Virus record (IMG/VR): IMGVR_UViG_3300013902_000003
Span: 1 to 48,611 of that record
DNA: 48,611 nt
From: a virus
Direction: 5' to 3' (one strand)
Below the pieces are notes generated by a model, which had not been told where the DNA came from, did no database searches, and saw nothing but the letters and a program-made list of their open reading frames with translations. Positions 1 through 48,611 of this stretch are shown here, in pieces. How positions within the stretch are numbered: the stretch's first letter is position 1; every line of letters begins with the position of its first letter. A program made the translations under genes and the position numbers.

Positions 1-78
1 CTAGTGCTTTTTTTTACAAATCTTTCCCTCAACCATATGGAAACATTTGCTATATCGATGACAATACTACTGTAATTC
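1..78. repeat. Terminal direct repeat copy 1, identical to 48534..48611 (circular-assembly overlap or terminal redundancy)
   Basis: Bases 1-78 recur base-for-base as the last 78 bases of the window. Confidence 0.95.
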
Positions 79-1253
79 TCAGTGGTACGTCGAGTTATCC
101 AAGTTTAAAGGTTTCAATGACTGAAGAGACGTATTCAACAGATGTATTAGCTTTTGAAAATGCAACAGATAATTACCTAGGAACACTTGATAGTTTCTTC
201 CCTAACACTCCAACGGACAAACAAGCTATAAGCACAGATTTACAACTCAATCTCCCTTCTGCCATTCCTTCAGACATGGATACCTATCGCCGTATTCCAA
301 CTCTCTTTACCCAGACCGCAGTTTATCTTTCCTTAGCTAGTGCATCAGTAGAATCTTATACAAGATTTGATACATCTACTAATCAAGATGTTGTTGTCCC
401 TGCATACAATGGTAAGCCAAGTAAGGTAACAACTTCTCCTCAATCTCTTAGAATTAACGATACAGAATATGCAAATAGCTCATGGTTCGTCAAAAATAAG
501 ACAGCTCTAGCTATTACATTTACGCCAAATGCTACAGCTAAGGGAGTTTATACCGGAGATTTAAATCCTAAAGAGGTGGACGGAGAAGAAGCATCCGCAA
601 GAGATATCGGTAATATCACTCCATATGATACAATTACAGGTAGAGAAATAACAGCCAATGAAAAGCTAATAACAGGAAATATCGAAGCAAAGACCACCTC
701 TGCCAACATTGGCTCTCCTAACCAGAAGTTCGACAAAGTGTATGCGAAAACTCTAAATGCTGATGAATTTTCTTTCTCGTCAAAAATTGCAAGCCGAAAA
801 TCTTTGGCATATTATAATCCGGCAGGAGGCTCTGCCGGATATGTCAAAGCAATAACTTTGACAGTAATAGGATCATATCCAAATTCGTGTATAACGTGGG
901 CTGTCACTCAAAGACATAGTGCTTCTTATTACATTGATTTATTCTTGAGCAATCGAAACGATAACTTAGCAGGCATAGATTATTTTGGTATTCGTCAAAA
1001 GTTTCAGAATAGTAGTTCTCTTGTATATGCAGTAGTAAGTGGCTCTACAGTTGATATCTATATAAAAAAGATTGAGACTTGGGATGTCTTCAATATCATC
1101 TATTGCGAGTTCCCAGATGGTTATCTAGGCGGCAAAGTTCAAATAGAGTATCCAGATAATCAGTTTGTAACAAGCTTACCAAATGGTGCAGTACAAGCAT
1201 CATGTCCAGCCTATATAACCGAATCAGGTCTCTATGGGGCAGTCTTCAACTAG
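1..1253 (+). CDS. Collagen-like tail fibre, distal part. Same gene as 45899..48611, joined across the junction; codon phase starts at base 3.
   Basis: The frame is open from base 3 through the ATG at 117 listed in the ORF track. The peptide SAFFYKSFPQPYGNICYIDDNTTVI is read at both window ends in the same frame. Confidence 0.8.
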   Translation, partial: SAFFYKSFPQPYGNICYIDDNTTVILSGTSSYPSLKVSMTEETYSTDVLAFENATDNYLGTLDSFFPNTPTDKQAISTDLQLNLPSAIPSDMDTYRRIPTLFTQTAVYLSLASASVESYTRFDTSTNQDVVVPAYNGKPSKVTTSPQSLRINDTEYANSSWFVKNKTALAITFTPNATAKGVYTGDLNPKEVDGEEASARDIGNITPYDTITGREITANEKLITGNIEAKTTSANIGSPNQKFDKVYAKTLNADEFSFSSKIASRKSLAYYNPAGGSAGYVKAITLTVIGSYPNSCITWAVTQRHSASYYIDLFLSNRNDNLAGIDYFGIRQKFQNSSSLVYAVVSGSTVDIYIKKIETWDVFNIIYCEFPDGYLGGKVQIEYPDNQFVTSLPNGAVQASCPAYITESGLYGAVFN

Positions 1254-1261
1254 GGGGGATT

Positions 1262-1867
1262 ATGGCAAGTGGCGATTTAATTAATTATGCAAATTTTAAG
1301 GCTATGCATGGGGAGAGTTGGGACTCAAGCACCGAAGGAACTAACAGTAGTAGTGCTCAAACAACTTTTATCTGTGGTCTTTCTTTTGTTACAGGCTTAT
1401 ACATCAATTCGGCATGGGCTTGGGATGGGATAACAGCAAATTGGACTGTATCTTACTACAATGGGTCATCATGGGTTACAGTCTTAAATGAGAACAAATC
1501 AACGTCAGGCATTAATAATGGCTATTGGACTAAATTCTACCACAATCGTAGTTCAGAAGGCACAAGCAGTGGTGATAAATCCAATTATCACTTGTGGAAA
1601 ATAACTGCATCTCCAGTATCATCCACAGGAGGATGGACTAGTAGTTTGTCATGCAAGATAGGAGCATGGGTTGGGGGCATTGCTAGGATGACTGAAGCAG
1701 AATACAACAATGTTTGCAAAGGAAAATTAATGAAAGGGTATCAGCCTGCATATTTCACTGGAAGTGAATCAGACTTTCTTTCAAACTATAGTCCTCAAGC
1801 AAAGAGAGGAACACTAATATCGGTATCGACAGGAACATATAAATGGTTAGGAGCAGGAGATTATTGA
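1262..1867 (+). CDS. Fibre-associated protein of unknown function
   Basis: ORF-track 1202..1867 trimmed to the ATG at 1262, which follows a G-rich SD 8 nt after the fibre stop. Ser/Thr/Trp-rich. Confidence 0.6.
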   Translation: MASGDLINYANFKAMHGESWDSSTEGTNSSSAQTTFICGLSFVTGLYINSAWAWDGITANWTVSYYNGSSWVTVLNENKSTSGINNGYWTKFYHNRSSEGTSSGDKSNYHLWKITASPVSSTGGWTSSLSCKIGAWVGGIARMTEAEYNNVCKGKLMKGYQPAYFTGSESDFLSNYSPQAKRGTLISVSTGTYKWLGAGDY

Positions 1868-1868
1868 T

Positions 1869-2228
1869 ATGGCATTACAAATGAATTTACCAAAAGACAA
1901 AAACCAAATGTATTTCGACTTTCCAAATGCTTATTGGGTTATCGAAGATTTAAATTACACAACAACTGCAGTTGTATTTAGACTAAATGTCTATCCAAAT
2001 AGAGAGAGTAAGCTAATGCAGAATCATGTTTTAGAGAATCCTTCTGTTGGTGTTGGTGGTTGTCTAAATGTTATCTCATCAAGACTTTACACATGGCAAG
2101 CTGTCACAGAGATTTCAACCATTTTTCCCACGGGTATTCCTCTATCTGAAGATGAGCAGAAGACAGCAATCTACAACTGGATTAAATCTTACACAGGGCT
2201 ACCATTCGAAGATGTCCTTGAGGAATAG
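1869..2228 (+). CDS. Hypothetical protein, last gene of the fibre block
   Basis: Starts 1 nt after the previous stop and is followed by a long non-coding region. Confidence 0.6.
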   Translation: MALQMNLPKDKNQMYFDFPNAYWVIEDLNYTTTAVVFRLNVYPNRESKLMQNHVLENPSVGVGGCLNVISSRLYTWQAVTEISTIFPTGIPLSEDEQKTAIYNWIKSYTGLPFEDVLEE

Positions 2229-2301
2229 CTAGAGTTTATGGCTCTTCAAGGGTATAGAGAGCAGTTTCTAAAATAAAAGTTGGATGTAAGTCTTTTTGTA
2301 G

Positions 2302-2315
2302 AAATGTATACATTT
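2302..2315. promoter_or_regulatory. Operator-like palindrome O1 (AAATGTATACATTT), 3 nt upstream of the TTGACA box at 2319-2324
   Basis: Perfect 14-bp palindrome. The 22-nt string aaatgtatacatttttgttgac recurs exactly, inverted, at 27449-27470. Confidence 0.6.
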
Positions 2316-2318
2316 TTG

Positions 2319-2347
2319 TTGACATTTTACTAAATGTCGCATAACTT
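2319..2347 (+). promoter_or_regulatory. Sigma-70-type promoter candidate (TTGACA-17-TAACTT)
   Basis: Consensus -35 box, 17-nt spacer, weak -10. Confidence 0.4.
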
Positions 2348-2349
2348 TC

Positions 2350-2446
2350 TTATATCATCCCAGAGAGGATTAGCCTCTTTGGCCGTCTCTCAAAGGAGAG
2401 ACATTTTGGCAGCTGTAACTTCCCTAGGCTTCTAGGGATTTTTTAT
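2350..2446 (+). ncRNA. Candidate ~95-nt small RNA with three stem-loops
   Basis: No ATG-initiated ORF. Stems at CCAGAGAGG/CCTCTTTGG and GTCTCTC/GAGAGAC, plus the terminator TCCCTAG/CTAGGGA followed by a T-run. Confidence 0.3.
2421..2446 (+). terminator. Rho-independent terminator
   Basis: 7-bp stem TCCCTAG/CTAGGGA followed by TTTTTTA. Confidence 0.6.
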
Positions 2447-2453
2447 TGCACCA

Positions 2454-2482
2454 TAAAAAAAGAACCACTTTTTCGGTGGTCC
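2454..2482 (-). terminator. Rho-independent terminator for a minus-strand transcript
   Basis: The minus strand reads GGACCACcgaaaaaGTGGTTC followed by TTTTTTT. Confidence 0.45.
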
Positions 2483-2563
2483 CTCCCAAGGAGGGTGATG
2501 TTAACATATAACATTTAAGTGCGATACTCACGACCTCCGAGGTGTATAGTGATATTCATCCTA
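2454..2563 (-). ncRNA. Candidate ~110-nt minus-strand small RNA, convergent with the 2350-2446 candidate
   Basis: Minus-strand promoter TTGACA (reverse complement of 2594-2599), 17-nt spacer, TAGCTT (reverse complement of 2571-2576). The terminator is at 2454-2482. Only 14- and 23-codon ORFs without SD are present. Confidence 0.25.
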
Positions 2564-2590
2564 CGTTCATAAGCTAAAAGGCTATAGGCA

Positions 2591-2604
2591 AAATGTCAAC
2601 ATTT
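2591..2604. promoter_or_regulatory. Operator-like inverted repeat O2 (AAATGT-ca-ACATTT), overlapping a minus-strand TTGACA box
   Basis: Same half-sites as O1, O3 and O4. Confidence 0.5.
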
Positions 2605-2665
2605 TTGTTAACAAAAAATGTTACAGAAACACAAAAAAACCTCTCAACTTTTCTCCAAAAAAATT

Positions 2666-2685
2666 ACAACGACAGCAACGCACAC
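2666..2685 (+). promoter_or_regulatory. Late-block motif copy A (ACAACGACAGCAACGCACAC), upstream of the capsid gene
   Basis: One of four + strand intergenic copies of A(C/G)AACGACA with a second C/A-rich block at offset 15. A degenerate extra copy AGCGACAGCAAC lies at 2812-2823. Confidence 0.5.
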
Positions 2686-2866
2686 AATAAAAAAGCATAT
2701 GAGATACACTCTATTTAGAGAAGCTAAGAAAGAGCTAATTAAAACAGAACCTTATAGGACTTAGAGAACTCTACCTCTTTTGGGATGTTTGCGGAACTAC
2801 TGGGATGTCATAGCGACAGCAACAGTTTTCTCTACAAAAAAATACATTACAAAGGAGACAAAATTA

Positions 2867-3838
2867 ATGTCAGTAATTTTAAATGACAAGAAACTTATGA
2901 GTCTTGTCGAAGCTAATAAGCGTAAGGGTTATGACAGAAACGAAGGATTCATGCTTAACCTTGAAAAGGAGCACAAGCTCTTAGACGTACTTCCATTCCT
3001 TCCTGCATCTGACAACTCATATCACAAGTACAATCAGGGTACAGTACAGGGGAAGGGAGCTTGGAGACAGTTAAACGAAGGACGTGAGAGAACTCAGGGA
3101 ACAATGGAATGGATTACAACTCCAGTTCAGCTCTTCTCCGTCGAAAGCAATATCTCTGATGATATTCTTCTTGCTGCTGATAGCCCAGCCGACGCAAGAG
3201 ACAGTGAAAATCTTCTTGTCGCTACAGGTCTTGTTAATGACTTCATGGACTCTCTTATCTACTCAGATGGTACTGATACCGAGAAGATGAAAGGTCTTGT
3301 TTATTACAGAAAGGCACTTGGTGACTATTGCCTTGACGCAGGTGGAACTTCTTCAGGCTCTCTTACATCTCTTTATGTAGCACAGATGGGAGAACTTGGA
3401 GTTAACATCCGTTATAACCCTAAAATCACCGGAGACTCTTATGGCATTGGCTTGAAGATTAAGGATGAGGGCTCTGTATGGACACAGGATAATAAGGGGC
3501 GTGATATGAAGGTTTGGAAGACTACTTACGACCTCACTGCAGCTCTTGAAGTTAGACAGGATAAGGCACTTGTTCGTGTAGCTAACATTGACCCGACAAA
3601 GACTCTTTCTCTTCCTCTTCTTGTCAAAGCAATCATGAAGCTTAAGGACAGAAGAAACGCAGTTATCATCGCACCTAAAGAAATTGAAGAAATGCTTATT
3701 AATCTTGCTCTTGATAAGGGTCAGTATCAGATAAGATACGAAGACATCGAGAACTTTGGCCCAATTATGAAGGTCATGGGAGTTCCAGTCGTTATCGAAG
3801 AGGCTATCAAGGTTAACGAGTCACAGCTTTCAGCGTAA
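2867..3838 (+). CDS. Major capsid protein (probable HK97 fold)
   Basis: ORF-track 2780..3838 trimmed to the ATG at 2867, behind AAGGAG. It is 323 aa and sits between the scaffold and tail-tube modules. This is a positional and size-based call. Confidence 0.65.
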   Translation: MSVILNDKKLMSLVEANKRKGYDRNEGFMLNLEKEHKLLDVLPFLPASDNSYHKYNQGTVQGKGAWRQLNEGRERTQGTMEWITTPVQLFSVESNISDDILLAADSPADARDSENLLVATGLVNDFMDSLIYSDGTDTEKMKGLVYYRKALGDYCLDAGGTSSGSLTSLYVAQMGELGVNIRYNPKITGDSYGIGLKIKDEGSVWTQDNKGRDMKVWKTTYDLTAALEVRQDKALVRVANIDPTKTLSLPLLVKAIMKLKDRRNAVIIAPKEIEEMLINLALDKGQYQIRYEDIENFGPIMKVMGVPVVIEEAIKVNESQLSA

Positions 3839-3867
3839 AAAAACAATAGGAGGTCTTTAAATATACT

Positions 3868-4263
3868 ATGAGAGACGCATTTACAAATTTCGGGAACATC
3901 GCAATTACTGCAGCTGCTACAGAAGCATCTAAGGCAGTTAAGAGCGAAAACATCATCGACTTAGTTGCAAAGAGCAAGCTTGAAGCAGGACTTCATGAGT
4001 TACGCTTTGTATTCTGTCCAAAGGCTAGCTATACAGGAACAATTACATTCCAAGTAGCACAGTCAGACACTATCACTTCAAACGAGCTAGCATCTCCAGT
4101 CATCACTGATACTTTTACTGTTACTAATCCAACAGCTAACAAGAAGATTATTAAGCCATTTGTTTTAGAGAATCAGAAAAAGTATATGCAGATTTTTGCT
4201 TATGGTAGTGCAGGTTCAGTAATCAATGTTGAGTCATGGTTAGAATTTGGCGAAGGAGCTTAA
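3868..4263 (+). CDS. Capsid-associated small protein (possible decoration protein)
   Basis: Strong SD (AGGAGG), directly after the capsid gene, followed by a hairpin. Confidence 0.45.
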   Translation: MRDAFTNFGNIAITAAATEASKAVKSENIIDLVAKSKLEAGLHELRFVFCPKASYTGTITFQVAQSDTITSNELASPVITDTFTVTNPTANKKIIKPFVLENQKKYMQIFAYGSAGSVINVESWLEFGEGA

Positions 4264-4289
4264 TTCTAGGCATTCGTTTTTAGAGAAAA

Positions 4290-4320
4290 GGGCTCTAAGA
4301 AAGCTTCAGTCTCAGAGCCC
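4290..4320 (+). terminator. Hairpin, possible attenuating terminator after the capsid genes
   Basis: GGGCTCT ... AGAGCCC 7-bp stem; the following T-run is weak. Confidence 0.35.
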
Positions 4321-4355
4321 GTAAATTTACCCATATAAGAAGAAAAGAAAAAAAT

Positions 4356-4976
4356 ATGTCAGTATACACACCTCTCAACAATGACAATGACAACAAAGAG
4401 CCCGTTCTAACTTATTCAGTTAAATGGAACACTCTATGCTCAGGAGCTCTCACATCTTTAGGAAGAGAAGGCACAACTAATTATCTTACTGACGGAACAT
4501 CAGACGCACTTCTTTGTCGTACATTCCTTCCTGAAGCAGTAGCGGCAGCATCTAGTTATTTCGATTGGACGTTCTTACGTAAGAGCAAAGACTTATCTTA
4601 CGACACAACAGTTACTACAGGACCATATCATTACGCATATGCACTCCCAGTGGATATGGCAAGACTAAATAAGGTTGAGACGTATAACAATCTGCCATTT
4701 GATATTATCGGTCGCACAGTTTGGACAGATAGTGAAAGTTGTTCAATCCTTTATCAAGCACTTCCAACTCTCCCTGATACGCTTCCTCAATCATTCTTAA
4801 CTGCAATCGAACACTATCTAACATTCCTATTAGCTAAGCCATTATCGGGCAACGATTCTATAAAAACTCAAGAATGGCAACTCTATCAGTATTGGATTGA
4901 ACAGGCAGTAAACATTGATAGGGCATGGCTTAGAAACTCTGGCGATAAATGGTGGACGGATATTATAGATGGCTGA
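4356..4976 (+). CDS. Head-tail adaptor / tail tubular protein A-like (T7 gp11 position)
   Basis: 206 aa (T7 gp11 is 196 aa), immediately before the gp12-like gene. The sequence pattern is recalled from tail tubular A proteins. Confidence 0.5.
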   Translation: MSVYTPLNNDNDNKEPVLTYSVKWNTLCSGALTSLGREGTTNYLTDGTSDALLCRTFLPEAVAAASSYFDWTFLRKSKDLSYDTTVTTGPYHYAYALPVDMARLNKVETYNNLPFDIIGRTVWTDSESCSILYQALPTLPDTLPQSFLTAIEHYLTFLLAKPLSGNDSIKTQEWQLYQYWIEQAVNIDRAWLRNSGDKWWTDIIDG

Positions 4977-7182
4977 ATATAACAGATTACAGAACTCTTT
5001 CATCACAGGATATTTAGATCCATTACTCTATGGACTCTTTACAACTGACGCATACAATACAGGACTAAAAGAGTGTCTCAATTATATCCCTTCTTCTAGG
5101 GGATACTTGTATCGTCGTCCAGGTACTAAATTCTTAGATTTTGGCGTTCCTTCCACGGCAACTGAAAATAGAATACATGCAATGCGTTCAGATAATGGAC
5201 CTTTGCTTTTCTTAATATCAGAGGGCAGAGTAGACTTCTTCTCTGTTGACCTCAGGCGTTACTTCTACATTACATCATCAACAATCTATAACGCCAAAGG
5301 TGACAAATGCTCTATTCCATGGAAGGCCGAGGATATAAAAGACTTATCGATATACGAATTTGAGGGCGATATCTATATCGTTCATAAAGATTACCCACCT
5401 CACAGAATAACAGTTCTTGCTCAGGGTAATTTTGAATTAGTAGCGACTAAGGTAAAAGACGCAACATACAGCGTCCCAAATGAAGGGCAACACGAGAGCT
5501 TATCTCTAAAGGATTTGTATGTTGCCAACGCCTTCTACTCAGAAAAAATTAATTTTAAAGAGGGAGGAATAGAGACGTTTTCTTCCCCTGGCCACTATCC
5601 ATCTTGTCAGACGTTCAAGGGAGGCAGATGGTATTTATCGGGGTGTACAAATAGCCCTGCATCTATTTACGCATCCAAAGCACCTGATACATACGGTAGC
5701 TATCGTTTTGATGATTTTGGTGTAGGCGAGTACTACATGCTTCATGTTGTAGTAACAATGACTAAGACTACAATATTCGAGAACTATGAAATTGACGGTA
5801 GTTTAAAGAGCGTTAAGTACGAATCTCACATAGACACAGAAGAGAAGGTTAAAGTTTCAGGCTTAGATTCGAAAGTTCCTGATTCAACATCATCTACAAA
5901 GTACATTAGATATAAAACTGAAGAAGCTACTGGAGATCCAATCTATAGCAATACCGCTGATACGTCAGATACAGGTATAACAGGCCAGACGAAACTTCTA
6001 ATTGTTGAGACTAAGGCCGAGACATGGACTCTTAAGAGCGATTTACAGAACGATGACGCTATAGAGCTTACAGAGACTGATATGTACGGCTCACGTGTTA
6101 ATTGGCTTATTACACAACAGAGAGTTATTGCAGGTACTAACCGTTCAATTTGGATGGATGATGGAAGCCCTGCAACTCCTTCAACCTTTGATTTAGTAAA
6201 GACGCTAGGTGTTACAACTTCCAAGATAGAGCCCGTTATTTACTCTTCAATGATTATCTTTGTCCCTGCAGATATGAGAAGCGTTAAAGCTTTCAATTAC
6301 GATACAGACGCTGAAGGCTATGTTCTTGTCGATTTATCAGTAACAGCACGTTCTCTCTTTAAAGATAGCAAGGTCGAAGATATTACAATCGTTGAAGGGC
6401 GAGAGAGTATTCTATGGGTACTTCTAGAAAATGGCAAACTTCTTTCTTGTACGTTAGGTTCAACTTATGGTTGGGCAGAGCATCAACTAGGTGGAGACGG
6501 AGTCGTTCTTTCTATGAGTGCTTATCATACCGAGGATGACGCAGGAGAATTGTTCTTAGCAGTAAAAAGAAAAGATATCATCACAATTGAGGCATTAGTT
6601 CTTGAAGATATAGTAAATACAAAGGTTTTTACTCTTTGCGATTGTGCGATTGCCTTAGACGCAGACGGGGAGACTCAAGACTTATCTAAGCTTAGTCAAA
6701 ATCTGCCACAACCATACACAACAGGTGACGAAATACAGATAGTCGCGGGAGGTTGGCCACGTCTACCTTTTGCATTTGAACCTATAAACATAGACGTAGG
6801 ACCGGGGCACAGAGACGGTATCTATATCGGATATACATACACTTCACGCTGTCACATGTTATGGCAAGAGTTACCAGTCTCTAGTGGCCAGACATCTCTA
6901 GGATTCTTCAGAAAGGCTATTTCAATGGCTATGCAAGTTTACCGTAGTGCAGGAGCTGAGTGTGGTTGGGTTAGTGGAAATAAGAAGCATCTAGACCCAT
7001 TCCAAAGACTAGCTAAATCTAACGCAGTGGAACTTAGTCCTGAAGACTATTACACAGGCATTGTCAAGCTATCAGTTCCTAGTAACACAAATGAACAAGT
7101 TAATGCAGTAGTAGAGTGCTCTTATCCTCTTCCTATGACCATACAGGCGATAGAGACACGCTACATTCTACAGGAGGTTTAA
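4969..7182 (+). CDS. Tail tubular protein B-like (nozzle, T7 gp12 position)
   Basis: 737 aa. The N-terminus (NSFITGYLDP...NYIPSSRGYLYRRPGT) resembles the gp12-family N-terminus (KNLKGGISQQP...GLQKRPP). Overlaps the upstream stop. Confidence 0.55.
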   Translation: MAEYNRLQNSFITGYLDPLLYGLFTTDAYNTGLKECLNYIPSSRGYLYRRPGTKFLDFGVPSTATENRIHAMRSDNGPLLFLISEGRVDFFSVDLRRYFYITSSTIYNAKGDKCSIPWKAEDIKDLSIYEFEGDIYIVHKDYPPHRITVLAQGNFELVATKVKDATYSVPNEGQHESLSLKDLYVANAFYSEKINFKEGGIETFSSPGHYPSCQTFKGGRWYLSGCTNSPASIYASKAPDTYGSYRFDDFGVGEYYMLHVVVTMTKTTIFENYEIDGSLKSVKYESHIDTEEKVKVSGLDSKVPDSTSSTKYIRYKTEEATGDPIYSNTADTSDTGITGQTKLLIVETKAETWTLKSDLQNDDAIELTETDMYGSRVNWLITQQRVIAGTNRSIWMDDGSPATPSTFDLVKTLGVTTSKIEPVIYSSMIIFVPADMRSVKAFNYDTDAEGYVLVDLSVTARSLFKDSKVEDITIVEGRESILWVLLENGKLLSCTLGSTYGWAEHQLGGDGVVLSMSAYHTEDDAGELFLAVKRKDIITIEALVLEDIVNTKVFTLCDCAIALDADGETQDLSKLSQNLPQPYTTGDEIQIVAGGWPRLPFAFEPINIDVGPGHRDGIYIGYTYTSRCHMLWQELPVSSGQTSLGFFRKAISMAMQVYRSAGAECGWVSGNKKHLDPFQRLAKSNAVELSPEDYYTGIVKLSVPSNTNEQVNAVVECSYPLPMTIQAIETRYILQEV

Positions 7183-7183
7183 G

Positions 7184-7846
7184 ATGAGTATTTTAAGTTC
7201 TTTTGTCGATTTAGCTCAAATCGGTTTTGATTGGTATTTTTCCCTACAAAATAACAGCTTAAAAAAAGACGAACTGGAGCTACAAAAAAAATCATACAAC
7301 GAAAATTTGAGAAGCAATTACTACTCTTACATGCAACAGTTATCAAGCATGGAAGGGGACTATGCTCAAAACCAATTAGGTATAAATCAGAATGTAGAGA
7401 ATATAGCATCTAATCAGAACTATCTTGATAGGTGGGCATCCGAATATGACCAAAGTATGCAGAGTGCTATAGACGACACCTATAATAGCTATCAACAACT
7501 AGCCTCTAATTTTTCAGCAGGGCTAGTAAGTACCGCAGAAAAAGGGCAAAGAGGTGGTAGTGCTCAAAGAGTAAACGAGCAGAACGCACTTGCTCTTAAT
7601 TCTCTCTTAGGTGGCTCTTCCAATGGATTCACACTACAGAATAACAGACTAGGCTCATACATACAGTCTACAGCGTTAGACATGCTAGCTGACAAACAGA
7701 CGGCTATCTCTGGTGTATCTATGGCATACAAATCAATCGATTCTTACAAGGACGCTATGAAAACACTACAAGACAGCATTGGAACAATGCGAAATACAAC
7801 GACAGACCTCAAGAACACTTTGAAGGAGAAGAATTTAACAGTCTAA
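7184..7846 (+). CDS. Internal virion protein candidate (gp14 position)
   Basis: 220 aa, Gln/Asn/Ser-rich and helical. Position within the T7-like gene order. Confidence 0.4.
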   Translation: MSILSSFVDLAQIGFDWYFSLQNNSLKKDELELQKKSYNENLRSNYYSYMQQLSSMEGDYAQNQLGINQNVENIASNQNYLDRWASEYDQSMQSAIDDTYNSYQQLASNFSAGLVSTAEKGQRGGSAQRVNEQNALALNSLLGGSSNGFTLQNNRLGSYIQSTALDMLADKQTAISGVSMAYKSIDSYKDAMKTLQDSIGTMRNTTTDLKNTLKEKNLTV

Positions 7847-7847
7847 T

Positions 7848-10445
7848 ATGAAAGCACCTACAGCAGATTATTCACCACTCTCACAAGCATTGAACGCAAA
7901 GACTAGCGCTATTCAAGCGTCATACTCCACTAAAGATACAGCTAATTGGAAGAGCCGTTATAAAATCCAAACAGATAGTTTCAAATTACAGAAAAAAGCA
8001 CTAGAAAACCAAGAAAACCAAATCAACATTAATGGTATGACGGCTCTGGCCCAAGGATTAGATACTTTCGTAGAGGATTTGGTAGATTTTGTAAAGACAG
8101 GACAGGACAAGACAACACAAGAAGCAGAAGAGAAAGCAACCAATGCTTCTAACGATATAAACTTAACACTTAGGAATAACCCACAGTTTTCACAATCGTA
8201 TGAGGATAATGGAGTAATTTCTGTAGGCCTTACAGATGAAGGGAAGAGAGCTGTTAACGAGATTGTAGAATCTTATTTTCCTGAAGGGACAAAATACGGA
8301 TGGGGAATGGATGAAAGAATAAAAAAAGTAAAAGAACAGGTTCTTTCATCTGCCAACACATATGCGGGGGAAATAGCTACACAACGCACTCAAGATGAAG
8401 CTAACGCCGCATATAACAACAACATGAAGAATGCTTTACTTAGCGACTTACAATCAGGGGCAACCATTACAGCAAAAATCCCTGACGTATCGGCGGAAGG
8501 TGGATATAGAGAAGTAAAAGTCGGAGCAGGACAGGAAGCTCTTATTTCATCCAGAGAATCTTACATGGGTAAGGCGTGGGCAGATAATCAGAGACAAATT
8601 GCCTCCGCAGACTTAATCAATAAGCGTAGCGATTATCTTATCTCAGACGCTAGTACTAATTTTTCTAATGGTACTTACGTTACAGATTCTAGTAAGAGAG
8701 CAACTTTTGATTCTCTTGTAAAAACACAGGCGGAAGAATATACAGATGAAACACAGAAGCAAGCATTCTTAACTAGTGTTAAATCAGCAGAAACACAGGC
8801 TGTTACTACTTACTTTGATAATCAAGTTAAGACAATTCTTGACCAAGACTTAGATATCTATACTTCTCTTTCTAGTTTATATGATTCTCTAACAGACCCC
8901 AACGGGCAGTATTACTCTATCTTCTTTGATAAGGATGGCAAGCCTAATGCAAATATAGAGCCTTCAACCTATACAACAATTAAATCAAGTGTAAGTACAC
9001 AATTAAGCAAAATTGAAACTCTTAACGGTACAACAAATACACAAGCCGTGCAAAATGCATTCAGTGACCTCAACAACCAGTTCTCCATGGGGCAAATTAA
9101 TTCAACTACATATGGTGCGAAAGCTCAATCGATTATGGTAGGTATCTATGGCGATAATTGGATGTCAAATAGCGAAGCAGTAAATGTTTATAAAAATCAG
9201 ATTATGTCCCAACTTCCTGATGATTTAGCAAGCGATCCTCAAGTTGCCAACGGTATTAGTATTGCATATAACACAGCATTAGGAACGAACAATAAAGCTT
9301 ACAAAGATTTAGACGCAGCCCAAAAGGCTAAAGCCGATGTAATTTCAAAAGATTACATAGACAATGTTACAAATCTTATTCTAAACAACCCTGACCTTCT
9401 TAAAGACCCACTTAAGTTTAATCAGAAACTTACAGAACTCTCTTCTAAGTACACCTCAGAGTGGGCTGATATCGCATTTGGAACTAATAGCAAGGTAACA
9501 GTCGGAGATGCATTAAAGGGCACTGAGTTTGTAAGTAAGACTTTCGATAAGGTAGTCTCTTCTTATTCTACAGAACTTATGGAAGGCATCAACGAAAATG
9601 GGGTTCTTGATAGATCCTCTCTTTCTGAAGGTCTAATGCCTGGCGTTAATGAGGCACTTACAGACGCTATTTCGCAGGTTGCTCAATACGGTATTCAAGC
9701 TAAGGGTATGAATATCCTTGACCCTAAGGACGGAAAGATTCAGTTTGAAATAGATGAAAGTACAGGCAAGCCTAAGTTAGACAAGAAAGGGAATCTCATT
9801 CCTAAGGCTATTATTTGGACAACTGTTGATAGTGAAGGTAAGGTCGATACTATCGCCTATGAATTCTCTCTAGGAAATAAAGATGAAGCATGGGAAACAG
9901 GAACACAGGCAAAGGAAAGGGAAAAACAGGAAAAACTTATCGAAGAAGATAGGCCAAAGACAGAAGTCGAGGCTACAGTAAGAGACTATGTCAACGTAGA
10001 AGAGGATCCAATTCCTAGTGATGATAAAGACAAGGTTGAACGATTCTTGTGGGCAAATGTCGAAACAACGGCTGAATTAGATGAAGCTATTGAAACTCTA
10101 AATAAGCAACACGAGAAAGGTAAGTTTGCAAACGATCTCACGGATTCCAAAGAATATCAAGCATTTATTGATTCTGTAAAGTTTTCAGTAAAGGAGAAGC
10201 GAGGTTGGAATGAAACAACTCAAAAAGTAATTCCAAAAGACGACCATGATTACAGGTCCGACAACACACAAGCAACTCTATTAGAGAATGCAAATACAGT
10301 CGAAGAATTAAATACTCTTGTCGAGAAACTTAACAAGTTCCATGAAGAAGGAAAGTTCGCATCAGACATAACAGACCCTAAACAATATCAGGCATATATT
10401 GATTCACTAGTTTTCGCAGTTAAACAAAAGAAAGGATGGAAGTGA
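7848..10445 (+). CDS. Internal virion protein candidate (gp15 position) with a C-terminal tandem repeat
   Basis: 865 aa. It has two ~50-aa repeats: ...ELDEAIETLNKQHEKGKFANDLTDSKEYQAFIDSVKFSVKEKRGW and ...ELNTLVEKLNKFHEEGKFASDITDPKQYQAYIDSLVFAVKQKKGW. Confidence 0.4.
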   Translation: MKAPTADYSPLSQALNAKTSAIQASYSTKDTANWKSRYKIQTDSFKLQKKALENQENQININGMTALAQGLDTFVEDLVDFVKTGQDKTTQEAEEKATNASNDINLTLRNNPQFSQSYEDNGVISVGLTDEGKRAVNEIVESYFPEGTKYGWGMDERIKKVKEQVLSSANTYAGEIATQRTQDEANAAYNNNMKNALLSDLQSGATITAKIPDVSAEGGYREVKVGAGQEALISSRESYMGKAWADNQRQIASADLINKRSDYLISDASTNFSNGTYVTDSSKRATFDSLVKTQAEEYTDETQKQAFLTSVKSAETQAVTTYFDNQVKTILDQDLDIYTSLSSLYDSLTDPNGQYYSIFFDKDGKPNANIEPSTYTTIKSSVSTQLSKIETLNGTTNTQAVQNAFSDLNNQFSMGQINSTTYGAKAQSIMVGIYGDNWMSNSEAVNVYKNQIMSQLPDDLASDPQVANGISIAYNTALGTNNKAYKDLDAAQKAKADVISKDYIDNVTNLILNNPDLLKDPLKFNQKLTELSSKYTSEWADIAFGTNSKVTVGDALKGTEFVSKTFDKVVSSYSTELMEGINENGVLDRSSLSEGLMPGVNEALTDAISQVAQYGIQAKGMNILDPKDGKIQFEIDESTGKPKLDKKGNLIPKAIIWTTVDSEGKVDTIAYEFSLGNKDEAWETGTQAKEREKQEKLIEEDRPKTEVEATVRDYVNVEEDPIPSDDKDKVERFLWANVETTAELDEAIETLNKQHEKGKFANDLTDSKEYQAFIDSVKFSVKEKRGWNETTQKVIPKDDHDYRSDNTQATLLENANTVEELNTLVEKLNKFHEEGKFASDITDPKQYQAYIDSLVFAVKQKKGWK

Positions 10446-13400
10446 TGGCAAATAATATAAATACACTAGTATCATCAAATAACGGCGTCCAGTCAGGCGC
10501 AACAATTGTAGGAAGAAACAACGATAAAACTATTTCTAATCTCAATAAGGCTTCCTCTATTTATAGTGGGAGCTTTAGACAGAGGACAACACAAGCTTCC
10601 AATGAGTCTCTTAATAGAACTGCCTCTCTTTATAGTGGTTCTAGAAGAAGTATGTATGATGATAACAATAATACTTCAAACTCTTCAGCCGTCACACTTC
10701 CCGAACCTGATGAAAATTTATTCAATGAATTTATGGCTACTGTCGCTCCATACGTAAAGATGAGTGATGAAGAGAAGAACTATTACTATCAAATTTCTTC
10801 TTCTATTTCTGCTAACGGTGGAGACGCCTCAGTGTGGGCACAGGACTTCTTATCGACAAATGCTATTGCTAACGTCCTAGGAGTATCGAGAAGTGAAGTA
10901 AACCAAAATAGAAGTCAAATGCTTAATTATTACTTAGGTATTGAGGATGATAAGCCTTTAGACTTCACAACAGGTGCTACCCTTATTAACTCTATCAATC
11001 AAGGTCTGAGACAACAGGAGGAAGCCGGATTACAAGAAGACTTAATAAACCTCTATAAAAAAGGCTACGATGATAATTCTCCAGAAGTCCAACAGACGGT
11101 GAAGCAAATTCTCCAAAAAGAACAGGAGATGAGCTACTTTGAAGATAGCAATCCTAGAATGTGGACAACAGAGTGGGCGAAGAACTCTCTTTCACAGTTG
11201 GCATATATGGGAGTTGGTACTCTAACAGGAACGCTTGGTGGTGTTGTAGGTGGCCTTATTGGTAATACTGTCTTTGGTCTTGCAGGTGGAGTTAAAGGCT
11301 TTCAAATTGGTAGTGGCCTAGCACGATTCTTAACTTATGATAAGCAGTTCGAAGCATCGGCATTTTGGAATATGAAACAAGCCGGAGTATCTACAGAAAC
11401 GGCCCTTAAGTATAGCAATATAGACGGATTCATTAATGGCTTAAATGAAGCATTCCTAGACGTAGGCTATAGTCAAGTCATGGGAGGAGTCGGAAAGCTT
11501 GCAGGTGTAGCAGACTTAGGAGGAAAGATAGTTCCTACAATTGTTTCTAGAGTTGCTAAAGATGGAACACTTGCAGGGTGGTTAGGACGCTTATTGCTCT
11601 ATATGGGATTAGACGCAACAGGAGAGTTTGTACAGGAAAGTACACAGTCTCTTACTTCTAGCGCATTACAAGCTATAGCAGAAGCGACAGACGGCATGAA
11701 TTATTCTTCCTCAGTAAAAGAAGCTCTTTCATCAGCATGGGAAGAAGGTATTCAAGGTTTTGCAACAGGCTTATTCTTCTCGGGTTTTGGTTCTGGCATT
11801 AACGTTCTAGACATTAAAAAGACTTCTAAACTTAAGAATAACTCCCTTCATTCGTATTCACAGGAAGCCTATGTAAATAATCAAGAGAATAGAAACCTAG
11901 TCAAATCTCTTAAACTAGGAGGCTCTGAACTCTCAGAAGATAACGTCACAAATCTCTTAAAGAAGCTCTATGATTCAACTCAGAAGGTTAGAGATGATAT
12001 TAAGAATGGTATTCGTAAAGATTTATTTGAACAACTCAAAACTATAGACGGTTCTCTTAATGAAAATGTTCTTGATGGAGTAGATATCACAACAAATGAA
12101 ATCAAAGACGTGGACGGTAACGTTATCTCAGGAAAGAAGACCGAGGTAAAGAGAAAGAGCGATGGTTCTACATACTTTGTTGTTGATAAAGAAGAAGACG
12201 GAACAGAAGACGGCAAAGAACACTACACAATGCGAATTGCTAACCCTAATGTTGTAGGCTCAAGTAGACTAGGGGAGATATATGTAGACGCTAAGACTGC
12301 TGAATACAACAATGAGTTACTTAACGCCGTTAAGACATCTCCTAAAGCTCTCTCTATGGAGCAAGCCGGTGCAATCTCTTTCACATTAGACGGGGAGACT
12401 AAGACTCTTACTATTGAGAGTGTAAACGTACAGGATGATAACGCATCTCTCAAAGAACAGGCTATCAGAGACCTCATGAGTATGTACTCTGATTATTCTA
12501 TTGAGTGGAACAACAGAAGTCAGTCAGATAACGCTGTATTCTCTTCTATTGAAAGCTCTAATCCACGTAACACAAGTACAAATACATACGGTCTTAACTA
12601 TTCAGATAACTCTAAGACTACAGAAGAACAGAACGATAGAGCATATGTTCGTAGATGGCTAGGTTCTTCTTTCTCTGAAAATGCTAGTGAAAATGATTTT
12701 ATGGCAACAATCCTACAAGGGGCTGCCAAAGCTAGAGGTCTTAGTGGTCAAGAGTTTATAGAAAAGTACTTCACTGAAATCAGAGAGAGTGAGAACAAAG
12801 ACGCTAACGTAAAAGGCTATACAAAAACAAGCAGAGACGAACTCTCTAAGCAAGTCAAAGCAACAATCTATGCGGGAAAGAGTGCAGACCCAACAACATT
12901 TTTGCACGAGCTTAACCATGCAATTATTCTCATGGGAGACAATAGAAAAGAGTTTACCTCAATCTTTAATAAGGTTAAGGGAACTAAACAGTTCATGTCT
13001 TTCGTTAAAAAGAATATGGATATCTTAAGGTACGTTGTTGGAAAGACTGATGATAAGGGCGTATATGTTTTAGAGAATGGCAACTATGTTCTTGATGAAG
13101 CAAAATTACAATCTCTCTTCCAAGACGTTAACAATTGGACAAGAGATGACTTTGAGTTTGAAGCAAGGCTCTATGAAGCTTATATGCGTAGTGGACAGAC
13201 ATTAAACCCAACGCTTACAGGATTCTTTAGAAGAGTTGCTGAAACATTTAGACGTATTTATACAGCTCTTAGGAATGGTATCAGTTCTTCTAATCTCAAT
13301 GATGAAATAGTAGCTTACTTTGATAAGCTCTATGGTTACGATTCTTCAACAGGTACTACATCTGTATTAAATGATAGTGGAGAGTTGCATGATATCGGAG

Positions 13401-16400
13401 AGTTGAGACAAGAGAAAGATAGTAGAGATGAACTTACATTTGATGAAGAAGGTTTATTGAGATATCAAAGTGTAAGAAATTATTTATACAAAAAATTTGG
13501 TCTTCAGAAAAATGGAAATACAGAATTTCTTATTCACAACAAAGACCAAAACACTAACTACAGATTATCTAAAACAAGTTTAAATAAAATGCTTAGTAAG
13601 AAAGCAACAGATAAATCATACATAAATGGCTTCTCTACTTCAGAACATAACGAAGCTGTCTCAAACGTAAAAGAATTATTCGAAAATGCTATCTTAAAAA
13701 CAAGAGAAAGCGACAAAAAGAACAGTCCTGACATGAAGGACATTGAAAGATTTGAGGTCGATTTTTCTTATAATGGAGAAGAAAACAGACTTTATACTGC
13801 ATTATTTACTGCTAAAAGATATGCAGACTCTAGAGTTTCAAATGGACTTTACTCAATTGAGTTGGTGGGAATAAAAATAGCCCCATCAACCGGGGTGGAG
13901 AATTCAACAGTTGTTAAACTCAACCACATCAGGGGCTTTGACGAAGCAAACAATAACGTAAGCTTCAATGATAATATCGCACCTGATAGCAAATCTGTCA
14001 AGGGCGACGCCCTCACTCAAACTCAAGATGATATCTCAAATTTATCTGCTATCGAACAATTTGACGCAATAAAGAAACAATATTACGGCACAGATAAGTA
14101 CATGATTACCCCAAACGGCAAGGCAACAAACCTTACTGAGGAACAGTGGATACAGGTCAGAACTCCAAACTTTATCAGGTGGTTTGGTGATTGGATTAAT
14201 GACCCTGATAATGCAAGCAAAGTTGTTGATGAGAACGGGGAACCGAAATCTGTCAAACACGGTACGCCTAACAAGGACTTTGAATCTTTTGATTTGTCAA
14301 AAACAGGAAGTAATACAGATGCAGGTTGGTTAGGAAAAGGCTTCTATTTTTATGGTAATGCTGATGCCTATGCAAGCCAGTATGCAGGAAAAGACGGGAG
14401 AGTAATTGAGGCATTTCTTAACATTAGAGACCCTTACTATATAAGTGAATCAGAGAGAAGAAACCTTATAGAAAGTGACAGTCTTGAAGCGAGTGAAGAA
14501 TTTAGAGACGAACTAATTGATGAGGGTTATGACGGTGTTTTTTATAATGGCGACCTTGATGAAGAATGGACTACATTTAACCCTAACCAAATCAAATCAG
14601 CCACTGAGAACAATGGAGAGTTTAGTACTGAAAGCGACTCAATATTAAAGCAAACAGATGACCAACCTCAAAAAAGTTTAATAGGAGATTATTTTGTAAT
14701 AAGAACGCCAAAAGAGGAAGTTTCTTCTCTTTTAGAAAATGCAAGTAAAGATTCTTATATTCTTAACGGTGGAGAGCCATTTAGTCGAGAAAATTGGGAT
14801 AAGACCTTTAAAGATTTTAGTGCAGATACTACTATCGGAAAGGTATTCTTAGGACAACATCAGTATGAAAAATTAATCAATAAAGGAAGAACTCTTGATT
14901 GGACTTTAATAAAACCAACATTAGAAAACCCATCCGTGATTTTGGCTGAAACTGATGAAAATGGAAATGAGAATGGATGTTACGAATTCATAAAATCATT
15001 TAAAGAAAATGGTGAAACAAAATGGTTCTATTCAGTTATTGTAACAAAAAAGGACGCAGGACTTTTCTCTATCTCAAATAGAAGAACGCATAGAAAACAG
15101 ATTGAAAATAAGATGGTAAAATACCTGAGAGCTATAACTGCCTCCGAAATCTCGGAAGAACGTAGGAATAGTGTGCAGGAACACCCTCAGTCTACTGCCG
15201 TTCTCAATTATAATAATAATTTAGAACCTAGAATTGTCAAGGGTCTTGCTCGAACTCAAGTTTCAGAGAGTGCTAGCAATCAAGAAGAAACAACATTATT
15301 CCAAACAAGTACTCCATCAACCTTTGATAGTGAGATTGACAATTTAACATCAAATGATATAGGAAAGCCAAACGATACTATTGTATTTGCTACAAATACT
15401 CCGAAGGTTTTTACAGAATTAGGACTTCCTGACCTTTCTGTAGAAATGTATAAGGATAAATTAGCAAGGGGGTTATTTGATTCTCCAAATAAAAATCATG
15501 GACATAATGACACAATATCTCAAGATATAGTTAAAGAGATAAATAGAAAGTTTGCAGACCCTATAATGATTTTTGATTCAACAACTAAAGGTTCGATTGT
15601 TGCAGTTTATGATATTCCTCCGCAGCTTGTAAAAAAGAAATCGATAAATTTGATTATGGCAAGCATCGCAGAGAATACACAAAAACCAAATTCACTTATA
15701 GTCAACCTTATTACAAGTATGTATGGTAAGGACTCTGATTTTAGTTATATCAATTGGATTCAAAAAGGTCTTCTTAGATATATTGATGATAAAAAAGTAG
15801 GAGGACTAACTGTTAGGCTCCAATTGCCATCAGCTTTTCCTCCTACGAATAGTAACATACTCACAAAAACGGCTCTTGTCAACAAATATGGTAGTAGTGC
15901 TTTATTTCAAGTTGAAAAAAACACCCAATCCGACCTCAGCGACAAGCTTATGCAACTTGCTTATCACGGTTCACCTAACGAGATTATCGGAGAGCTTTCT
16001 ACTAAGTACATGGGGTCAGGAGAAGGAGTACAGATTCACGGATGGGGATTGTACTTTGCACAAGACGAGAATATTTCAAAAGAGAGATATATATCGAGAT
16101 TAGCAGAACTCAAGGATGAGGATATTCTTTCATTTGATGGAAAAGAAATAACAATTTCAGACTATGTTAATACCTTTCCTCTTATGGAAATGGCGTCGTC
16201 TTGGTATGAATGGAAAAAAGAATTATACAATTCTCTAATAGATAATGTAAAAAGAAATGATATAATCGAAAGAGAAACAAACGCCATAAAAAACGAGATA
16301 AAAGGATACGAGAAACAAATACATCTTCTCAGAACAATATTAGATAATCCTTCGGACGATGAAGCTAGAAAAGAATTAGACGATATTCCTACGGGTGAAG

Positions 16401-19400
16401 ACGCAAGAAGAACAATTATAGATAACGAAAATTGGATAACGATATATAATCAAAGTTTAAATCTCTTATCTCAAATTCAAAAAAATCCTGAAAAACTAAG
16501 TTTGTCTAATCCCACAAGGCCCTCTCTGTTTATCAATGGTGAAGAAATTAAGCCTTCCACTGATAGTGCAATAGCGGAACTATACGGAACAATAATTGAT
16601 TATTCTCTTGAAAATAACCTTATAAAAAAACCTGAAGGAGAAGTCTCATTTTCTTCAGGACTTAATCGCAAGTTAGAAGACAAATACTATCAAGAATACT
16701 TTAAGACGCTTTTTGACGAAGGAAAACTTATTCCAATGATTGAAGGGATGTCTAACTCTCCAATAAGTGATAGCTTTAACATAGAAGATGTTCTTGACGT
16801 AGCTAAGAGTATTAACAGCGTTGAAGTTTACGCCCCCACATATGGCTCTCTCTTAACTGTCGATATTCCTGAAAATGAAGTTCTTCTTGATGAAGAGAAG
16901 AGATTCTCTAATCAATCTGAATTTGTTCAAAAAGCAATTAAGAGACTTTTTGCTAACGAGTTTGGAATGGACTTTAACGAGAATTGGAGAGGTGAAGGAA
17001 TATATAGTGCGATACAACAACAAATTGCTAAAAAGCTCCAATCCCCTGAAGATTTACCTAAGCAAGCATCCTTAATGCTAGCTAAGTACGGAGTCGAAGG
17101 AATTACATATGTCGGTGAGACAGACGGTCGTTGTTTCGTCATTTTTACAGATGAAGCTATTAAGAAGGTCGATTCTAGACTCTATCAGATAGGCGACTCC
17201 GAATGGACAGAGACTGCTAAGCGTATCGCTTATGAAGCATCAAGCCTTGAAGACTTCTTCAAAAAGTATAGGGAACAAGTTGAAGACGGAAACATAGAGC
17301 TAGACGACGCCAACGTTTCACAACTCTTAACAAGTATCTATGATGAAGCCGAATCAGAAGCATATGATCCGACTATAGAAGGATACTTTGACGAAGAAGA
17401 GAGTAGCTCTATTGTTGATGAAGATTGGTCAGTTGAAGAAGTTGAGAGCCCTACAGAAGAAGAGAGTATGGCATCGCCTTCAACAACTACTTCTATGTCA
17501 GATGAAGTTCCTGATTGGTTCGACCTTACAGAAGAAGAAATAGCATCTTTAAATAAGGACGCCGAGACAACAGAAAAAAATACACAAGAATTAGAAAAGA
17601 ATATCTCAGATATTCAGAAAGTCGTTGTAGACGCAGACCTACCTAAAGGCTTATCTCTAGACCATTCTAGAAGCCTTGATACTTCTTCTCACGCAAGAGC
17701 TATCGAATTTGCTAACATTCTCAAAGGTAGTAAGGAAGCCACAATCGAGTTTTTAAAGGCCCTTAGAGAAGTTAATAATGAGTTCTTCTATAATAATGGA
17801 GCTGAATATAACGAGGCCGTAAACGAAGAGAGTTATCAAGCAAAGACTATAAGAGAGTCGGCATTTAATAACTTCAAGAATATGAGTAAGTTCATTCAGA
17901 ACCTAGTCTATGAGAGTAGAGGAAGTCAGTACCGTAATCTAGATAAGATTACAGATAGAGCATGGAAAATTGTAGCCGGTCAAGTCAGTGCTAATCCTGA
18001 TGTTTATATGGACCTTTATTCTAGAGCATCTGGTAATACATCTTGGTCAGGAGAGAACTCTATCGAAGCAAGAGTCTTATCTGAAATTGGTTTAACAGAA
18101 AGAGATTGGAATAATCTCTCATACTCTAAGAGAAAAGAATACATCCAATACATTGAAGACAAAGACATAAGAAAGAAAATCCTTACAGGAGACGTTAAAG
18201 ACATTGATTTAAGAGGATATATCGAACGCACAGAAAAGAGGGCAGAGGCGGCACTTAGTGAAGCAAAAGCACTTGAAGAGAGTCAGAAGTACATCATAGA
18301 CGAGAATAAGAAGACTATTCTCAAACTAGGTAATGAATCTCAAAACTATCAGAAACAACTATTAGAGATAGAGAAAGAGAAGAACGAAATACAAGAAAAG
18401 TTAGAACGCAATGTTAAGAGCATGGAGAATAAGCTTAAGTCATCTAATATGGATACATCTAACACTCTTGTACATGCCGATTTACTCAAGAAAATGACTG
18501 AGCTTAATAGAAGAGAAGCACAGTATCAGAAAGCTCTCAAAATGTGGCAGAAAGGTTCAAGCACAGTTACACAAGAAGATTTAACTAGAATCAAGGGATT
18601 AATCGAAGACGCTAGAGCCAAAATTGAAGAGCTACAGAAAGCCGAAGAGATTACACCAGAAGAAGCTATCAAGAGATTACAGAGTCTTTATAACGCATGG
18701 AAAGACGCTAAGACTAAAGAGACTATCGATAAGCTAAAAGATAAGTACAATGTCAGATTATCAAACCTCAGACAGACTAAAAACGAAGCTATCGTTGAGA
18801 CAAGAAAACGCTACATGGAAATCATGAAAGAGCGAGAGACTCTTAGACGTATTAGAAGTGAGAAAGAGAGACTTATTAAGCAAATCATGAAAGCACCTAG
18901 TGCGAATATTGCAAGAGAAGAAGCAAGACAGATTAAAGCATTGCAACTCTTAATTGACCCTGCATTTAGAAGAGGTACTATAAAAGCCCTTGACGGTAAG
19001 GTTTATACAGTGGCAGAACTCAAAGCTATGCTTACAAAAAATAGTGATGATCCAGTTATTCAGACTTTAACAGAAAGACAGATAGAGCGCCTTACTAAGA
19101 CTTCTCTTGACGAGATGACTCTAAGCGAAGTTGAAGACACATATCGCTATATAAAGCACCTTAGAGAGGAAGGACTCAATAAGAGAAGAAGTGAAATTAT
19201 TCAAAGGAAGGCAGAGACTCAGATTATCTATAATGAGTTAACTAACGCTCTCATGGAAAGTAAGAACTTTGCTGACTATGGTTTTGAAGGTACAGAAGAT
19301 AAGAAGAACAGACTCAATACTAAGTCAGGTAAAGTAAGGAATGCATGGTATCAGACTCTCAATATGGCAAGAAAGGCTCAAATTCTTGATAACAATGAGA

Positions 19401-21400
19401 AGGGAACTTTCTATAACTTGCTTATTAGAAAGAAGAGAACACTTCAAGCAGAGGAGATGAAAGCATTGTCTAAGAGAGCTAACCTCATACAGGATACGAT
19501 TAAGGCTAATAATATAGATACAGACTCTCTTTATAAGACATGGACTATGAACCTTGAGGATGGTAGGACAGTAACATTTACGACTAGTGAACTAGCTTAT
19601 ATCTATCTCAGTCAGTACTGTCAAGAAAACAGGGAAGCTTTGGCGTATGGTACATTTGTATCAATTGACGAAAAGAGTACATTCCAAAAGGGTGCTGATA
19701 GTGTGATTATCGGTCAAGGCAAATCTCTTATTGAAGCAAGAGAAAACAAGGTCAATGATGATATAAGACAACTAGGAGACTGGAGATATAACGAGGCTCT
19801 GTCACTTGCAAAAACAGTCATTGAGGGCGACAAAGGTATCTACAATCTAGTTAAAGCAATTGAAAGCGACTTTAATAGTTCTGACTTCCAAAGAGTTATT
19901 GACCTTACAAGAAAGATTTATAATGTTGATATTAAGAAGGAAGATTATTACCTTCCACTTAATCGAACAGACTTCTTAGGCAAAGACCCTGGGGAAGATA
20001 TTAAGAATGATCTATTAAATACAGTACCTGGAACTAGAGGTGTAGTAGACAAAGGCTTTACAAAAGAAAGAAACAAGACAATATCACCACTGCATCAGAA
20101 AGCTATTAAATATGATTTATTTAAGGTATGGACTGAATCCGTAAAGAAACAAGAGCACTTTATAGCAATGCAAGAATACATTAATCAGCTTAACTCTCTC
20201 TTTGTGGATGGAGATAAAGCTAAACTGTTGCGTTCTAGAATTGAGAATACATACGGTAAAACAATGCTTGATAACCTTGACGAGTATATTAAAGAAGTAG
20301 CTAACCCAGACGCAGGAGCACTACAACAAGACCCTGCTAAAGATATTCTTAATGCCGCCAAAGGAAATATTTACGCAGCTTATCTAGGGTTCAAGTTGTC
20401 ATCTATTACTAATCAGCTGATAACGTCCCCTGCAGCATTCCTAGGTAAAGTATCACCAATAAGACTAGCTAGCAATCTTCTACAGATGATAGTTCATTAC
20501 AAAGATATAAGTGAAAAAGTATTTGAGCTCTCTCCATTTATGAAGAGTAGAAACTTTGACCTTATAGCAGGCGAGATTAAAGAGAGTGCAGAGAATCTAG
20601 GTTTAAGCAAAGCACAAAGAGGATGGAATAAGGTCTTAGAGTTTGGACTTAAAGGCTTAGAGTTTGCTGACCAATTTAGCGTAGTTGCAGGTTGGAAAGC
20701 AATCTTTGACCAAGAATTAGAGAGACTAGGAGGGGAGACAGAAGAGAATATCAGAACAGCATCTGCAATTGCTGATGAATACGTTTATGAAACACAGCCT
20801 TTGAGTGATAAGTCAGAGATAGCACCACTATTTAAGAATAAGAGTGCCTTTACAAATATCATGTTGCAGTTCCAAACATCATTAAACGTTGTATGGAATA
20901 ACCTAGCTTATGATACAGTACAAGACTTTAGAAAAAAGAATTGGAGAAAAGCTGTAGGAACGGTAGTAGGTTATGCAATGGCAGGCTCATTACTAGCTCT
21001 AGCACATGGAGAATTTAAGCCTGATGATGACGATGACGAAGACGAGAAGTTAAAGAAGTTCTGGATGAAGTTTGGATACTCTGTATTATCTCAAGGAGTT
21101 GAAAGTATTCCTATCTTCTCTAATGTTGTAGATCCTATCTTTAAGTATATCGTTACGGATGAAAAGCCTAGTTATACAAGCAATATGATTACTCCATTCC
21201 CATTTATTGCTAACGCCTCAGAAGCAACAAAGTACACAGTACAGGCTATAAGAGAGAAAGATACAGAAGCTCTTACTAAAGCACTAGACAAAGGAGCAGA
21301 CGCATTTATGCTAGCTCTAGGCTTACCATACTCAGGGCTTAGAGAGCTTCAAGCAATACAGGATGTAGGTATTCAGGCGCTCATAGGAGAGAGAAAGTAA
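10436..21400 (+). CDS. Giant multi-domain ('polyvalent') internal/ejected virion protein (gp16 position), 3654 aa
   Basis: Single uninterrupted ORF. It contains Gly-zipper hydrophobic segments, an HELNH zincin motif, two HG[TS]P...GW.G.G.YF modules, an acidic tract, a long K/E coiled coil and C-terminal hydrophobic segments. Confidence 0.7.
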   Translation: MEVMANNINTLVSSNNGVQSGATIVGRNNDKTISNLNKASSIYSGSFRQRTTQASNESLNRTASLYSGSRRSMYDDNNNTSNSSAVTLPEPDENLFNEFMATVAPYVKMSDEEKNYYYQISSSISANGGDASVWAQDFLSTNAIANVLGVSRSEVNQNRSQMLNYYLGIEDDKPLDFTTGATLINSINQGLRQQEEAGLQEDLINLYKKGYDDNSPEVQQTVKQILQKEQEMSYFEDSNPRMWTTEWAKNSLSQLAYMGVGTLTGTLGGVVGGLIGNTVFGLAGGVKGFQIGSGLARFLTYDKQFEASAFWNMKQAGVSTETALKYSNIDGFINGLNEAFLDVGYSQVMGGVGKLAGVADLGGKIVPTIVSRVAKDGTLAGWLGRLLLYMGLDATGEFVQESTQSLTSSALQAIAEATDGMNYSSSVKEALSSAWEEGIQGFATGLFFSGFGSGINVLDIKKTSKLKNNSLHSYSQEAYVNNQENRNLVKSLKLGGSELSEDNVTNLLKKLYDSTQKVRDDIKNGIRKDLFEQLKTIDGSLNENVLDGVDITTNEIKDVDGNVISGKKTEVKRKSDGSTYFVVDKEEDGTEDGKEHYTMRIANPNVVGSSRLGEIYVDAKTAEYNNELLNAVKTSPKALSMEQAGAISFTLDGETKTLTIESVNVQDDNASLKEQAIRDLMSMYSDYSIEWNNRSQSDNAVFSSIESSNPRNTSTNTYGLNYSDNSKTTEEQNDRAYVRRWLGSSFSENASENDFMATILQGAAKARGLSGQEFIEKYFTEIRESENKDANVKGYTKTSRDELSKQVKATIYAGKSADPTTFLHELNHAIILMGDNRKEFTSIFNKVKGTKQFMSFVKKNMDILRYVVGKTDDKGVYVLENGNYVLDEAKLQSLFQDVNNWTRDDFEFEARLYEAYMRSGQTLNPTLTGFFRRVAETFRRIYTALRNGISSSNLNDEIVAYFDKLYGYDSSTGTTSVLNDSGELHDIGELRQEKDSRDELTFDEEGLLRYQSVRNYLYKKFGLQKNGNTEFLIHNKDQNTNYRLSKTSLNKMLSKKATDKSYINGFSTSEHNEAVSNVKELFENAILKTRESDKKNSPDMKDIERFEVDFSYNGEENRLYTALFTAKRYADSRVSNGLYSIELVGIKIAPSTGVENSTVVKLNHIRGFDEANNNVSFNDNIAPDSKSVKGDALTQTQDDISNLSAIEQFDAIKKQYYGTDKYMITPNGKATNLTEEQWIQVRTPNFIRWFGDWINDPDNASKVVDENGEPKSVKHGTPNKDFESFDLSKTGSNTDAGWLGKGFYFYGNADAYASQYAGKDGRVIEAFLNIRDPYYISESERRNLIESDSLEASEEFRDELIDEGYDGVFYNGDLDEEWTTFNPNQIKSATENNGEFSTESDSILKQTDDQPQKSLIGDYFVIRTPKEEVSSLLENASKDSYILNGGEPFSRENWDKTFKDFSADTTIGKVFLGQHQYEKLINKGRTLDWTLIKPTLENPSVILAETDENGNENGCYEFIKSFKENGETKWFYSVIVTKKDAGLFSISNRRTHRKQIENKMVKYLRAITASEISEERRNSVQEHPQSTAVLNYNNNLEPRIVKGLARTQVSESASNQEETTLFQTSTPSTFDSEIDNLTSNDIGKPNDTIVFATNTPKVFTELGLPDLSVEMYKDKLARGLFDSPNKNHGHNDTISQDIVKEINRKFADPIMIFDSTTKGSIVAVYDIPPQLVKKKSINLIMASIAENTQKPNSLIVNLITSMYGKDSDFSYINWIQKGLLRYIDDKKVGGLTVRLQLPSAFPPTNSNILTKTALVNKYGSSALFQVEKNTQSDLSDKLMQLAYHGSPNEIIGELSTKYMGSGEGVQIHGWGLYFAQDENISKERYISRLAELKDEDILSFDGKEITISDYVNTFPLMEMASSWYEWKKELYNSLIDNVKRNDIIERETNAIKNEIKGYEKQIHLLRTILDNPSDDEARKELDDIPTGEDARRTIIDNENWITIYNQSLNLLSQIQKNPEKLSLSNPTRPSLFINGEEIKPSTDSAIAELYGTIIDYSLENNLIKKPEGEVSFSSGLNRKLEDKYYQEYFKTLFDEGKLIPMIEGMSNSPISDSFNIEDVLDVAKSINSVEVYAPTYGSLLTVDIPENEVLLDEEKRFSNQSEFVQKAIKRLFANEFGMDFNENWRGEGIYSAIQQQIAKKLQSPEDLPKQASLMLAKYGVEGITYVGETDGRCFVIFTDEAIKKVDSRLYQIGDSEWTETAKRIAYEASSLEDFFKKYREQVEDGNIELDDANVSQLLTSIYDEAESEAYDPTIEGYFDEEESSSIVDEDWSVEEVESPTEEESMASPSTTTSMSDEVPDWFDLTEEEIASLNKDAETTEKNTQELEKNISDIQKVVVDADLPKGLSLDHSRSLDTSSHARAIEFANILKGSKEATIEFLKALREVNNEFFYNNGAEYNEAVNEESYQAKTIRESAFNNFKNMSKFIQNLVYESRGSQYRNLDKITDRAWKIVAGQVSANPDVYMDLYSRASGNTSWSGENSIEARVLSEIGLTERDWNNLSYSKRKEYIQYIEDKDIRKKILTGDVKDIDLRGYIERTEKRAEAALSEAKALEESQKYIIDENKKTILKLGNESQNYQKQLLEIEKEKNEIQEKLERNVKSMENKLKSSNMDTSNTLVHADLLKKMTELNRREAQYQKALKMWQKGSSTVTQEDLTRIKGLIEDARAKIEELQKAEEITPEEAIKRLQSLYNAWKDAKTKETIDKLKDKYNVRLSNLRQTKNEAIVETRKRYMEIMKERETLRRIRSEKERLIKQIMKAPSANIAREEARQIKALQLLIDPAFRRGTIKALDGKVYTVAELKAMLTKNSDDPVIQTLTERQIERLTKTSLDEMTLSEVEDTYRYIKHLREEGLNKRRSEIIQRKAETQIIYNELTNALMESKNFADYGFEGTEDKKNRLNTKSGKVRNAWYQTLNMARKAQILDNNEKGTFYNLLIRKKRTLQAEEMKALSKRANLIQDTIKANNIDTDSLYKTWTMNLEDGRTVTFTTSELAYIYLSQYCQENREALAYGTFVSIDEKSTFQKGADSVIIGQGKSLIEARENKVNDDIRQLGDWRYNEALSLAKTVIEGDKGIYNLVKAIESDFNSSDFQRVIDLTRKIYNVDIKKEDYYLPLNRTDFLGKDPGEDIKNDLLNTVPGTRGVVDKGFTKERNKTISPLHQKAIKYDLFKVWTESVKKQEHFIAMQEYINQLNSLFVDGDKAKLLRSRIENTYGKTMLDNLDEYIKEVANPDAGALQQDPAKDILNAAKGNIYAAYLGFKLSSITNQLITSPAAFLGKVSPIRLASNLLQMIVHYKDISEKVFELSPFMKSRNFDLIAGEIKESAENLGLSKAQRGWNKVLEFGLKGLEFADQFSVVAGWKAIFDQELERLGGETEENIRTASAIADEYVYETQPLSDKSEIAPLFKNKSAFTNIMLQFQTSLNVVWNNLAYDTVQDFRKKNWRKAVGTVVGYAMAGSLLALAHGEFKPDDDDDEDEKLKKFWMKFGYSVLSQGVESIPIFSNVVDPIFKYIVTDEKPSYTSNMITPFPFIANASEATKYTVQAIREKDTEALTKALDKGADAFMLALGLPYSGLRELQAIQDVGIQALIGERK
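12905..12919 (+). other. HExxH zinc-metallopeptidase motif (HELNH, residue 824) inside the giant ORF
   Basis: cac gag ctt aac cat is read in frame. Confidence 0.6.
14258..14630 (+). other. ART-like polyvalent-protein module 1 (HGTPNKDF...GWLGKGFYFYG...DGVFYNG...NPNQIKSATENNGEF)
   Basis: Motif pattern recalled from ADP-ribosyltransferase-like domains of phage/ICE polyvalent proteins; not searched. Confidence 0.45.
15958..17170 (+). other. Divergent second copy of the same module (AYHGSPNEI...GWGLYFAQ ... GVEGITYVGETDGRCFVIF), split by a helical insert
   Basis: The N- and C-terminal motifs are shared with module 1. Confidence 0.4.
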
Positions 21401-21408
21401 AGAAAAAA

Positions 21409-21447
21409 GGAGACGGACGACAAGATAAAGGCGAAACGTCCATCTCC
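21409..21447. other. Long hairpin after the giant gene, flanked by A-runs on the + strand
   Basis: GGAGAcGGACG ... CGTCCaTCTCC, an 11-bp stem with one mismatch. The T-run is present only on the minus strand. Confidence 0.4.
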
Positions 21448-21507
21448 AAAAAATAATTCACATTACTTGATATAAGTATAAATAAGGTTATATGAGTTGT
21501 CATTTTT

Positions 21508-21527
21508 AGAACGACAGAGCCACCAAC
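21508..21527 (+). promoter_or_regulatory. Late-block motif copy B (AGAACGACAGAGCCACCAAC), upstream of the membrane/lysis cassette
   Basis: Same bipartite motif as the other copies, with CCAAC at offset 15. Confidence 0.5.
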
Positions 21528-21540
21528 AAAAATTTTCTAA

Positions 21541-22014
21541 TTGCATTACTATAGATTCATGCAGTCGGTAGAGAATAGAGAAACGAAGAAAGACATGATA
21601 CTTAACTTTGCAAGCCAGGGGATAGTTTTCGTCATGTCTTTACTGAAGCTCTTCCTTCCTCAGACCTTTCGACTCACTGGCGAGGAGTTACTTATGGATG
21701 TATTAAACGCATTCGATTACAGACTTATTCCATGGGTGTTTGTTCTCAATATCGTGGGATATTGGCTCAAGAAACTTCCACTTCCAAAATGGGTACCACC
21801 AACACCACTTTTGTTAATGCTTGCATCTTTTTTAGTTTGTACAAGCTTTGGTTGGGCTCATACAGATGTCGAAGGAGCAAAGGCCGTATATGTATCAATC
21901 TTTGAATACGGCTTAGGAAACGGGGCCATTGTTGCTATGCTAGCAATCTTTGGCTATGACTCAGTTCACGCATTTACTAAGCGTAGAGGATTCACTCCAA
22001 AGGAGGAGAAGTAA
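21541..22014 (+). CDS. Holin-like membrane protein (start uncertain: 21595 or 21631 are more likely)
   Basis: Three hydrophobic segments and a basic C-terminus. First gene after the structural block. The ORF-track start is TTG. Confidence 0.45.
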   Translation: MHYYRFMQSVENRETKKDMILNFASQGIVFVMSLLKLFLPQTFRLTGEELLMDVLNAFDYRLIPWVFVLNIVGYWLKKLPLPKWVPPTPLLLMLASFLVCTSFGWAHTDVEGAKAVYVSIFEYGLGNGAIVAMLAIFGYDSVHAFTKRRGFTPKEEK

Positions 22015-22016
22015 AG

Positions 22017-22619
22017 ATGAAGCAGATGACAAAAAATAAGACTCTTGTATATGCTCTTGCATCTTTTGGAATGGCATTACTCTTTGGTCTTCTTTCGGGC
22101 CTTGTCTTTGATTATCTACCTGGCTACATCGTGTTGTGGTCTTTCTTTGGTGCAATCTTAGGTTCATGCCTTAGTAGAGTAATCTTCCATATTTACTATG
22201 ATGATTGTAGTGCTGAAATGTGGCAAGTTGCTATATATCATATCATCGCAGACATTGGAGTTATCGGTCTCATATATGCTGATACATGGGGATGGGTATC
22301 GTTCTTTGCAGCACTTTTAGTTGGTATGACTCTTATGGCTGTTGGTAGCAGATTTATCAAATACAAGGGTGGTACTCTCTTGCAGTGGTCACTTGAAAAC
22401 ACCACTAGATACTATCCAAAGGGAGATGACCCAAAGGCTGAAGAAGATACTTCACGTCCTATTATCACTTATGCAGGACAGGTTTTAACAATCAAAGAAG
22501 CAATGGAACGAGGACTCTTTGACGCAGTAAAAAACGCGAAGAACGAACTCTCAAGAATTTACGGCATCACTTTCAAGGAGAAGAAAGAGAAGGCCGACAA
22601 GACTGAAGAAGGAAAGTGA
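22017..22619 (+). CDS. Four-TM membrane protein with a charged C-terminal domain
   Basis: Starts 2 nt after the previous stop. Hydrophobic N-terminal 115 aa. Confidence 0.55.
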   Translation: MKQMTKNKTLVYALASFGMALLFGLLSGLVFDYLPGYIVLWSFFGAILGSCLSRVIFHIYYDDCSAEMWQVAIYHIIADIGVIGLIYADTWGWVSFFAALLVGMTLMAVGSRFIKYKGGTLLQWSLENTTRYYPKGDDPKAEEDTSRPIITYAGQVLTIKEAMERGLFDAVKNAKNELSRIYGITFKEKKEKADKTEEGK

Positions 22620-22620
22620 A

Positions 22621-23196
22621 ATGTGGGAAAAAAGATTAAGTATATTTTTAGTGGTTTTATTGGTGGTATCTTGTTGTGTCTGGGCATTACCAGGGGCAAA
22701 AAAGGCAGTAAAGGAAACTCCGGTAGTAGTGGAGGAGGAAGCGCCTCAGATATCGACCTCAGTAGACTCTCAGAACTCATCACAGAGCGAAGCAACAGAG
22801 ACATCGATAGACTTAGACGAAGCGTTGAAGATCTTAAAAGGCAATAACTTTATCATTGGTGCTGAAAAGATTAACGCAGTAGCAACCGCCGTTGAAGAAG
22901 TTGCATCAAATCAGGAGCTTAACAATGCATTAATTGCTACTCAGAATCAGCAAATTGAATCTCTTAAAAAGGAAGTTAACGCTACTAGATTCTTTGCAGA
23001 TTTAGGTGTTGCTTTTGGGTTTAAAGACAAAGGTATCAATTACGGAGTTGTCGGTGATATGGGTTTAAAGCTTGGTAAAGGATTCATCACCAAAGTTGGA
23101 GTTCAGTATATGCTAGGCGACCTCTCTAATATTAGTAACTTACAGTGGAGCTTGGAAAACATGACAGTCCAGACTACTGTCGGTTGGGAATGGTAA
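22621..23196 (+). CDS. Lipobox or signal-anchor protein with a coiled coil and a C-terminal beta-strand anchor ending GWEW (spanin-like candidate)
   Basis: The N-terminus LVVLLVVSCC fits a lipobox (VVSC). Central heptad region NQELNNALIATQNQQIESLKKEV. The last ~69 aa alternate hydrophobic and Gly residues and end in an aromatic residue. Confidence 0.45.
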   Translation: MWEKRLSIFLVVLLVVSCCVWALPGAKKAVKETPVVVEEEAPQISTSVDSQNSSQSEATETSIDLDEALKILKGNNFIIGAEKINAVATAVEEVASNQELNNALIATQNQQIESLKKEVNATRFFADLGVAFGFKDKGINYGVVGDMGLKLGKGFITKVGVQYMLGDLSNISNLQWSLENMTVQTTVGWEW

Positions 23197-23225
23197 TCAC
23201 CCATTCTTATCATAATTTAACCTCT

Positions 23226-23265
23226 TGTGCTTTGCTTAACTTCACGGGCAAGGCACATTTTTTTA
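23226..23265 (+). terminator. Rho-independent terminator
   Basis: TGTGCTTTGC ... GCAAGGCACA stem followed by TTTTTTT. Confidence 0.65.
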
Positions 23266-23312
23266 TTGATACATATTGTTCTATATTAGCAGAAATAATC
23301 AGAATATGACTA

Positions 23313-23326
23313 AAATGTGACCATTT
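23313..23326. promoter_or_regulatory. Degenerate operator-like site O5 (AAATGT-ga-CCATTT), upstream of the sigma-like regulator gene
   Basis: One mismatch to the AAATGT-N2-ACATTT pattern; no clear TTGACA box follows. Confidence 0.3.
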
Positions 23327-23368
23327 AAAGACTAAACGCAAAATAAAAACGGGTGGACAATAAGACAT

Positions 23369-23662
23369 GTGGAGAAACGGCGTTTATTATTAAAAGCCTG
23401 CCTCAAAAAAATCGATGAAGCTTCCCTTCGAACTATTTGTCAAAAAGCAATCCTCACCGACACCGAGACAGACATTATCGCTATGACTTGTTCTAGAGAC
23501 CATGACATACGATATATATCAGATACGTTGAATGTTAGCCAATCGACTCTGCAAAGGAAAAAGATGAAAGCAGTAGAAAAACTTCTCTTCCGCCTGAGAA
23601 TAGAAAACCACCATTCCATGGATGAAATTAGAATAAAGGTAGAACAATTCCTTTTCAATTAA
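23369..23662 (+). CDS. Small sigma-70 region-4-like / ArpU-RinA-type late transcription regulator (GTG start)
   Basis: LTDTETDIIAMTCSRDHDIRYISDTLNVSQSTLQRKKMKAVEKL fits the region-4 HTH pattern. Confidence 0.5.
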   Translation: MEKRRLLLKACLKKIDEASLRTICQKAILTDTETDIIAMTCSRDHDIRYISDTLNVSQSTLQRKKMKAVEKLLFRLRIENHHSMDEIRIKVEQFLFN

Positions 23663-23694
23663 TCTCTGAAAATTTAACCATAGGAGATTTTACT

Positions 23695-24186
23695 ATGGCA
23701 GAGATTAATTATGCTACAAATGGTAAAGGCAACCTAGGTGTTACTCTAGGTGCAATTGGTACGGGCTTAGGCGTTCTTGGTAACGGTTTAGGCGGGCTTT
23801 TTAATGGCATGGGATACAACAATGTTAACGTGCCAGAGTGGGTAAGCAAGGAAGAATTTAATCAAGGACAGAAGATTAGCTCTCTTGAGAGTGAGAATGC
23901 TCTTTTAAGAGCAGAGAAAAACACTGACTCTAAGATGATTGATGTTTACGAAAGATTGGATTCTAAAATTAGAACCCTTGAAGCAACAGTTAACTCATTT
24001 AAAGCGGAACAAGGAGTTATCAATGCTCAGATGATTAGCAATATTAGTGTAATGCAGAATCAGATAGCAGTCCTCAATAGCTTAACTAAGACAGTTATAC
24101 CTATCACTAATGTATGCCCAGAGCCAATGCAGAGATACAACAGTTGGACAGCTCCCACAGGCACAGCATCAGGAACAACAACTTAA
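23695..24186 (+). CDS. Gly-zipper hydrophobic N-terminus plus coiled-coil protein (i-spanin-like architecture)
   Basis: Strong SD (AGGAGA). GNLGVTLGAIGTGLGVLGNGLGGLFNGMG is followed by ~100 aa of heptad-like sequence, with a Cys near the C-terminus. Confidence 0.5.
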   Translation: MAEINYATNGKGNLGVTLGAIGTGLGVLGNGLGGLFNGMGYNNVNVPEWVSKEEFNQGQKISSLESENALLRAEKNTDSKMIDVYERLDSKIRTLEATVNSFKAEQGVINAQMISNISVMQNQIAVLNSLTKTVIPITNVCPEPMQRYNSWTAPTGTASGTTT

Positions 24187-24203
24187 TAAAGAAGGATTGA
24201 AAG

Positions 24204-24527
24204 ATGATAACACAAGAGCAAGCAATAGACGGACTAACGGCATATCTAGAAAGCGAAATAATATCAAAAATCAAAGGAGTTCCTAAATGGCTATCAGGAG
24301 CATTCATTAGAGACATTGTTGAAAACTATGTGGAGGATGGGAGAGCCTTCTTAAAGATGGTAAATTGTCTCTCTGAAGATGGAATGATAGACGCTAACAG
24401 ATTTACAGACAGGCTTCTTGAATCTGCAAAGAAATATGGCTCTGTAACACAAAGCGTAAAATTCATTGGAGACATCTCTTTTTCAGAGAATGATATTATT
24501 ACTCTTAAACGGCACTTAGGTATCTAG
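24204..24527 (+). CDS. Hypothetical protein
   Basis: SD (AAGGA), 107 aa, followed by a terminator hairpin. Confidence 0.55.
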   Translation: MITQEQAIDGLTAYLESEIISKIKGVPKWLSGAFIRDIVENYVEDGRAFLKMVNCLSEDGMIDANRFTDRLLESAKKYGSVTQSVKFIGDISFSENDIITLKRHLGI

Positions 24528-24558
24528 CCTTTCTCTTGCTACTGACTGTAAAGAAAAC

Positions 24559-24592
24559 GCCCTAGCACCTCTTCAAAAGCTAGGGCATCTTT
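24559..24592 (+). terminator. Terminator hairpin
   Basis: GCCCTAGC ... GCTAGGGC 8-bp stem followed by a short T-rich tract. Confidence 0.5.
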
Positions 24593-24672
24593 GTGATAAA
24601 ATTATTTTTTTGTAGGTTGCACTACACTGGTACAAATAGTATAGCATCCTTCAATAAAAACAGTCAAAAAAG

Positions 24673-24690
24673 TTGTCACCTCATTGTCAC
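24673..24690 (+). repeat. Tandem TTGTCAC repeats with an 11-bp period (arm-type integrase site candidate, pair 1)
   Basis: TTGTCAC at 24673 and 24684. Confidence 0.5.
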
Positions 24691-24859
24691 TTATAGATGT
24701 CAAGAGATTACACAAAAGAACAAAATAAGAGTCTATCTTGTGTCTATTTGTTCAGATATTGCACAAATAGCAACAATTCTGACTGACACGGGTGGCTACG
24801 TTGTTTTATTTAGCATCTACTTAACATTCAATAAGTTATTAATTTTTTTTAATGTTTTT

Positions 24860-24877
24860 TTGTCACGCTCTTGTCAC
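24860..24877 (+). repeat. Tandem TTGTCAC repeats with an 11-bp period (pair 2); a fifth variant TTGTGAC lies at 24904-24910
   Basis: TTGTCAC at 24860 and 24871. Confidence 0.5.
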
Positions 24878-24921
24878 TTTTTTACTCTTTTTTATCCTAA
24901 AAATTGTGACAAAATGGAGAT

Positions 24922-26133
24922 ATGAAGACGAATAAACCTTATCGCTTCAATGTTAGAACAGGCAGGAACATTGAAGTTATTTTTTCTATAATGCCTAATA
25001 AGAGAATCAGTACAGGGACTAGAGACATGGTAGAAGCGATTAAGTTCGCTGATCACTACTTAGCAATGCTAGGACAAGAAATAGAAGAAGTTCCTCTTTT
25101 TAAAGATTTTGCGAAAGACTTTTTCATTCGTGAAGACAAAGAATCTTTAAGATACAGACACAAGCAATTTAGAAGAGAAAATAGGGAAGGTTGGTATAAA
25201 AGAAATCAGTGGTACTTAGATAAATATATCATGCCTCATTTTGCCCATTTTCCTTTAAATACCATTACACAAGTCATGATCGAAAACTGGATGGTATCGA
25301 TGAAAGGGTTAACCAAGAAGAATCTGTCAGGAAATTCTATTAAGAAGACATTACAGGCATTGAGAGAAATATTAGATGACGCCGTGAGATACTCATATAT
25401 CAAAACAAATCCCGCACGAGGAGTTCTCATTCCTGCTGATATTAAAGTTTTTGAGCGCCGTCCCCTTTCTCTGTCAGAACAAAGAATCCTTTTCCCAAAT
25501 GAAAAAAAAGAAAGATTAAAAGTATGGGGGACTATCCTTTATGCTGCATATTTCTCAGTCATGTACGACACCGGATTTAGACCAGCTGAAGTTCAGGGAC
25601 TAAGAGTTTGTGATGTATACACAACACCTCAAGGACTAGGAGTATTTACATCTCACACTATTTGTTCCGAAGAGCATAAGGCAAAGAATAGAGTCAAAAC
25701 AAGTGGAAAAGGAATGGAGAGTCGGGTAGGATTACTTACTACTGTTACTGCTGACCTATTATTAAAGATGATTAAAGACGCTCACTTAAAGGATGACGAC
25801 TATCTCTTCCTATCAGATAGAGCGAAAAAAGACTCATGGATAAAAGGAGCAACAGCGAATAAGAAGCTTAGGAATACTTGCAACAAGTATGGTTTAGAAT
25901 CGGATATCACACAGTATTGTCTCAGACACACATACGCAACATATCGCCGTGGCAACATGGATGAAGCAACGCTTGCTCTCTCTATGGGACACAGTGGAGG
26001 AAGAGTCAGGAACGATTACGACCACAGAACAGCATCTATTCTTTTAGCACAGTTAGAAAAGAGCAGAGACGCTATATTCTCAGATGATGATAAAGAAGAA
26101 GAGATTAAGCCACTTAAGGAGAAGAGAGGATAA
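24922..26133 (+). CDS. int: Tyrosine recombinase / phage integrase
   Basis: Catalytic signature TGFRPAEV...LRHTYATY...GHSGG...NDYDH (R, H-x-x-R, H, Y). 403 aa. Confidence 0.9.
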   Translation: MKTNKPYRFNVRTGRNIEVIFSIMPNKRISTGTRDMVEAIKFADHYLAMLGQEIEEVPLFKDFAKDFFIREDKESLRYRHKQFRRENREGWYKRNQWYLDKYIMPHFAHFPLNTITQVMIENWMVSMKGLTKKNLSGNSIKKTLQALREILDDAVRYSYIKTNPARGVLIPADIKVFERRPLSLSEQRILFPNEKKERLKVWGTILYAAYFSVMYDTGFRPAEVQGLRVCDVYTTPQGLGVFTSHTICSEEHKAKNRVKTSGKGMESRVGLLTTVTADLLLKMIKDAHLKDDDYLFLSDRAKKDSWIKGATANKKLRNTCNKYGLESDITQYCLRHTYATYRRGNMDEATLALSMGHSGGRVRNDYDHRTASILLAQLEKSRDAIFSDDDKEEEIKPLKEKRG

Positions 26134-26138
26134 ATAAA

Positions 26139-26564
26139 ATGAATAATGATGAGGAGAAATTATATAAACAACTTTTAGATAAGTCTCAAGAAGCTTTTAT
26201 TATGTCAATTGAGATTTACAATAAACCTACAATTAAGTACAGGGTTGAGAGTTTTTCTTTTTTAATCTGCAATGCTTGGGAACTTATGTTAAAAGCCAAA
26301 ATAATAAAAGACGAAGGAGAACAGGCGATATATTTTAAAGACAATCTTGAAAGGACAAAATCTCTTTCGTGGTGTGTTAAACATGTTTTTACAAATGACA
26401 TGACACCTCTTAGGAAAAACCTAGAGGAGATAATTGAACTTAGAGACTTAAGTACACACTTTATTACGCAAGAATATGAACTTATATACGTTCCTCTCTT
26501 TCAATCGTGTGTAAACAATTACACGAACAAGATGATTGATTTTCACTCCATTGAATTGATATAA
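26139..26564 (+). CDS. DUF3644-like protein, N-terminal fragment (possibly the 5' part of a frameshifted gene)
   Basis: EAFIMSIEIYNKPTIKYRVESFSFLICNAWELMLKAKII matches the recalled DUF3644 signature. The adjacent frame is open from 26555. Confidence 0.45.
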   Translation: MNNDEEKLYKQLLDKSQEAFIMSIEIYNKPTIKYRVESFSFLICNAWELMLKAKIIKDEGEQAIYFKDNLERTKSLSWCVKHVFTNDMTPLRKNLEEIIELRDLSTHFITQEYELIYVPLFQSCVNNYTNKMIDFHSIELI

Positions 26565-26611
26565 CAAAAGTTATACCAACACATTTTCTCAATCTTTATG
26601 TTGGAGACAGT

Positions 26612-27142
26612 TTGTTATCAATGAGAGAGATTGAATCAAAGTATTCAAAAATAGTTGTAGATAATCTTTTGAGACATCAGTCTAAAATTCAAAATATGGC
26701 AGAAGAAAATCACAACGATAAGTTTGCCATCGTTATAAGGCAAGATATGAGACTTGTGAAAAACAAAGATTCAAGCGTTCAAGCTTTTAGGTATGTAAAA
26801 AATGGAGAAGAACCAGAAGGTAGTGTTATGGTTATAAAACATCTACAAGACCCAAACCAAACTCATCCGTATAGTATGATGAATATATTGAAAAACGTTA
26901 AGTCAAGAATAGCCAAACAAGGAATTGATCTAGCTGTTAATAAGAGTCATATACAGGAGTTCATCAGCTTTTATGATTTAAAGCATGATGAGAAGTACTG
27001 TTATACACATAGGAATTATAATACTCCATCTTATTCTTATTCTCCCGATCTAGTAGATTTTATCGTATGCGAAATTCAAAAAGATATAGATTGTTTCGAG
27101 AAAATTCATAACCAAACATTAAAAAGAAAGAAAAAAAATTAG
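26612..27142 (+). CDS. Hypothetical protein; either the C-terminal continuation of 26139..26564 or a separate gene starting at ATG 26621
   Basis: The ORF-track start is TTG. The first ATG, at 26621, has GGAGA 13 nt upstream. Confidence 0.45.
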   Translation: MLSMREIESKYSKIVVDNLLRHQSKIQNMAEENHNDKFAIVIRQDMRLVKNKDSSVQAFRYVKNGEEPEGSVMVIKHLQDPNQTHPYSMMNILKNVKSRIAKQGIDLAVNKSHIQEFISFYDLKHDEKYCYTHRNYNTPSYSYSPDLVDFIVCEIQKDIDCFEKIHNQTLKRKKKN

Positions 27143-27269
27143 TCGACCCCAGGAGCAAAGGATTCTTGGCTTTTCGCCTACTGCCAATTGGCAACCCAGC
27201 TTGGTTCCTTCCCAAGTCGACTTACAATCTTTATTTAACACAAATCTTCTCAAACGTCAATTATTTAAT

Positions 27270-27326
27270 ATGCCTTATGAGAAATCAATTGTAGTTGGAA
27301 TAAGCATAAAAAACAACCACCACTAG
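27270..27326 (+). pseudogene. Degenerate copy of the small hydrophobic toxin ORF (MPYEKSIVVGISIKNNHH)
   Basis: Shares M-x-Y-E ... K-N-N and flanking homology with the intact ORF at 37587..37676. It has no SD and the hydrophobic core is deleted. Confidence 0.35.
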
Positions 27327-27418
27327 CGAAGTATCAAGCTTTGTGGCAGTTGACAACTTTAAAATTTAAACATCTTGAAGTTAACACGCCTAGAGCTTTT
27401 CACGGCAGTGCCACTTCT
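27305..27418 (-). ncRNA. Candidate antisense small RNA, paralogue of the 37680..37780 RNA
   Basis: Driven by the promoter at 27425-27453. The terminator-like stem CCAC..GTGG is followed by a T-run on the minus strand. About 95 nt are homologous to 37727-37815. Confidence 0.35.
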
Positions 27419-27424
27419 ATTTGA

Positions 27425-27453
27425 ATTATCATTAGAACACCCTAAAAAGTCAA
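27425..27453 (-). promoter_or_regulatory. Minus-strand promoter TTGACT-17-GATAAT
   Basis: Read on the reverse complement; operator O3 lies 3 nt upstream of the -35 box. Confidence 0.55.
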
Positions 27454-27456
27454 CAA

Positions 27457-27470
27457 AAATGTATACATTT
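27457..27470. promoter_or_regulatory. Operator-like palindrome O3 (AAATGTATACATTT)
   Basis: Exact inverted copy of O1 plus its TTGAC flank. Confidence 0.6.
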
Positions 27471-27489
27471 AGGCAACCTTAAAGAAAAA

Positions 27490-28236
27490 TTACTTTTCTA
27501 ATTCTGATTCTACTTTTCTTATTTGTATATATAAAACAAGTTTAATTAAAGAAAAAATGCCATCTAAAAATTTCCAAAAGCTAGAAGAAAAATCAAAACT
27601 GTCAGAAAAGCTTAAAATGACTATTAAAGACATTGCACACATAGCTACCGTTGCAATTGATAAAGAGAAGGTGAGGAATTGTTTAAAATGCAATCTTAAT
27701 GCTACAAGAATTATTGCATCTACAATTACTAAGACTTTAAAAAGTGTATAAATCCACTCTTTATCGCTATAGTAGACCCAATCAGGGTCAGAAAATAACA
27801 TAAATAAACCATATCCAAATGGAGCGATTAAGAATATAAACTTAAATAGTTTATACAAGGGATTAGAGTTTCCCAACGAATCAGACATAGTATAAGTCTC
27901 CTTTTTCCTATTAGAATTTTCACTATAATCGTTTGGATTAAATCTATTAGACGCATCGATACGATTGAGTCTTTCTTTTACCTCATCGCTAAAGGAATCA
28001 TATTCCATAAGTCCTCTTGCTCTCTTTCTTCTTTCTTCTTCTGATTCTTCATCTTCTTCCATATCTCTAGGTCCATAAAATAACACATGCATCACGTAAC
28101 ACATAATAAAAGAGTAAATTAAAAATAGAACGAACCACACAGTACTGTCATCCGAAATATCAAATGTAGAATTACCTATAATGTATGATAAAATCGTAAG
28201 ACAGATGGCTACAATTTCTCCACAAATTACCCACAT
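27490..28236 (-). CDS. Multi-pass membrane protein co-transcribed with the repressor (superinfection-exclusion / abortive-infection candidate)
   Basis: The start ATG abuts the repressor stop (TAAATG). Two N-terminal and about four C-terminal hydrophobic segments flank an acidic loop. Confidence 0.55.
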   Translation of the reverse strand: MWVICGEIVAICLTILSYIIGNSTFDISDDSTVWFVLFLIYSFIMCYVMHVLFYGPRDMEEDEESEEERRKRARGLMEYDSFSDEVKERLNRIDASNRFNPNDYSENSNRKKETYTMSDSLGNSNPLYKLFKFIFLIAPFGYGLFMLFSDPDWVYYSDKEWIYTLFKVLVIVDAIILVALRLHFKQFLTFSLSIATVAMCAMSLIVILSFSDSFDFSSSFWKFLDGIFSLIKLVLYIQIRKVESELEK

Positions 28237-28581
28237 TTACTTCTCTCCCTTAATATTCTTAATAAGATTAGCAATGCTACTAGCTAGCGTTGGATCGTCC
28301 TTTAGCATCTTTGTTATATAGGTGTAATCAGGATTTTCTTTTTCGATTTTCTTTTCTTCTTGCGAACCTTCTATTCCTGTAATTAAATAATCATTAGAAA
28401 CTTTTAGCCAATTTGCTATTTTTATAGGCAAATCACCTTTTGGATATCTATTTTTTGATTTCCATTGTCTTACTACATCATAACTAACATCTATTGCCGC
28501 TGCTAATTCTTTATAACTTAAACGCTTTTTCCTTAAAAGTTCATCAATTCTATCCCAGTATTCGAAAGCAAAGTTAGGCAT
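28237..28581 (-). CDS. cI-like XRE-family HTH repressor
   Basis: LSYKELAAAIDVSYDVVRQWKSKNRYP HTH pattern. Divergent from the early operon, with an operator in the intergenic region. Confidence 0.8.
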   Translation of the reverse strand: MPNFAFEYWDRIDELLRKKRLSYKELAAAIDVSYDVVRQWKSKNRYPKGDLPIKIANWLKVSNDYLITGIEGSQEEKKIEKENPDYTYITKMLKDDPTLASSIANLIKNIKGEK

Positions 28582-28621
28582 ATATCCCTCCTATTCTCTG
28601 AAAAATATCTAAAATAATCAC

Positions 28622-28635
28622 AAATGTGAACATTT
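28622..28635. promoter_or_regulatory. Operator-like inverted repeat O4 (AAATGT-ga-ACATTT) in the immunity switch
   Basis: Lies 4 nt upstream of the TTGACA box at 28640. Confidence 0.6.
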
Positions 28636-28639
28636 TTTG

Positions 28640-28668
28640 TTGACAAAGAATCAAAAAGAACGCATTAT
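28640..28668 (+). promoter_or_regulatory. Early rightward promoter (TTGACA-17-CATTAT)
   Basis: Consensus -35 box. The GTGTTC-5-GAACAC inverted repeat at 28676-28692 lies just downstream. Confidence 0.55.
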
Positions 28669-28707
28669 TCTTAGTGTGTTCAAATCGAACACAACAGGAG
28701 ATGAAGC

Positions 28708-28878
28708 ATGAAGAAAAGATACAACGCTCTTTATAGATCTTGCCTCACTGATGCAGAAAAGAAGGCCTTCAAAGAGCTTGCTCTCAAGAAAGGCAGTGTT
28801 ACAGAAATTCATGACTCTCTTCTTAGAGAGTTCATAAAAAAGGAGAGCGAAAATGCAGCTCAAAATAGAAGAGCTTGA
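28708..28878 (+). CDS. 56-aa Cro-position protein, ribbon-helix-helix-like (not in the ORF track)
   Basis: AGGAG lies 7 nt before the ATG. MKKRYNALYRSCLTDAEKKAFKELALKKGSVTEIHDSLLREFIKKE.... It is the first gene of the early operon. Confidence 0.45.
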   Translation: MKKRYNALYRSCLTDAEKKAFKELALKKGSVTEIHDSLLREFIKKESENAAQNRRA

Positions 28879-29155
28879 CTCTCTCAGAGAGGAAGTAAAC
28901 AACCTCTCAAAGTTGGTGCTCCATCTTACGAGCACTATGGGTCTTAAGAAGACTGTCTCTGTAAAAGATATAGCAGAGATGGAAGGGGTATCAGTTAGCT
29001 CTCTTAGGGGCAATTGTAGATATCTTCTTCCTAATTACGGTCAGTCTCAATACCCAGACGGTCCAACGAGATGGGATATTGAAGTGTATTTAAGTTGGAG
29101 AAGTTTATCTCCAACGCAGAGAAAGAGTGCTCTTAGAAGTGCTCTTAGAAAATAA
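28853..29155 (+). CDS. Early HTH DNA-binding protein (excisionase/MerR-like candidate)
   Basis: AAGGAG SD; VSVKDIAEMEGVSVSSLRGN HTH-like segment. Confidence 0.45.
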   Translation: MQLKIEELDSLREEVNNLSKLVLHLTSTMGLKKTVSVKDIAEMEGVSVSSLRGNCRYLLPNYGQSQYPDGPTRWDIEVYLSWRSLSPTQRKSALRSALRK

Positions 29156-29219
29156 AAATGCTCTCTGTTTTTGTTTTTTTAGGTGAAGACGAATCAGAGA
29201 GCAAGGAGGAAAAAGCAAC

Positions 29220-29375
29220 ATGTGTATGAAGCTTTTTACAAGAACTATTGTACGACTTTTGAAAAGGAAGTCAAACAGTGCTGTCGTTAATGGCAGTACC
29301 TGGGGAATTATCAACGGTGAGTATGTCATATTCACCGAGGAAGAGAGGGAGTGGAGGAGAAGTCATGGAGTTCTT
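29220..29375 (+). CDS. Possible 51-aa protein
   Basis: AAGGAGG lies 10 nt upstream, and the ORF overlaps the exonuclease start. Confidence 0.3.
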
Positions 29376-30066
29376 TAATAGAATTAAGATTAATGACCAT
29401 GACACGTGGCTCAAGCAACGCCAGAGCCTCATACAGGCATCTGACGCAGCATCTATTCTAGGGATGTCACCTTGGAGGACAGACGCTCAGTTATGGGACG
29501 AGAAGACAAATGGCATCTCAGAGGCTCTATCTTACAAGCCATACATTCAGTACGGCAAAAAGATGGAAGAGTACATAAGAGAATCTTTCCTCTTAGATAA
29601 CCCATTTTTTAGCTGTGAGTATCACGAGTATGACATACTTACGAGCACAGCTAGACCATGGCAAGGGTGCACGTTGGACGGAGAACTCACAGTCACGGTA
29701 CCAGTCAATCCATGGGGCTTAGAAGTGGAAGCAAAAGGCATCCTAGAGTGTAAGACAGGTTCATTTAGAGGGCTATCAGACTTGCATAAATGGGACGATA
29801 TTCCAATTCACTACTACTGTCAGATTCTACATCAGTTGGCAGTCACGGGGTGGGATTTCGTTATCCTTACGGCAAGACTCAAGAGAGACGCCTTTAAAGA
29901 CGAAGACAAAGGATTTCCACAGATAGAGCACAGGTCATTCATTGTCTTAAGAAAAGACGTAGGAGAGGATTTAGAACTTTTGAATGAAGCTGAAGAAAAG
30001 TTCTATCAGTCATTGAAAGAAGGAAAAAGGCCAACATTTAAATTATCAACAAAGGAGATTAAATAA
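29365..30066 (+). CDS. YqaJ/lambda-Exo-like recombination exonuclease
   Basis: ORF-track 29278 trimmed to the ATG at 29365, behind GGAGGAG. ASDAASILGMSPW...LDG...LECKT PD-(D/E)xK pattern. Upstream of RecT. Confidence 0.7.
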   Translation: MEFFNRIKINDHDTWLKQRQSLIQASDAASILGMSPWRTDAQLWDEKTNGISEALSYKPYIQYGKKMEEYIRESFLLDNPFFSCEYHEYDILTSTARPWQGCTLDGELTVTVPVNPWGLEVEAKGILECKTGSFRGLSDLHKWDDIPIHYYCQILHQLAVTGWDFVILTARLKRDAFKDEDKGFPQIEHRSFIVLRKDVGEDLELLNEAEEKFYQSLKEGKRPTFKLSTKEIK

Positions 30067-30067
30067 A

Positions 30068-30910
30068 ATGGTAGATTTAGAAATGAGATTAAGTACCGAA
30101 GTAGGAACTATTTCTTACACAGATTTAGAGAAGTTACCTAGTTATATTGACGAAGCATTAAGACAGATAATGCCAATCGACGAACAAGGAAACTTACCTC
30201 TTCATGCAGTAAGTGCAAGCAATCTTCCTGAAGCTAAAGATACTCTAGCTAAACTAAGAAAGTTAGACAAAGCTCTTGAAGACGAAAGAAAAAGAATAAA
30301 GAAAGAGTGGCTCAAGCCATATGAAGAGTTTGAAGCTACATACAAGTGCAAGAAAGAAGCTCTAACAAGAGCAATTACAACTCTTGCTAGTGATGTGTCT
30401 GACGTTGAAAGAGATATCGACAATTACAAGCGAAACGGATTGACCTTGAATATCCAGAAAGACGCAGACGCTATGAGAGTAGGCTTAGGAGATCTAGTCA
30501 AAGATAATGCAGCTCTTTGGTCGAGAGTATGGAGCGAGAGTTATCTCAATAAGACAATGTCCTCAACTAAAGTATGTGAAGCTTATCGCACAGCTCTTAG
30601 AGAGATCATGACAGAGCTTGAGACGATTGACGCAAGTGAAGATAGAGACAAGCTCTTACAGGCTTACTATCGCATGGGAAATCTCACATTAGCACTTGCA
30701 GAAGTGCAGCGTTTTAAAGAGCTTGAGAAGAAATTTAAAGCTAAATCTTTAGAAACACAGACAACACCAGAGTCTCAGGTAGAAGAGCCAAAAAAAGAAG
30801 AAGGATTTACTTATAAATCTTTCAAATGCTGGCATAAGGATGCATCAGCCTTTAAGGGATTAATTCAGTACATGAAAGACAACGGATTTCATTGTGAAAT
30901 TCTAAAATAA
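30068..30910 (+). CDS. DUF1351-like protein, a frequent RecT partner in Firmicute phages
   Basis: Position between Exo and RecT, about 280 aa, helical. The family assignment is from memory. Confidence 0.4.
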   Translation: MVDLEMRLSTEVGTISYTDLEKLPSYIDEALRQIMPIDEQGNLPLHAVSASNLPEAKDTLAKLRKLDKALEDERKRIKKEWLKPYEEFEATYKCKKEALTRAITTLASDVSDVERDIDNYKRNGLTLNIQKDADAMRVGLGDLVKDNAALWSRVWSESYLNKTMSSTKVCEAYRTALREIMTELETIDASEDRDKLLQAYYRMGNLTLALAEVQRFKELEKKFKAKSLETQTTPESQVEEPKKEEGFTYKSFKCWHKDASAFKGLIQYMKDNGFHCEILK

Positions 30911-30940
30911 ATAAATACAAGATAAGGAGATAATCATAAA

Positions 30941-31894
30941 ATGTATCAAACAAATTACAGTTATAATAGCACATCTAACAGTAACAGATTAGCAACTACA
31001 AGCAATACCAAAGTTGCTACAATTAAGAGCTTATCAAGTAGCCCTCTTATTCAGGGCAAATTTAAGGATGTCTTAGGCGATAAAGCTCCTGCATTTATAG
31101 CATCAGTTGTCGGAGCAGTTAACAGTAACTATGCACTACAAAAGTCAGACCCAACATCTGTTTTTGCAGCTGCTATGATTGCTGCAACTCTCAATCTCTC
31201 TGTAGTACCAACCCTTGGACAAGCTGCAATAGTTCCATACAAAGATAAAGGCGTTATGAAGGCTCAGTTTCAGATCATGGTCAGAGGAATTGTTCAGTTA
31301 GCACAGCGTACAGGTCAGTACAAGAATATCAACGCTGGAGAAGTCTACGAAGACGAATACAAGGGCTATGACTTACTCACAGGCGACGTAAATATCGTTC
31401 CTATGTTCAATGGTCAAAGAGACCACGGCGAAAGAGATAAGATCGTTGGATATTTTGCTTATATTGAGACTGTTACAGGCTTTAAGAAAGTTGAGTATTG
31501 GAGCAAAGCACAAGTTGAAGCTCATGCCATGAGATACTCTAAGAGCTATCAGAATGGACCTTGGAGAGACAATTTCGACGCTATGTCTAAAAAGACAGTC
31601 CTTAAGTCTCTTATCAATCACTATGGTCCTATGAGTGTTGATACAGATCTAGCACAGGCATTACAGAAAGACCAGCTTGTTGTGGACGCGGACGGAAACG
31701 AAAGCTATGCCGACAATCCTATGGGTGAATTTATCGCTCCACCGTCAGACAACGAAGAAACAGTCATAAACGAGCCAAAAGAAGAAAAGAGTGTAGATTT
31801 ACCAAAAGAGAAAGAAAATCAAGCACAGGCTCAAGAATCATCATTAGACGAAGAGATAGACAATACGCTCTCAGATGATGAGTTCAATTTTTAA
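30941..31894 (+). CDS. recT: RecT-family single-strand annealing protein
   Basis: LNLSVVPTLGQAAIVPY...QFQIMVRGIVQLAQRTGQY...GYFAYIE...KKTVLKSLI pattern. Confidence 0.85.
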   Translation: MYQTNYSYNSTSNSNRLATTSNTKVATIKSLSSSPLIQGKFKDVLGDKAPAFIASVVGAVNSNYALQKSDPTSVFAAAMIAATLNLSVVPTLGQAAIVPYKDKGVMKAQFQIMVRGIVQLAQRTGQYKNINAGEVYEDEYKGYDLLTGDVNIVPMFNGQRDHGERDKIVGYFAYIETVTGFKKVEYWSKAQVEAHAMRYSKSYQNGPWRDNFDAMSKKTVLKSLINHYGPMSVDTDLAQALQKDQLVVDADGNESYADNPMGEFIAPPSDNEETVINEPKEEKSVDLPKEKENQAQAQESSLDEEIDNTLSDDEFNF

Positions 31895-32017
31895 GAGGTA
31901 ATTATGCTTTCTAGTAGTTCTTATGTTTTCTCCTTATTTCATTTGCAAACAAAAAGAACCCCACAAACATACAGGGCTACTAGAGAGCTTTAGATACAAG
32001 GTAAAGGTGTAGGTAAG

Positions 32018-32434
32018 ATGGCTAAAAGAAAAGAGCCTTACATAACAATTCCAATCTCTTTTTTCTCAAATCTAAAAATCAAGATGATGATAGCTAAATT
32101 GGGAAAAACTGCGGTTATGGACTATCTCTTAATTCTAACGAAGCACATTGAATTTGAAGAATATGACTTCATGATTCCAGATGAGATGATTCCCTTTATT
32201 GCTCAAGAATCAGGAACAGAAGAAACAGAGCTAAGAAGAACAATTGCTTATTGCTTAAGAGAAGGTTTTTTTACAGGCACAACTAAAGCAGATGGAACTG
32301 AATTCTTCTACAATGAAGACCAAAGATTAAATCTCTTAAATTGGAAAGAAATAAGAAAGATGAGATCAGAAATAGGAAAAAGAGGTAACGAAATAAGATG
32401 GAACAAAGGAGGAGAAAACACAAATGAAGACTAA
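32018..32434 (+). CDS. Replication organiser, DnaD/DUF4373-like N-terminal domain
   Basis: YITIPISFFSNLKIKMMIAKLGKTAVMDYLLIL pattern; iterons lie immediately downstream. Confidence 0.4.
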   Translation: MAKRKEPYITIPISFFSNLKIKMMIAKLGKTAVMDYLLILTKHIEFEEYDFMIPDEMIPFIAQESGTEETELRRTIAYCLREGFFTGTTKADGTEFFYNEDQRLNLLNWKEIRKMRSEIGKRGNEIRWNKGGENTNED

Positions 32435-32507
32435 TAACATAATCTCTATTTCTCTTTATTACGTGAAGAAATATCTTTCTTATTCTTCCTTTCTTGTTTG
32501 TAAAAAT

Positions 32508-32526
32508 GCTTTCTTGCGAAGAAAGC
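32508..32526. other. Perfect hairpin GCTTTCTT-gcg-AAGAAAGC in the origin region
   Basis: 8-bp inverted repeat read directly. Confidence 0.7.
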
Positions 32527-32562
32527 TGTTACTGTTATTGTTATTGTTATTGTTATTGTTAT
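32527..32562. repeat. Hexanucleotide tandem repeat (TGTTAC, then TGTTAT x5)
   Basis: Six contiguous units. Confidence 0.9.
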
Positions 32563-32565
32563 ATA

Positions 32566-32617
32566 GCGATACGTTTGCGATTGCAATTGCGATAGCAAAA
32601 GCGATTGCCTTTGCGAT
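32566..32617. repeat. Five GCGAT iterons spaced 11-12 bp apart (candidate replication origin)
   Basis: GCGAT at 32566, 32577, 32589, 32601 and 32613. Confidence 0.6.
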
Positions 32618-32653
32618 TTTTACTACATCACAAACAATCAAGGATTTTAGCTT

Positions 32654-32848
32654 ATGTATTTTGGAATAGTGTCATTTAAAGACGGCAAGAAGTTTAAGTT
32701 AGTGCTCTACAAAGACAGTAGAGAAGAAGCAAAGAAGGAAGCGTATAAAGTGGTATCGAGCTACTTTACGAAAGCAGAGATAGCTAAGCGTGGAGGAGCA
32801 ACTTTGAAGCTTAGAAGGCTCAATAAAGAAGGAGAGAAACTCTTATGA
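32654..32848 (+). CDS. Small early protein
   Basis: 64 aa; start/stop coupled to the next ORF. Confidence 0.5.
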   Translation: MYFGIVSFKDGKKFKLVLYKDSREEAKKEAYKVVSSYFTKAEIAKRGGATLKLRRLNKEGEKLL

Positions 32849-33048
32849 ACGAGATGGATAGATTATCAACTCCAGTAAAGGGCTTAGTCTTAGACCTGAA
32901 TTGGAAGATTATGAGACTCAAGTACGAATCACAATCTTTGCAGTTTAGTCAAAGAGAACGGTTCAGGAAGAAGAGAGAGCTAGATAAGGCACTCAGAGAA
33001 AGAGAGTTTTGGCTACAAGGAGGAAAGAGGAAAGCAAATGAAAGTTAA
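32845..33048 (+). CDS. Small early protein (basic, helical)
   Basis: ATGA overlap with the upstream ORF. Confidence 0.5.
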   Translation: MNEMDRLSTPVKGLVLDLNWKIMRLKYESQSLQFSQRERFRKKRELDKALREREFWLQGGKRKANES

Positions 33049-33250
33049 TTACGACCCGTATTTAGTCATGACTGAGAAGCTCTTAAAACTCACAGACTCA
33101 CTTAGCTATTACGAAGAGCTTAGAACAACCTCAGAGCTAATGAGAAAAGACATCATAAGTATTCGTAGTCGTTTAAAGAGACTAAAGGCAAAGAGCACGA
33201 AAAACTCTCTAGAAACGGCATCAACAGGAAAGGCAGTGAAATTATACTAA
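33038..33250 (+). CDS. Small early protein (helical)
   Basis: Overlaps the upstream stop; SD GGAGGAAAGAGG. Confidence 0.5.
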   Translation: MKVNYDPYLVMTEKLLKLTDSLSYYEELRTTSELMRKDIISIRSRLKRLKAKSTKNSLETASTGKAVKLY

Positions 33251-33332
33251 AAGCGAAAAAGAATGCGTTAGAGCGCGTTTAATCGTGCTTAGAACAAAGA
33301 TTAGAAATAGAAAAGAAAGGAGAAATATAAAA

Positions 33333-33503
33333 ATGGTTATACTTTGGATTATTTTAGCCGTGGTTTTCGACTCATATTACGACAAGACTGAGGAAGATAT
33401 CTATCTCACTCTTTATCGTATCTTCAAGTGGCTAGCAATCATCGATGTTGCGTTTATCGTGCTCATTTGTGTTACAAGATGTGCCTTCTATATGAACTTC
33501 TAA
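33333..33503 (+). CDS. Small two-TM membrane protein
   Basis: ORF-track 33285 trimmed to the ATG at 33333, 9 nt after AAGGAG. Confidence 0.5.
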   Translation: MVILWIILAVVFDSYYDKTEEDIYLTLYRIFKWLAIIDVAFIVLICVTRCAFYMNF

Positions 33504-33531
33504 AAATAAAAGAAAATGGAGGATTAAAGAA

Positions 33532-33765
33532 ATGCCTATAGTAAATACAGAAGATTTCAAGAACGTCAGGACTTATCAGGATCTACTCAAAGCCGCAGCA
33601 AAAGTTAAGTCTGTCGCATCAGCTTTCTGTCTTAATGCTGTCATGACTGGCACTAAGAAATTCGCAACTTGTGAAGCATGCCCATTCTATAGCAAAAGAT
33701 ATGATGACTGTCTTAGTGGATTCATATCTCAGTGCTTAGCAGAGGAAATAGAACAGGAGGAATAA
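33532..33765 (+). CDS. Small Cys-containing early protein
   Basis: SD GGAGGA; 77 aa. Confidence 0.5.
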   Translation: MPIVNTEDFKNVRTYQDLLKAAAKVKSVASAFCLNAVMTGTKKFATCEACPFYSKRYDDCLSGFISQCLAEEIEQEE

Positions 33766-33769
33766 GAAG

Positions 33770-33955
33770 ATGGATATAACACTATTAATCATATCAGCAC
33801 TAATCGTAGCACTAGCAGTAAGCAATGTCTTATTGGTCTTAATGCTAAAGCAACTTGAAAACATAACATTCTCAGTCGGAGAAAGAACAAGCCGAGAATT
33901 GGATTCAATCAGAGAAAGAATGAAGTCAATCGAGATAGAGAGGAGGGAGAAATAG
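33770..33955 (+). CDS. Small single-TM protein
   Basis: Hydrophobic N-terminus; tightly packed with its neighbours. Confidence 0.5.
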   Translation: MDITLLIISALIVALAVSNVLLVLMLKQLENITFSVGERTSRELDSIRERMKSIEIERREK

Positions 33956-34153
33956 ATGAGTAACATATTTATTGCAGTCTTAACTCTAACTGACATTGTT
34001 ATGTGTCTTGGCTTTTTCGTAATGGGAAAGCTAATTGAAGAGCTAGAAGACAGAGTGAAGGTTTGTGAAAGCTACAACGAGCTAAATGAAAAAGAAATCA
34101 TGGCATTAAAAGGCAGATGCCGAGATTTAGAAGAAAAGATTGAGGAGAATTGA
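33956..34153 (+). CDS. Small single-TM protein with a coiled-coil tail
   Basis: The start abuts the previous stop. Confidence 0.5.
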   Translation: MSNIFIAVLTLTDIVMCLGFFVMGKLIEELEDRVKVCESYNELNEKEIMALKGRCRDLEEKIEEN

Positions 34154-34155
34154 GA

Positions 34156-34383
34156 ATGAAATACACATATGAAGATATTATTATTAACCCTAACGACAAA
34201 AGATTAGAGGGAGCTATTGGAAAGAAAGTCTATTTAGATTCAAGTGCCCTTGATATTTTGAGGCAGGCAAACGAAAAAGGTATCCCAGACATCCTAACGG
34301 CAATCAACAAAGAGATAGCTTGCCCATTTGAAGGGGTCAATTACGGCTATCCTTTCGTCATCATCAAGAAAAAAAGAAACTAG
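34156..34383 (+). CDS. Small protein, paralogue of the N-terminal domain of 34408..34875
   Basis: KYTYEDIIINPNDKRLEGAIGKKVY versus EYTYKDVIIDPQDERLKGAVGKQVY. The ATG at 34156 lies 8 nt after GAGGAG. Confidence 0.55.
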   Translation: MKYTYEDIIINPNDKRLEGAIGKKVYLDSSALDILRQANEKGIPDILTAINKEIACPFEGVNYGYPFVIIKKKRN

Positions 34384-34407
34384 CTGAAAGCAAGAAGGAG
34401 CAATCAA

Positions 34408-34875
34408 ATGGCTGAATACACATACAAAGATGTAATAATTGACCCACAAGACGAGAGGCTAAAAGGGGCAGTTGGAAAGCAAGTTTACTATGACGACAAA
34501 CCCATACTTGCGGTACAGTATGCAAATCAAAATGTAAAGACTGGCACTCTGATAAGACTAAATAAAAAAGGCGAGCAGTTCCCTTTTTGTGTTCAACGAA
34601 GAGAAGCTGAAGATAAATTTAACTATGTTTGTATCATCATCAAGAAAGAACCCGAAGTTAAGTATGTCCCTTTTGATTTATCAAAGGAAGAAGACAGGGA
34701 CTTTCTAAGAGATAAGTGGGTAAGACACAAGGAACGCCATGTCGAGTTTGTAATTAGAGAATTTTCTTCTAATGAAAGTGGCAAGTGGAACACCTATTGC
34801 TGTTCAGCTAAAAATCTTTTCAAAAACTTCACTTTTTTAGATGGAACGCCGGTAGGGAAGAAGGTGGAAGAATGA
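34408..34875 (+). CDS. Early protein whose N-terminal domain is shared with 34156..34383
   Basis: See the paralogue alignment above; SD AAGGAG. Confidence 0.55.
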   Translation: MAEYTYKDVIIDPQDERLKGAVGKQVYYDDKPILAVQYANQNVKTGTLIRLNKKGEQFPFCVQRREAEDKFNYVCIIIKKEPEVKYVPFDLSKEEDRDFLRDKWVRHKERHVEFVIREFSSNESGKWNTYCCSAKNLFKNFTFLDGTPVGKKVEE

Positions 34876-35153
34876 ATGAAAAATTAAAAAAGATTGGTGA
34901 TGAATTAGGTGCTGGATATTTAATCGATAGTTTAATTGATAGTTCTACAGATTTAGCACTCACGGCTCTTAAAGCAAAAAAAGAAGTAACGTCCGAGCTT
35001 TCAAAAGATTTCTTGTCTAACATGCTGTCTGTAAAAGTGAATATCGACTTAATTATTGAATCTTGTGGACTTGGAGAAGCCTTTAAGAAAATACAAGAAG
35101 AAGGGCTTGAACTATTATATGAAGCAGTCGGTAAGGAGGGAGAGAATGCTTAA
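34872..35153 (+). CDS. Small acidic early protein
   Basis: ATGA overlap with the upstream ORF. Confidence 0.5.
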   Translation: MNEKLKKIGDELGAGYLIDSLIDSSTDLALTALKAKKEVTSELSKDFLSNMLSVKVNIDLIIESCGLGEAFKKIQEEGLELLYEAVGKEGENA

Positions 35154-35367
35154 CATGAAAGGCGTCAAACACGGACAAATGGGCAAGCTCATATGTGTAT
35201 CAACTCCTGATGAATACGAACTTCCTTTACTCTTTACAAGAAGCTGTGACGAAGTGTCACGGTTTACAGGAGTCAAGAAAAAGTCCATTGCAGAACAGCT
35301 TAGTCGACAGAGACGCAAGCATATACAGGTAATAAGAATCGGAGGCTATCACATAGAGCAGATATGA
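35146..35367 (+). CDS. Small basic protein, possibly DNA-binding
   Basis: ORF-track 35056 trimmed to the ATG at 35146, behind AAGGAGGGAGAG. Confidence 0.45.
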   Translation: MLNMKGVKHGQMGKLICVSTPDEYELPLLFTRSCDEVSRFTGVKKKSIAEQLSRQRRKHIQVIRIGGYHIEQI

Positions 35368-35498
35368 AGAAGTTACTTAAGTTAATCTTACAAATCATTC
35401 TTGCACTAATAGAAATGGCAATGGCAGCACTTTTTATATATGTGCTACTAACATACGGATTACCCATCATACAGCAAATAGGAGAGTTAAAAAAATAA
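35364..35498 (+). CDS. 44-aa hydrophobic peptide (not in the ORF track)
   Basis: ATGA overlap with the upstream stop. MKKLLKLILQIILALIEMAMAALFIYVLLTYGLPIIQQIGELKK. It ends 1 nt before the next start. Confidence 0.45.
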   Translation: MKKLLKLILQIILALIEMAMAALFIYVLLTYGLPIIQQIGELKK

Positions 35499-35499
35499 T

Positions 35500-35700
35500 A
35501 TGCCAAGAACAATTTACAAAGTTATAAGAGCAATTGATCTTGAGGATTTTGAGAAGGCAGTAGAAGAAGCTTTAAACGAGGGATACATGCTACAAGGCGG
35601 AGTTGTTACAAGTAGTGCTTACTATCTACAAGCAGTAACAAAGAATGTAACGCTTCCATCTTATAAAGCGAAGAAGAGTACTACAGCAATAGAAAATTAG
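35500..35700 (+). CDS. DUF1737-like small protein
   Basis: YKVIRAIDLEDFEKAVEEALNEGYMLQGG pattern, recalled from memory. Confidence 0.4.
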   Translation: MPRTIYKVIRAIDLEDFEKAVEEALNEGYMLQGGVVTSSAYYLQAVTKNVTLPSYKAKKSTTAIEN

Positions 35701-35736
35701 TCAGAAAAAAAAACACTAAGAAAGGGAGAATATGTT

Positions 35737-36057
35737 ATGGCAAAGGGACAAGATATCCAGATTATCGAATACAGGAATGGCAAACCTATGCATATTTACG
35801 GATTACAAGAATGTGCAACGAATTATCATTGTCACACAGAGCTAATAAAAGGCTTGATCTATACAGGTCAAGCTTTTCCCTATTCAACAGACTCAATCAC
35901 ATTTGATATTCATCCAAAGAGCCCTTACCACATAGAAGAAGCTAAGATGAATCCAAATAAGAGAGAAAAATCTAGATACTACATGTACGAAATCGTTGAA
36001 GATAAAGACACAGATCAAGGGCAATTAACGTTTATGGATTTTCTAGATAAGGAGTAA
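35737..36057 (+). CDS. Hypothetical early protein
   Basis: SD AAGGGAG; 106 aa. Confidence 0.5.
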   Translation: MAKGQDIQIIEYRNGKPMHIYGLQECATNYHCHTELIKGLIYTGQAFPYSTDSITFDIHPKSPYHIEEAKMNPNKREKSRYYMYEIVEDKDTDQGQLTFMDFLDKE

Positions 36058-36071
36058 AGGAGATATTATAT

Positions 36072-36527
36072 ATGGCAAAGATGGGAAGACATCTTAAATA
36101 CGAAACTCCAGAACTCTTAGAGAAAGACGCAATGAAGGTACTTAACGAATGCTCTTTTGATGATGGTCCTGTTCCAACAATAGCATGGCTTGAGTTTAAG
36201 TTAGGTATAGACTTCTATACTTATGCTAATCGTCCACGTTTTAGAGATACTTGTAATCGACTCAATAAGATAGCCTTTGCACTATACGAGCAAAAAGCAA
36301 ATAGAGGGTTGATAGTCCCACAGATAGCAAAGCTCAAACTCTCACATCATCCTGAATACGCTCCCGTTGTTACAGAGATGGAAGTAAGACACGAAGCTAC
36401 AATAGACAATAAGCTCTTTGCATCTCTCTTTGATAAAGCTAACGCACTAGATATAGAGAGTAAGTCGCTCTTGATTGATAATCTCAATAAAGTAGTAGGA
36501 GATGAAGAAGGAGACGATGATAGCTAA
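36072..36527 (+). CDS. terS: Terminase small subunit
   Basis: N-terminus YETPELLEKDAMKVLNEC...PTIAWLEFKLGI typical of TerS. Immediately upstream of and overlapping the TerL ATPase ORF. Confidence 0.6.
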   Translation: MAKMGRHLKYETPELLEKDAMKVLNECSFDDGPVPTIAWLEFKLGIDFYTYANRPRFRDTCNRLNKIAFALYEQKANRGLIVPQIAKLKLSHHPEYAPVVTEMEVRHEATIDNKLFASLFDKANALDIESKSLLIDNLNKVVGDEEGDDDS

Positions 36528-37476
36528 GAAAAAACAAAATCTATCGGAAGAAAATAAGTTAATGGCTAAAGCTCTATTACAAGCTCTAGACAGATCATAC
36601 TACTTAAAGAGTTTAGGCTTCTCTTGTTTCGATTGGCAAATAGACGTTCTTAGAAACCCTGCAAAGAGAAAAGTCATAAACGGTGCTAGACAGAGTGGAA
36701 AGAGTACAGTTGTATCTGCTGTCCCCGCACATACAGCACGATTCTACCCAGGATCTATATCAATCATCGGTGCACCCACAGAAAACCAAGCAAACGAAAC
36801 TATGAATAAGGTTATCGCATTCATATCAAGAGACCCTGACTACCCCGAATTAAAGAAATGCTCCACAGAAGAAGTTGAACTCTCTAACGGTAGTAGAATC
36901 ATTGTTAGAACAGCTAAGTCTGATACGTTCAGAGGTTACTCTTGTCCACGCGTTATAATCTTAGACGAAGCGTCAAGAATAGAAGAGGACGCTTATACAT
37001 CCGGTGCACGTCCTATGCTCACAGATAACCCCAATGGAGAGCTGTATCTAATATCAACACCATTTGGTAAAGAAGGATTCTTCTACGAAGCGATGAACGA
37101 CACGACAGGAGTATGGAGCAGATGGAATATCAGAAGCCCTTATACCGTCGTTGGAACAGGAACAGAAGCACACTTAGAAGAGTATATGTCATCAGATGAG
37201 TTTGAGAGTCTAGGAGAGAATAGAGGTATCAAGAATTACTTTTCACCGCGTCACAAAGATTTATCATTCCAGAGCGAACAGTTAACAGAGATGGGCATCA
37301 TGCAATATAGACAAGAGTACGAGACCCTCTTTATAGAAAAACAAGGACAAGTCTTTAGCTACGATGAGATTCAAGATATGTTCGTTCATGGAAAAGAAGA
37401 CTTATTAACGATTGAGAGAAGGGCTCTAAATACAGGTGGCAAATCAGATAGCCATCCTATTTCTTTTGCTGTATAA
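36502..37476 (+). CDS. terL: Terminase large subunit, ATPase half only
   Basis: Walker A GARQSGKST and Walker B RVIILDEAS. Ends in a stop after the ATPase domain, and no nuclease motifs are present. Confidence 0.8.
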   Translation: MKKETMIAKKKQNLSEENKLMAKALLQALDRSYYLKSLGFSCFDWQIDVLRNPAKRKVINGARQSGKSTVVSAVPAHTARFYPGSISIIGAPTENQANETMNKVIAFISRDPDYPELKKCSTEEVELSNGSRIIVRTAKSDTFRGYSCPRVIILDEASRIEEDAYTSGARPMLTDNPNGELYLISTPFGKEGFFYEAMNDTTGVWSRWNIRSPYTVVGTGTEAHLEEYMSSDEFESLGENRGIKNYFSPRHKDLSFQSEQLTEMGIMQYRQEYETLFIEKQGQVFSYDEIQDMFVHGKEDLLTIERRALNTGGKSDSHPISFAV

Positions 37477-37538
37477 TACCCCTAGCACTGTCTGTAAAAG
37501 GGTAGGGGCGGTTAGTTAACTTCATGTCACCTAGACAT

Positions 37539-37579
37539 GGAGGGATAAAAAAACCTCCAAATCTTAAAAGAAGAGGAGG
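37539..37579 (+). promoter_or_regulatory. Alternative pairing element: CCTCC (37554-37558) can pair with GGAGG at 37539 or with the SD GGAGG at 37575
   Basis: Read directly. SD sequestration is typical of type I toxin mRNAs. Confidence 0.4.
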
Positions 37580-37586
37580 CACCAAC

Positions 37587-37676
37587 ATGACAGATTATGA
37601 AATGTTGAATTTAATAATTAGTCTGATTGGACTTGTTCTTACAGCTATTCTAGTAGCAAAGAACAATAAAAAATAA
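37587..37676 (+). CDS. 29-aa hydrophobic peptide, Hol-Tox/type I toxin-like (MTDYEMLNLIISLIGLVLTAILVAKNNKK; not in the ORF track)
   Basis: GAGGAGG lies 7 nt upstream. A single TM helix with a Lys/Asn tail, matching the recalled pattern of holin-like toxins of Bacillota. Confidence 0.5.
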   Translation: MTDYEMLNLIISLIGLVLTAILVAKNNKK

Positions 37677-37679
37677 AAA

Positions 37680-37780
37680 AACTAGTCGCCAATTGTTATT
37701 TTACCTCTTTACTTTTGGCGGCTTCAAACATAAATTCTTGAAGTTAACACGCTTTAAGCTTTATAGACAGTGCTACTTCT
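37680..37780 (-). ncRNA. Candidate antisense RNA (type I antitoxin candidate)
   Basis: Promoter TTGACT-17-AATAAT at 37787-37815 (minus strand). Terminator stem GCCGCCAA/TTGGCGAC (37685-37722) followed by a T-run that overlaps the toxin stop codon. Confidence 0.4.
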
Positions 37781-37786
37781 ATTCGT

Positions 37787-37815
37787 ATTATTACCTTATC
37801 CCATTCATAAGTCAA
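37787..37815 (-). promoter_or_regulatory. Minus-strand promoter TTGACT-17-AATAAT
   Basis: Homologous in sequence and spacing to the promoter at 27425-27453, but without an adjacent operator. Confidence 0.5.
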
Positions 37816-37835
37816 TATTTTTGAGCCTTCAAACT

Positions 37836-37855
37836 ACAACGACAGCACTACCAAC
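37836..37855 (+). promoter_or_regulatory. Late-block motif copy C (ACAACGACAGCACTACCAAC)
   Basis: Lies 51 nt upstream of the ATG at 37887. Confidence 0.5.
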
Positions 37856-37886
37856 TTATGTTTTTAAATAGTGATACTATCAAGCT

Positions 37887-38258
37887 ATGGCAGAAATACA
37901 AAACAAAGATATAGTTGAACTTAAGAACAGTACAGGGTTTATCGTTTTTCCAAAAACCACAGGAGAGGCTGTCTATCTAGCTGACGGACGAGACGTTGAA
38001 GCCTTTCTTAAGGCGCTACATGAAGCTTTAGAATTTAATATTGTTCCCAAAGCAAACGAGACAGTATCACTAGGTACAAGCGAAAAGAAATTCAAAGAGC
38101 TTAGAGTCAAGAAAATTTATGTTGTAGAGCTTGAAGCAACAGGTGGCTCTATTAACGTTGGAACTCTAAACGCAACTACCGTTGTCGCAACAAATCTCAA
38201 TGGCAACGTTAATTCATCTGGAACTACTAATAAAGTCTATGGGGCAGTGGCACAGTAA
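37887..38258 (+). CDS. Short fibre-tip-like protein ending in VYGAVAQ
   Basis: 123 aa. The C-terminal YGAV motif, and 13 identical nt (TCTATGGGGCAGT), sit at the same offset from the stop as in the long fibre (1231-1243). Confidence 0.45.
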   Translation: MAEIQNKDIVELKNSTGFIVFPKTTGEAVYLADGRDVEAFLKALHEALEFNIVPKANETVSLGTSEKKFKELRVKKIYVVELEATGGSINVGTLNATTVVATNLNGNVNSSGTTNKVYGAVAQ

Positions 38259-38767
38259 TGGCATTCAACGTAGGTGATTATATAACTGCAAAAGGCATTA
38301 ATGATATCAACAAGGCTCATATCTGGAATAGCTACCGTAAAGAAGGATGGAGAGACTGGAACTTAGATTACAGGTGGTATTCCCAAAGAAAGGCAGGGGA
38401 ACTTTTAGCGGAGATTCATATCCAAGTTGGGGCATTTGGAGGGATTGCCTACAGATTTGCAAAGGTTGACGCGTCGAACAACGTTCTTCAATGGCTTATA
38501 AATGAGAATTATGTAAATATCTCAGGAGTATCCAAAGACTTGACTATAAACTCTTTGGGGCCTGGATGGTATAGAGTATGGACAGCAGAGACTGCAAATC
38601 CTATGGCAAAACCTAACACAGGTAAGTTTTATTCATCACAACTAAACTGCCAAGCAAACAAATACCTCACGCTCTATGATGATCCTGCTGTTAGTGGCAA
38701 TAGATTAATAGGTTCATATATTACGGCCGAACTACTCAATAAAGGCCGTGGAGGCACTTTAAATTAA
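38258..38767 (+). CDS. Fibre-associated protein carrying the G-D-x-I-T-A..N motif twice
   Basis: TAATG start-stop overlap; VGDYITAKGIND and GSYITAELLNKG. Confidence 0.5.
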   Translation: MAFNVGDYITAKGINDINKAHIWNSYRKEGWRDWNLDYRWYSQRKAGELLAEIHIQVGAFGGIAYRFAKVDASNNVLQWLINENYVNISGVSKDLTINSLGPGWYRVWTAETANPMAKPNTGKFYSSQLNCQANKYLTLYDDPAVSGNRLIGSYITAELLNKGRGGTLN

Positions 38768-38800
38768 ACAAATACAAAACAATACAAAGGAGAAAGGAAT

Positions 38801-39103
38801 ATGGCAATAGAAGTTAAAGTATACAAAGGACAGAGTGCATCGGGGACACCAGATATCTCACGTGAAGTTAATAGATATGTTGTAAACGACGAGCACGTAG
38901 CAGTATCAGTAAAAGGTGGATTACTTAATAAAACAATCCTTTCTGGAGACTTAGTAACAGTCATAATTACTGACCCACAGAATGGCACTGTATCTAAGCT
39001 TTGTAAGTATATCTCTTACAATTTCCAAGTTATGGACAGTGCATCATCTTCAAGCCCTGATACTATTGCTGACAATACTCTTCTCTTTGAAGTTATCTAC
39101 TAA
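38801..39103 (+). CDS. Hypothetical protein, third gene of the inserted cassette
   Basis: SD AAGGAGAAAGGA; 100 aa. Confidence 0.5.
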   Translation: MAIEVKVYKGQSASGTPDISREVNRYVVNDEHVAVSVKGGLLNKTILSGDLVTVIITDPQNGTVSKLCKYISYNFQVMDSASSSSPDTIADNTLLFEVIY

Positions 39104-39119
39104 GGAACAACAAGCAAGA

Positions 39120-39839
39120 ATGAACGAGTGGATTATAAGCACTGATATTGCTAAGGCATATGACAGAACAACGGTTGCAATTTTTCAGAAGTGCAACGAG
39201 TTTCTCTCTGACGGTAGGTGCATCTCTTATATCATAGCAAGAGACCTTAAGCAGTGGGAGCAAATGCCATATACAGAACTAGGACGCGTTATGTGTCGAC
39301 TAGATAGCAATTCAGAGCTACACCACAACAACGATTTACTTGTTGATTCCACAGGAGTAGGAGAAGCAGTTTGTGATGTTTTTGAAGAAGCAGGACTACA
39401 ACCGAAGAGAATAATTTTTACAGGTGGAGAGAGTAGTAAGATTAGAACTTCTAGTAGAGCCTTTGCAGACTTCAATCCAAGACGAACTATTAATGTTCCA
39501 AAAGCAGAGTTAATTGACACTCTAAAGCTAGGGTTAGAACAAAGACGAGTAAGAACAGCAGAAGGAATAGCGTTCGAGGATGATATCAAAAAACAGTTCT
39601 CTCACTTTGTAGAAATGCTCACACGCACGAAGAAGGTCACATACGGGAATGATTCACCAACAGTGCATGATGATATCGTTTGTGCTTACGCTATGGCAAC
39701 GTGGTTCTTCTTTCAAGAAGACGGAGCATTAAAAGACTTTGTATATGACACAAAGCGTGGCTATAAGACATTATCTCAATCTAGATATCTTAAAGGCTCT
39801 AACGAAACAGCTGATTACGACGCAGAGAAGACAATTTAG
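39120..39839 (+). CDS. terL: Terminase large subunit, nuclease half only
   Basis: ORF-track 38982 trimmed to the ATG at 39120. Contains the RNase-H-like TerL nuclease motifs ISTDIAKAYDRTTVAIF, LLVDSTGVGEAV and HDDIVCAYAMATW. Confidence 0.8.
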   Translation: MNEWIISTDIAKAYDRTTVAIFQKCNEFLSDGRCISYIIARDLKQWEQMPYTELGRVMCRLDSNSELHHNNDLLVDSTGVGEAVCDVFEEAGLQPKRIIFTGGESSKIRTSSRAFADFNPRRTINVPKAELIDTLKLGLEQRRVRTAEGIAFEDDIKKQFSHFVEMLTRTKKVTYGNDSPTVHDDIVCAYAMATWFFFQEDGALKDFVYDTKRGYKTLSQSRYLKGSNETADYDAEKTI

Positions 39840-39859
39840 AAAAAAACAAGGGAGTTTTT

Positions 39860-41515
39860 ATGAAAGACTCAATAAAAAAAGAACAACTTAAGAAGCTAAT
39901 AGATCTTAAGAGTAGCTTAGAGAACAAAAGAGATAGCGAGAAGAAAAATACGTGGGATAAGCTCAAGCGTTATGTTCTTCCAGAGCTCTTAGAAGCAAGC
40001 GAAAGAGAGAAGCTTATACATTACTCTACTACTGCTAGACGCTACACAAATCTAGCAGCTAACGCGCTACAGGGATGGGCATACGGAAGGACTATCTCAT
40101 GGCTTAACATCGAGATTGAAGACAAGAATGTTAAAGGCAAGGATGTTGATAAAGACGCTAGAGAATGGTTTCAAGAATGCAGACAGATAATGCTTGATGA
40201 TTTAGCAAAGGCAGATTTCTATGACGAATCACTAGCCTTTACAGAAGTTGTTCTTAACCTTTCTACAGGTATCATGCTTCTTGATTGGAACGAGGAGAAT
40301 GATTCATTCGTAGTTGAGAATGTATCGCCTGATAGGTGTGTTATAGCACAGGACAAGTTTCATCACGTTAATCTTTGTATGTATGAGTTTACTCTTAACA
40401 AGGACCAAGCCGAGGATATGTTTGGAGATGATTGTCCTCAGAAGATTAAAGACGCTAAAGGCTACAGTGAAGACTATGTTTTCACAAAAGCCATGCTTTC
40501 TTCTAAGCGTTATGATATCGATAACGTTCCAGGAGAGGGCGAATGGATTGAAATCATTTGGTCAGAGGATGATAAAGAGAAGGCTGTAAGCTCACGTAGA
40601 ACAACTCACAAACCTTTTATATGTTGGAGATTTGAGCGTTCTTTGACAGGCTCTCCGTGGGGATGTAATAGCCCTGGCGAAATGTGTTTAGCTAATATCA
40701 TCGATTTAAATATCAAAGAGAAAGCAAAACAACAGGGTATGCAATTAAGATTAATGCCACCTATCAAAGCGACAGAAGGGCTAGCTTTAAATCTAACGCC
40801 GAACGGAGTAACAAGAGTTAGTGGCAGTAGGGACTTTGCATATACTCCACCTCCAGGAAACAGTGAAGAAGTTCTAGTCGAAATACAGAGGGTAGAGCAG
40901 TACATGAAAGAAGCTTACTATGTAGACTTCTTCTTAATGCTTCAACAGACTCTAGAGAAGAATAAGACAGCAACTGAAGCTACTCTCTTAGCTGACGAGA
41001 AGTCTCAGATAATGGCATCGTTTACTTCACGCTTAAACAACGAGTTCCTAGAGCCGATTCTAGAGACGCTATGGGATATGGAAATTAAACACGGAAGATT
41101 TCCTATGCCACCTGATAGTTTAAAAGGCGAAGAGATAAGAATTGACTATGTATCTCCTCTAGCATTAGCACAGAGAAAGGCACAGATTTACGTTCCTGCT
41201 AGACAGTTTATCGCTGAAACCTTGTCATTTGCCGAGATAGATCCTTCTGTCAGATATATCTTTAAGATACCTGAATACGCAACACAGATGGCTCAAGATA
41301 TGATGATTGACGAACGCTTCTTGAACTCTCCTGAGGAAGTACAGGCGAAAGTACAACAGGACCAACAGTTAGCTATGGAACAAATGCAGTCACAGAACGC
41401 ACAGAACGAAGCAAAAACTAACGCCGCTGTTTATAGTGCATATTCCAAGGCACCGGAAAAAGGCAGTGTAGCGAGTCAATTAACAGGTACATCAGGAGGA
41501 AATAATAAACAGTAA
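39860..41515 (+). CDS. Portal (head-to-tail connector) protein
   Basis: 551 aa, directly after the terminase, with an acidic/Gln-rich C-terminus. Positional call plus resemblance to podovirus connectors. Confidence 0.65.
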   Translation: MKDSIKKEQLKKLIDLKSSLENKRDSEKKNTWDKLKRYVLPELLEASEREKLIHYSTTARRYTNLAANALQGWAYGRTISWLNIEIEDKNVKGKDVDKDAREWFQECRQIMLDDLAKADFYDESLAFTEVVLNLSTGIMLLDWNEENDSFVVENVSPDRCVIAQDKFHHVNLCMYEFTLNKDQAEDMFGDDCPQKIKDAKGYSEDYVFTKAMLSSKRYDIDNVPGEGEWIEIIWSEDDKEKAVSSRRTTHKPFICWRFERSLTGSPWGCNSPGEMCLANIIDLNIKEKAKQQGMQLRLMPPIKATEGLALNLTPNGVTRVSGSRDFAYTPPPGNSEEVLVEIQRVEQYMKEAYYVDFFLMLQQTLEKNKTATEATLLADEKSQIMASFTSRLNNEFLEPILETLWDMEIKHGRFPMPPDSLKGEEIRIDYVSPLALAQRKAQIYVPARQFIAETLSFAEIDPSVRYIFKIPEYATQMAQDMMIDERFLNSPEEVQAKVQQDQQLAMEQMQSQNAQNEAKTNAAVYSAYSKAPEKGSVASQLTGTSGGNNKQ

Positions 41516-41775
41516 TGCCAAACAAGAAGACAATGGCCGAAGTATTTAGAGTTACATTCTCAGGCGAAGACGGAAAGACAATGCTCTATTGGATACTGCA
41601 AGAGTGTGGATACTATGAGACTAATCCTAATTTAATTAGTCCCGAACTCACATCATTTGCAAATCGCTTACTAGCCACAGGAGGTATAAATGTACCTCAA
41701 ATGGCAGGGCGATACATCGATAGCATTTTAAAACTAGCATCTGAATATAAGGAGGAAAGAGAAGATGAAGTTTAG
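41515..41775 (+). CDS. Small head-morphogenesis-region protein
   Basis: TAATG overlap with the portal stop. Confidence 0.5.
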   Translation: MPNKKTMAEVFRVTFSGEDGKTMLYWILQECGYYETNPNLISPELTSFANRLLATGGINVPQMAGRYIDSILKLASEYKEEREDEV

Positions 41776-42607
41776 TTTTTTAGATATGAATAAGCTCTAC
41801 AATTACAATGAAGATGGTGGAGCTGATATTGGAGGAGATGGTTCACCGAGCGAGGATACTACAACCCCTAACAATGGTGGAGAAAACGAGAATAAGCCAG
41901 AGGAAAAACTCCCTGCTTATTTCTCTCAGTTTAAGAAAGATAGTAGAAGTAAATACGCATCATTAAGTAAGTATAAGAGCTTAGAAGAGCTAGCAGAGGT
42001 AGCTCTCAAAGGCGATAGTGCTAAAGAGCCCGATTACACAGGCTATCTTAAAATGCCTACTAAGGACAGTTCTAAAGAAGAGATTAAAGAATTTCTATCT
42101 AAGCTAGGAGTGCCAGAAAGCCCTGATAAGTACAGCATTCCAAAAGAAAAGGGAGACAATCCACTTGTAGAAGGAATGGAAAAGACGTTAAGAGATGTTG
42201 CTTTTCGTAGTGGGTTAACCGACGGTCAGACTAAATCCATGTGGGGAGTATTCAGAGCCCTTATTGATACAGCTAAAGGCGAGGGCGAGAAGTATATGAA
42301 AGATAGGAAAGATAACTTTGATGAGAGATACTCAAAGCTCTTTGATTCATATACACAGCAAGCACAGAAAGACGCTGCAATTAAAGAGAGCCTAGGATAC
42401 TTTAAAACATTTGTACAAGAAACAGGAATAGCAAAAGCACTAGAGAGTTCAGGGGCAATCTATGATGAGAACTTAGTTAAGGCATTAGCTGATTATCAGA
42501 AGAAGAATAGAGGGCAGTTTAACTCTGGTGGTGGTTCAAGTACAAAAGCTAAGAATAGCACAATGATTGATTACTCAGACGAGTTCAAAAAGGCATTTAA
42601 TTTATAA
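41765..42607 (+). CDS. Scaffolding protein candidate
   Basis: 280 aa, helical and charged, after the portal. C-terminal motif MIDYSDEFKKAF. Confidence 0.5.
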   Translation: MKFSFLDMNKLYNYNEDGGADIGGDGSPSEDTTTPNNGGENENKPEEKLPAYFSQFKKDSRSKYASLSKYKSLEELAEVALKGDSAKEPDYTGYLKMPTKDSSKEEIKEFLSKLGVPESPDKYSIPKEKGDNPLVEGMEKTLRDVAFRSGLTDGQTKSMWGVFRALIDTAKGEGEKYMKDRKDNFDERYSKLFDSYTQQAQKDAAIKESLGYFKTFVQETGIAKALESSGAIYDENLVKALADYQKKNRGQFNSGGGSSTKAKNSTMIDYSDEFKKAFNL

Positions 42608-42623
42608 CAGGGAGGAAAAATAA

Positions 42624-42824
42624 ATGGCATCATTTTTAGATGAAATTCTAGAAACAACTAAGGAAGAAGAAGAGAAAAAGAATACCGAAAACGAAGATAA
42701 AGATAAAGATAAAGAAAAAAACGATAACGTAGAGAAGAACGAAGATAAAGAGAACGAGTCAAGGAAAAAGTACATGATCCATTATTGCGATGAGTTCTAT
42801 GAAGCCTTTAAAGGTAGGATTTAA
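42624..42824 (+). CDS. Highly acidic/Lys-rich 66-aa protein sharing the scaffold C-terminal motif (MIHYCDEFYEAF)
   Basis: SD GGGAGGA; motif shared with 41765..42607. Confidence 0.5.
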   Translation: MASFLDEILETTKEEEEKKNTENEDKDKDKEKNDNVEKNEDKENESRKKYMIHYCDEFYEAFKGRI

Positions 42825-42832
42825 AACGTCAC

Positions 42833-42866
42833 AAAAAGACCGGTCAAAAAACGACCGGTTTTCTTT
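42833..42866. terminator. Bidirectional rho-independent terminator
   Basis: ACCGGTC/GACCGGT stem flanked by an A-run and a T-run, between convergent genes. Confidence 0.7.
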
Positions 42867-42868
42867 GC

Positions 42869-43234
42869 TTAAATTAAGAGTCCTACAGGACAATCAAGGA
42901 CCTTAGCAATTTTCTTTGCCATAGATTTTGAGATACCTCTTCTCTCATGCTCCATATCTGAAATGTTTTGAGGAAGAACATCAAGCTTTTCTGCAAGAGC
43001 CTTCAATGTTAATTTCCTTTTCTTTCTGTAATACTTCAAGTAGAAGGAAGGATGATATGTAGCTCTCATTTCCTTATACCAATCAGTATCCCTAAAATCT
43101 ACCCATTCGTCATCCTCTTCCTTTACCTTAAGGTAATTACCAAACATGTTCTTAAGGCTATCGAGAGTAATAGGAGAGATAGTCCCCTCAATCTTGAAAT
43201 CATTAATATGGGGCTGATTCACGACTACCAACAT
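42869..43234 (-). CDS. higA: HigA-like XRE-HTH antitoxin
   Basis: C-terminal LTLKALAEKLDVLPQNISDMEHERRGIS HTH pattern. The ATG at 43234 lies 7 nt after GGAGG. Overlaps the toxin 3' end. Confidence 0.65.
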   Translation of the reverse strand: MLVVVNQPHINDFKIEGTISPITLDSLKNMFGNYLKVKEEDDEWVDFRDTDWYKEMRATYHPSFYLKYYRKKRKLTLKALAEKLDVLPQNISDMEHERRGISKSMAKKIAKVLDCPVGLLI

Positions 43235-43469
43235 AATATACCTCCACTCTATATTCTCCATTTTCACATCGCCAACAAGCTACCCAATGATAGCTTAAAT
43301 GACAATGATACTCATTTTCTGAAAGCTTGCTATAGTGACTAAAAGAAGGTTGAACAGGGCCTTTTTCTCCAAGAGAAAAAAGTAATGTTTCCAAAACGAC
43401 TTTCTCTTTCTTTGGCATCTTTAAAAGATTCTTTTGACTTTTCTTACCCACTACAACTTTGTATTTCAT
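43203..43469 (-). CDS. higB: RelE/HigB-family toxin
   Basis: KLSENEYHCHLSYHWVACWR...VEVYYVGSRESAPY is typical of RelE/ParE-superfamily toxins. The toxin-first gene order matches HigBA. Confidence 0.7.
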   Translation of the reverse strand: MKYKVVVGKKSQKNLLKMPKKEKVVLETLLFSLGEKGPVQPSFSHYSKLSENEYHCHLSYHWVACWRCENGEYRVEVYYVGSRESAPY

Positions 43470-43483
43470 AATATAAAAAATAC

Positions 43484-43506
43484 CCAATAATTGGTTAATT
43501 TGTCAA
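43484..43506 (-). promoter_or_regulatory. Toxin-antitoxin promoter TTGACA (reverse complement of 43501-43506) with palindrome CCAAT-a-ATTGG (43484-43494) in the spacer
   Basis: Read on the reverse complement. Confidence 0.45.
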
Positions 43507-43515
43507 TAGTCTTTT

Positions 43516-43535
43516 ACAACGACAACACCGACAAC
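43516..43535 (+). promoter_or_regulatory. Late-block motif copy D (ACAACGACAACACCGACAAC)
   Basis: Lies 33 nt upstream of the ATG at 43549. Confidence 0.5.
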
Positions 43536-43548
43536 TATAAATCCTCAA

Positions 43549-44784
43549 ATGTATTATTCTTGTGTTATGAGTTACTTTCCTTATACGCGTTTTGATTTTC
43601 TAACGACTGAAAATTACTACTATCCTCTAACATTTGAGTATGATGATAGAGATAAGGTTAGTATCGTTGTTTCAGATGAAAAGGGCGTATCAAAAGCTTT
43701 AGAGTATGGGAGTGACTACACGCTTGAAGGTGATAAGATAAACATTCTTTATCCTCAAGGGCTCAATCAAAAGTACCTCTTAGATGTAACGAAGATTTAC
43801 GCTATTAGATTCTCTGGCATATGTGAGACTCCTGAATTTCAGTATGGTGTATATCTAGACGTCAAGAAAGTCCAGAAGACTCTAGAGAACATGGCATTAC
43901 AGATAGCAGAAGTTCAGATGACAAGTGAGAACTCAGTTAAGCTTGCGTATGAAGAATGGGATAACGCCAACGAAGAGCCTCTTGTTCAGATTCCAACAGT
44001 GAAAGAGAGAGCAAATAACTTCTTTGCTTTCGATACTAACGGCCGTGTTCTAATGGTCAGAATGGCAGATCTAGCTATCGACTTACAGAAGTATATTAAA
44101 TCAGGCACAGACCCCGTTGTAGTAGACGTGTCAGCAACCTCTTTTACATTCCCTGCTACGGCACAAGGCGTAGTCAATCCTTATTTGTTCTCATCTCAAT
44201 TAAGAAGTGAATTTACAGTAACGCAAGGTAAAGTTAGATACCATGCTATTCCAACTAAAACTTCACCTACAGAGAAGGGAACATTCTCTCTTTGGACAAC
44301 ACCTACAGGCATCGGGAACTATGAAGTCGTTAATAATGTAGTTCGTGGCTCTTTAGCAACTGAGATGACAGAAGATAACGCTTTAATTGTTGTTGAAGTA
44401 AAATATTTAGACCTAGAAGGTAATACAGGGACATTCAGAAAAGATATATCACTCTCTAAGGCTAAAAGTGGAGAAGATGGAGAAAACGGAGCTGACGGCT
44501 ACTCTTTTACCTTACGCATTATTTCCTCAAACGGAAACGCATTTAGAGTTAGCGATAACGTAGACACAACTCTTTCTGTACAAGTATTACGTAACGGCGA
44601 AGATATAACAGACACAATGGAAGATTCACGCTTCAAGTGGATTAGAAAAACAGATGATGAGATTGAAGATGAAAAATGGAATACAAGCTCTAAGGCTCTA
44701 TATCACAAGAGCGTTGAAATAACCAAAGAGGACTGTATTGGTCGCACCGTATTTGAGTGCGAAGTTGAATTAGGTGGTCTATAA
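43549..44784 (+). CDS. Tail fibre/adaptor protein with a T7 gp17-like N-terminal domain and a C-terminal Ig-like domain (the start may be 43567)
   Basis: The segment YPLTFEYDDRDKVSIVV...YTLEGDKINILYP...IYAIRF...LENMALQIAEVQ resembles the gp17 N-terminal tail-attachment domain. Confidence 0.5.
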   Translation: MYYSCVMSYFPYTRFDFLTTENYYYPLTFEYDDRDKVSIVVSDEKGVSKALEYGSDYTLEGDKINILYPQGLNQKYLLDVTKIYAIRFSGICETPEFQYGVYLDVKKVQKTLENMALQIAEVQMTSENSVKLAYEEWDNANEEPLVQIPTVKERANNFFAFDTNGRVLMVRMADLAIDLQKYIKSGTDPVVVDVSATSFTFPATAQGVVNPYLFSSQLRSEFTVTQGKVRYHAIPTKTSPTEKGTFSLWTTPTGIGNYEVVNNVVRGSLATEMTEDNALIVVEVKYLDLEGNTGTFRKDISLSKAKSGEDGENGADGYSFTLRIISSNGNAFRVSDNVDTTLSVQVLRNGEDITDTMEDSRFKWIRKTDDEIEDEKWNTSSKALYHKSVEITKEDCIGRTVFECEVELGGL

Positions 44785-44816
44785 AATCCCATAAGGGGAA
44801 AGGAGATATATAGAGA

Positions 44817-45866
44817 ATGGCAAAAACAAGTGCAAGTTTTACCTTGATGGATTACACAGATGGTATATCGCTCATTACAGGGATAGATAGCAATCTTCCT
44901 TTGACGTCGCTTTACGATACAGCAAATCAGAAGTTAAACCCTAGTTGGGCTGGAGAGACTAGTCTTATTCTCACACCTAAGGTTATGAAAGCTGGTTCAA
45001 GTACATCGCTCTTAGAGACCATGACAAACAAAGCATGGCAGAGACGTATTTCAGGTGGTAGTTGGGTTAGCGTAGTTAGTGGAGAAAATGGCGAAACAAT
45101 GAACGCTAACACAGGAGCTCTTACAGTTGCTACAGATAAGCTTGTCGGTGATGTATGGCAGATTGACTATAAGTTCACAGGTTCTTACTTAGACCCAGTT
45201 CTTAAGCTTTCTTTCCCCGTTGAAGTATCAATTACTTTTTCACGTGTTGCAAATGGCACATCATTTGTAGTCGCTAGAGCATACGCCCCAGGTGGAAGCC
45301 AATTTAAAAACAATCAACCTTCAAGCCTTTCTGCAGTAGCAGAGTTAATCAGAGGTACTGCAAAGGATTCTACAGACCTTACTTATACATGGGAAAAGTC
45401 TACTAACGGTACAACATGGACAGCTCTTTCAGGGAAGACAACAGCAACTCTTGCTATTACCCCTGATATGGTAGATTCGTTCGTTGTTTTTAGATGTAAG
45501 ATTAAAGATACTGACAGTGCATCTGATACATACAATCAGACTTTCACAACTGAAGGCGTATCTTTTTACGATGTGTCAGACCCATATCAAGCAGTTATTG
45601 AGTCTACAGCAGGTAATTTCTTTAAGAATGATACGGGCTCTACTATTCTTATTTGTCGTGTTTATCAGAACGGTACAGAGATTGATACTAAAGGTAGTAC
45701 TCTTACTTACACATGGACTAAGACAGATAAGGACGGTAACGCAGTTGAAGCATTCTCTCCAACAGGCGTTGAAAAAGATGACATTGTTGCTACAAACAAG
45801 AAAGCAATTAGTGTAAGTCATAGCGACGTTGACGTAAAAGCAACTTATTTCTGTTCAGTTAACTAA
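44817..45866 (+). CDS. Fibre/adhesin protein with repeated Ig-like domains
   Basis: Internal repeats LTYTWEKSTNGTTW...VVFRCKIKD and LTYTWTKTDKDGN...ATYFCSV; SD AAGGAG. Confidence 0.5.
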   Translation: MAKTSASFTLMDYTDGISLITGIDSNLPLTSLYDTANQKLNPSWAGETSLILTPKVMKAGSSTSLLETMTNKAWQRRISGGSWVSVVSGENGETMNANTGALTVATDKLVGDVWQIDYKFTGSYLDPVLKLSFPVEVSITFSRVANGTSFVVARAYAPGGSQFKNNQPSSLSAVAELIRGTAKDSTDLTYTWEKSTNGTTWTALSGKTTATLAITPDMVDSFVVFRCKIKDTDSASDTYNQTFTTEGVSFYDVSDPYQAVIESTAGNFFKNDTGSTILICRVYQNGTEIDTKGSTLTYTWTKTDKDGNAVEAFSPTGVEKDDIVATNKKAISVSHSDVDVKATYFCSVN

Positions 45867-45898
45867 TAAAAACATAAACACGAGGTCGGTATATAGAT

Positions 45899-48611
45899 AT
45901 GAGTAAATGTTCAGATAGTATAACATTGTGCAAAGTTTCAGATGGGGCAAGAGGCTTACAAGGGTTACAAGGACCACAGGGGGAACAAGGCGTTCCAGGT
46001 AAAGACGGAACTAATGGAACTAACGGCAAAACTAGTTATTTTCATATAAAGTATTCGTCAGTTGCTAGTCCTACATTATCTAGTCAAATGACAGAAACTC
46101 CCTCTGAATATATAGGTACTTACGTTGACTTTACTGAAGATGATAGTACCGACCCTAGTAAGTATAAATGGGCAAGATTTGAAGGCTTACAAGGAGAGAA
46201 GGGCGACAAAGGAATACCAGGTACTGACGGTACAAACGGCAAGACATCCTATCTACACATCAAATACTCTAACGACGGAGGAGCAACCTTTACTACTAAC
46301 AATGGAGAGGTTGTAGGCGACTACATTGGTGTATGTACTGACTTTAATCCTGATGACCCTACTACTGTCTCATCTTACAAGTGGTCAAAAACAAAAGGCG
46401 ATACAGGTGCTACAGGAAGTCCGGGAAAAGACGGTACTAATGGAAAGGACGGCAAGGACGGTACAAGCGTTACTATTGTTTCTCAGACTAAGAAGTATCG
46501 TAACGACTCACAAGGAGATACCGTCCCTAGTGGTGGTACATGGACAGATTCACCTAATCCAGTCAAAGGCATGTATCTATGGTGCTTAATTACAACTAGT
46601 TATTCAGATGGGAGAACTGATGTTTTACCAGTTGTTTCATATGTTGGTACTGACGGCGCTAAGGGCGATAAAGGTGAAACGGGTGCTACAGGACCACAAG
46701 GTCCACAGGGGGAGCAAGGAGAGAAGGGAGATACCGGTGCTACAGGGCCTCAAGGACCTAAGGGGGACCCTGGCAAAGATGGTACTAATGGTACAAATGG
46801 TAAGGACGGAAAAACAGGCCAATACACAGCTTTCCAATACTATGCTTCTACCTCAGATACAGCACAGCAAGGTGGAGCATGGAGTGATACTATGCCTTCC
46901 ATCTCAGGGGGGAAGTATCTATGGATGAGAACTCAAGTAGTACCGGCAGGAGGAAGTATTAGTTCGTCATCATGGGGAACTCCAGTCTTAGCAGGTACTG
47001 ATATTTCTAAACTAATGACTACAATTGAGACGACTAATTCTCAAGTAGTGGAATTAGGCGACAAGGTAACACAGAATACTACAGCAATTAACGCCAACTC
47101 CACGGCTATAGCTACTAAGGTCAATCAGACTGTTTATGATGATAAGATTAGCTCTATTGAGAGTACAATAGAGCAGACGGCCAATAAGATAGCTTTGACA
47201 GTGGAAACTGTTAATGGGGAAAAAGTCGTTAAGTACAACGGTATTGTTATCTCTGAAAAGGATGGCGAAGGCAACATCCTTATTAGAGCTGATAAAATAC
47301 TCTTAGACGGCAGTGTTACGGCTGATAAATTAGACGTCAAAACTCTAAACACAGTATACCTTACAATCAATGGCACTCTCGATAATGATGTATTATCGAC
47401 AATTGATAAAAATGAAGCGGGAGAGGCAATTTCAATTGGAAGTGTTGATGATACGAACAAGTATTATCTTGCGTCTCAATTAAAAATAAAGATTAAGAGT
47501 ATCTCATCAAATACTATGAGTCTTTTCTCCAAATTAGGAAATTTTTCAAATGTAAGGGTTATAAATAATACAGATAACAGTTTTTTTACAGAGGATCATT
47601 TTGAATATTATAAAAGATTCTCAGCTCTACCTTTTATAACAAACAGCATAAATGCTTCAGGTAGTATATATTATTGGCCAACAAATCAATACTTTTCTTT
47701 TGCAAATTTGGAAGAAAACCCAATAAGGACATCAACAGATGGTTATAACTGGGGATATGGTACAAATTCATGGGCATCAAATCAAAAGAATCTTTTTGGT
47801 CGTTTTGCTATTAGTCGAAACGAAACAGAACCTACTCTACATTGTGTATGCTATGAAACAGGAACAACAAATCCAATTAGATTAATGAGCACGACAGATG
47901 GTTATAATTTTTATAACCAAGATACTATCGCAAGAACATCAGTAGATGATTCATTCTTTTTGTATAGCTCTTTTAATAGTTATCCCGTTTTAGTTACAGA
48001 AAAACATACTTACTTTATTGCACCCTCTGGTATTACATTTCTAACTGCAAATTCAGAGATAAGTGTGCAAGTTAGTTCTCCTTTAGCCTCTCAATCTTTC
48101 CATGAGATAACTTTACCTATTACTCCTGAAAAAGTTTTTTCTGGGATTTTACTTAAGAATAATTCTATTTTATGTTGTGTTTTGCAATATAATAGCACTA
48201 AGTATTTTTACTTTAAAAAATCCTCCTCATGGATTTCATTCGCTGTACCAGATAATATAAAAAATAAAAATTTTTCCGAAGCAAATTATTATGAAATTGG
48301 CGATTATCTTTATATTGTTGCTTATAAGTATGTTGGAAAATTAAATCTAACAACTCTTACTTCCTCTTCAACAATCGAAACTATGTTTAGTGGGAATTAT
48401 TATGGAGTAGTCCCAATTTCAAATAAGTACATTGTTATACTTGAATACGACCCGAATTTAAAAACATATTCAAGGTCTCTATTCTCAGAAACAAGAAAAT
48501 TGGGTGGGCTTCCTGCCAATTCATCTCTTGTTTCTAGTGCTTTTTTTTACAAATCTTTCCCTCAACCATATGGAAACATTTGCTATATCGATGACAATAC
48601 TACTGTAATTC
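45899..48611 (+). CDS. Collagen-like tail fibre, proximal part. It runs off the window end and continues at 1..1253, giving 1295 aa in total.
   Basis: Translated by hand from the ATG at 45899. Four G-X-Y blocks (~45944-46030, 46184-46245, 46398-46470, 46655-46820) alternate with repeated KTSY(F/L)HIKYS...YIG...D..DP..YKW modules. There is no stop before 48611. Confidence 0.8.
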   Translation, partial: MSKCSDSITLCKVSDGARGLQGLQGPQGEQGVPGKDGTNGTNGKTSYFHIKYSSVASPTLSSQMTETPSEYIGTYVDFTEDDSTDPSKYKWARFEGLQGEKGDKGIPGTDGTNGKTSYLHIKYSNDGGATFTTNNGEVVGDYIGVCTDFNPDDPTTVSSYKWSKTKGDTGATGSPGKDGTNGKDGKDGTSVTIVSQTKKYRNDSQGDTVPSGGTWTDSPNPVKGMYLWCLITTSYSDGRTDVLPVVSYVGTDGAKGDKGETGATGPQGPQGEQGEKGDTGATGPQGPKGDPGKDGTNGTNGKDGKTGQYTAFQYYASTSDTAQQGGAWSDTMPSISGGKYLWMRTQVVPAGGSISSSSWGTPVLAGTDISKLMTTIETTNSQVVELGDKVTQNTTAINANSTAIATKVNQTVYDDKISSIESTIEQTANKIALTVETVNGEKVVKYNGIVISEKDGEGNILIRADKILLDGSVTADKLDVKTLNTVYLTINGTLDNDVLSTIDKNEAGEAISIGSVDDTNKYYLASQLKIKIKSISSNTMSLFSKLGNFSNVRVINNTDNSFFTEDHFEYYKRFSALPFITNSINASGSIYYWPTNQYFSFANLEENPIRTSTDGYNWGYGTNSWASNQKNLFGRFAISRNETEPTLHCVCYETGTTNPIRLMSTTDGYNFYNQDTIARTSVDDSFFLYSSFNSYPVLVTEKHTYFIAPSGITFLTANSEISVQVSSPLASQSFHEITLPITPEKVFSGILLKNNSILCCVLQYNSTKYFYFKKSSSWISFAVPDNIKNKNFSEANYYEIGDYLYIVAYKYVGKLNLTTLTSSSTIETMFSGNYYGVVPISNKYIVILEYDPNLKTYSRSLFSETRKLGGLPANSSLVSSAFFYKSFPQPYGNICYIDDNTTVI
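48534..48611. repeat. Terminal direct repeat copy 2, identical to 1..78
   Basis: Direct comparison of both window ends. Confidence 0.95.

Follow-up and report, generated by a model that had tools for sequence, protein, structure and literature searches.

A 3,654-residue polyvalent protein as the probable cargo-bearing ejection protein of a temperate gut podovirus

Introduction

The gp50 protein of phage N4 is ejected and acts inside the cell, and its end domains serve injection and encapsidation. It is a virion RNA polymerase embedded in a homologue of the internal virion protein IVP-D, with the IVP-D-like domain at its C-terminus (PMC4819975), and the same work by Hardies et al. (2016), in which internal virion proteins hosting cytoplasm-destined domains were published, lists Bbp10 of Bordetella phage BPP-1 (2,052 aa) as a homologue of T7 IVP-D/gp16 (Table 2 of that paper). 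The gp16-like proteins that have been reviewed span 609-1,337 aa (PMC8954989). Polyvalent proteins were published by Iyer, Burroughs, Anand, de Souza and Aravind in 2017 (PMC5512222), who proposed autoprocessing for the zincins of these proteins and for whom the MuF_C domain is a PBECR-type predicted RNase, distinct from the MuF head-morphogenesis domain; a later survey reported ADP-ribosyltransferases (ARTs) in only 3% of podoviruses (PMC9503650). Giant virion proteins of this general kind include JC1 gp69 (4,515 aa, encoded by 22.1% of its genome and represented by 51 peptides in virions; PMC9144972) and gp47 of the Stx phage phi24B (2,811 aa), which carries LPD and MuF-C domains and was found in virions by mass spectrometry (bioRxiv 10.64898/2026.04.10.717836).

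Here we analyse a giant gene in an uncultured viral genome (IMG/VR record IMGVR_UViG_3300013902_000003). We consider it probable, at roughly 65%, that the encoded protein, built of a frame and a delivered cargo, is the largest of the internal virion (ejection) proteins in a temperate gut podovirus of the BPP-1/epsilon15 type.

Results

The giant gene closes a conserved run of structural genes

The window, that is, the whole stretch of 48,611 nt that was analysed, holds a complete genome (48.5 kb), and 22.6% of the window is occupied by one gene (Table 1), which starts with ATG, runs without interruption and encodes a protein of 413 kDa with a pI of 5.0. Because independent metagenome assemblies carry orthologues of equal size (3,653 aa in P0014 and 3,622 aa in P0015), the ORF is not an assembly artefact. 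By BLASTP, the P0014 orthologue is 85.6% identical to the giant protein overall, and 93-100% identical except in three short stretches. A preliminary description of this DNA had reported the ORF and put its share of the genome at 22%, in agreement with these values, and all motif positions that it gave match those recomputed on the protein: HELNH (H824), HGTP (residue 1275), GWLGKGFYFYG (1297), NPNQIK... (1382), HGHND (1688), HGSP (1844), GWGLYFA (1869) and ITYVGETDGRCFVIF (2223).

The assignment to a temperate podovirus in the same description is likewise borne out. An integrase is encoded, which indicates a temperate lifestyle; the genome has a T7-type portal (PF12236) and tail-tube genes, and its annotation (Pfam/PHROGs) showed neither tail-length nor sheath genes. 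With a major capsid protein of family PF20911 encoded upstream and tail proteins that fall in other PHROGs than T7 gp11 and gp12, the phage is, judged by sequence, BPP-1/epsilon15-like in its structural module and not T7-like in the narrow sense.

The order of genes is major capsid protein, two tail proteins (phrog_394 and phrog_376), a 220-aa protein, an 865-aa protein and the giant, which is the last gene of the capsid, tail and internal protein run. In tblastn searches, the second tail protein matches BPP-1 Bbp13, the 'tail tubular B' protein of HTVC203P and BcepC6B gp12. The 220-aa protein has no match in Pfam, PHROGs, NCBIfam or PDB, nor to T7 gp14, and a protein of the same size occupies this slot in relatives; the 865-aa protein has no detectable similarity to T7 gp15 or to any protein searched. 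The order gp14-gp15-gp16 after the tail tube, which had been proposed on the model of T7, stands as an order of slots; sequence likeness of the two smaller proteins to gp14 and gp15 was not found. The third slot after the tail-tube genes is kept in P0014, the nearest relative, where the gene order is the same, in the distant family members L021 and L022, and in phages MD07, DC33 and BPP-1.

This fixed slot across distant relatives bears on whether the giant is packaged at all. As an unpackaged protein, it would be a late cytoplasmic multi-enzyme (for anti-defence, host shut-off or superinfection exclusion) whose gene ends the structural operon, and the occurrence of some stand-alone genes for the C-terminal piece (1,141-1,346 aa) where few or no structural genes are recognisable is compatible with such a role. 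We regard it as improbable, given that the start of the giant gene overlaps the 3' end of the preceding 865-aa slot gene by 10 nt, that mass spectrometry has detected analogously placed giants in virions (PMC9144972; phi24B preprint), and that a string of cytoplasmic enzymes would need no conserved non-enzymatic sequence of ~2,000 aa.

Table 1. Positions of the giant gene, its parts and other genes in the window, with the basis of each assignment
Feature	Residues	Nucleotides	Strand	Basis
Tail tube protein A-like	206 aa	4356..4976	+	phrog_394 'tail protein' E 4.6e-24; MD07 tail protein E 8e-16
Tail tube protein B-like	737 aa	4969..7182	+	phrog_376 E 4.4e-68
First internal-virion-protein slot	220 aa	7184..7846	+	assigned on position and size only
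Second internal-virion-protein slot	865 aa	7848..10445	+	assigned on position and size only
Giant gene	3,654 aa	10436..21400	+	
Conserved N-terminal piece	~150-620	10883..12295	+	family BLAST coverage, HMM, hydropathy
Gly-rich hydrophobic segments	258-286	11207-11293	+	hydropathy
Small alpha/beta sub-domain	~626-707	12311..12556	+	AlphaFold model; weak resemblance to partial GNAT core
CLCA_X-type zincin	~790-970	12803..13345 (HELNH 12905-12919)	+	conservation, HMM
LPD3	1032-1118	13529..13789	+	PF18798, E 6.9e-10, 39.6 bits (gathering score 27)
ART-PolyVal ADP-ribosyltransferase	1265-1396	14228..14623	+	PF18760, E 3.8e-21, 76.8 bits (gathering score 31.2)
PBECR2 predicted RNase, marginal	1457-1563	14804..15124	+	PF18810
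MuF_C (PBECR-type)	1685-1788	15488..15799	+	PF18819, E 2.4e-15, 56.9 bits (gathering score 27.6)
Second ART-PolyVal-like module	1838-2240	15947..17155	+	divergent; split by ~240-aa insert, residues ~1900-2135
Acidic tract	2281-2380	17276..17575	+	34 D/E vs 1 K/R
Conserved C-terminal piece (~1,000 aa)	~2500-3654	17933..21397	+	family search, AlphaFold, Bbp10 homology
TM-like helix, then poly-Asp	3506-3540	20951-21055	+	hydropathy; hydrophobic helix 3506-3524
Tyrosine integrase		24922..26133	+	PF00589 E 2.4e-12, PF13102 E 2.6e-7

Conserved end pieces enclose a variable middle

The giant belongs to a family of 896 clusters (50% identity; E ≤ 1e-3), mostly of 2,000-4,400 aa, in which the C-terminal domain always holds that position. 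Among 149 representatives, residues 650-950 and 2500-3654 are widely kept, whereas fewer than 8 have kept residues 1000-1200, 1450-1800 or 1900-2450. The N-terminal piece is covered by BLAST in 33-69 of the 149 per 50-aa window (~60-69 beyond residue 250), and its HMM matches the N-terminus of the MD07 protein (E 5.8e-31). Family members separate the zincin from the C-terminal piece by spacers of 327-2,634 aa, and the cargo of 12 relatives comprises ART-PolyVal (10), LPD23 (4), GP88 (3) and DUF3990 (3), in addition to PBECR3/5/1, RadC and GGDEF. Comparison of close relatives shows the same turnover: the LPD3 of the giant is swapped for a divergent allele (17-22% identity) in P0014, and the order of PBECR2 and MuF_C is reversed in P0015. 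A three-part build, with a conserved N-terminal piece, a variable cargo and a conserved C-terminal piece, is thus shared by hundreds of relatives, and cargo cassettes are exchanged between near-identical phages.

In the N-terminal piece, Gly-rich hydrophobic segments are found where the preliminary description had seen them (near residues 255-300). For the small alpha/beta sub-domain that follows, Foldseek gives probabilities of 0.9-0.99 but E values of 0.4-1 over 70-90 columns. The C-terminal piece is all-helical in the AlphaFold model, at moderate confidence (pLDDT 67), and the C-terminal hydrophobic segments expected there correspond to one hydrophobic helix. A K/E coiled coil had also been proposed (nt ~18230-19000). 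Long charged helices are indeed present, since residues 2599-2855 are 39% charged and the modelled helices reach up to 77 residues; heptad regularity is only moderate, and the coiled coil itself was not upheld. Searching the fold of the C-terminal piece against BFVD returned 74 matches, all from giant polyvalent proteins, the matched regions being terminal parts of giant viral proteins that carry the names PolyVal ART, LPD, Nuclease or MuF_C; no match was found in PDB.

The cargo consists of predicted effector domains

Pfam was run on the whole protein and on 450-aa tiles, a check of the kind that the preliminary description had proposed, and it identified LPD3, ART-PolyVal and MuF_C, the last two at the HGTP and HGHND motifs from which an HGTP module and a MuF-C-like segment had been read. 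Where a segment had been likened to nucleases (nt ~14790-15120), we find a candidate PBECR2 domain, which agrees in position and has a marginal score: 21.8 bits in the whole protein and 27.7 bits (E 3.4e-6) on a 450-aa tile, against a gathering score of 27.1. Across 43 copies of the first ART module in the family, H1275 and D1366 are conserved at 95%; in the giant, Y1304, as read from the sequence, lies within GFYF.

The second, split module (HGSP...GWGLYFA) of the giant has no direct Pfam match, either in the whole protein or in the tiles. It has a family of homologues, in which an insert of variable length occurs at the same place, and in a set of 13 scanned sequences (the giant's own non-matching copy and 12 homologues) 9 match PF18760. 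Aligned by hhalign, this family and that of the first module match with 92.8% probability (E 4e-7) over the N-terminal half. These comparisons agree with the proposal of a second module and suggest, at the level of sequence, a divergent ART-PolyVal relative with a variable insert. It keeps H1844 and Y1873; its activity is uncertain, because the Asp conserved in the first module is replaced by Glu or Lys. The acidic tract that follows is present as described (nt ~17340-17540), with slightly wider limits, and is kept in very few family members. By domain content (LPD3, ART-PolyVal, PBECR2, MuF_C, the second ART-like module and the zincin), the giant is thus predicted, as had been suggested, to be polyvalent by the definition of Iyer et al. 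(PMC5512222).

The domain content also bears on two other identities. An N4-like virion RNA polymerase or a DarB-like anti-restriction protein (methylase and SNF2 helicase) would fit the length of 3,654 aa, which is close to that of N4 gp50 (3,500 aa) and Bcep22 gp75 (4,602 aa), and the relative MD07 carries a methyltransferase. However, no RNA polymerase, methylase or helicase domain was found in the giant (Pfam, NCBIfam), nor a PDB fold match; comparison of its conserved pieces with N4 gp50 gave no significant match (best hhalign 24%, in the N-terminal region), and the HMMs of the N-terminal piece, the zincin and the C-terminal piece have no match to Bcep22 gp75 (E ≥ 0.14). The domain content refutes both identities, and we give them next to no weight.

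Whether the cargo leaves the particle is a separate matter. The giant could be packaged as an internal core or DNA-spooling component that is not delivered, with its enzymes acting in the capsid or periplasm or surviving as relics; moving a chain of 413 kDa through a short tail channel is demanding, and the C-terminal piece is modelled as a large helical bundle. Such a protein seems even less probable than an unpackaged one. ART and PBECR domains depend on NAD+ and on RNA or protein targets, none of which occur outside the cytoplasm; the catalytic residues H1275 and D1366 are conserved; the rapid turnover of the cargo points to interaction with the host; and N4 gp50, published as a polymerase embedded in an IVP-D homologue (PMC4819975), offers a precedent for delivery.

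A conserved zincin precedes the cargo

The HELNH motif at H824, from which a zincin had been predicted, belongs to a domain that is homologous to the zincin of Bbp10 (HMM match to Bbp10 residues 761-932, E 1.5e-28). Across 12 diverse giants, HExxH and two Glu residues downstream of it never vary; in an 18-sequence alignment, the same holds for HExxH and one downstream Glu. Of 119 long representatives, 112 have the zincin, and its N-terminal position is fixed. Residues 700-1000 of Bbp10 are a seed of CLCA_X, the sister family of the self-cleaving CLCA_N proteases (PMC3650047). Another CLCA_X seed is a protein of Spirochaeta coccoides (PMC3650047), which fits the spirochaete relatives found in this analysis.

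By analogy with the self-cleaving CLCA proteases, the likeliest function of the zincin may be to cut its own chain and so free the cargo, for which we put the chances at somewhat under even. A competing possibility, which we hold to be unlikely though well worth weighing, is that it hydrolyses peptidoglycan peptides in place of the T7 gp16 transglycosylase and opens the cell wall for the conduit, with no cutting of the chain. Searches of the three slot proteins for a peptidoglycan hydrolase domain found none (Pfam, PHROGs, NCBIfam), which leaves the need for a muralytic activity unmet; the zincin sits in a conserved piece, not in the variable cargo; and the phi24B authors propose such a role for the gp47 metallopeptidase (bioRxiv 10.64898/2026.04.10.717836). 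Against this, BPP-1 has both a zincin (Bbp10) and a separate transglycosylase (Bbp11), so that the one is no simple substitute for the other, no fold match to M15/M23-type wall peptidases was seen with Foldseek, the nearest characterised relatives, CLCA_N proteases, cleave themselves (PMC3650047), and autoprocessing was proposed for polyvalent zincins (PMC5512222).

Both end pieces are homologous to Bbp10

The C-terminal piece, like the zincin, is homologous to BPP-1 Bbp10 (HMM E 1e-25; hhalign 98.9%), and both conserved pieces are in this way connected by sequence homology to one protein of a cultivable phage. Direct comparisons with other ejection proteins were negative. In the comparisons with T7 gp16 and epsilon15 gp17, the best BLASTP E value was 1.5, the HMM E value 0.28, and the hhalign probabilities 0.45% and 0.2%; the giant has no similarity to epsilon15 gp15-17 (E > 0.05), and the C-terminal piece none in sequence, profile or fold to T7 gp16, epsilon15 gp15-17, N4 gp50 or Bcep22 gp75. 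The IVP-D placement of Bbp10 by Hardies et al. was not reproduced by our own profile and fold comparisons. Because the direct comparisons are negative, the link to the ejectosome rests on synteny and one published remote-homology table. The proposed fusion of effectors to the ejection machinery is accordingly supported indirectly, through Bbp10 homology and the slot, and found no support in direct comparison with T7 gp16, epsilon15 or N4.

Discussion

The reading that we favour can be set out as follows. In a short-tailed, temperate phage of the human gut, the N-terminal frame (residues ~150-1000), in which a Gly-rich hydrophobic region is joined by an intact zincin of the CLCA_X type, and the C-terminal frame (residues ~2500-3654), all-helical and ending in a membrane-like helix and poly-Asp, would bring the protein into the procapsid core and then out through the tail, and by analogy with T7 gp16 may help to build a conduit across the envelope. 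The cargo between them (residues ~1000-2450: LPD3, ART-PolyVal, PBECR2, MuF_C, the second ART-like module and the acidic tract) would enter the cytoplasm with the leading DNA, where it could ADP-ribosylate host proteins and cut host RNAs, and so blunt defence or take over the cell.

More tentatively, and with distinctly less than even confidence, the end pieces may be a dedicated protein-injection chassis that is common among BPP-1/epsilon15-type podoviruses (50%-identity clusters numbering at least 896), whose cargo is swapped by recombination on very short timescales and whose zincin frees the effectors after delivery. If so, phages would have their own equivalent of polymorphic toxin or MARTX-type delivery, with Bbp10 of the cultivable BPP-1 as a short-cargo experimental model. 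Under the favoured reading itself, enzymes riding on an ejection protein would not be confined to N4, H66, Bcep22 and Stx phages: a very large lineage of temperate podoviruses, mostly uncultured and with human-gut phages among its members, would have them as a rule. Near-identical phages that differ only in cargo cassettes form the pattern that an arms race with host defences would be expected to leave. With Bbp10 as a member, the tractable BPP-1 offers a way to test the packaging signal, the route of ejection and what the zincin does. In principle, the frame might also be used to bring proteins of choice into bacteria.

Among known systems, BPP-1 shares with this phage a temperate podovirus lifestyle, the capsid and portal families and the order of the slot (tube A, tube B, ~230 aa, ~720 aa, giant). 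It differs in that Bbp10 has only ~300 aa between the zincin and the C-terminal piece, compared with ~1,500-1,700 aa of enzymatic cargo in the giant, and in that its second slot protein, Bbp11, carries a transglycosylase, none being seen in the corresponding protein here. We know of no ART, PBECR or LPD matches in Bbp10. The zincin shares with the CLCA_N/CLCA_X families of Lenart et al. (2013) the HExxH motif and the Bbp10 seed matched by its HMM; its own motif, HELNHAIILMGD, with Asp at +7 and not +4, departs from the CLCA_X consensus HExxHxxxD (PMC3650047), and the protease activity of the phage members is putative. T7 gp16 resembles the giant as the third and largest internal-protein gene after the tail-tube genes, as a largely alpha-helical protein, and in that the giant has hydrophobic segments suited to membrane insertion. 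The giant is, however, 2.8 times larger, falls in a different PHROG, and has no lytic transglycosylase (SLT/lysozyme in Pfam, PHROGs, NCBIfam) of the kind found at the N-terminus of T7-type gp16. N4 gp50 is likewise a giant protein whose enzymatic middle part is bound for the cytoplasm, its cargo being an RNA polymerase in place of ART and RNase modules.

The giants Bcep22 gp75, JC1 gp69 and phi24B gp47 (2,811-4,602 aa) are also multidomain proteins that end the structural module of temperate podoviruses, are preceded by proteins of ~200 aa and ~500 aa, and take up ~22% of the genome. Mass spectrometry places them in virions (PMC9144972; bioRxiv 10.64898/2026.04.10.717836). Their cargo is methylase/helicase (DarB-like) as opposed to ART/PBECR, the conserved frames differ, and tblastn with the giant protein found neither the Bcep22/JC1 nor the phi24B phage group. 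The polyvalent proteins of Iyer et al. similarly unite unrelated effector domains in one chain encoded among virion genes; the part of their account drawn on here does not tie the chains to the podovirus gp16 slot and describes no conserved N- and C-terminal frame around variable cargo (PMC5512222). The principle of enzymes carried on an ejection protein has been in print since 2016-2017, and the giant is a well-supported further example of it; what is new here is the very large family, its build of frame plus cargo, and the place of Bbp10 in it as a short-cargo member.

A single intact gene for the giant protein

The giant protein is encoded by one unbroken ORF of 3,654 codons with an ATG start, which takes up 22.6% of the window and specifies a product of 413 kDa with a pI of 5.0 (table). 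Size, position and share of the genome agree with the preliminary description (3654 aa, about 22%), and each motif quoted there was found at the residue assigned to it. Because an exact 78-bp direct repeat occupies the two ends of the window, the assembly is complete, either circular or terminally redundant, and its unique part amounts to 48,533 bp. An assembly artefact as the source of the ORF was ruled out by same-sized orthologues in independent assemblies: the nearest relative, P0014 (3,653 aa), comes from a Hadza human-gut metagenome and has the same gene order as the window, and a second orthologue, P0015 (3,622 aa), has nine more members in its cluster. No near-identical DNA was found among GenBank phages. 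At the start of the gene (10436-10447), the first ATG abuts the purine run, whereas AAAGGA lies 7-8 nt ahead of the second ATG (Met4, at 10445); translation may actually begin at Met4, in which case the predicted product would have 3,651 aa. Three other identities for the giant were rejected, namely a virion RNA polymerase, a DarB-like protein and a tail fibre (tail-fibre-like genes lie elsewhere; table).

A conserved frame with a variable cargo

The giant is a conserved frame that carries fast-changing cargo. An exhaustive search of cluster representatives (50% identity) with residues 2700-3654 as the query gave 896 matching clusters at E ≤ 1 × 10−3 and 347 at E ≤ 1 × 10−30; family members are mostly 2,000-4,400 aa long, and the matched domain is C-terminal in every case. 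Comparison of the whole protein to 149 representatives by BLAST shows conserved blocks at residues ~150-1000 and ~2500-3654, with a poorly kept middle region (module 1, the ART-PolyVal domain, in ~50 representatives, the head of module 2 in ~30, and other stretches in fewer than 8). Of the 119 representatives that are 1,800 aa or longer, 112 have the zincin region at a fixed N-terminal position (median start 531), and between 327 and 2,634 aa (median 1,291) separate it from the C-terminal block. Among 12 relatives, the cargo includes ART-PolyVal in 10 and LPD23 in 4, along with GP88, DUF3990, PBECR1/3/5, RadC, LPD3, MuF_C and GGDEF domains. A published survey found ARTs in only 3% of sequenced podoviruses (PMC9503650), in contrast to 10 of these 12 relatives.

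Outside three stretches (table), P0014 is 93-100% identical to the window giant. It keeps its LPD3 match despite the divergence in that region, which shows that divergent alleles were swapped in; the three stretches represent replacement of alleles or cassettes within the cargo. P0015 has PBECR2 and MuF_C in reverse order relative to the window.

Two relatives have the giant split into two overlapping ORFs. In phage MD07 (OP947163), two CDS have 42 identical residues in common before the frameshift, and in locus L016 (3256-13144) a 2,255-aa polyvalent ORF overlaps a 1,047-aa ORF for the C-terminal piece by 23 nt; these broken giants may reflect sequencing errors, decay or programmed frameshifts. 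Limnohabitans phage DC33 (PQ492659), a 39-kb phage placed under Inoviridae in the GenBank taxonomy, encodes proteins homologous to the giant and to the tail-tube proteins of the window (blastp, HMM), and the Inoviridae label is probably a misclassification.

Features of the giant protein and of the surrounding window
Feature	Residues (aa)	Window position	Evidence or remark
Terminal direct repeat		1-78 and 48534-48611	exact, 78 bp
Portal			T7 gp8 family; PF12236
Major capsid protein		upstream of giant	PF20911
Tail protein, 206 aa		upstream of giant	phrog_394
Tail protein, 737 aa		upstream of giant	phrog_376; matches BPP-1 Bbp13, pelagiphage "tail tubular B", BcepC6B gp12
Giant ORF		10436-21400 (+)	
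Alpha/beta sub-domain before zincin	~626-707	12311-12556	small; conserved
Divergent stretch vs P0014	1001-1200	13436-14035	17-22% identity
LPD3	1032-1118		Pfam, whole protein, E 6.9 × 10−10
ART-PolyVal (module 1)	1265-1396		Pfam, whole protein, E 3.8 × 10−21
Divergent stretch vs P0014	1301-1400	14336-14635	40% identity
PBECR2	1457-1563		Pfam, 21.8 bits whole protein vs gathering score 27.1
MuF_C	1685-1788		Pfam, whole protein, E 2.4 × 10−15
Module 2	1838-2240		
Divergent stretch vs P0014	1901-2000	16136-16435	24% identity
Acidic tract	2281-2380		34 D/E vs 1 K/R
Charged helical stretch	2599-2855		
Hydrophobic helix directly before DDDDDEDE	3506-3540	20951-21055	membrane-like; conserved
Low-G+C region		26001-28000	G+C 0.316
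ORF strand flip to minus		27490-29013	
Terminase, ATPase half		36502-37476	PF03237; phrog_2 positions 264-472 of 807
ORFs behind terminase		37887-38258 and 38258-38767	no assignment
Next ORF		38982-39839	phrog_27743, unknown function
Tail-fibre-like genes		43549-45866	

Cargo domains

A Pfam search for effector domains, as the preliminary description had proposed, matched LPD3, ART-PolyVal and MuF_C, whereas PBECR2 was marginal, reaching 27.7 bits on a 450-aa tile, barely over its gathering score. NCBIfam gave no match. MuF_C is a predicted RNase of the PBECR type, distinct from the MuF head domain, according to Iyer et al. (PMC5512222). The acidic tract and the charged helical stretch that had been noticed earlier are both present.

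The second, split module of the window (HGSP...GWGLYFA; module 2) has no Pfam match of its own but has a clear family of homologues, whose alignment shows a block HG[ST]P...GSGEGxQxHGWGLYF, then a variable-length insert at a fixed place (~240 aa in the window protein, nearly missing in P0005), then LYEVDIPxNxVLLDE...GIKGITYxGxxDGRCFVVF. Since 9 of 13 sequences, made up of module 2 of the window and 12 homologues, match PF18760, and a module-1 profile of 43 copies aligns to the module-2 family (hhalign probability 92.8%, E 4 × 10−7), we regard module 2 as a predicted divergent relative of ART-PolyVal. Its ADP-ribosyltransferase activity is uncertain, because D1366 of module 1, at a position that is 95% Asp, corresponds to Glu or Lys in module 2.

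The conserved end-pieces

In the zincin, HExxH and two downstream Glu are invariant across 12 diverse giants, and an alignment of 18 sequences keeps HExxH and one of the downstream Glu without exception; the region was modelled with pLDDT 76. In fold comparison with the PDB, only the sub-domain that precedes it weakly resembles a known structure, a partial GNAT strand core (Foldseek probability 0.9-0.99, but E 0.4-1), and reading its sequence for the acetyl-CoA-binding motif of GNATs did not reveal one. Residues 700-1000 of Bbp10 of phage BPP-1 were used to seed the CLCA_X zincins, a sister family of the self-cleaving CLCA_N proteases (Lenart et al., PMC3650047). By analogy, we favour self-cleavage, by which the zincin would free the cargo. 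Digestion of wall peptides is kept as a second option for its role, against which stand this CLCA relationship and the fact that BPP-1 already has a separate transglycosylase (Bbp11) besides the zincin in Bbp10.

The C-terminal piece was modelled as all-helical (pLDDT 67). It had no match in the PDB by fold (best E 0.4) and nothing significant by sequence, but there were 74 matches in BFVD (top E 5.5 × 10−16). Each of the BFVD matches listed is a piece of a larger protein that had been split up, and the UniProt names, where there is one, are PolyVal ART, LPD, Nuclease, MuF_C, N-acetyltransferase or crystallin-motif protein. The hydrophobic helix and the DDDDDEDE that follows it are both kept in the family consensus. 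The C-terminal piece also exists outside the giant, since three loci (L017, L019 and L020) encode stand-alone proteins of 1,141-1,346 aa that consist of hardly more. Some of these stand-alone genes are flanked by opposite-strand genes without PHROG matches. Their reading as an "ancestral" form was set aside, as the genes exist but their contexts are not interpretable.

Gene neighbourhood, lifestyle and host

The preliminary description had likened the gene order to that of T7. The slot after the tail tube genes stands; however, gp11, gp12, gp14, gp15 and gp16 of T7 belong to PHROGs other than the window's, the 220-aa and 865-aa proteins upstream of the giant have no detectable relatives, and BLASTP gave no significant match to T7 gp14, gp15 or gp16. 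Because the T7 counterparts fall into different PHROGs, the structural module appears BPP-1/epsilon15-like rather than T7-like in the narrow sense. Distant members share the order portal, scaffold, capsid, ~130 aa, tube A, tube B, ~220-300 aa, 685-1,018 aa, giant, and the order tube A, tube B, small, medium, giant is also found in MD07, DC33 and BPP-1.

Genes for a tyrosine integrase and for YqaJ and RecT as a pair show that the phage is temperate. Immediately behind the integrase, G+C is low and the ORF strand flips to minus (table); this is probably a lysogeny-control or attachment region. The large terminase is apparently split, with only the ATPase half in its ORF, and the arrangement at 36502-39839 could reflect insertion of a mobile element or a terminase made by two genes; MD07 likewise has two CDS labelled 'terminase large subunit'. 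A gut spirochaete is a reasonable guess for the host, given the nearest relative from the Hadza gut, the only two GTDB genomes with (distant) relatives (Spirochaetaceae and Sphaerochaetaceae MAGs), a CLCA_X seed from Spirochaeta coccoides (PMC3650047) and a window G+C of 38%.

Relationship to ejection proteins and to known giants

Bbp10 (2,052 aa) has the same slot as the giant, behind Bbp12 (231 aa) and Bbp11 (720 aa), and matches both the C-terminal piece (HMM 1 × 10−25, hhalign 98.9%) and the zincin HMM (1.5 × 10−28, with HESGH at residue 797). It is listed as a homologue of IVP-D (T7 gp16) in the epsilon15 subgroup (Hardies et al. 2016, PMC4819975). No match was obtained between the C-terminal piece and T7 gp16 by hhalign, nor between a 148-sequence profile of this piece and an 8-sequence family of the T7 gp16 C-terminus, and HMM comparisons to T7 gp16, Bcep22 gp75, epsilon15 gp14-17 and N4 gp50 were not significant. 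A weak recurring spot at T7 gp16 residues ~1100-1154 (a hydrophobic helix) is below significance and probably compositional. As all direct comparisons failed, the putative IVP-D membership of the giant rests on synteny and the published Bbp10 table. In size, the family is far outside the 609-1,337 aa of reviewed gp16-like proteins (PMC8954989).

Building on the established domain content, frame-plus-cargo build, slot, cargo turnover and Bbp10 homology, we infer that the giant would be packaged in the capsid core and exit via the tail upon infection. The end-pieces would supply packaging and exit, perhaps also membrane insertion, and the cargo, once in the cytoplasm, would ADP-ribosylate host proteins and attack host RNAs through its PBECR nucleases. 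This picture gains support by analogy from two giants that mass spectrometry detected in virions: JC1 gp69 (4,515 aa, 22.1% of the genome), which follows two virion proteins, one of 196 aa and one of 510 aa (PMC9144972), and phi24B gp47 (2,811 aa, LPD and MuF-C domains), for which a role in ejection has been proposed (bioRxiv 10.64898/2026.04.10.717836).

The finding is useful and testable and unlikely to surprise a specialist: the concept is already published (Hardies 2016; Iyer 2017), and experiments have placed several giants in virions. Relative to published accounts, as far as the literature examined shows, the new elements are how large the family is, its explicit build of conserved frame and variable cargo with an invariant CLCA_X zincin, the replacement of cassettes between near-identical gut phages, and the recognition of Bbp10, from the cultivable phage BPP-1, as a relative with a short cargo.

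Follow-up and report, generated by a model that had tools for sequence, protein, structure and literature searches.

Evidence for a large terminase encoded as two separate polypeptides in a temperate gut phage

The window, the whole 48,611-nucleotide stretch of viral DNA analysed here, holds the circular genome of a podovirus-like temperate gut phage in full; the phage's large terminase (TerL) is very probably a natively two-polypeptide enzyme, composed of a 324-aa ATPase and a 239-aa RNase-H-like nuclease, with a cassette of genes placed later in the junction between them. In the wide clade that shares this two-gene state, the ORFs usually lie back to back and are translated separately, translation often being coupled by an ATGA overlap or by a Shine-Dalgarno (SD) sequence a few nucleotides past the stop codon. 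A module of three ORFs, bearing a late-motif copy of its own, would have been inserted at this junction in the window's sublineage, with a type-I-toxin-like mini-locus at the module's 5' edge that is intact only in the window's genome. DNA cutting and packaging may be carried out by a non-covalent assembly of the ATPase and nuclease with the small terminase and portal. The part that merits attention is the broad, unannotated clade of two-polypeptide terminases; the cassette is ordinary moron biology.

Terminase subunits and neighbouring genes

The features described in the sequence-only reading are present at the positions given there. By motif content and homology, the upstream ORF (Table 1) is identified as the TerL ATPase. 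It matches Pfam Terminase_6N at 58.2 bits against a 22-bit cut-off, as well as several PHROG TerL families, and the Walker A (GARQSGKST) and Walker B (VIILDEA) motifs already noted in the sequence-only reading can be read directly in its translation. It aligns with residues 4–243 of TerL from Thermus phage Riverbug, which is a single chain (E 4e-37). Lengths run from 273 to 340 aa among the 120 top-ranking ATPase homologues listed. Among the 150 best cluster representatives, most measure 212–366 aa. The protein ends ~25 residues past the last conserved motif, in a tail (..ISFAV) that had been described as short and unrelated; because this tail is conserved in relatives both with and without the cassette, it is instead the native C-terminus.

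The ORF beginning 1,643 nt downstream, at ATG 39120, is identified as the matching nuclease, as had been proposed. The identification is based on a BLASTP alignment to Riverbug TerL residues 251–399 (23% identity, E 2e-7), a profile match at E ~2e-4, and conserved acidic residues. The profile, built from 21 nuclease homologues, picks up the TerL nuclease domains of three solved structures, 5tge (phage P74-26), 5m1q and 5m1f (phage G20c), at E 2e-4 to 5e-4. Residues D9, D76 and D184/D185 are invariant among homologues, all 21 of which are 233–240 aa long; the ORF has no match in Pfam, NCBIfam or the annotated PHROGs. Since the two ORFs correspond to Riverbug residues 4–243 and 251–399, the break falls exactly at the inter-domain linker.

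The candidate small terminase has a weak Pfam GP3_package match (E 0.009, below the cut-off), and the gene at the same position matches Terminase_2 in L011 and gives weak or faint GP3_package matches in L008 and L009. In every close relative the nuclease ORF is followed by the portal gene, with the same order in L003–L006, L008, L011 and L092–L095. Strong purifying selection acts on both TerL halves and on every cassette ORF (dN/dS 0.02–0.09), with values of 0.050 for the ATPase (relative to L005), 0.024 for the nuclease, and 0.087, 0.029 and 0.048 for cassette ORF1, ORF2 and ORF3; the portal value, 0.040, is about the same as those of the ATPase and nuclease.

Table 1. Features of the terminase region (window coordinates)
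Feature	Position	Strand	Basis or remark
Candidate small terminase subunit, 151 aa	36072..36527	+	Overlaps ATPase ORF by 26 nt
TerL ATPase subunit, 324 aa, stand-alone polypeptide	36502..37476	+	Pfam, Riverbug alignment, homologue lengths
Putative sigma-70-like promoter match, TAGCCA-17-TATAAT, upstream of toxin-like ORF	37449..37477	+	Consensus scan only
16-nt inverted repeat bracketing toxin-like locus	37483-37498 and 37760-37775	.	Arms 94% complementary
Type-I-toxin-like ORF, 29 aa (MTDYEMLNLIISLIGLVLTAILVAKNNKK)	37587..37676	+	Hydrophobic helix, then KNNKK tail
Hairpin GTCGCCAA..TTGGCGGC, directly 3' of toxin-like ORF	37685..37722	.	Fold and sequence reading
Candidate antisense (antitoxin-like) RNA start region	37735..37815	-	TTGACT-17-AATAAT match; speculative
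Late-gene motif TACAACGACAGCA	37835..37847	+	52 nt upstream of cassette ORF1
Cassette ORF1, 123 aa	37887..38258	+	Conserved ORF
Cassette ORF2, 169 aa, predicted beta-sandwich, conserved ends and variable core	38258..38767	+	AlphaFold2
Cassette ORF3, 100 aa	38801..39103	+	Conserved ORF
TerL nuclease subunit, 239 aa, stand-alone, RNase-H-like, conserved C-terminal DYD..TI tail	39120..39839	+	Alignment and profile
T7-type portal protein, 551 aa	39860..41515	+	Pfam Head-tail_con, E 2e-60

Contents of the junction

As the halves are independent genes, insertions appear to be tolerated at the junction between them. In a sister lineage (L009, L010, L012) the junction holds tail-fibre genes resembling orthologues of window positions 43549–45866, in the Treponema prophage L020 an HNH endonuclease ORF, and in L003 an 83-aa ORF. 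The window's cassette likewise appears to have entered a pre-existing intergenic junction, without breaking the enzyme.

The 1,643-nt gap in the window contains a small hydrophobic ORF and, as previously recognised, three larger protein-coding ORFs and a genuine copy of the late motif. This motif, TACAACGACARCA, occurs three times in the window (2665, 37835 and 43515) versus 0.15 expected by chance; its copies precede the major capsid gene, cassette ORF1 and the tail-fibre gene, and it occupies the same positions in L005, L006 and L092–L094 and precedes the cassette in L007. Cassette ORF1 is conserved in L005–L008, L092–L094 and L095, and ORF3 in L005, L006, L008, L092–L094 and L095. ORF1 has no match in Pfam, PHROG, NCBIfam or PADLOC, and its single-sequence structure model has a pLDDT of 38. 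The AlphaFold2 model of ORF2 is all-beta (pLDDT 80), and its structural matches are generic beta-sandwiches only, at TM ~0.3 (CBMs, the C-CPE domain, and fibre/tailspike domains). Genomic context and this generic fold suggest that the cassette ORFs encode late, virion-associated proteins, either fibre-like or decoration-like. It is possible, though unlikely, that the cassette is instead a defence, counter-defence or superinfection-exclusion moron, as would suit its location between two conserved genes, the adjoining toxin-like ORF, and the fast diversification of ORF2, whose identity falls to 55% in L092–L094 while the neighbouring ORFs there keep the window's lengths. However, a PADLOC search gave no match, the cassette shares its late motif with the capsid and fibre genes, tail-fibre genes occupy the same slot in L009 and L012, and the modelled ORF2 fold would be of a generic binding type.

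The small ORF at the 5' edge may encode a toxin. The type I toxin-like locus described earlier does contain a small hydrophobic ORF, but its start is corrected: translation most plausibly begins at ATG 37587 behind a GAGGAGG SD sequence, giving 29 aa with a weak Pfam Hol_Tox match (E 0.0064, 16.8 bits versus a 23.3-bit cut-off). Folding of the corresponding mRNA region gives z = -4.55 and pairs the SD with an upstream CCUCC. The hairpin that follows could be a terminator; the A-run before it on the plus strand is a T-run after it on the minus strand. A ~75-nt element within the candidate antisense region is also present at 27372–27432, and the folds of the putative RNAs of this region are not distinctive. 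The cassette had also been credited with its own promoters; these are consensus matches only, 13 being found versus 8.2 expected. Only in the window is the toxin-like ORF intact, just the SD and first five codons being left in all six near relatives examined, and near relatives lack both arms of the inverted repeat. Stabilisation of the cassette by a toxin is a weak proposal, as the same six relatives keep all three cassette ORFs.

The two-gene state in relatives

Both halves are separate ORFs in all 67 loci in which both were found, and these loci come from Clostridia, Spirochaetota, Acidobacteriota, Chloroflexota, Deinococcota and methanogens. The gap between halves has a median of 29 nt, and exceeds 1 kb only in the window's sublineage. 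In many of the loci the nuclease ORF has its own SD and ATG; in the Treponema loci L016, L018 and L023, no ATG, GTG or TTG start could be found close to where the nuclease domain begins. The same two ORFs without a cassette, which the sequence-only reading had itself named as the sign of an ancestral split, occur directly adjacent to each other in relatives of 61–67% identity. In L004 the junction is a 9-nt spacer that contains a pair of in-frame stops (TAG TAA) and is followed by an SD and ATG; in L011 it is a 4-nt ATGA overlap behind AAGGAG. Together with the 67 separate-ORF loci, these relatives argue that the two-gene state is old, predates the cassette, and extends over a wide clade of many bacterial phyla and methanogens. 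Split loci populate both halves of a neighbour-joining tree built on ATPase domains, and fused forms are confined to three small clusters in it; as the tree is unrooted and crude, it is possible either that there was one old split with a few re-fusions or that several splits arose independently. Of the options raised earlier, packaging with a two-polypeptide TerL is the one favoured by the evidence.

A defective prophage or a chimeric assembly, with the separated halves as decaying remnants, is a very unlikely reading of the window. The phage is temperate, carrying an integrase, a CI-like repressor and RecT/YqaJ, and no cultured relative was found, as such a reading might have it. However, the contig closes on itself through an exact 78-nt terminal overlap, giving a circle of 48,533 bp, its structural gene set is full, dN/dS is low in the ATPase, nuclease and portal, and the catalytic residues are invariant. 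Near-identical contigs, including ones of ~47–48 kb, recur across many samples; P0001 was read on 14 contigs and P0296 on 24, mostly of 20–50 kb and from different samples, with the same junctions.

It is scarcely credible that an intact single-chain terL was broken into two ORFs by a toxin-stabilised cargo cassette. The cassette does lie exactly at the inter-domain boundary and does bear a toxin-like ORF and promoter-like sites. Nevertheless, splitting by the 1.64-kb insertion, the central claim of the sequence-only reading, is refuted by the cassette-free relatives L004 and L011, in which the ATPase C-terminus and nuclease N-terminus are the same, and contradicted by the 67 separate-ORF loci; the six near relatives keep the cassette with only a toxin ORF remnant. 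Rejoining of the halves into one chain, whether by an intron, split-intein trans-splicing, frameshift/readthrough, translational bypass or DNA excision, has precedents in a split-intein-fractured gp17-like terminase (PMC2677866) and Streptomyces phage ter (PMC10732093) and would suit the shared frame of the L004 ORFs, but is most improbable here. The gap is, as first judged, neither intron-like nor intein-like, with no Rfam intron match at the gathering threshold or even at E<=10. There is no room for inteins, since the ATPase stops ~25 residues beyond its last conserved motif and the nuclease catalytic Asp is residue 9. Frame offsets of 0, 1 and 2 all occur among the 67 loci (15/19/33), and in L004 one stop directly follows another. 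Purifying selection acts on the three ORFs within the 1.6-kb gap, and contigs of independent samples have the same junctions.

Comparison with known systems

The nearest sequenced canonical single-chain TerL is that of Riverbug (417 aa), and the nearest solved nuclease domains are the three matched by the profile. As in canonical enzymes, an ASCE ATPase with Walker A and B is followed by an RNase-H-like nuclease with conserved acidic residues, beside small terminase and portal genes; unlike them, the domains here are separate products of genes 1.6 kb apart (adjacent in relatives), with no covalent linker. Streptomyces phage ter genes have short non-coding interruptions, for which recoding is proposed (PMC10732093). 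Fractured phage genes, which include a gp17-like terminase, combine a split intein with a free-standing homing endonuclease gene (Dassa et al. 2009, PMC2677866), their N-inteins being 88–105 aa and their C-inteins 33–54 aa long. As in the window, foreign ORFs lie between the two pieces of an essential phage enzyme, which can be a terminase, and the HNH ORF of L020 recalls their endonuclease genes. Here, in contrast, there are no intein halves, and a break at a domain boundary makes protein splicing unnecessary.

Two further examples of genes in pieces, neither of them spliced, are nrdA of Aeromonas phage Aeh1, which the mobE endonuclease gene divides, and gp39/gp60 of the T4 topoisomerase. In these, too, a usual single chain works as two non-covalently assembled polypeptides, with other DNA between the halves; unlike the TerL split, which appears to span phyla and predate its cassette, they are restricted to a few phages and attributed to an inserted element. 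Phage phi29 packages unit-length, protein-primed genomes, and cutting is not needed. Its gp16 is cited in PMC11476376 as a packaging ATPase whose nuclease domain is only vestigial. The two systems would share a motor ATPase without a covalently attached active nuclease, but in the two-polypeptide clade, unlike phi29, a separate gene for an apparently active nuclease is retained.

The herpesvirus terminase gene UL15 has two exons with other genes between, which are rejoined by mRNA splicing, and HCMV pUL89 still has both domains. [quoted passage not shown] UL15 resembles the present locus as a TerL-type gene interrupted by unrelated genes, and pUL56/pUL89, as described there, in the notion that separate subunits carry the ATPase and nuclease activities; unlike UL15, the halves in the window's phage are apparently not rejoined.

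Prophages of Bacillota carry type I toxin-antitoxin loci such as txpA/RatA and bsrG/SR4. The window's locus shares with them a small hydrophobic peptide with a lysine-rich tail, an apparently structured leader hiding the SD, and a possible convergent antisense RNA; unlike theirs, its toxin is putative and its antitoxin RNA a candidate, and the Hol_Tox match is below threshold. Like phage morons, the cassette places extra transcription units between genes that are adjacent in relatives, but unlike typical morons it comprises three larger ORFs with a late-gene motif, not a lysogeny-expressed promoter.

The ATPase and nuclease genes of the large terminase

The sequence-only reading placed the ATPase of the large terminase (TerL) and its nuclease domain in separate ORFs 1,643 nt apart, and the ORF map and homology data bear out both assignments and the spacing. 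The ATPase ORF matches Pfam Terminase_6N (PF03237) at 58.2 bits (cut-off 22) over profile positions 2–214 of 215, and several PHROG TerL families match it, down to E 1e-29. Its translation contains a Walker A motif of the form GxxxxGK[ST] (GARQSGKST, residues 61–69), a Walker B motif of the form hhhhDE with the catalytic Glu (VIILDEA, residues 151–157) and a conserved Arg; R63, Q64, G66, K67, S68, D155, E156 and R144 show no variation across 22 sequences. Among deposited phage proteins, the nearest is the single-chain TerL (417 aa) of Thermus phage Riverbug; its residues 4–243 align with the ATPase ORF (E 4e-37) and its residues 251–399 with the nuclease ORF (BLASTP, E 2e-7). The break in TerL thus falls exactly at the inter-domain linker.

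Recognition of the nuclease needed a profile, since the ORF as a lone phmmer query against the PDB returned noise only. A profile of 21 nuclease homologues finds TerL nuclease domains of known structure, 5tge, 5m1q and 5m1f (all 'Phage terminase large subunit'), with E values of 2e-4 to 5e-4. Residues D9, D76 and D184/D185 are invariant in the alignment of 21 sequences, and the counterparts of the acidic residues are Riverbug D253 and the HDD motif common to Riverbug and 5tge. By homology and these acidic residues, the product is predicted to be an RNase-H-like TerL nuclease domain. The ORF has no match in Pfam or NCBIfam, and among PHROG families it matches the unannotated phrog_27743 alone, so that automated pipelines will call the TerL of such phages truncated or misjudge how complete they are.

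Features of the window, with dN/dS values relative to L005, a locus whose ATPase is 97% identical
Feature	Position	Strand	Description	dN/dS
Rfam DUF3800-I sRNA match	2450-2571	-	49.2 bits (gathering 44.2); intergenic, upstream of major capsid gene	
Polyvalent protein	10436-21400	+	3,654 aa; ART-PolyVal, LPD3, PBECR2 and MuF_C domains; ~23% of genome	
ORF with EC042_2821-like restriction-endonuclease-like domain	26612-27142	+	Flanks lysogeny region	
~75-nt element, first copy	27372-27432		By lysogeny module	
248-aa protein	27490-28236	-	Multi-pass membrane-like by eye; flanks lysogeny region	
Small terminase (candidate)	36072-36527			
TerL ATPase ORF	36502-37476	+	324 aa; stop codon 37474-37476	0.050
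Toxin-like ORF	37587-37676	+	29 aa, MTDYEMLNLIISLIGLVLTAILVAKNNKK; behind GAGGAGG SD	
~75-nt element, second copy	37735-37795		3' side of toxin-like ORF	
Cassette ORF1	37887-38258			0.087
Cassette ORF2	38258-38767			0.029
Cassette ORF3	38801-39103			0.048
TerL nuclease ORF	39120 (ATG)-39839	+	239 aa	0.024
Portal				0.040
Tail-fibre-like gene	43549-44784		PHROG tail-fibre/tail-protein match	
Tail-fibre-like gene	44817-45866		PHROG tail-fibre/tail-protein match	
Collagen-like Gly-X-Y coding repeats	45967-46814	+	Downstream of the two tail-fibre-like genes	

Comparisons with relatives provide three lines of evidence on the origin of the two-gene state. First, the best 120 ATPase homologues listed, down to 45% identity, are 273–340 aa long, the length of an ATPase alone, and 21 of 21 nuclease homologues are 233–240 aa; when 1.84 billion cluster representatives were searched without filters, the 150 best hits were mostly 212–366 aa, with only ~15 at 415–780 aa. 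These lengths indicate that the halves stand alone. Second, two relatives carry no cassette between the halves, and their portal gene directly follows the nuclease. In one of them (L004, 61% identity), the ATPase ORF closes with TAG TAA and the nuclease starts 9 nt on, behind an AAGGA Shine-Dalgarno sequence (SD); in the other (L011, 67%), the two ORFs overlap by ATGA, with AAGGAG in front. Third, a scan of GTDB species genomes yielded 80 loci, whose plus-strand ORFs were searched with HMMs. Counted together with loci retrieved separately, both halves are located in 67 loci and are separate ORFs in every one; no single ORF with both domains occurs in these loci or in the window. The spacer has a median of 29 nt, with the ORFs overlapping or abutting in 18 loci, and frame offsets 0, 1 and 2 occur 15, 19 and 33 times. 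An ATGA overlap preceded by GGAGG is seen in many loci, and the nuclease frequently starts with an SD and ATG.

The hosts of two-gene loci include Clostridia, Spirochaetota, Acidobacteriota, Chloroflexota, Deinococcota, Gemmatimonadota and methanogenic archaea; the organism label nearest to the window in the GTDB scan is an Oscillospiraceae MAG, and human gut metagenomes are the source of several relatives. In an unrooted neighbour-joining tree of the ATPase domain, split loci lie in both halves of the tree, and TerLs of fused length form three small clusters (a Planctomycetota group, Thermus/Meiothermus phages and one further locus, L076). Together, the comparisons support a two-polypeptide TerL, one of the options offered by the sequence-only reading, and point to an ancestral state older than the cassette. 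That reading had favored a terL gene split by a cargo insertion, and had named a cassette-free two-ORF arrangement in relatives as the observation that would speak against it. The comparison finds this arrangement in L004 and L011, and the idea of a gene split by cargo is not supported.

Alternatives to two independent polypeptides

Several known systems interrupt a TerL gene. The TerL gene of Mic1 is interrupted by an intein. In a 'fractured' terminase, a split intein is combined with a homing endonuclease gene, the N-intein of ~88–105 aa ending the first half and the C-intein of 33–54 aa beginning the second, with splice-junction residues (PMC2677866), and ter genes of Streptomyces phages are interrupted by short recoding gaps (PMC10732093). 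None of the three fits the TerL of the window. Programmed frameshifting, readthrough or bypass is rejected because all three frame offsets occur and because the ATPase ORF of L004 ends in tandem stops followed by an SD and ATG; the spread of offsets, like the SD and ATG often present where the nuclease begins, speaks against a conserved frameshift or readthrough. An intein or split intein is likewise rejected. Only ~25 aa lie beyond the last conserved block of the ATPase, and the catalytic Asp of the nuclease is residue 9. The C-terminal tail of the ATPase (..ISFAV), described as unrelated in the sequence-only reading, is kept in relatives both with and without the cassette (for example, '..ARSFAV' in L011). 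With that tail conserved in cassette-free relatives and the Asp so close to the nuclease start, a split intein has no room.

Decay and misassembly fare no better. The reading had also offered a defective prophage. A 78-nt exact direct repeat at the window ends (1–78 and 48534–48611) gives a closed circle of 48,533 bp, and the gene set includes a GP7-type capsid protein, T7-like tail proteins, the 3,654-aa polyvalent protein, an integrase, a CI-like repressor and RecT/YqaJ. With this full set of structural and lysogeny genes, the genome is that of an intact temperate phage and no remnant in decay, and low dN/dS values reflect strong purifying selection: both TerL halves and the cassette ORFs are functional coding sequence that has been selectively kept. 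An assembly chimera is excluded by recurrence of the junctions across samples. The 97%-identical ATPase (P0001) was read on 14 contigs and a homologue of cassette ORF2 (P0296) on 24; most of these contigs are 20–50 kb long, they derive from separate samples, and the junctions are alike in those displayed. An intron is dismissed, as no group I or II intron matches an Rfam model at the gathering threshold in the window and no intron family appears at E<=10 in 37200–39400, so that the earlier description of the intervening DNA as neither intron-like nor intein-like stands.

Proposed packaging by a two-polypeptide terminase

A single-chain TerL is the rule, and its two domains are regarded as necessarily joined in one chain; some translocation models, the T4 'inchworm' among them, depend on movement of the ATPase and nuclease domains relative to each other within a covalent chain. 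In the mechanism proposed here, the two separately translated and selectively maintained proteins, which carry the ATPase and nuclease halves, would assemble non-covalently with the candidate small terminase on the T7-type portal. The ATPase ring would then translocate DNA, and the nuclease subunit would make the initiation and termination cuts. The nuclease ends in an invariant acidic and aromatic C-terminal tail (DYD..TI), which might, speculatively, be a docking element; the analogy is with T3- and lambda-type TerLs, whose C-terminal tails bind the portal.

More broadly, a wide clade of tailed phages and prophages might build TerL from a motor ATPase and a nuclease that are independent polypeptides, with the window as the clearest natural demonstration of their independent action, since 1.6 kb containing late genes separates the two genes there; we hold this proposal in even balance. 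If it is true, headful or cos cutting and DNA translocation do not require a covalent link between ATPase and nuclease, which bears directly on competing motor models. A wide two-gene TerL clade is moderately interesting and experimentally useful, as a system to test whether the ATPase ring alone moves DNA, how the nuclease is recruited or restrained, and which subunit docks on the portal.

The clade seems to have no cultured members and to be mostly without annotation. Against GenBank phages, megablast of 36000–40500 found no match and tblastn of the nuclease ORF gave zero matches; at tblastn sensitivity, the stand-alone nuclease ORF is found in 0 of 50,697 GenBank phage records. Of two distant stand-alone nuclease ORFs compared with the same phages, one (L043) has no match and the other (L048) matches only fused Thermus/Meiothermus TerLs. 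An IMG/VR scan with the ATPase ORF returned no confirmed relative. A full-text literature search, with most subscription journals outside its scope, found no account of a clade in which separate genes encode the TerL ATPase and nuclease, which suggests that the two-gene TerL is under-described; the incomplete scope leaves its novelty unproven.

The cassette and other features of the genome

Among loci with both halves, gaps of more than 1 kb occur only in the sublineage of the window, at 1,385 nt in L005 and L006 (97% ATPase identity) and 1,265 nt in L008 (73%). Three further loci, L092–L094, also bear the cassette, and across all of these loci and the window the halves are 1.3–1.6 kb apart. 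Homologues of all three cassette ORFs occur in each of them and in L095, where they precede the genes for the nuclease and the portal. The sequence-only reading was right to note three ORFs and a late-motif copy in the intervening DNA. By comparison with L004 and L011, where the halves adjoin, the cassette reads as an ordinary moron-type insertion into a pre-existing intergenic slot, with consensus promoter matches, the late motif and a hairpin 3' of the toxin-like ORF as candidate signals for a promoter and terminator of its own. Contrary to the earlier suggestion, it gives no example of an essential gene serving as a landing site, and the cassette alone is routine phage mosaicism.

The junction holds other material elsewhere. 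In a Treponema MAG prophage (L020, 6651–7171), it contains a 91-aa ORF whose ..DRIDNDGNYEPSNCRWVTRAEN.. motif suggests an HNH endonuclease, and in L003 it contains an 83-aa ORF. In a sister lineage (L009, L010 and L012; 70–73% identity), genes of 409, 346 and 302 aa come after the ATPase gene, the first two being 59–67% identical to the tail-fibre-like genes of the window. The TerL genes may be more than 3 kb apart in these three contigs, which end before the nuclease and portal. The tail-fibre genes directly after the ATPase (6014–9246 in L009) look orthologous to 43549–45866 of the window.

Cassette ORF1–3 have nothing usable in Pfam, PHROG, NCBIfam or PADLOC; the sole hint, a weak match to NCBIfam GTA_spike_fiber (E 0.023), is not relied on. 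ORF1 has no tblastn match in GenBank phages, and its single-sequence AlphaFold model is unusable (pLDDT 38). The late motif, TACAACGACARCA, precedes ORF1 by 52 nt, and its other copies in the genome occur only before the capsid gene and the tail-fibre gene (3 found, 0.15 expected). Near relatives have it at the same positions, and this placement points to late expression of the cassette. ORF2 is modeled with confidence as a beta-sandwich (pLDDT 80), with conserved ends and a variable core, and is 55% identical in L092–L094, whose neighboring ORFs keep the lengths seen in the window. Fold searches returned generic binding-type beta-sandwiches only (TM ~0.3), and any specific fold assignment is rejected. 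With moderate confidence, the cassette is best read as a late, virion-associated accessory module of a fibre-like or decoration-like kind; the main rival is a defence or exclusion moron. Before the cassette–nuclease–portal block of L095, at the expected place of the ATPase, is a 105-aa ORF (314–631) that looks sigma-factor-like or HTH-like by eye; its product could be a factor that reads the late motif.

The sequence-only reading took the toxin-like ORF to stabilize the cassette. Its predicted peptide resembles type I toxins in being small and hydrophobic with a charged tail; it scores 16.8 bits against Pfam Hol_Tox, below the cut-off of 23.3 (E 0.0064), and has no NCBIfam or PADLOC match. The surrounding RNA folds well above shuffled sequence (z = -4.55), with the SD predicted to pair with an upstream CCUCC and a hairpin 3' of the stop codon that is usable in both directions. 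Minus-strand promoter-like sites downstream, found as consensus matches, could drive a candidate convergent antisense RNA; folding of such candidates gave no distinctive structure. In 6 of 6 near relatives examined, two deletions have left only the SD and first five codons. These relatives have the cassette without an intact toxin, so the toxin is dispensable for cassette retention and the notion of toxin-stabilized cargo is not supported. The two copies of the ~75-nt element (~85% identity) each have, by eye, a minus-strand promoter resembling TTGACT-17-[T/A]AATAAT, and may be paralogous antisense sRNA genes.

Elsewhere in the genome, an Rfam sRNA match precedes the major capsid gene, and collagen-like repeats follow the tail-fibre-like genes. 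The two genes that flank the lysogeny region, encoding the restriction-endonuclease-like and membrane-like proteins, are possible prophage accessory or defence genes.
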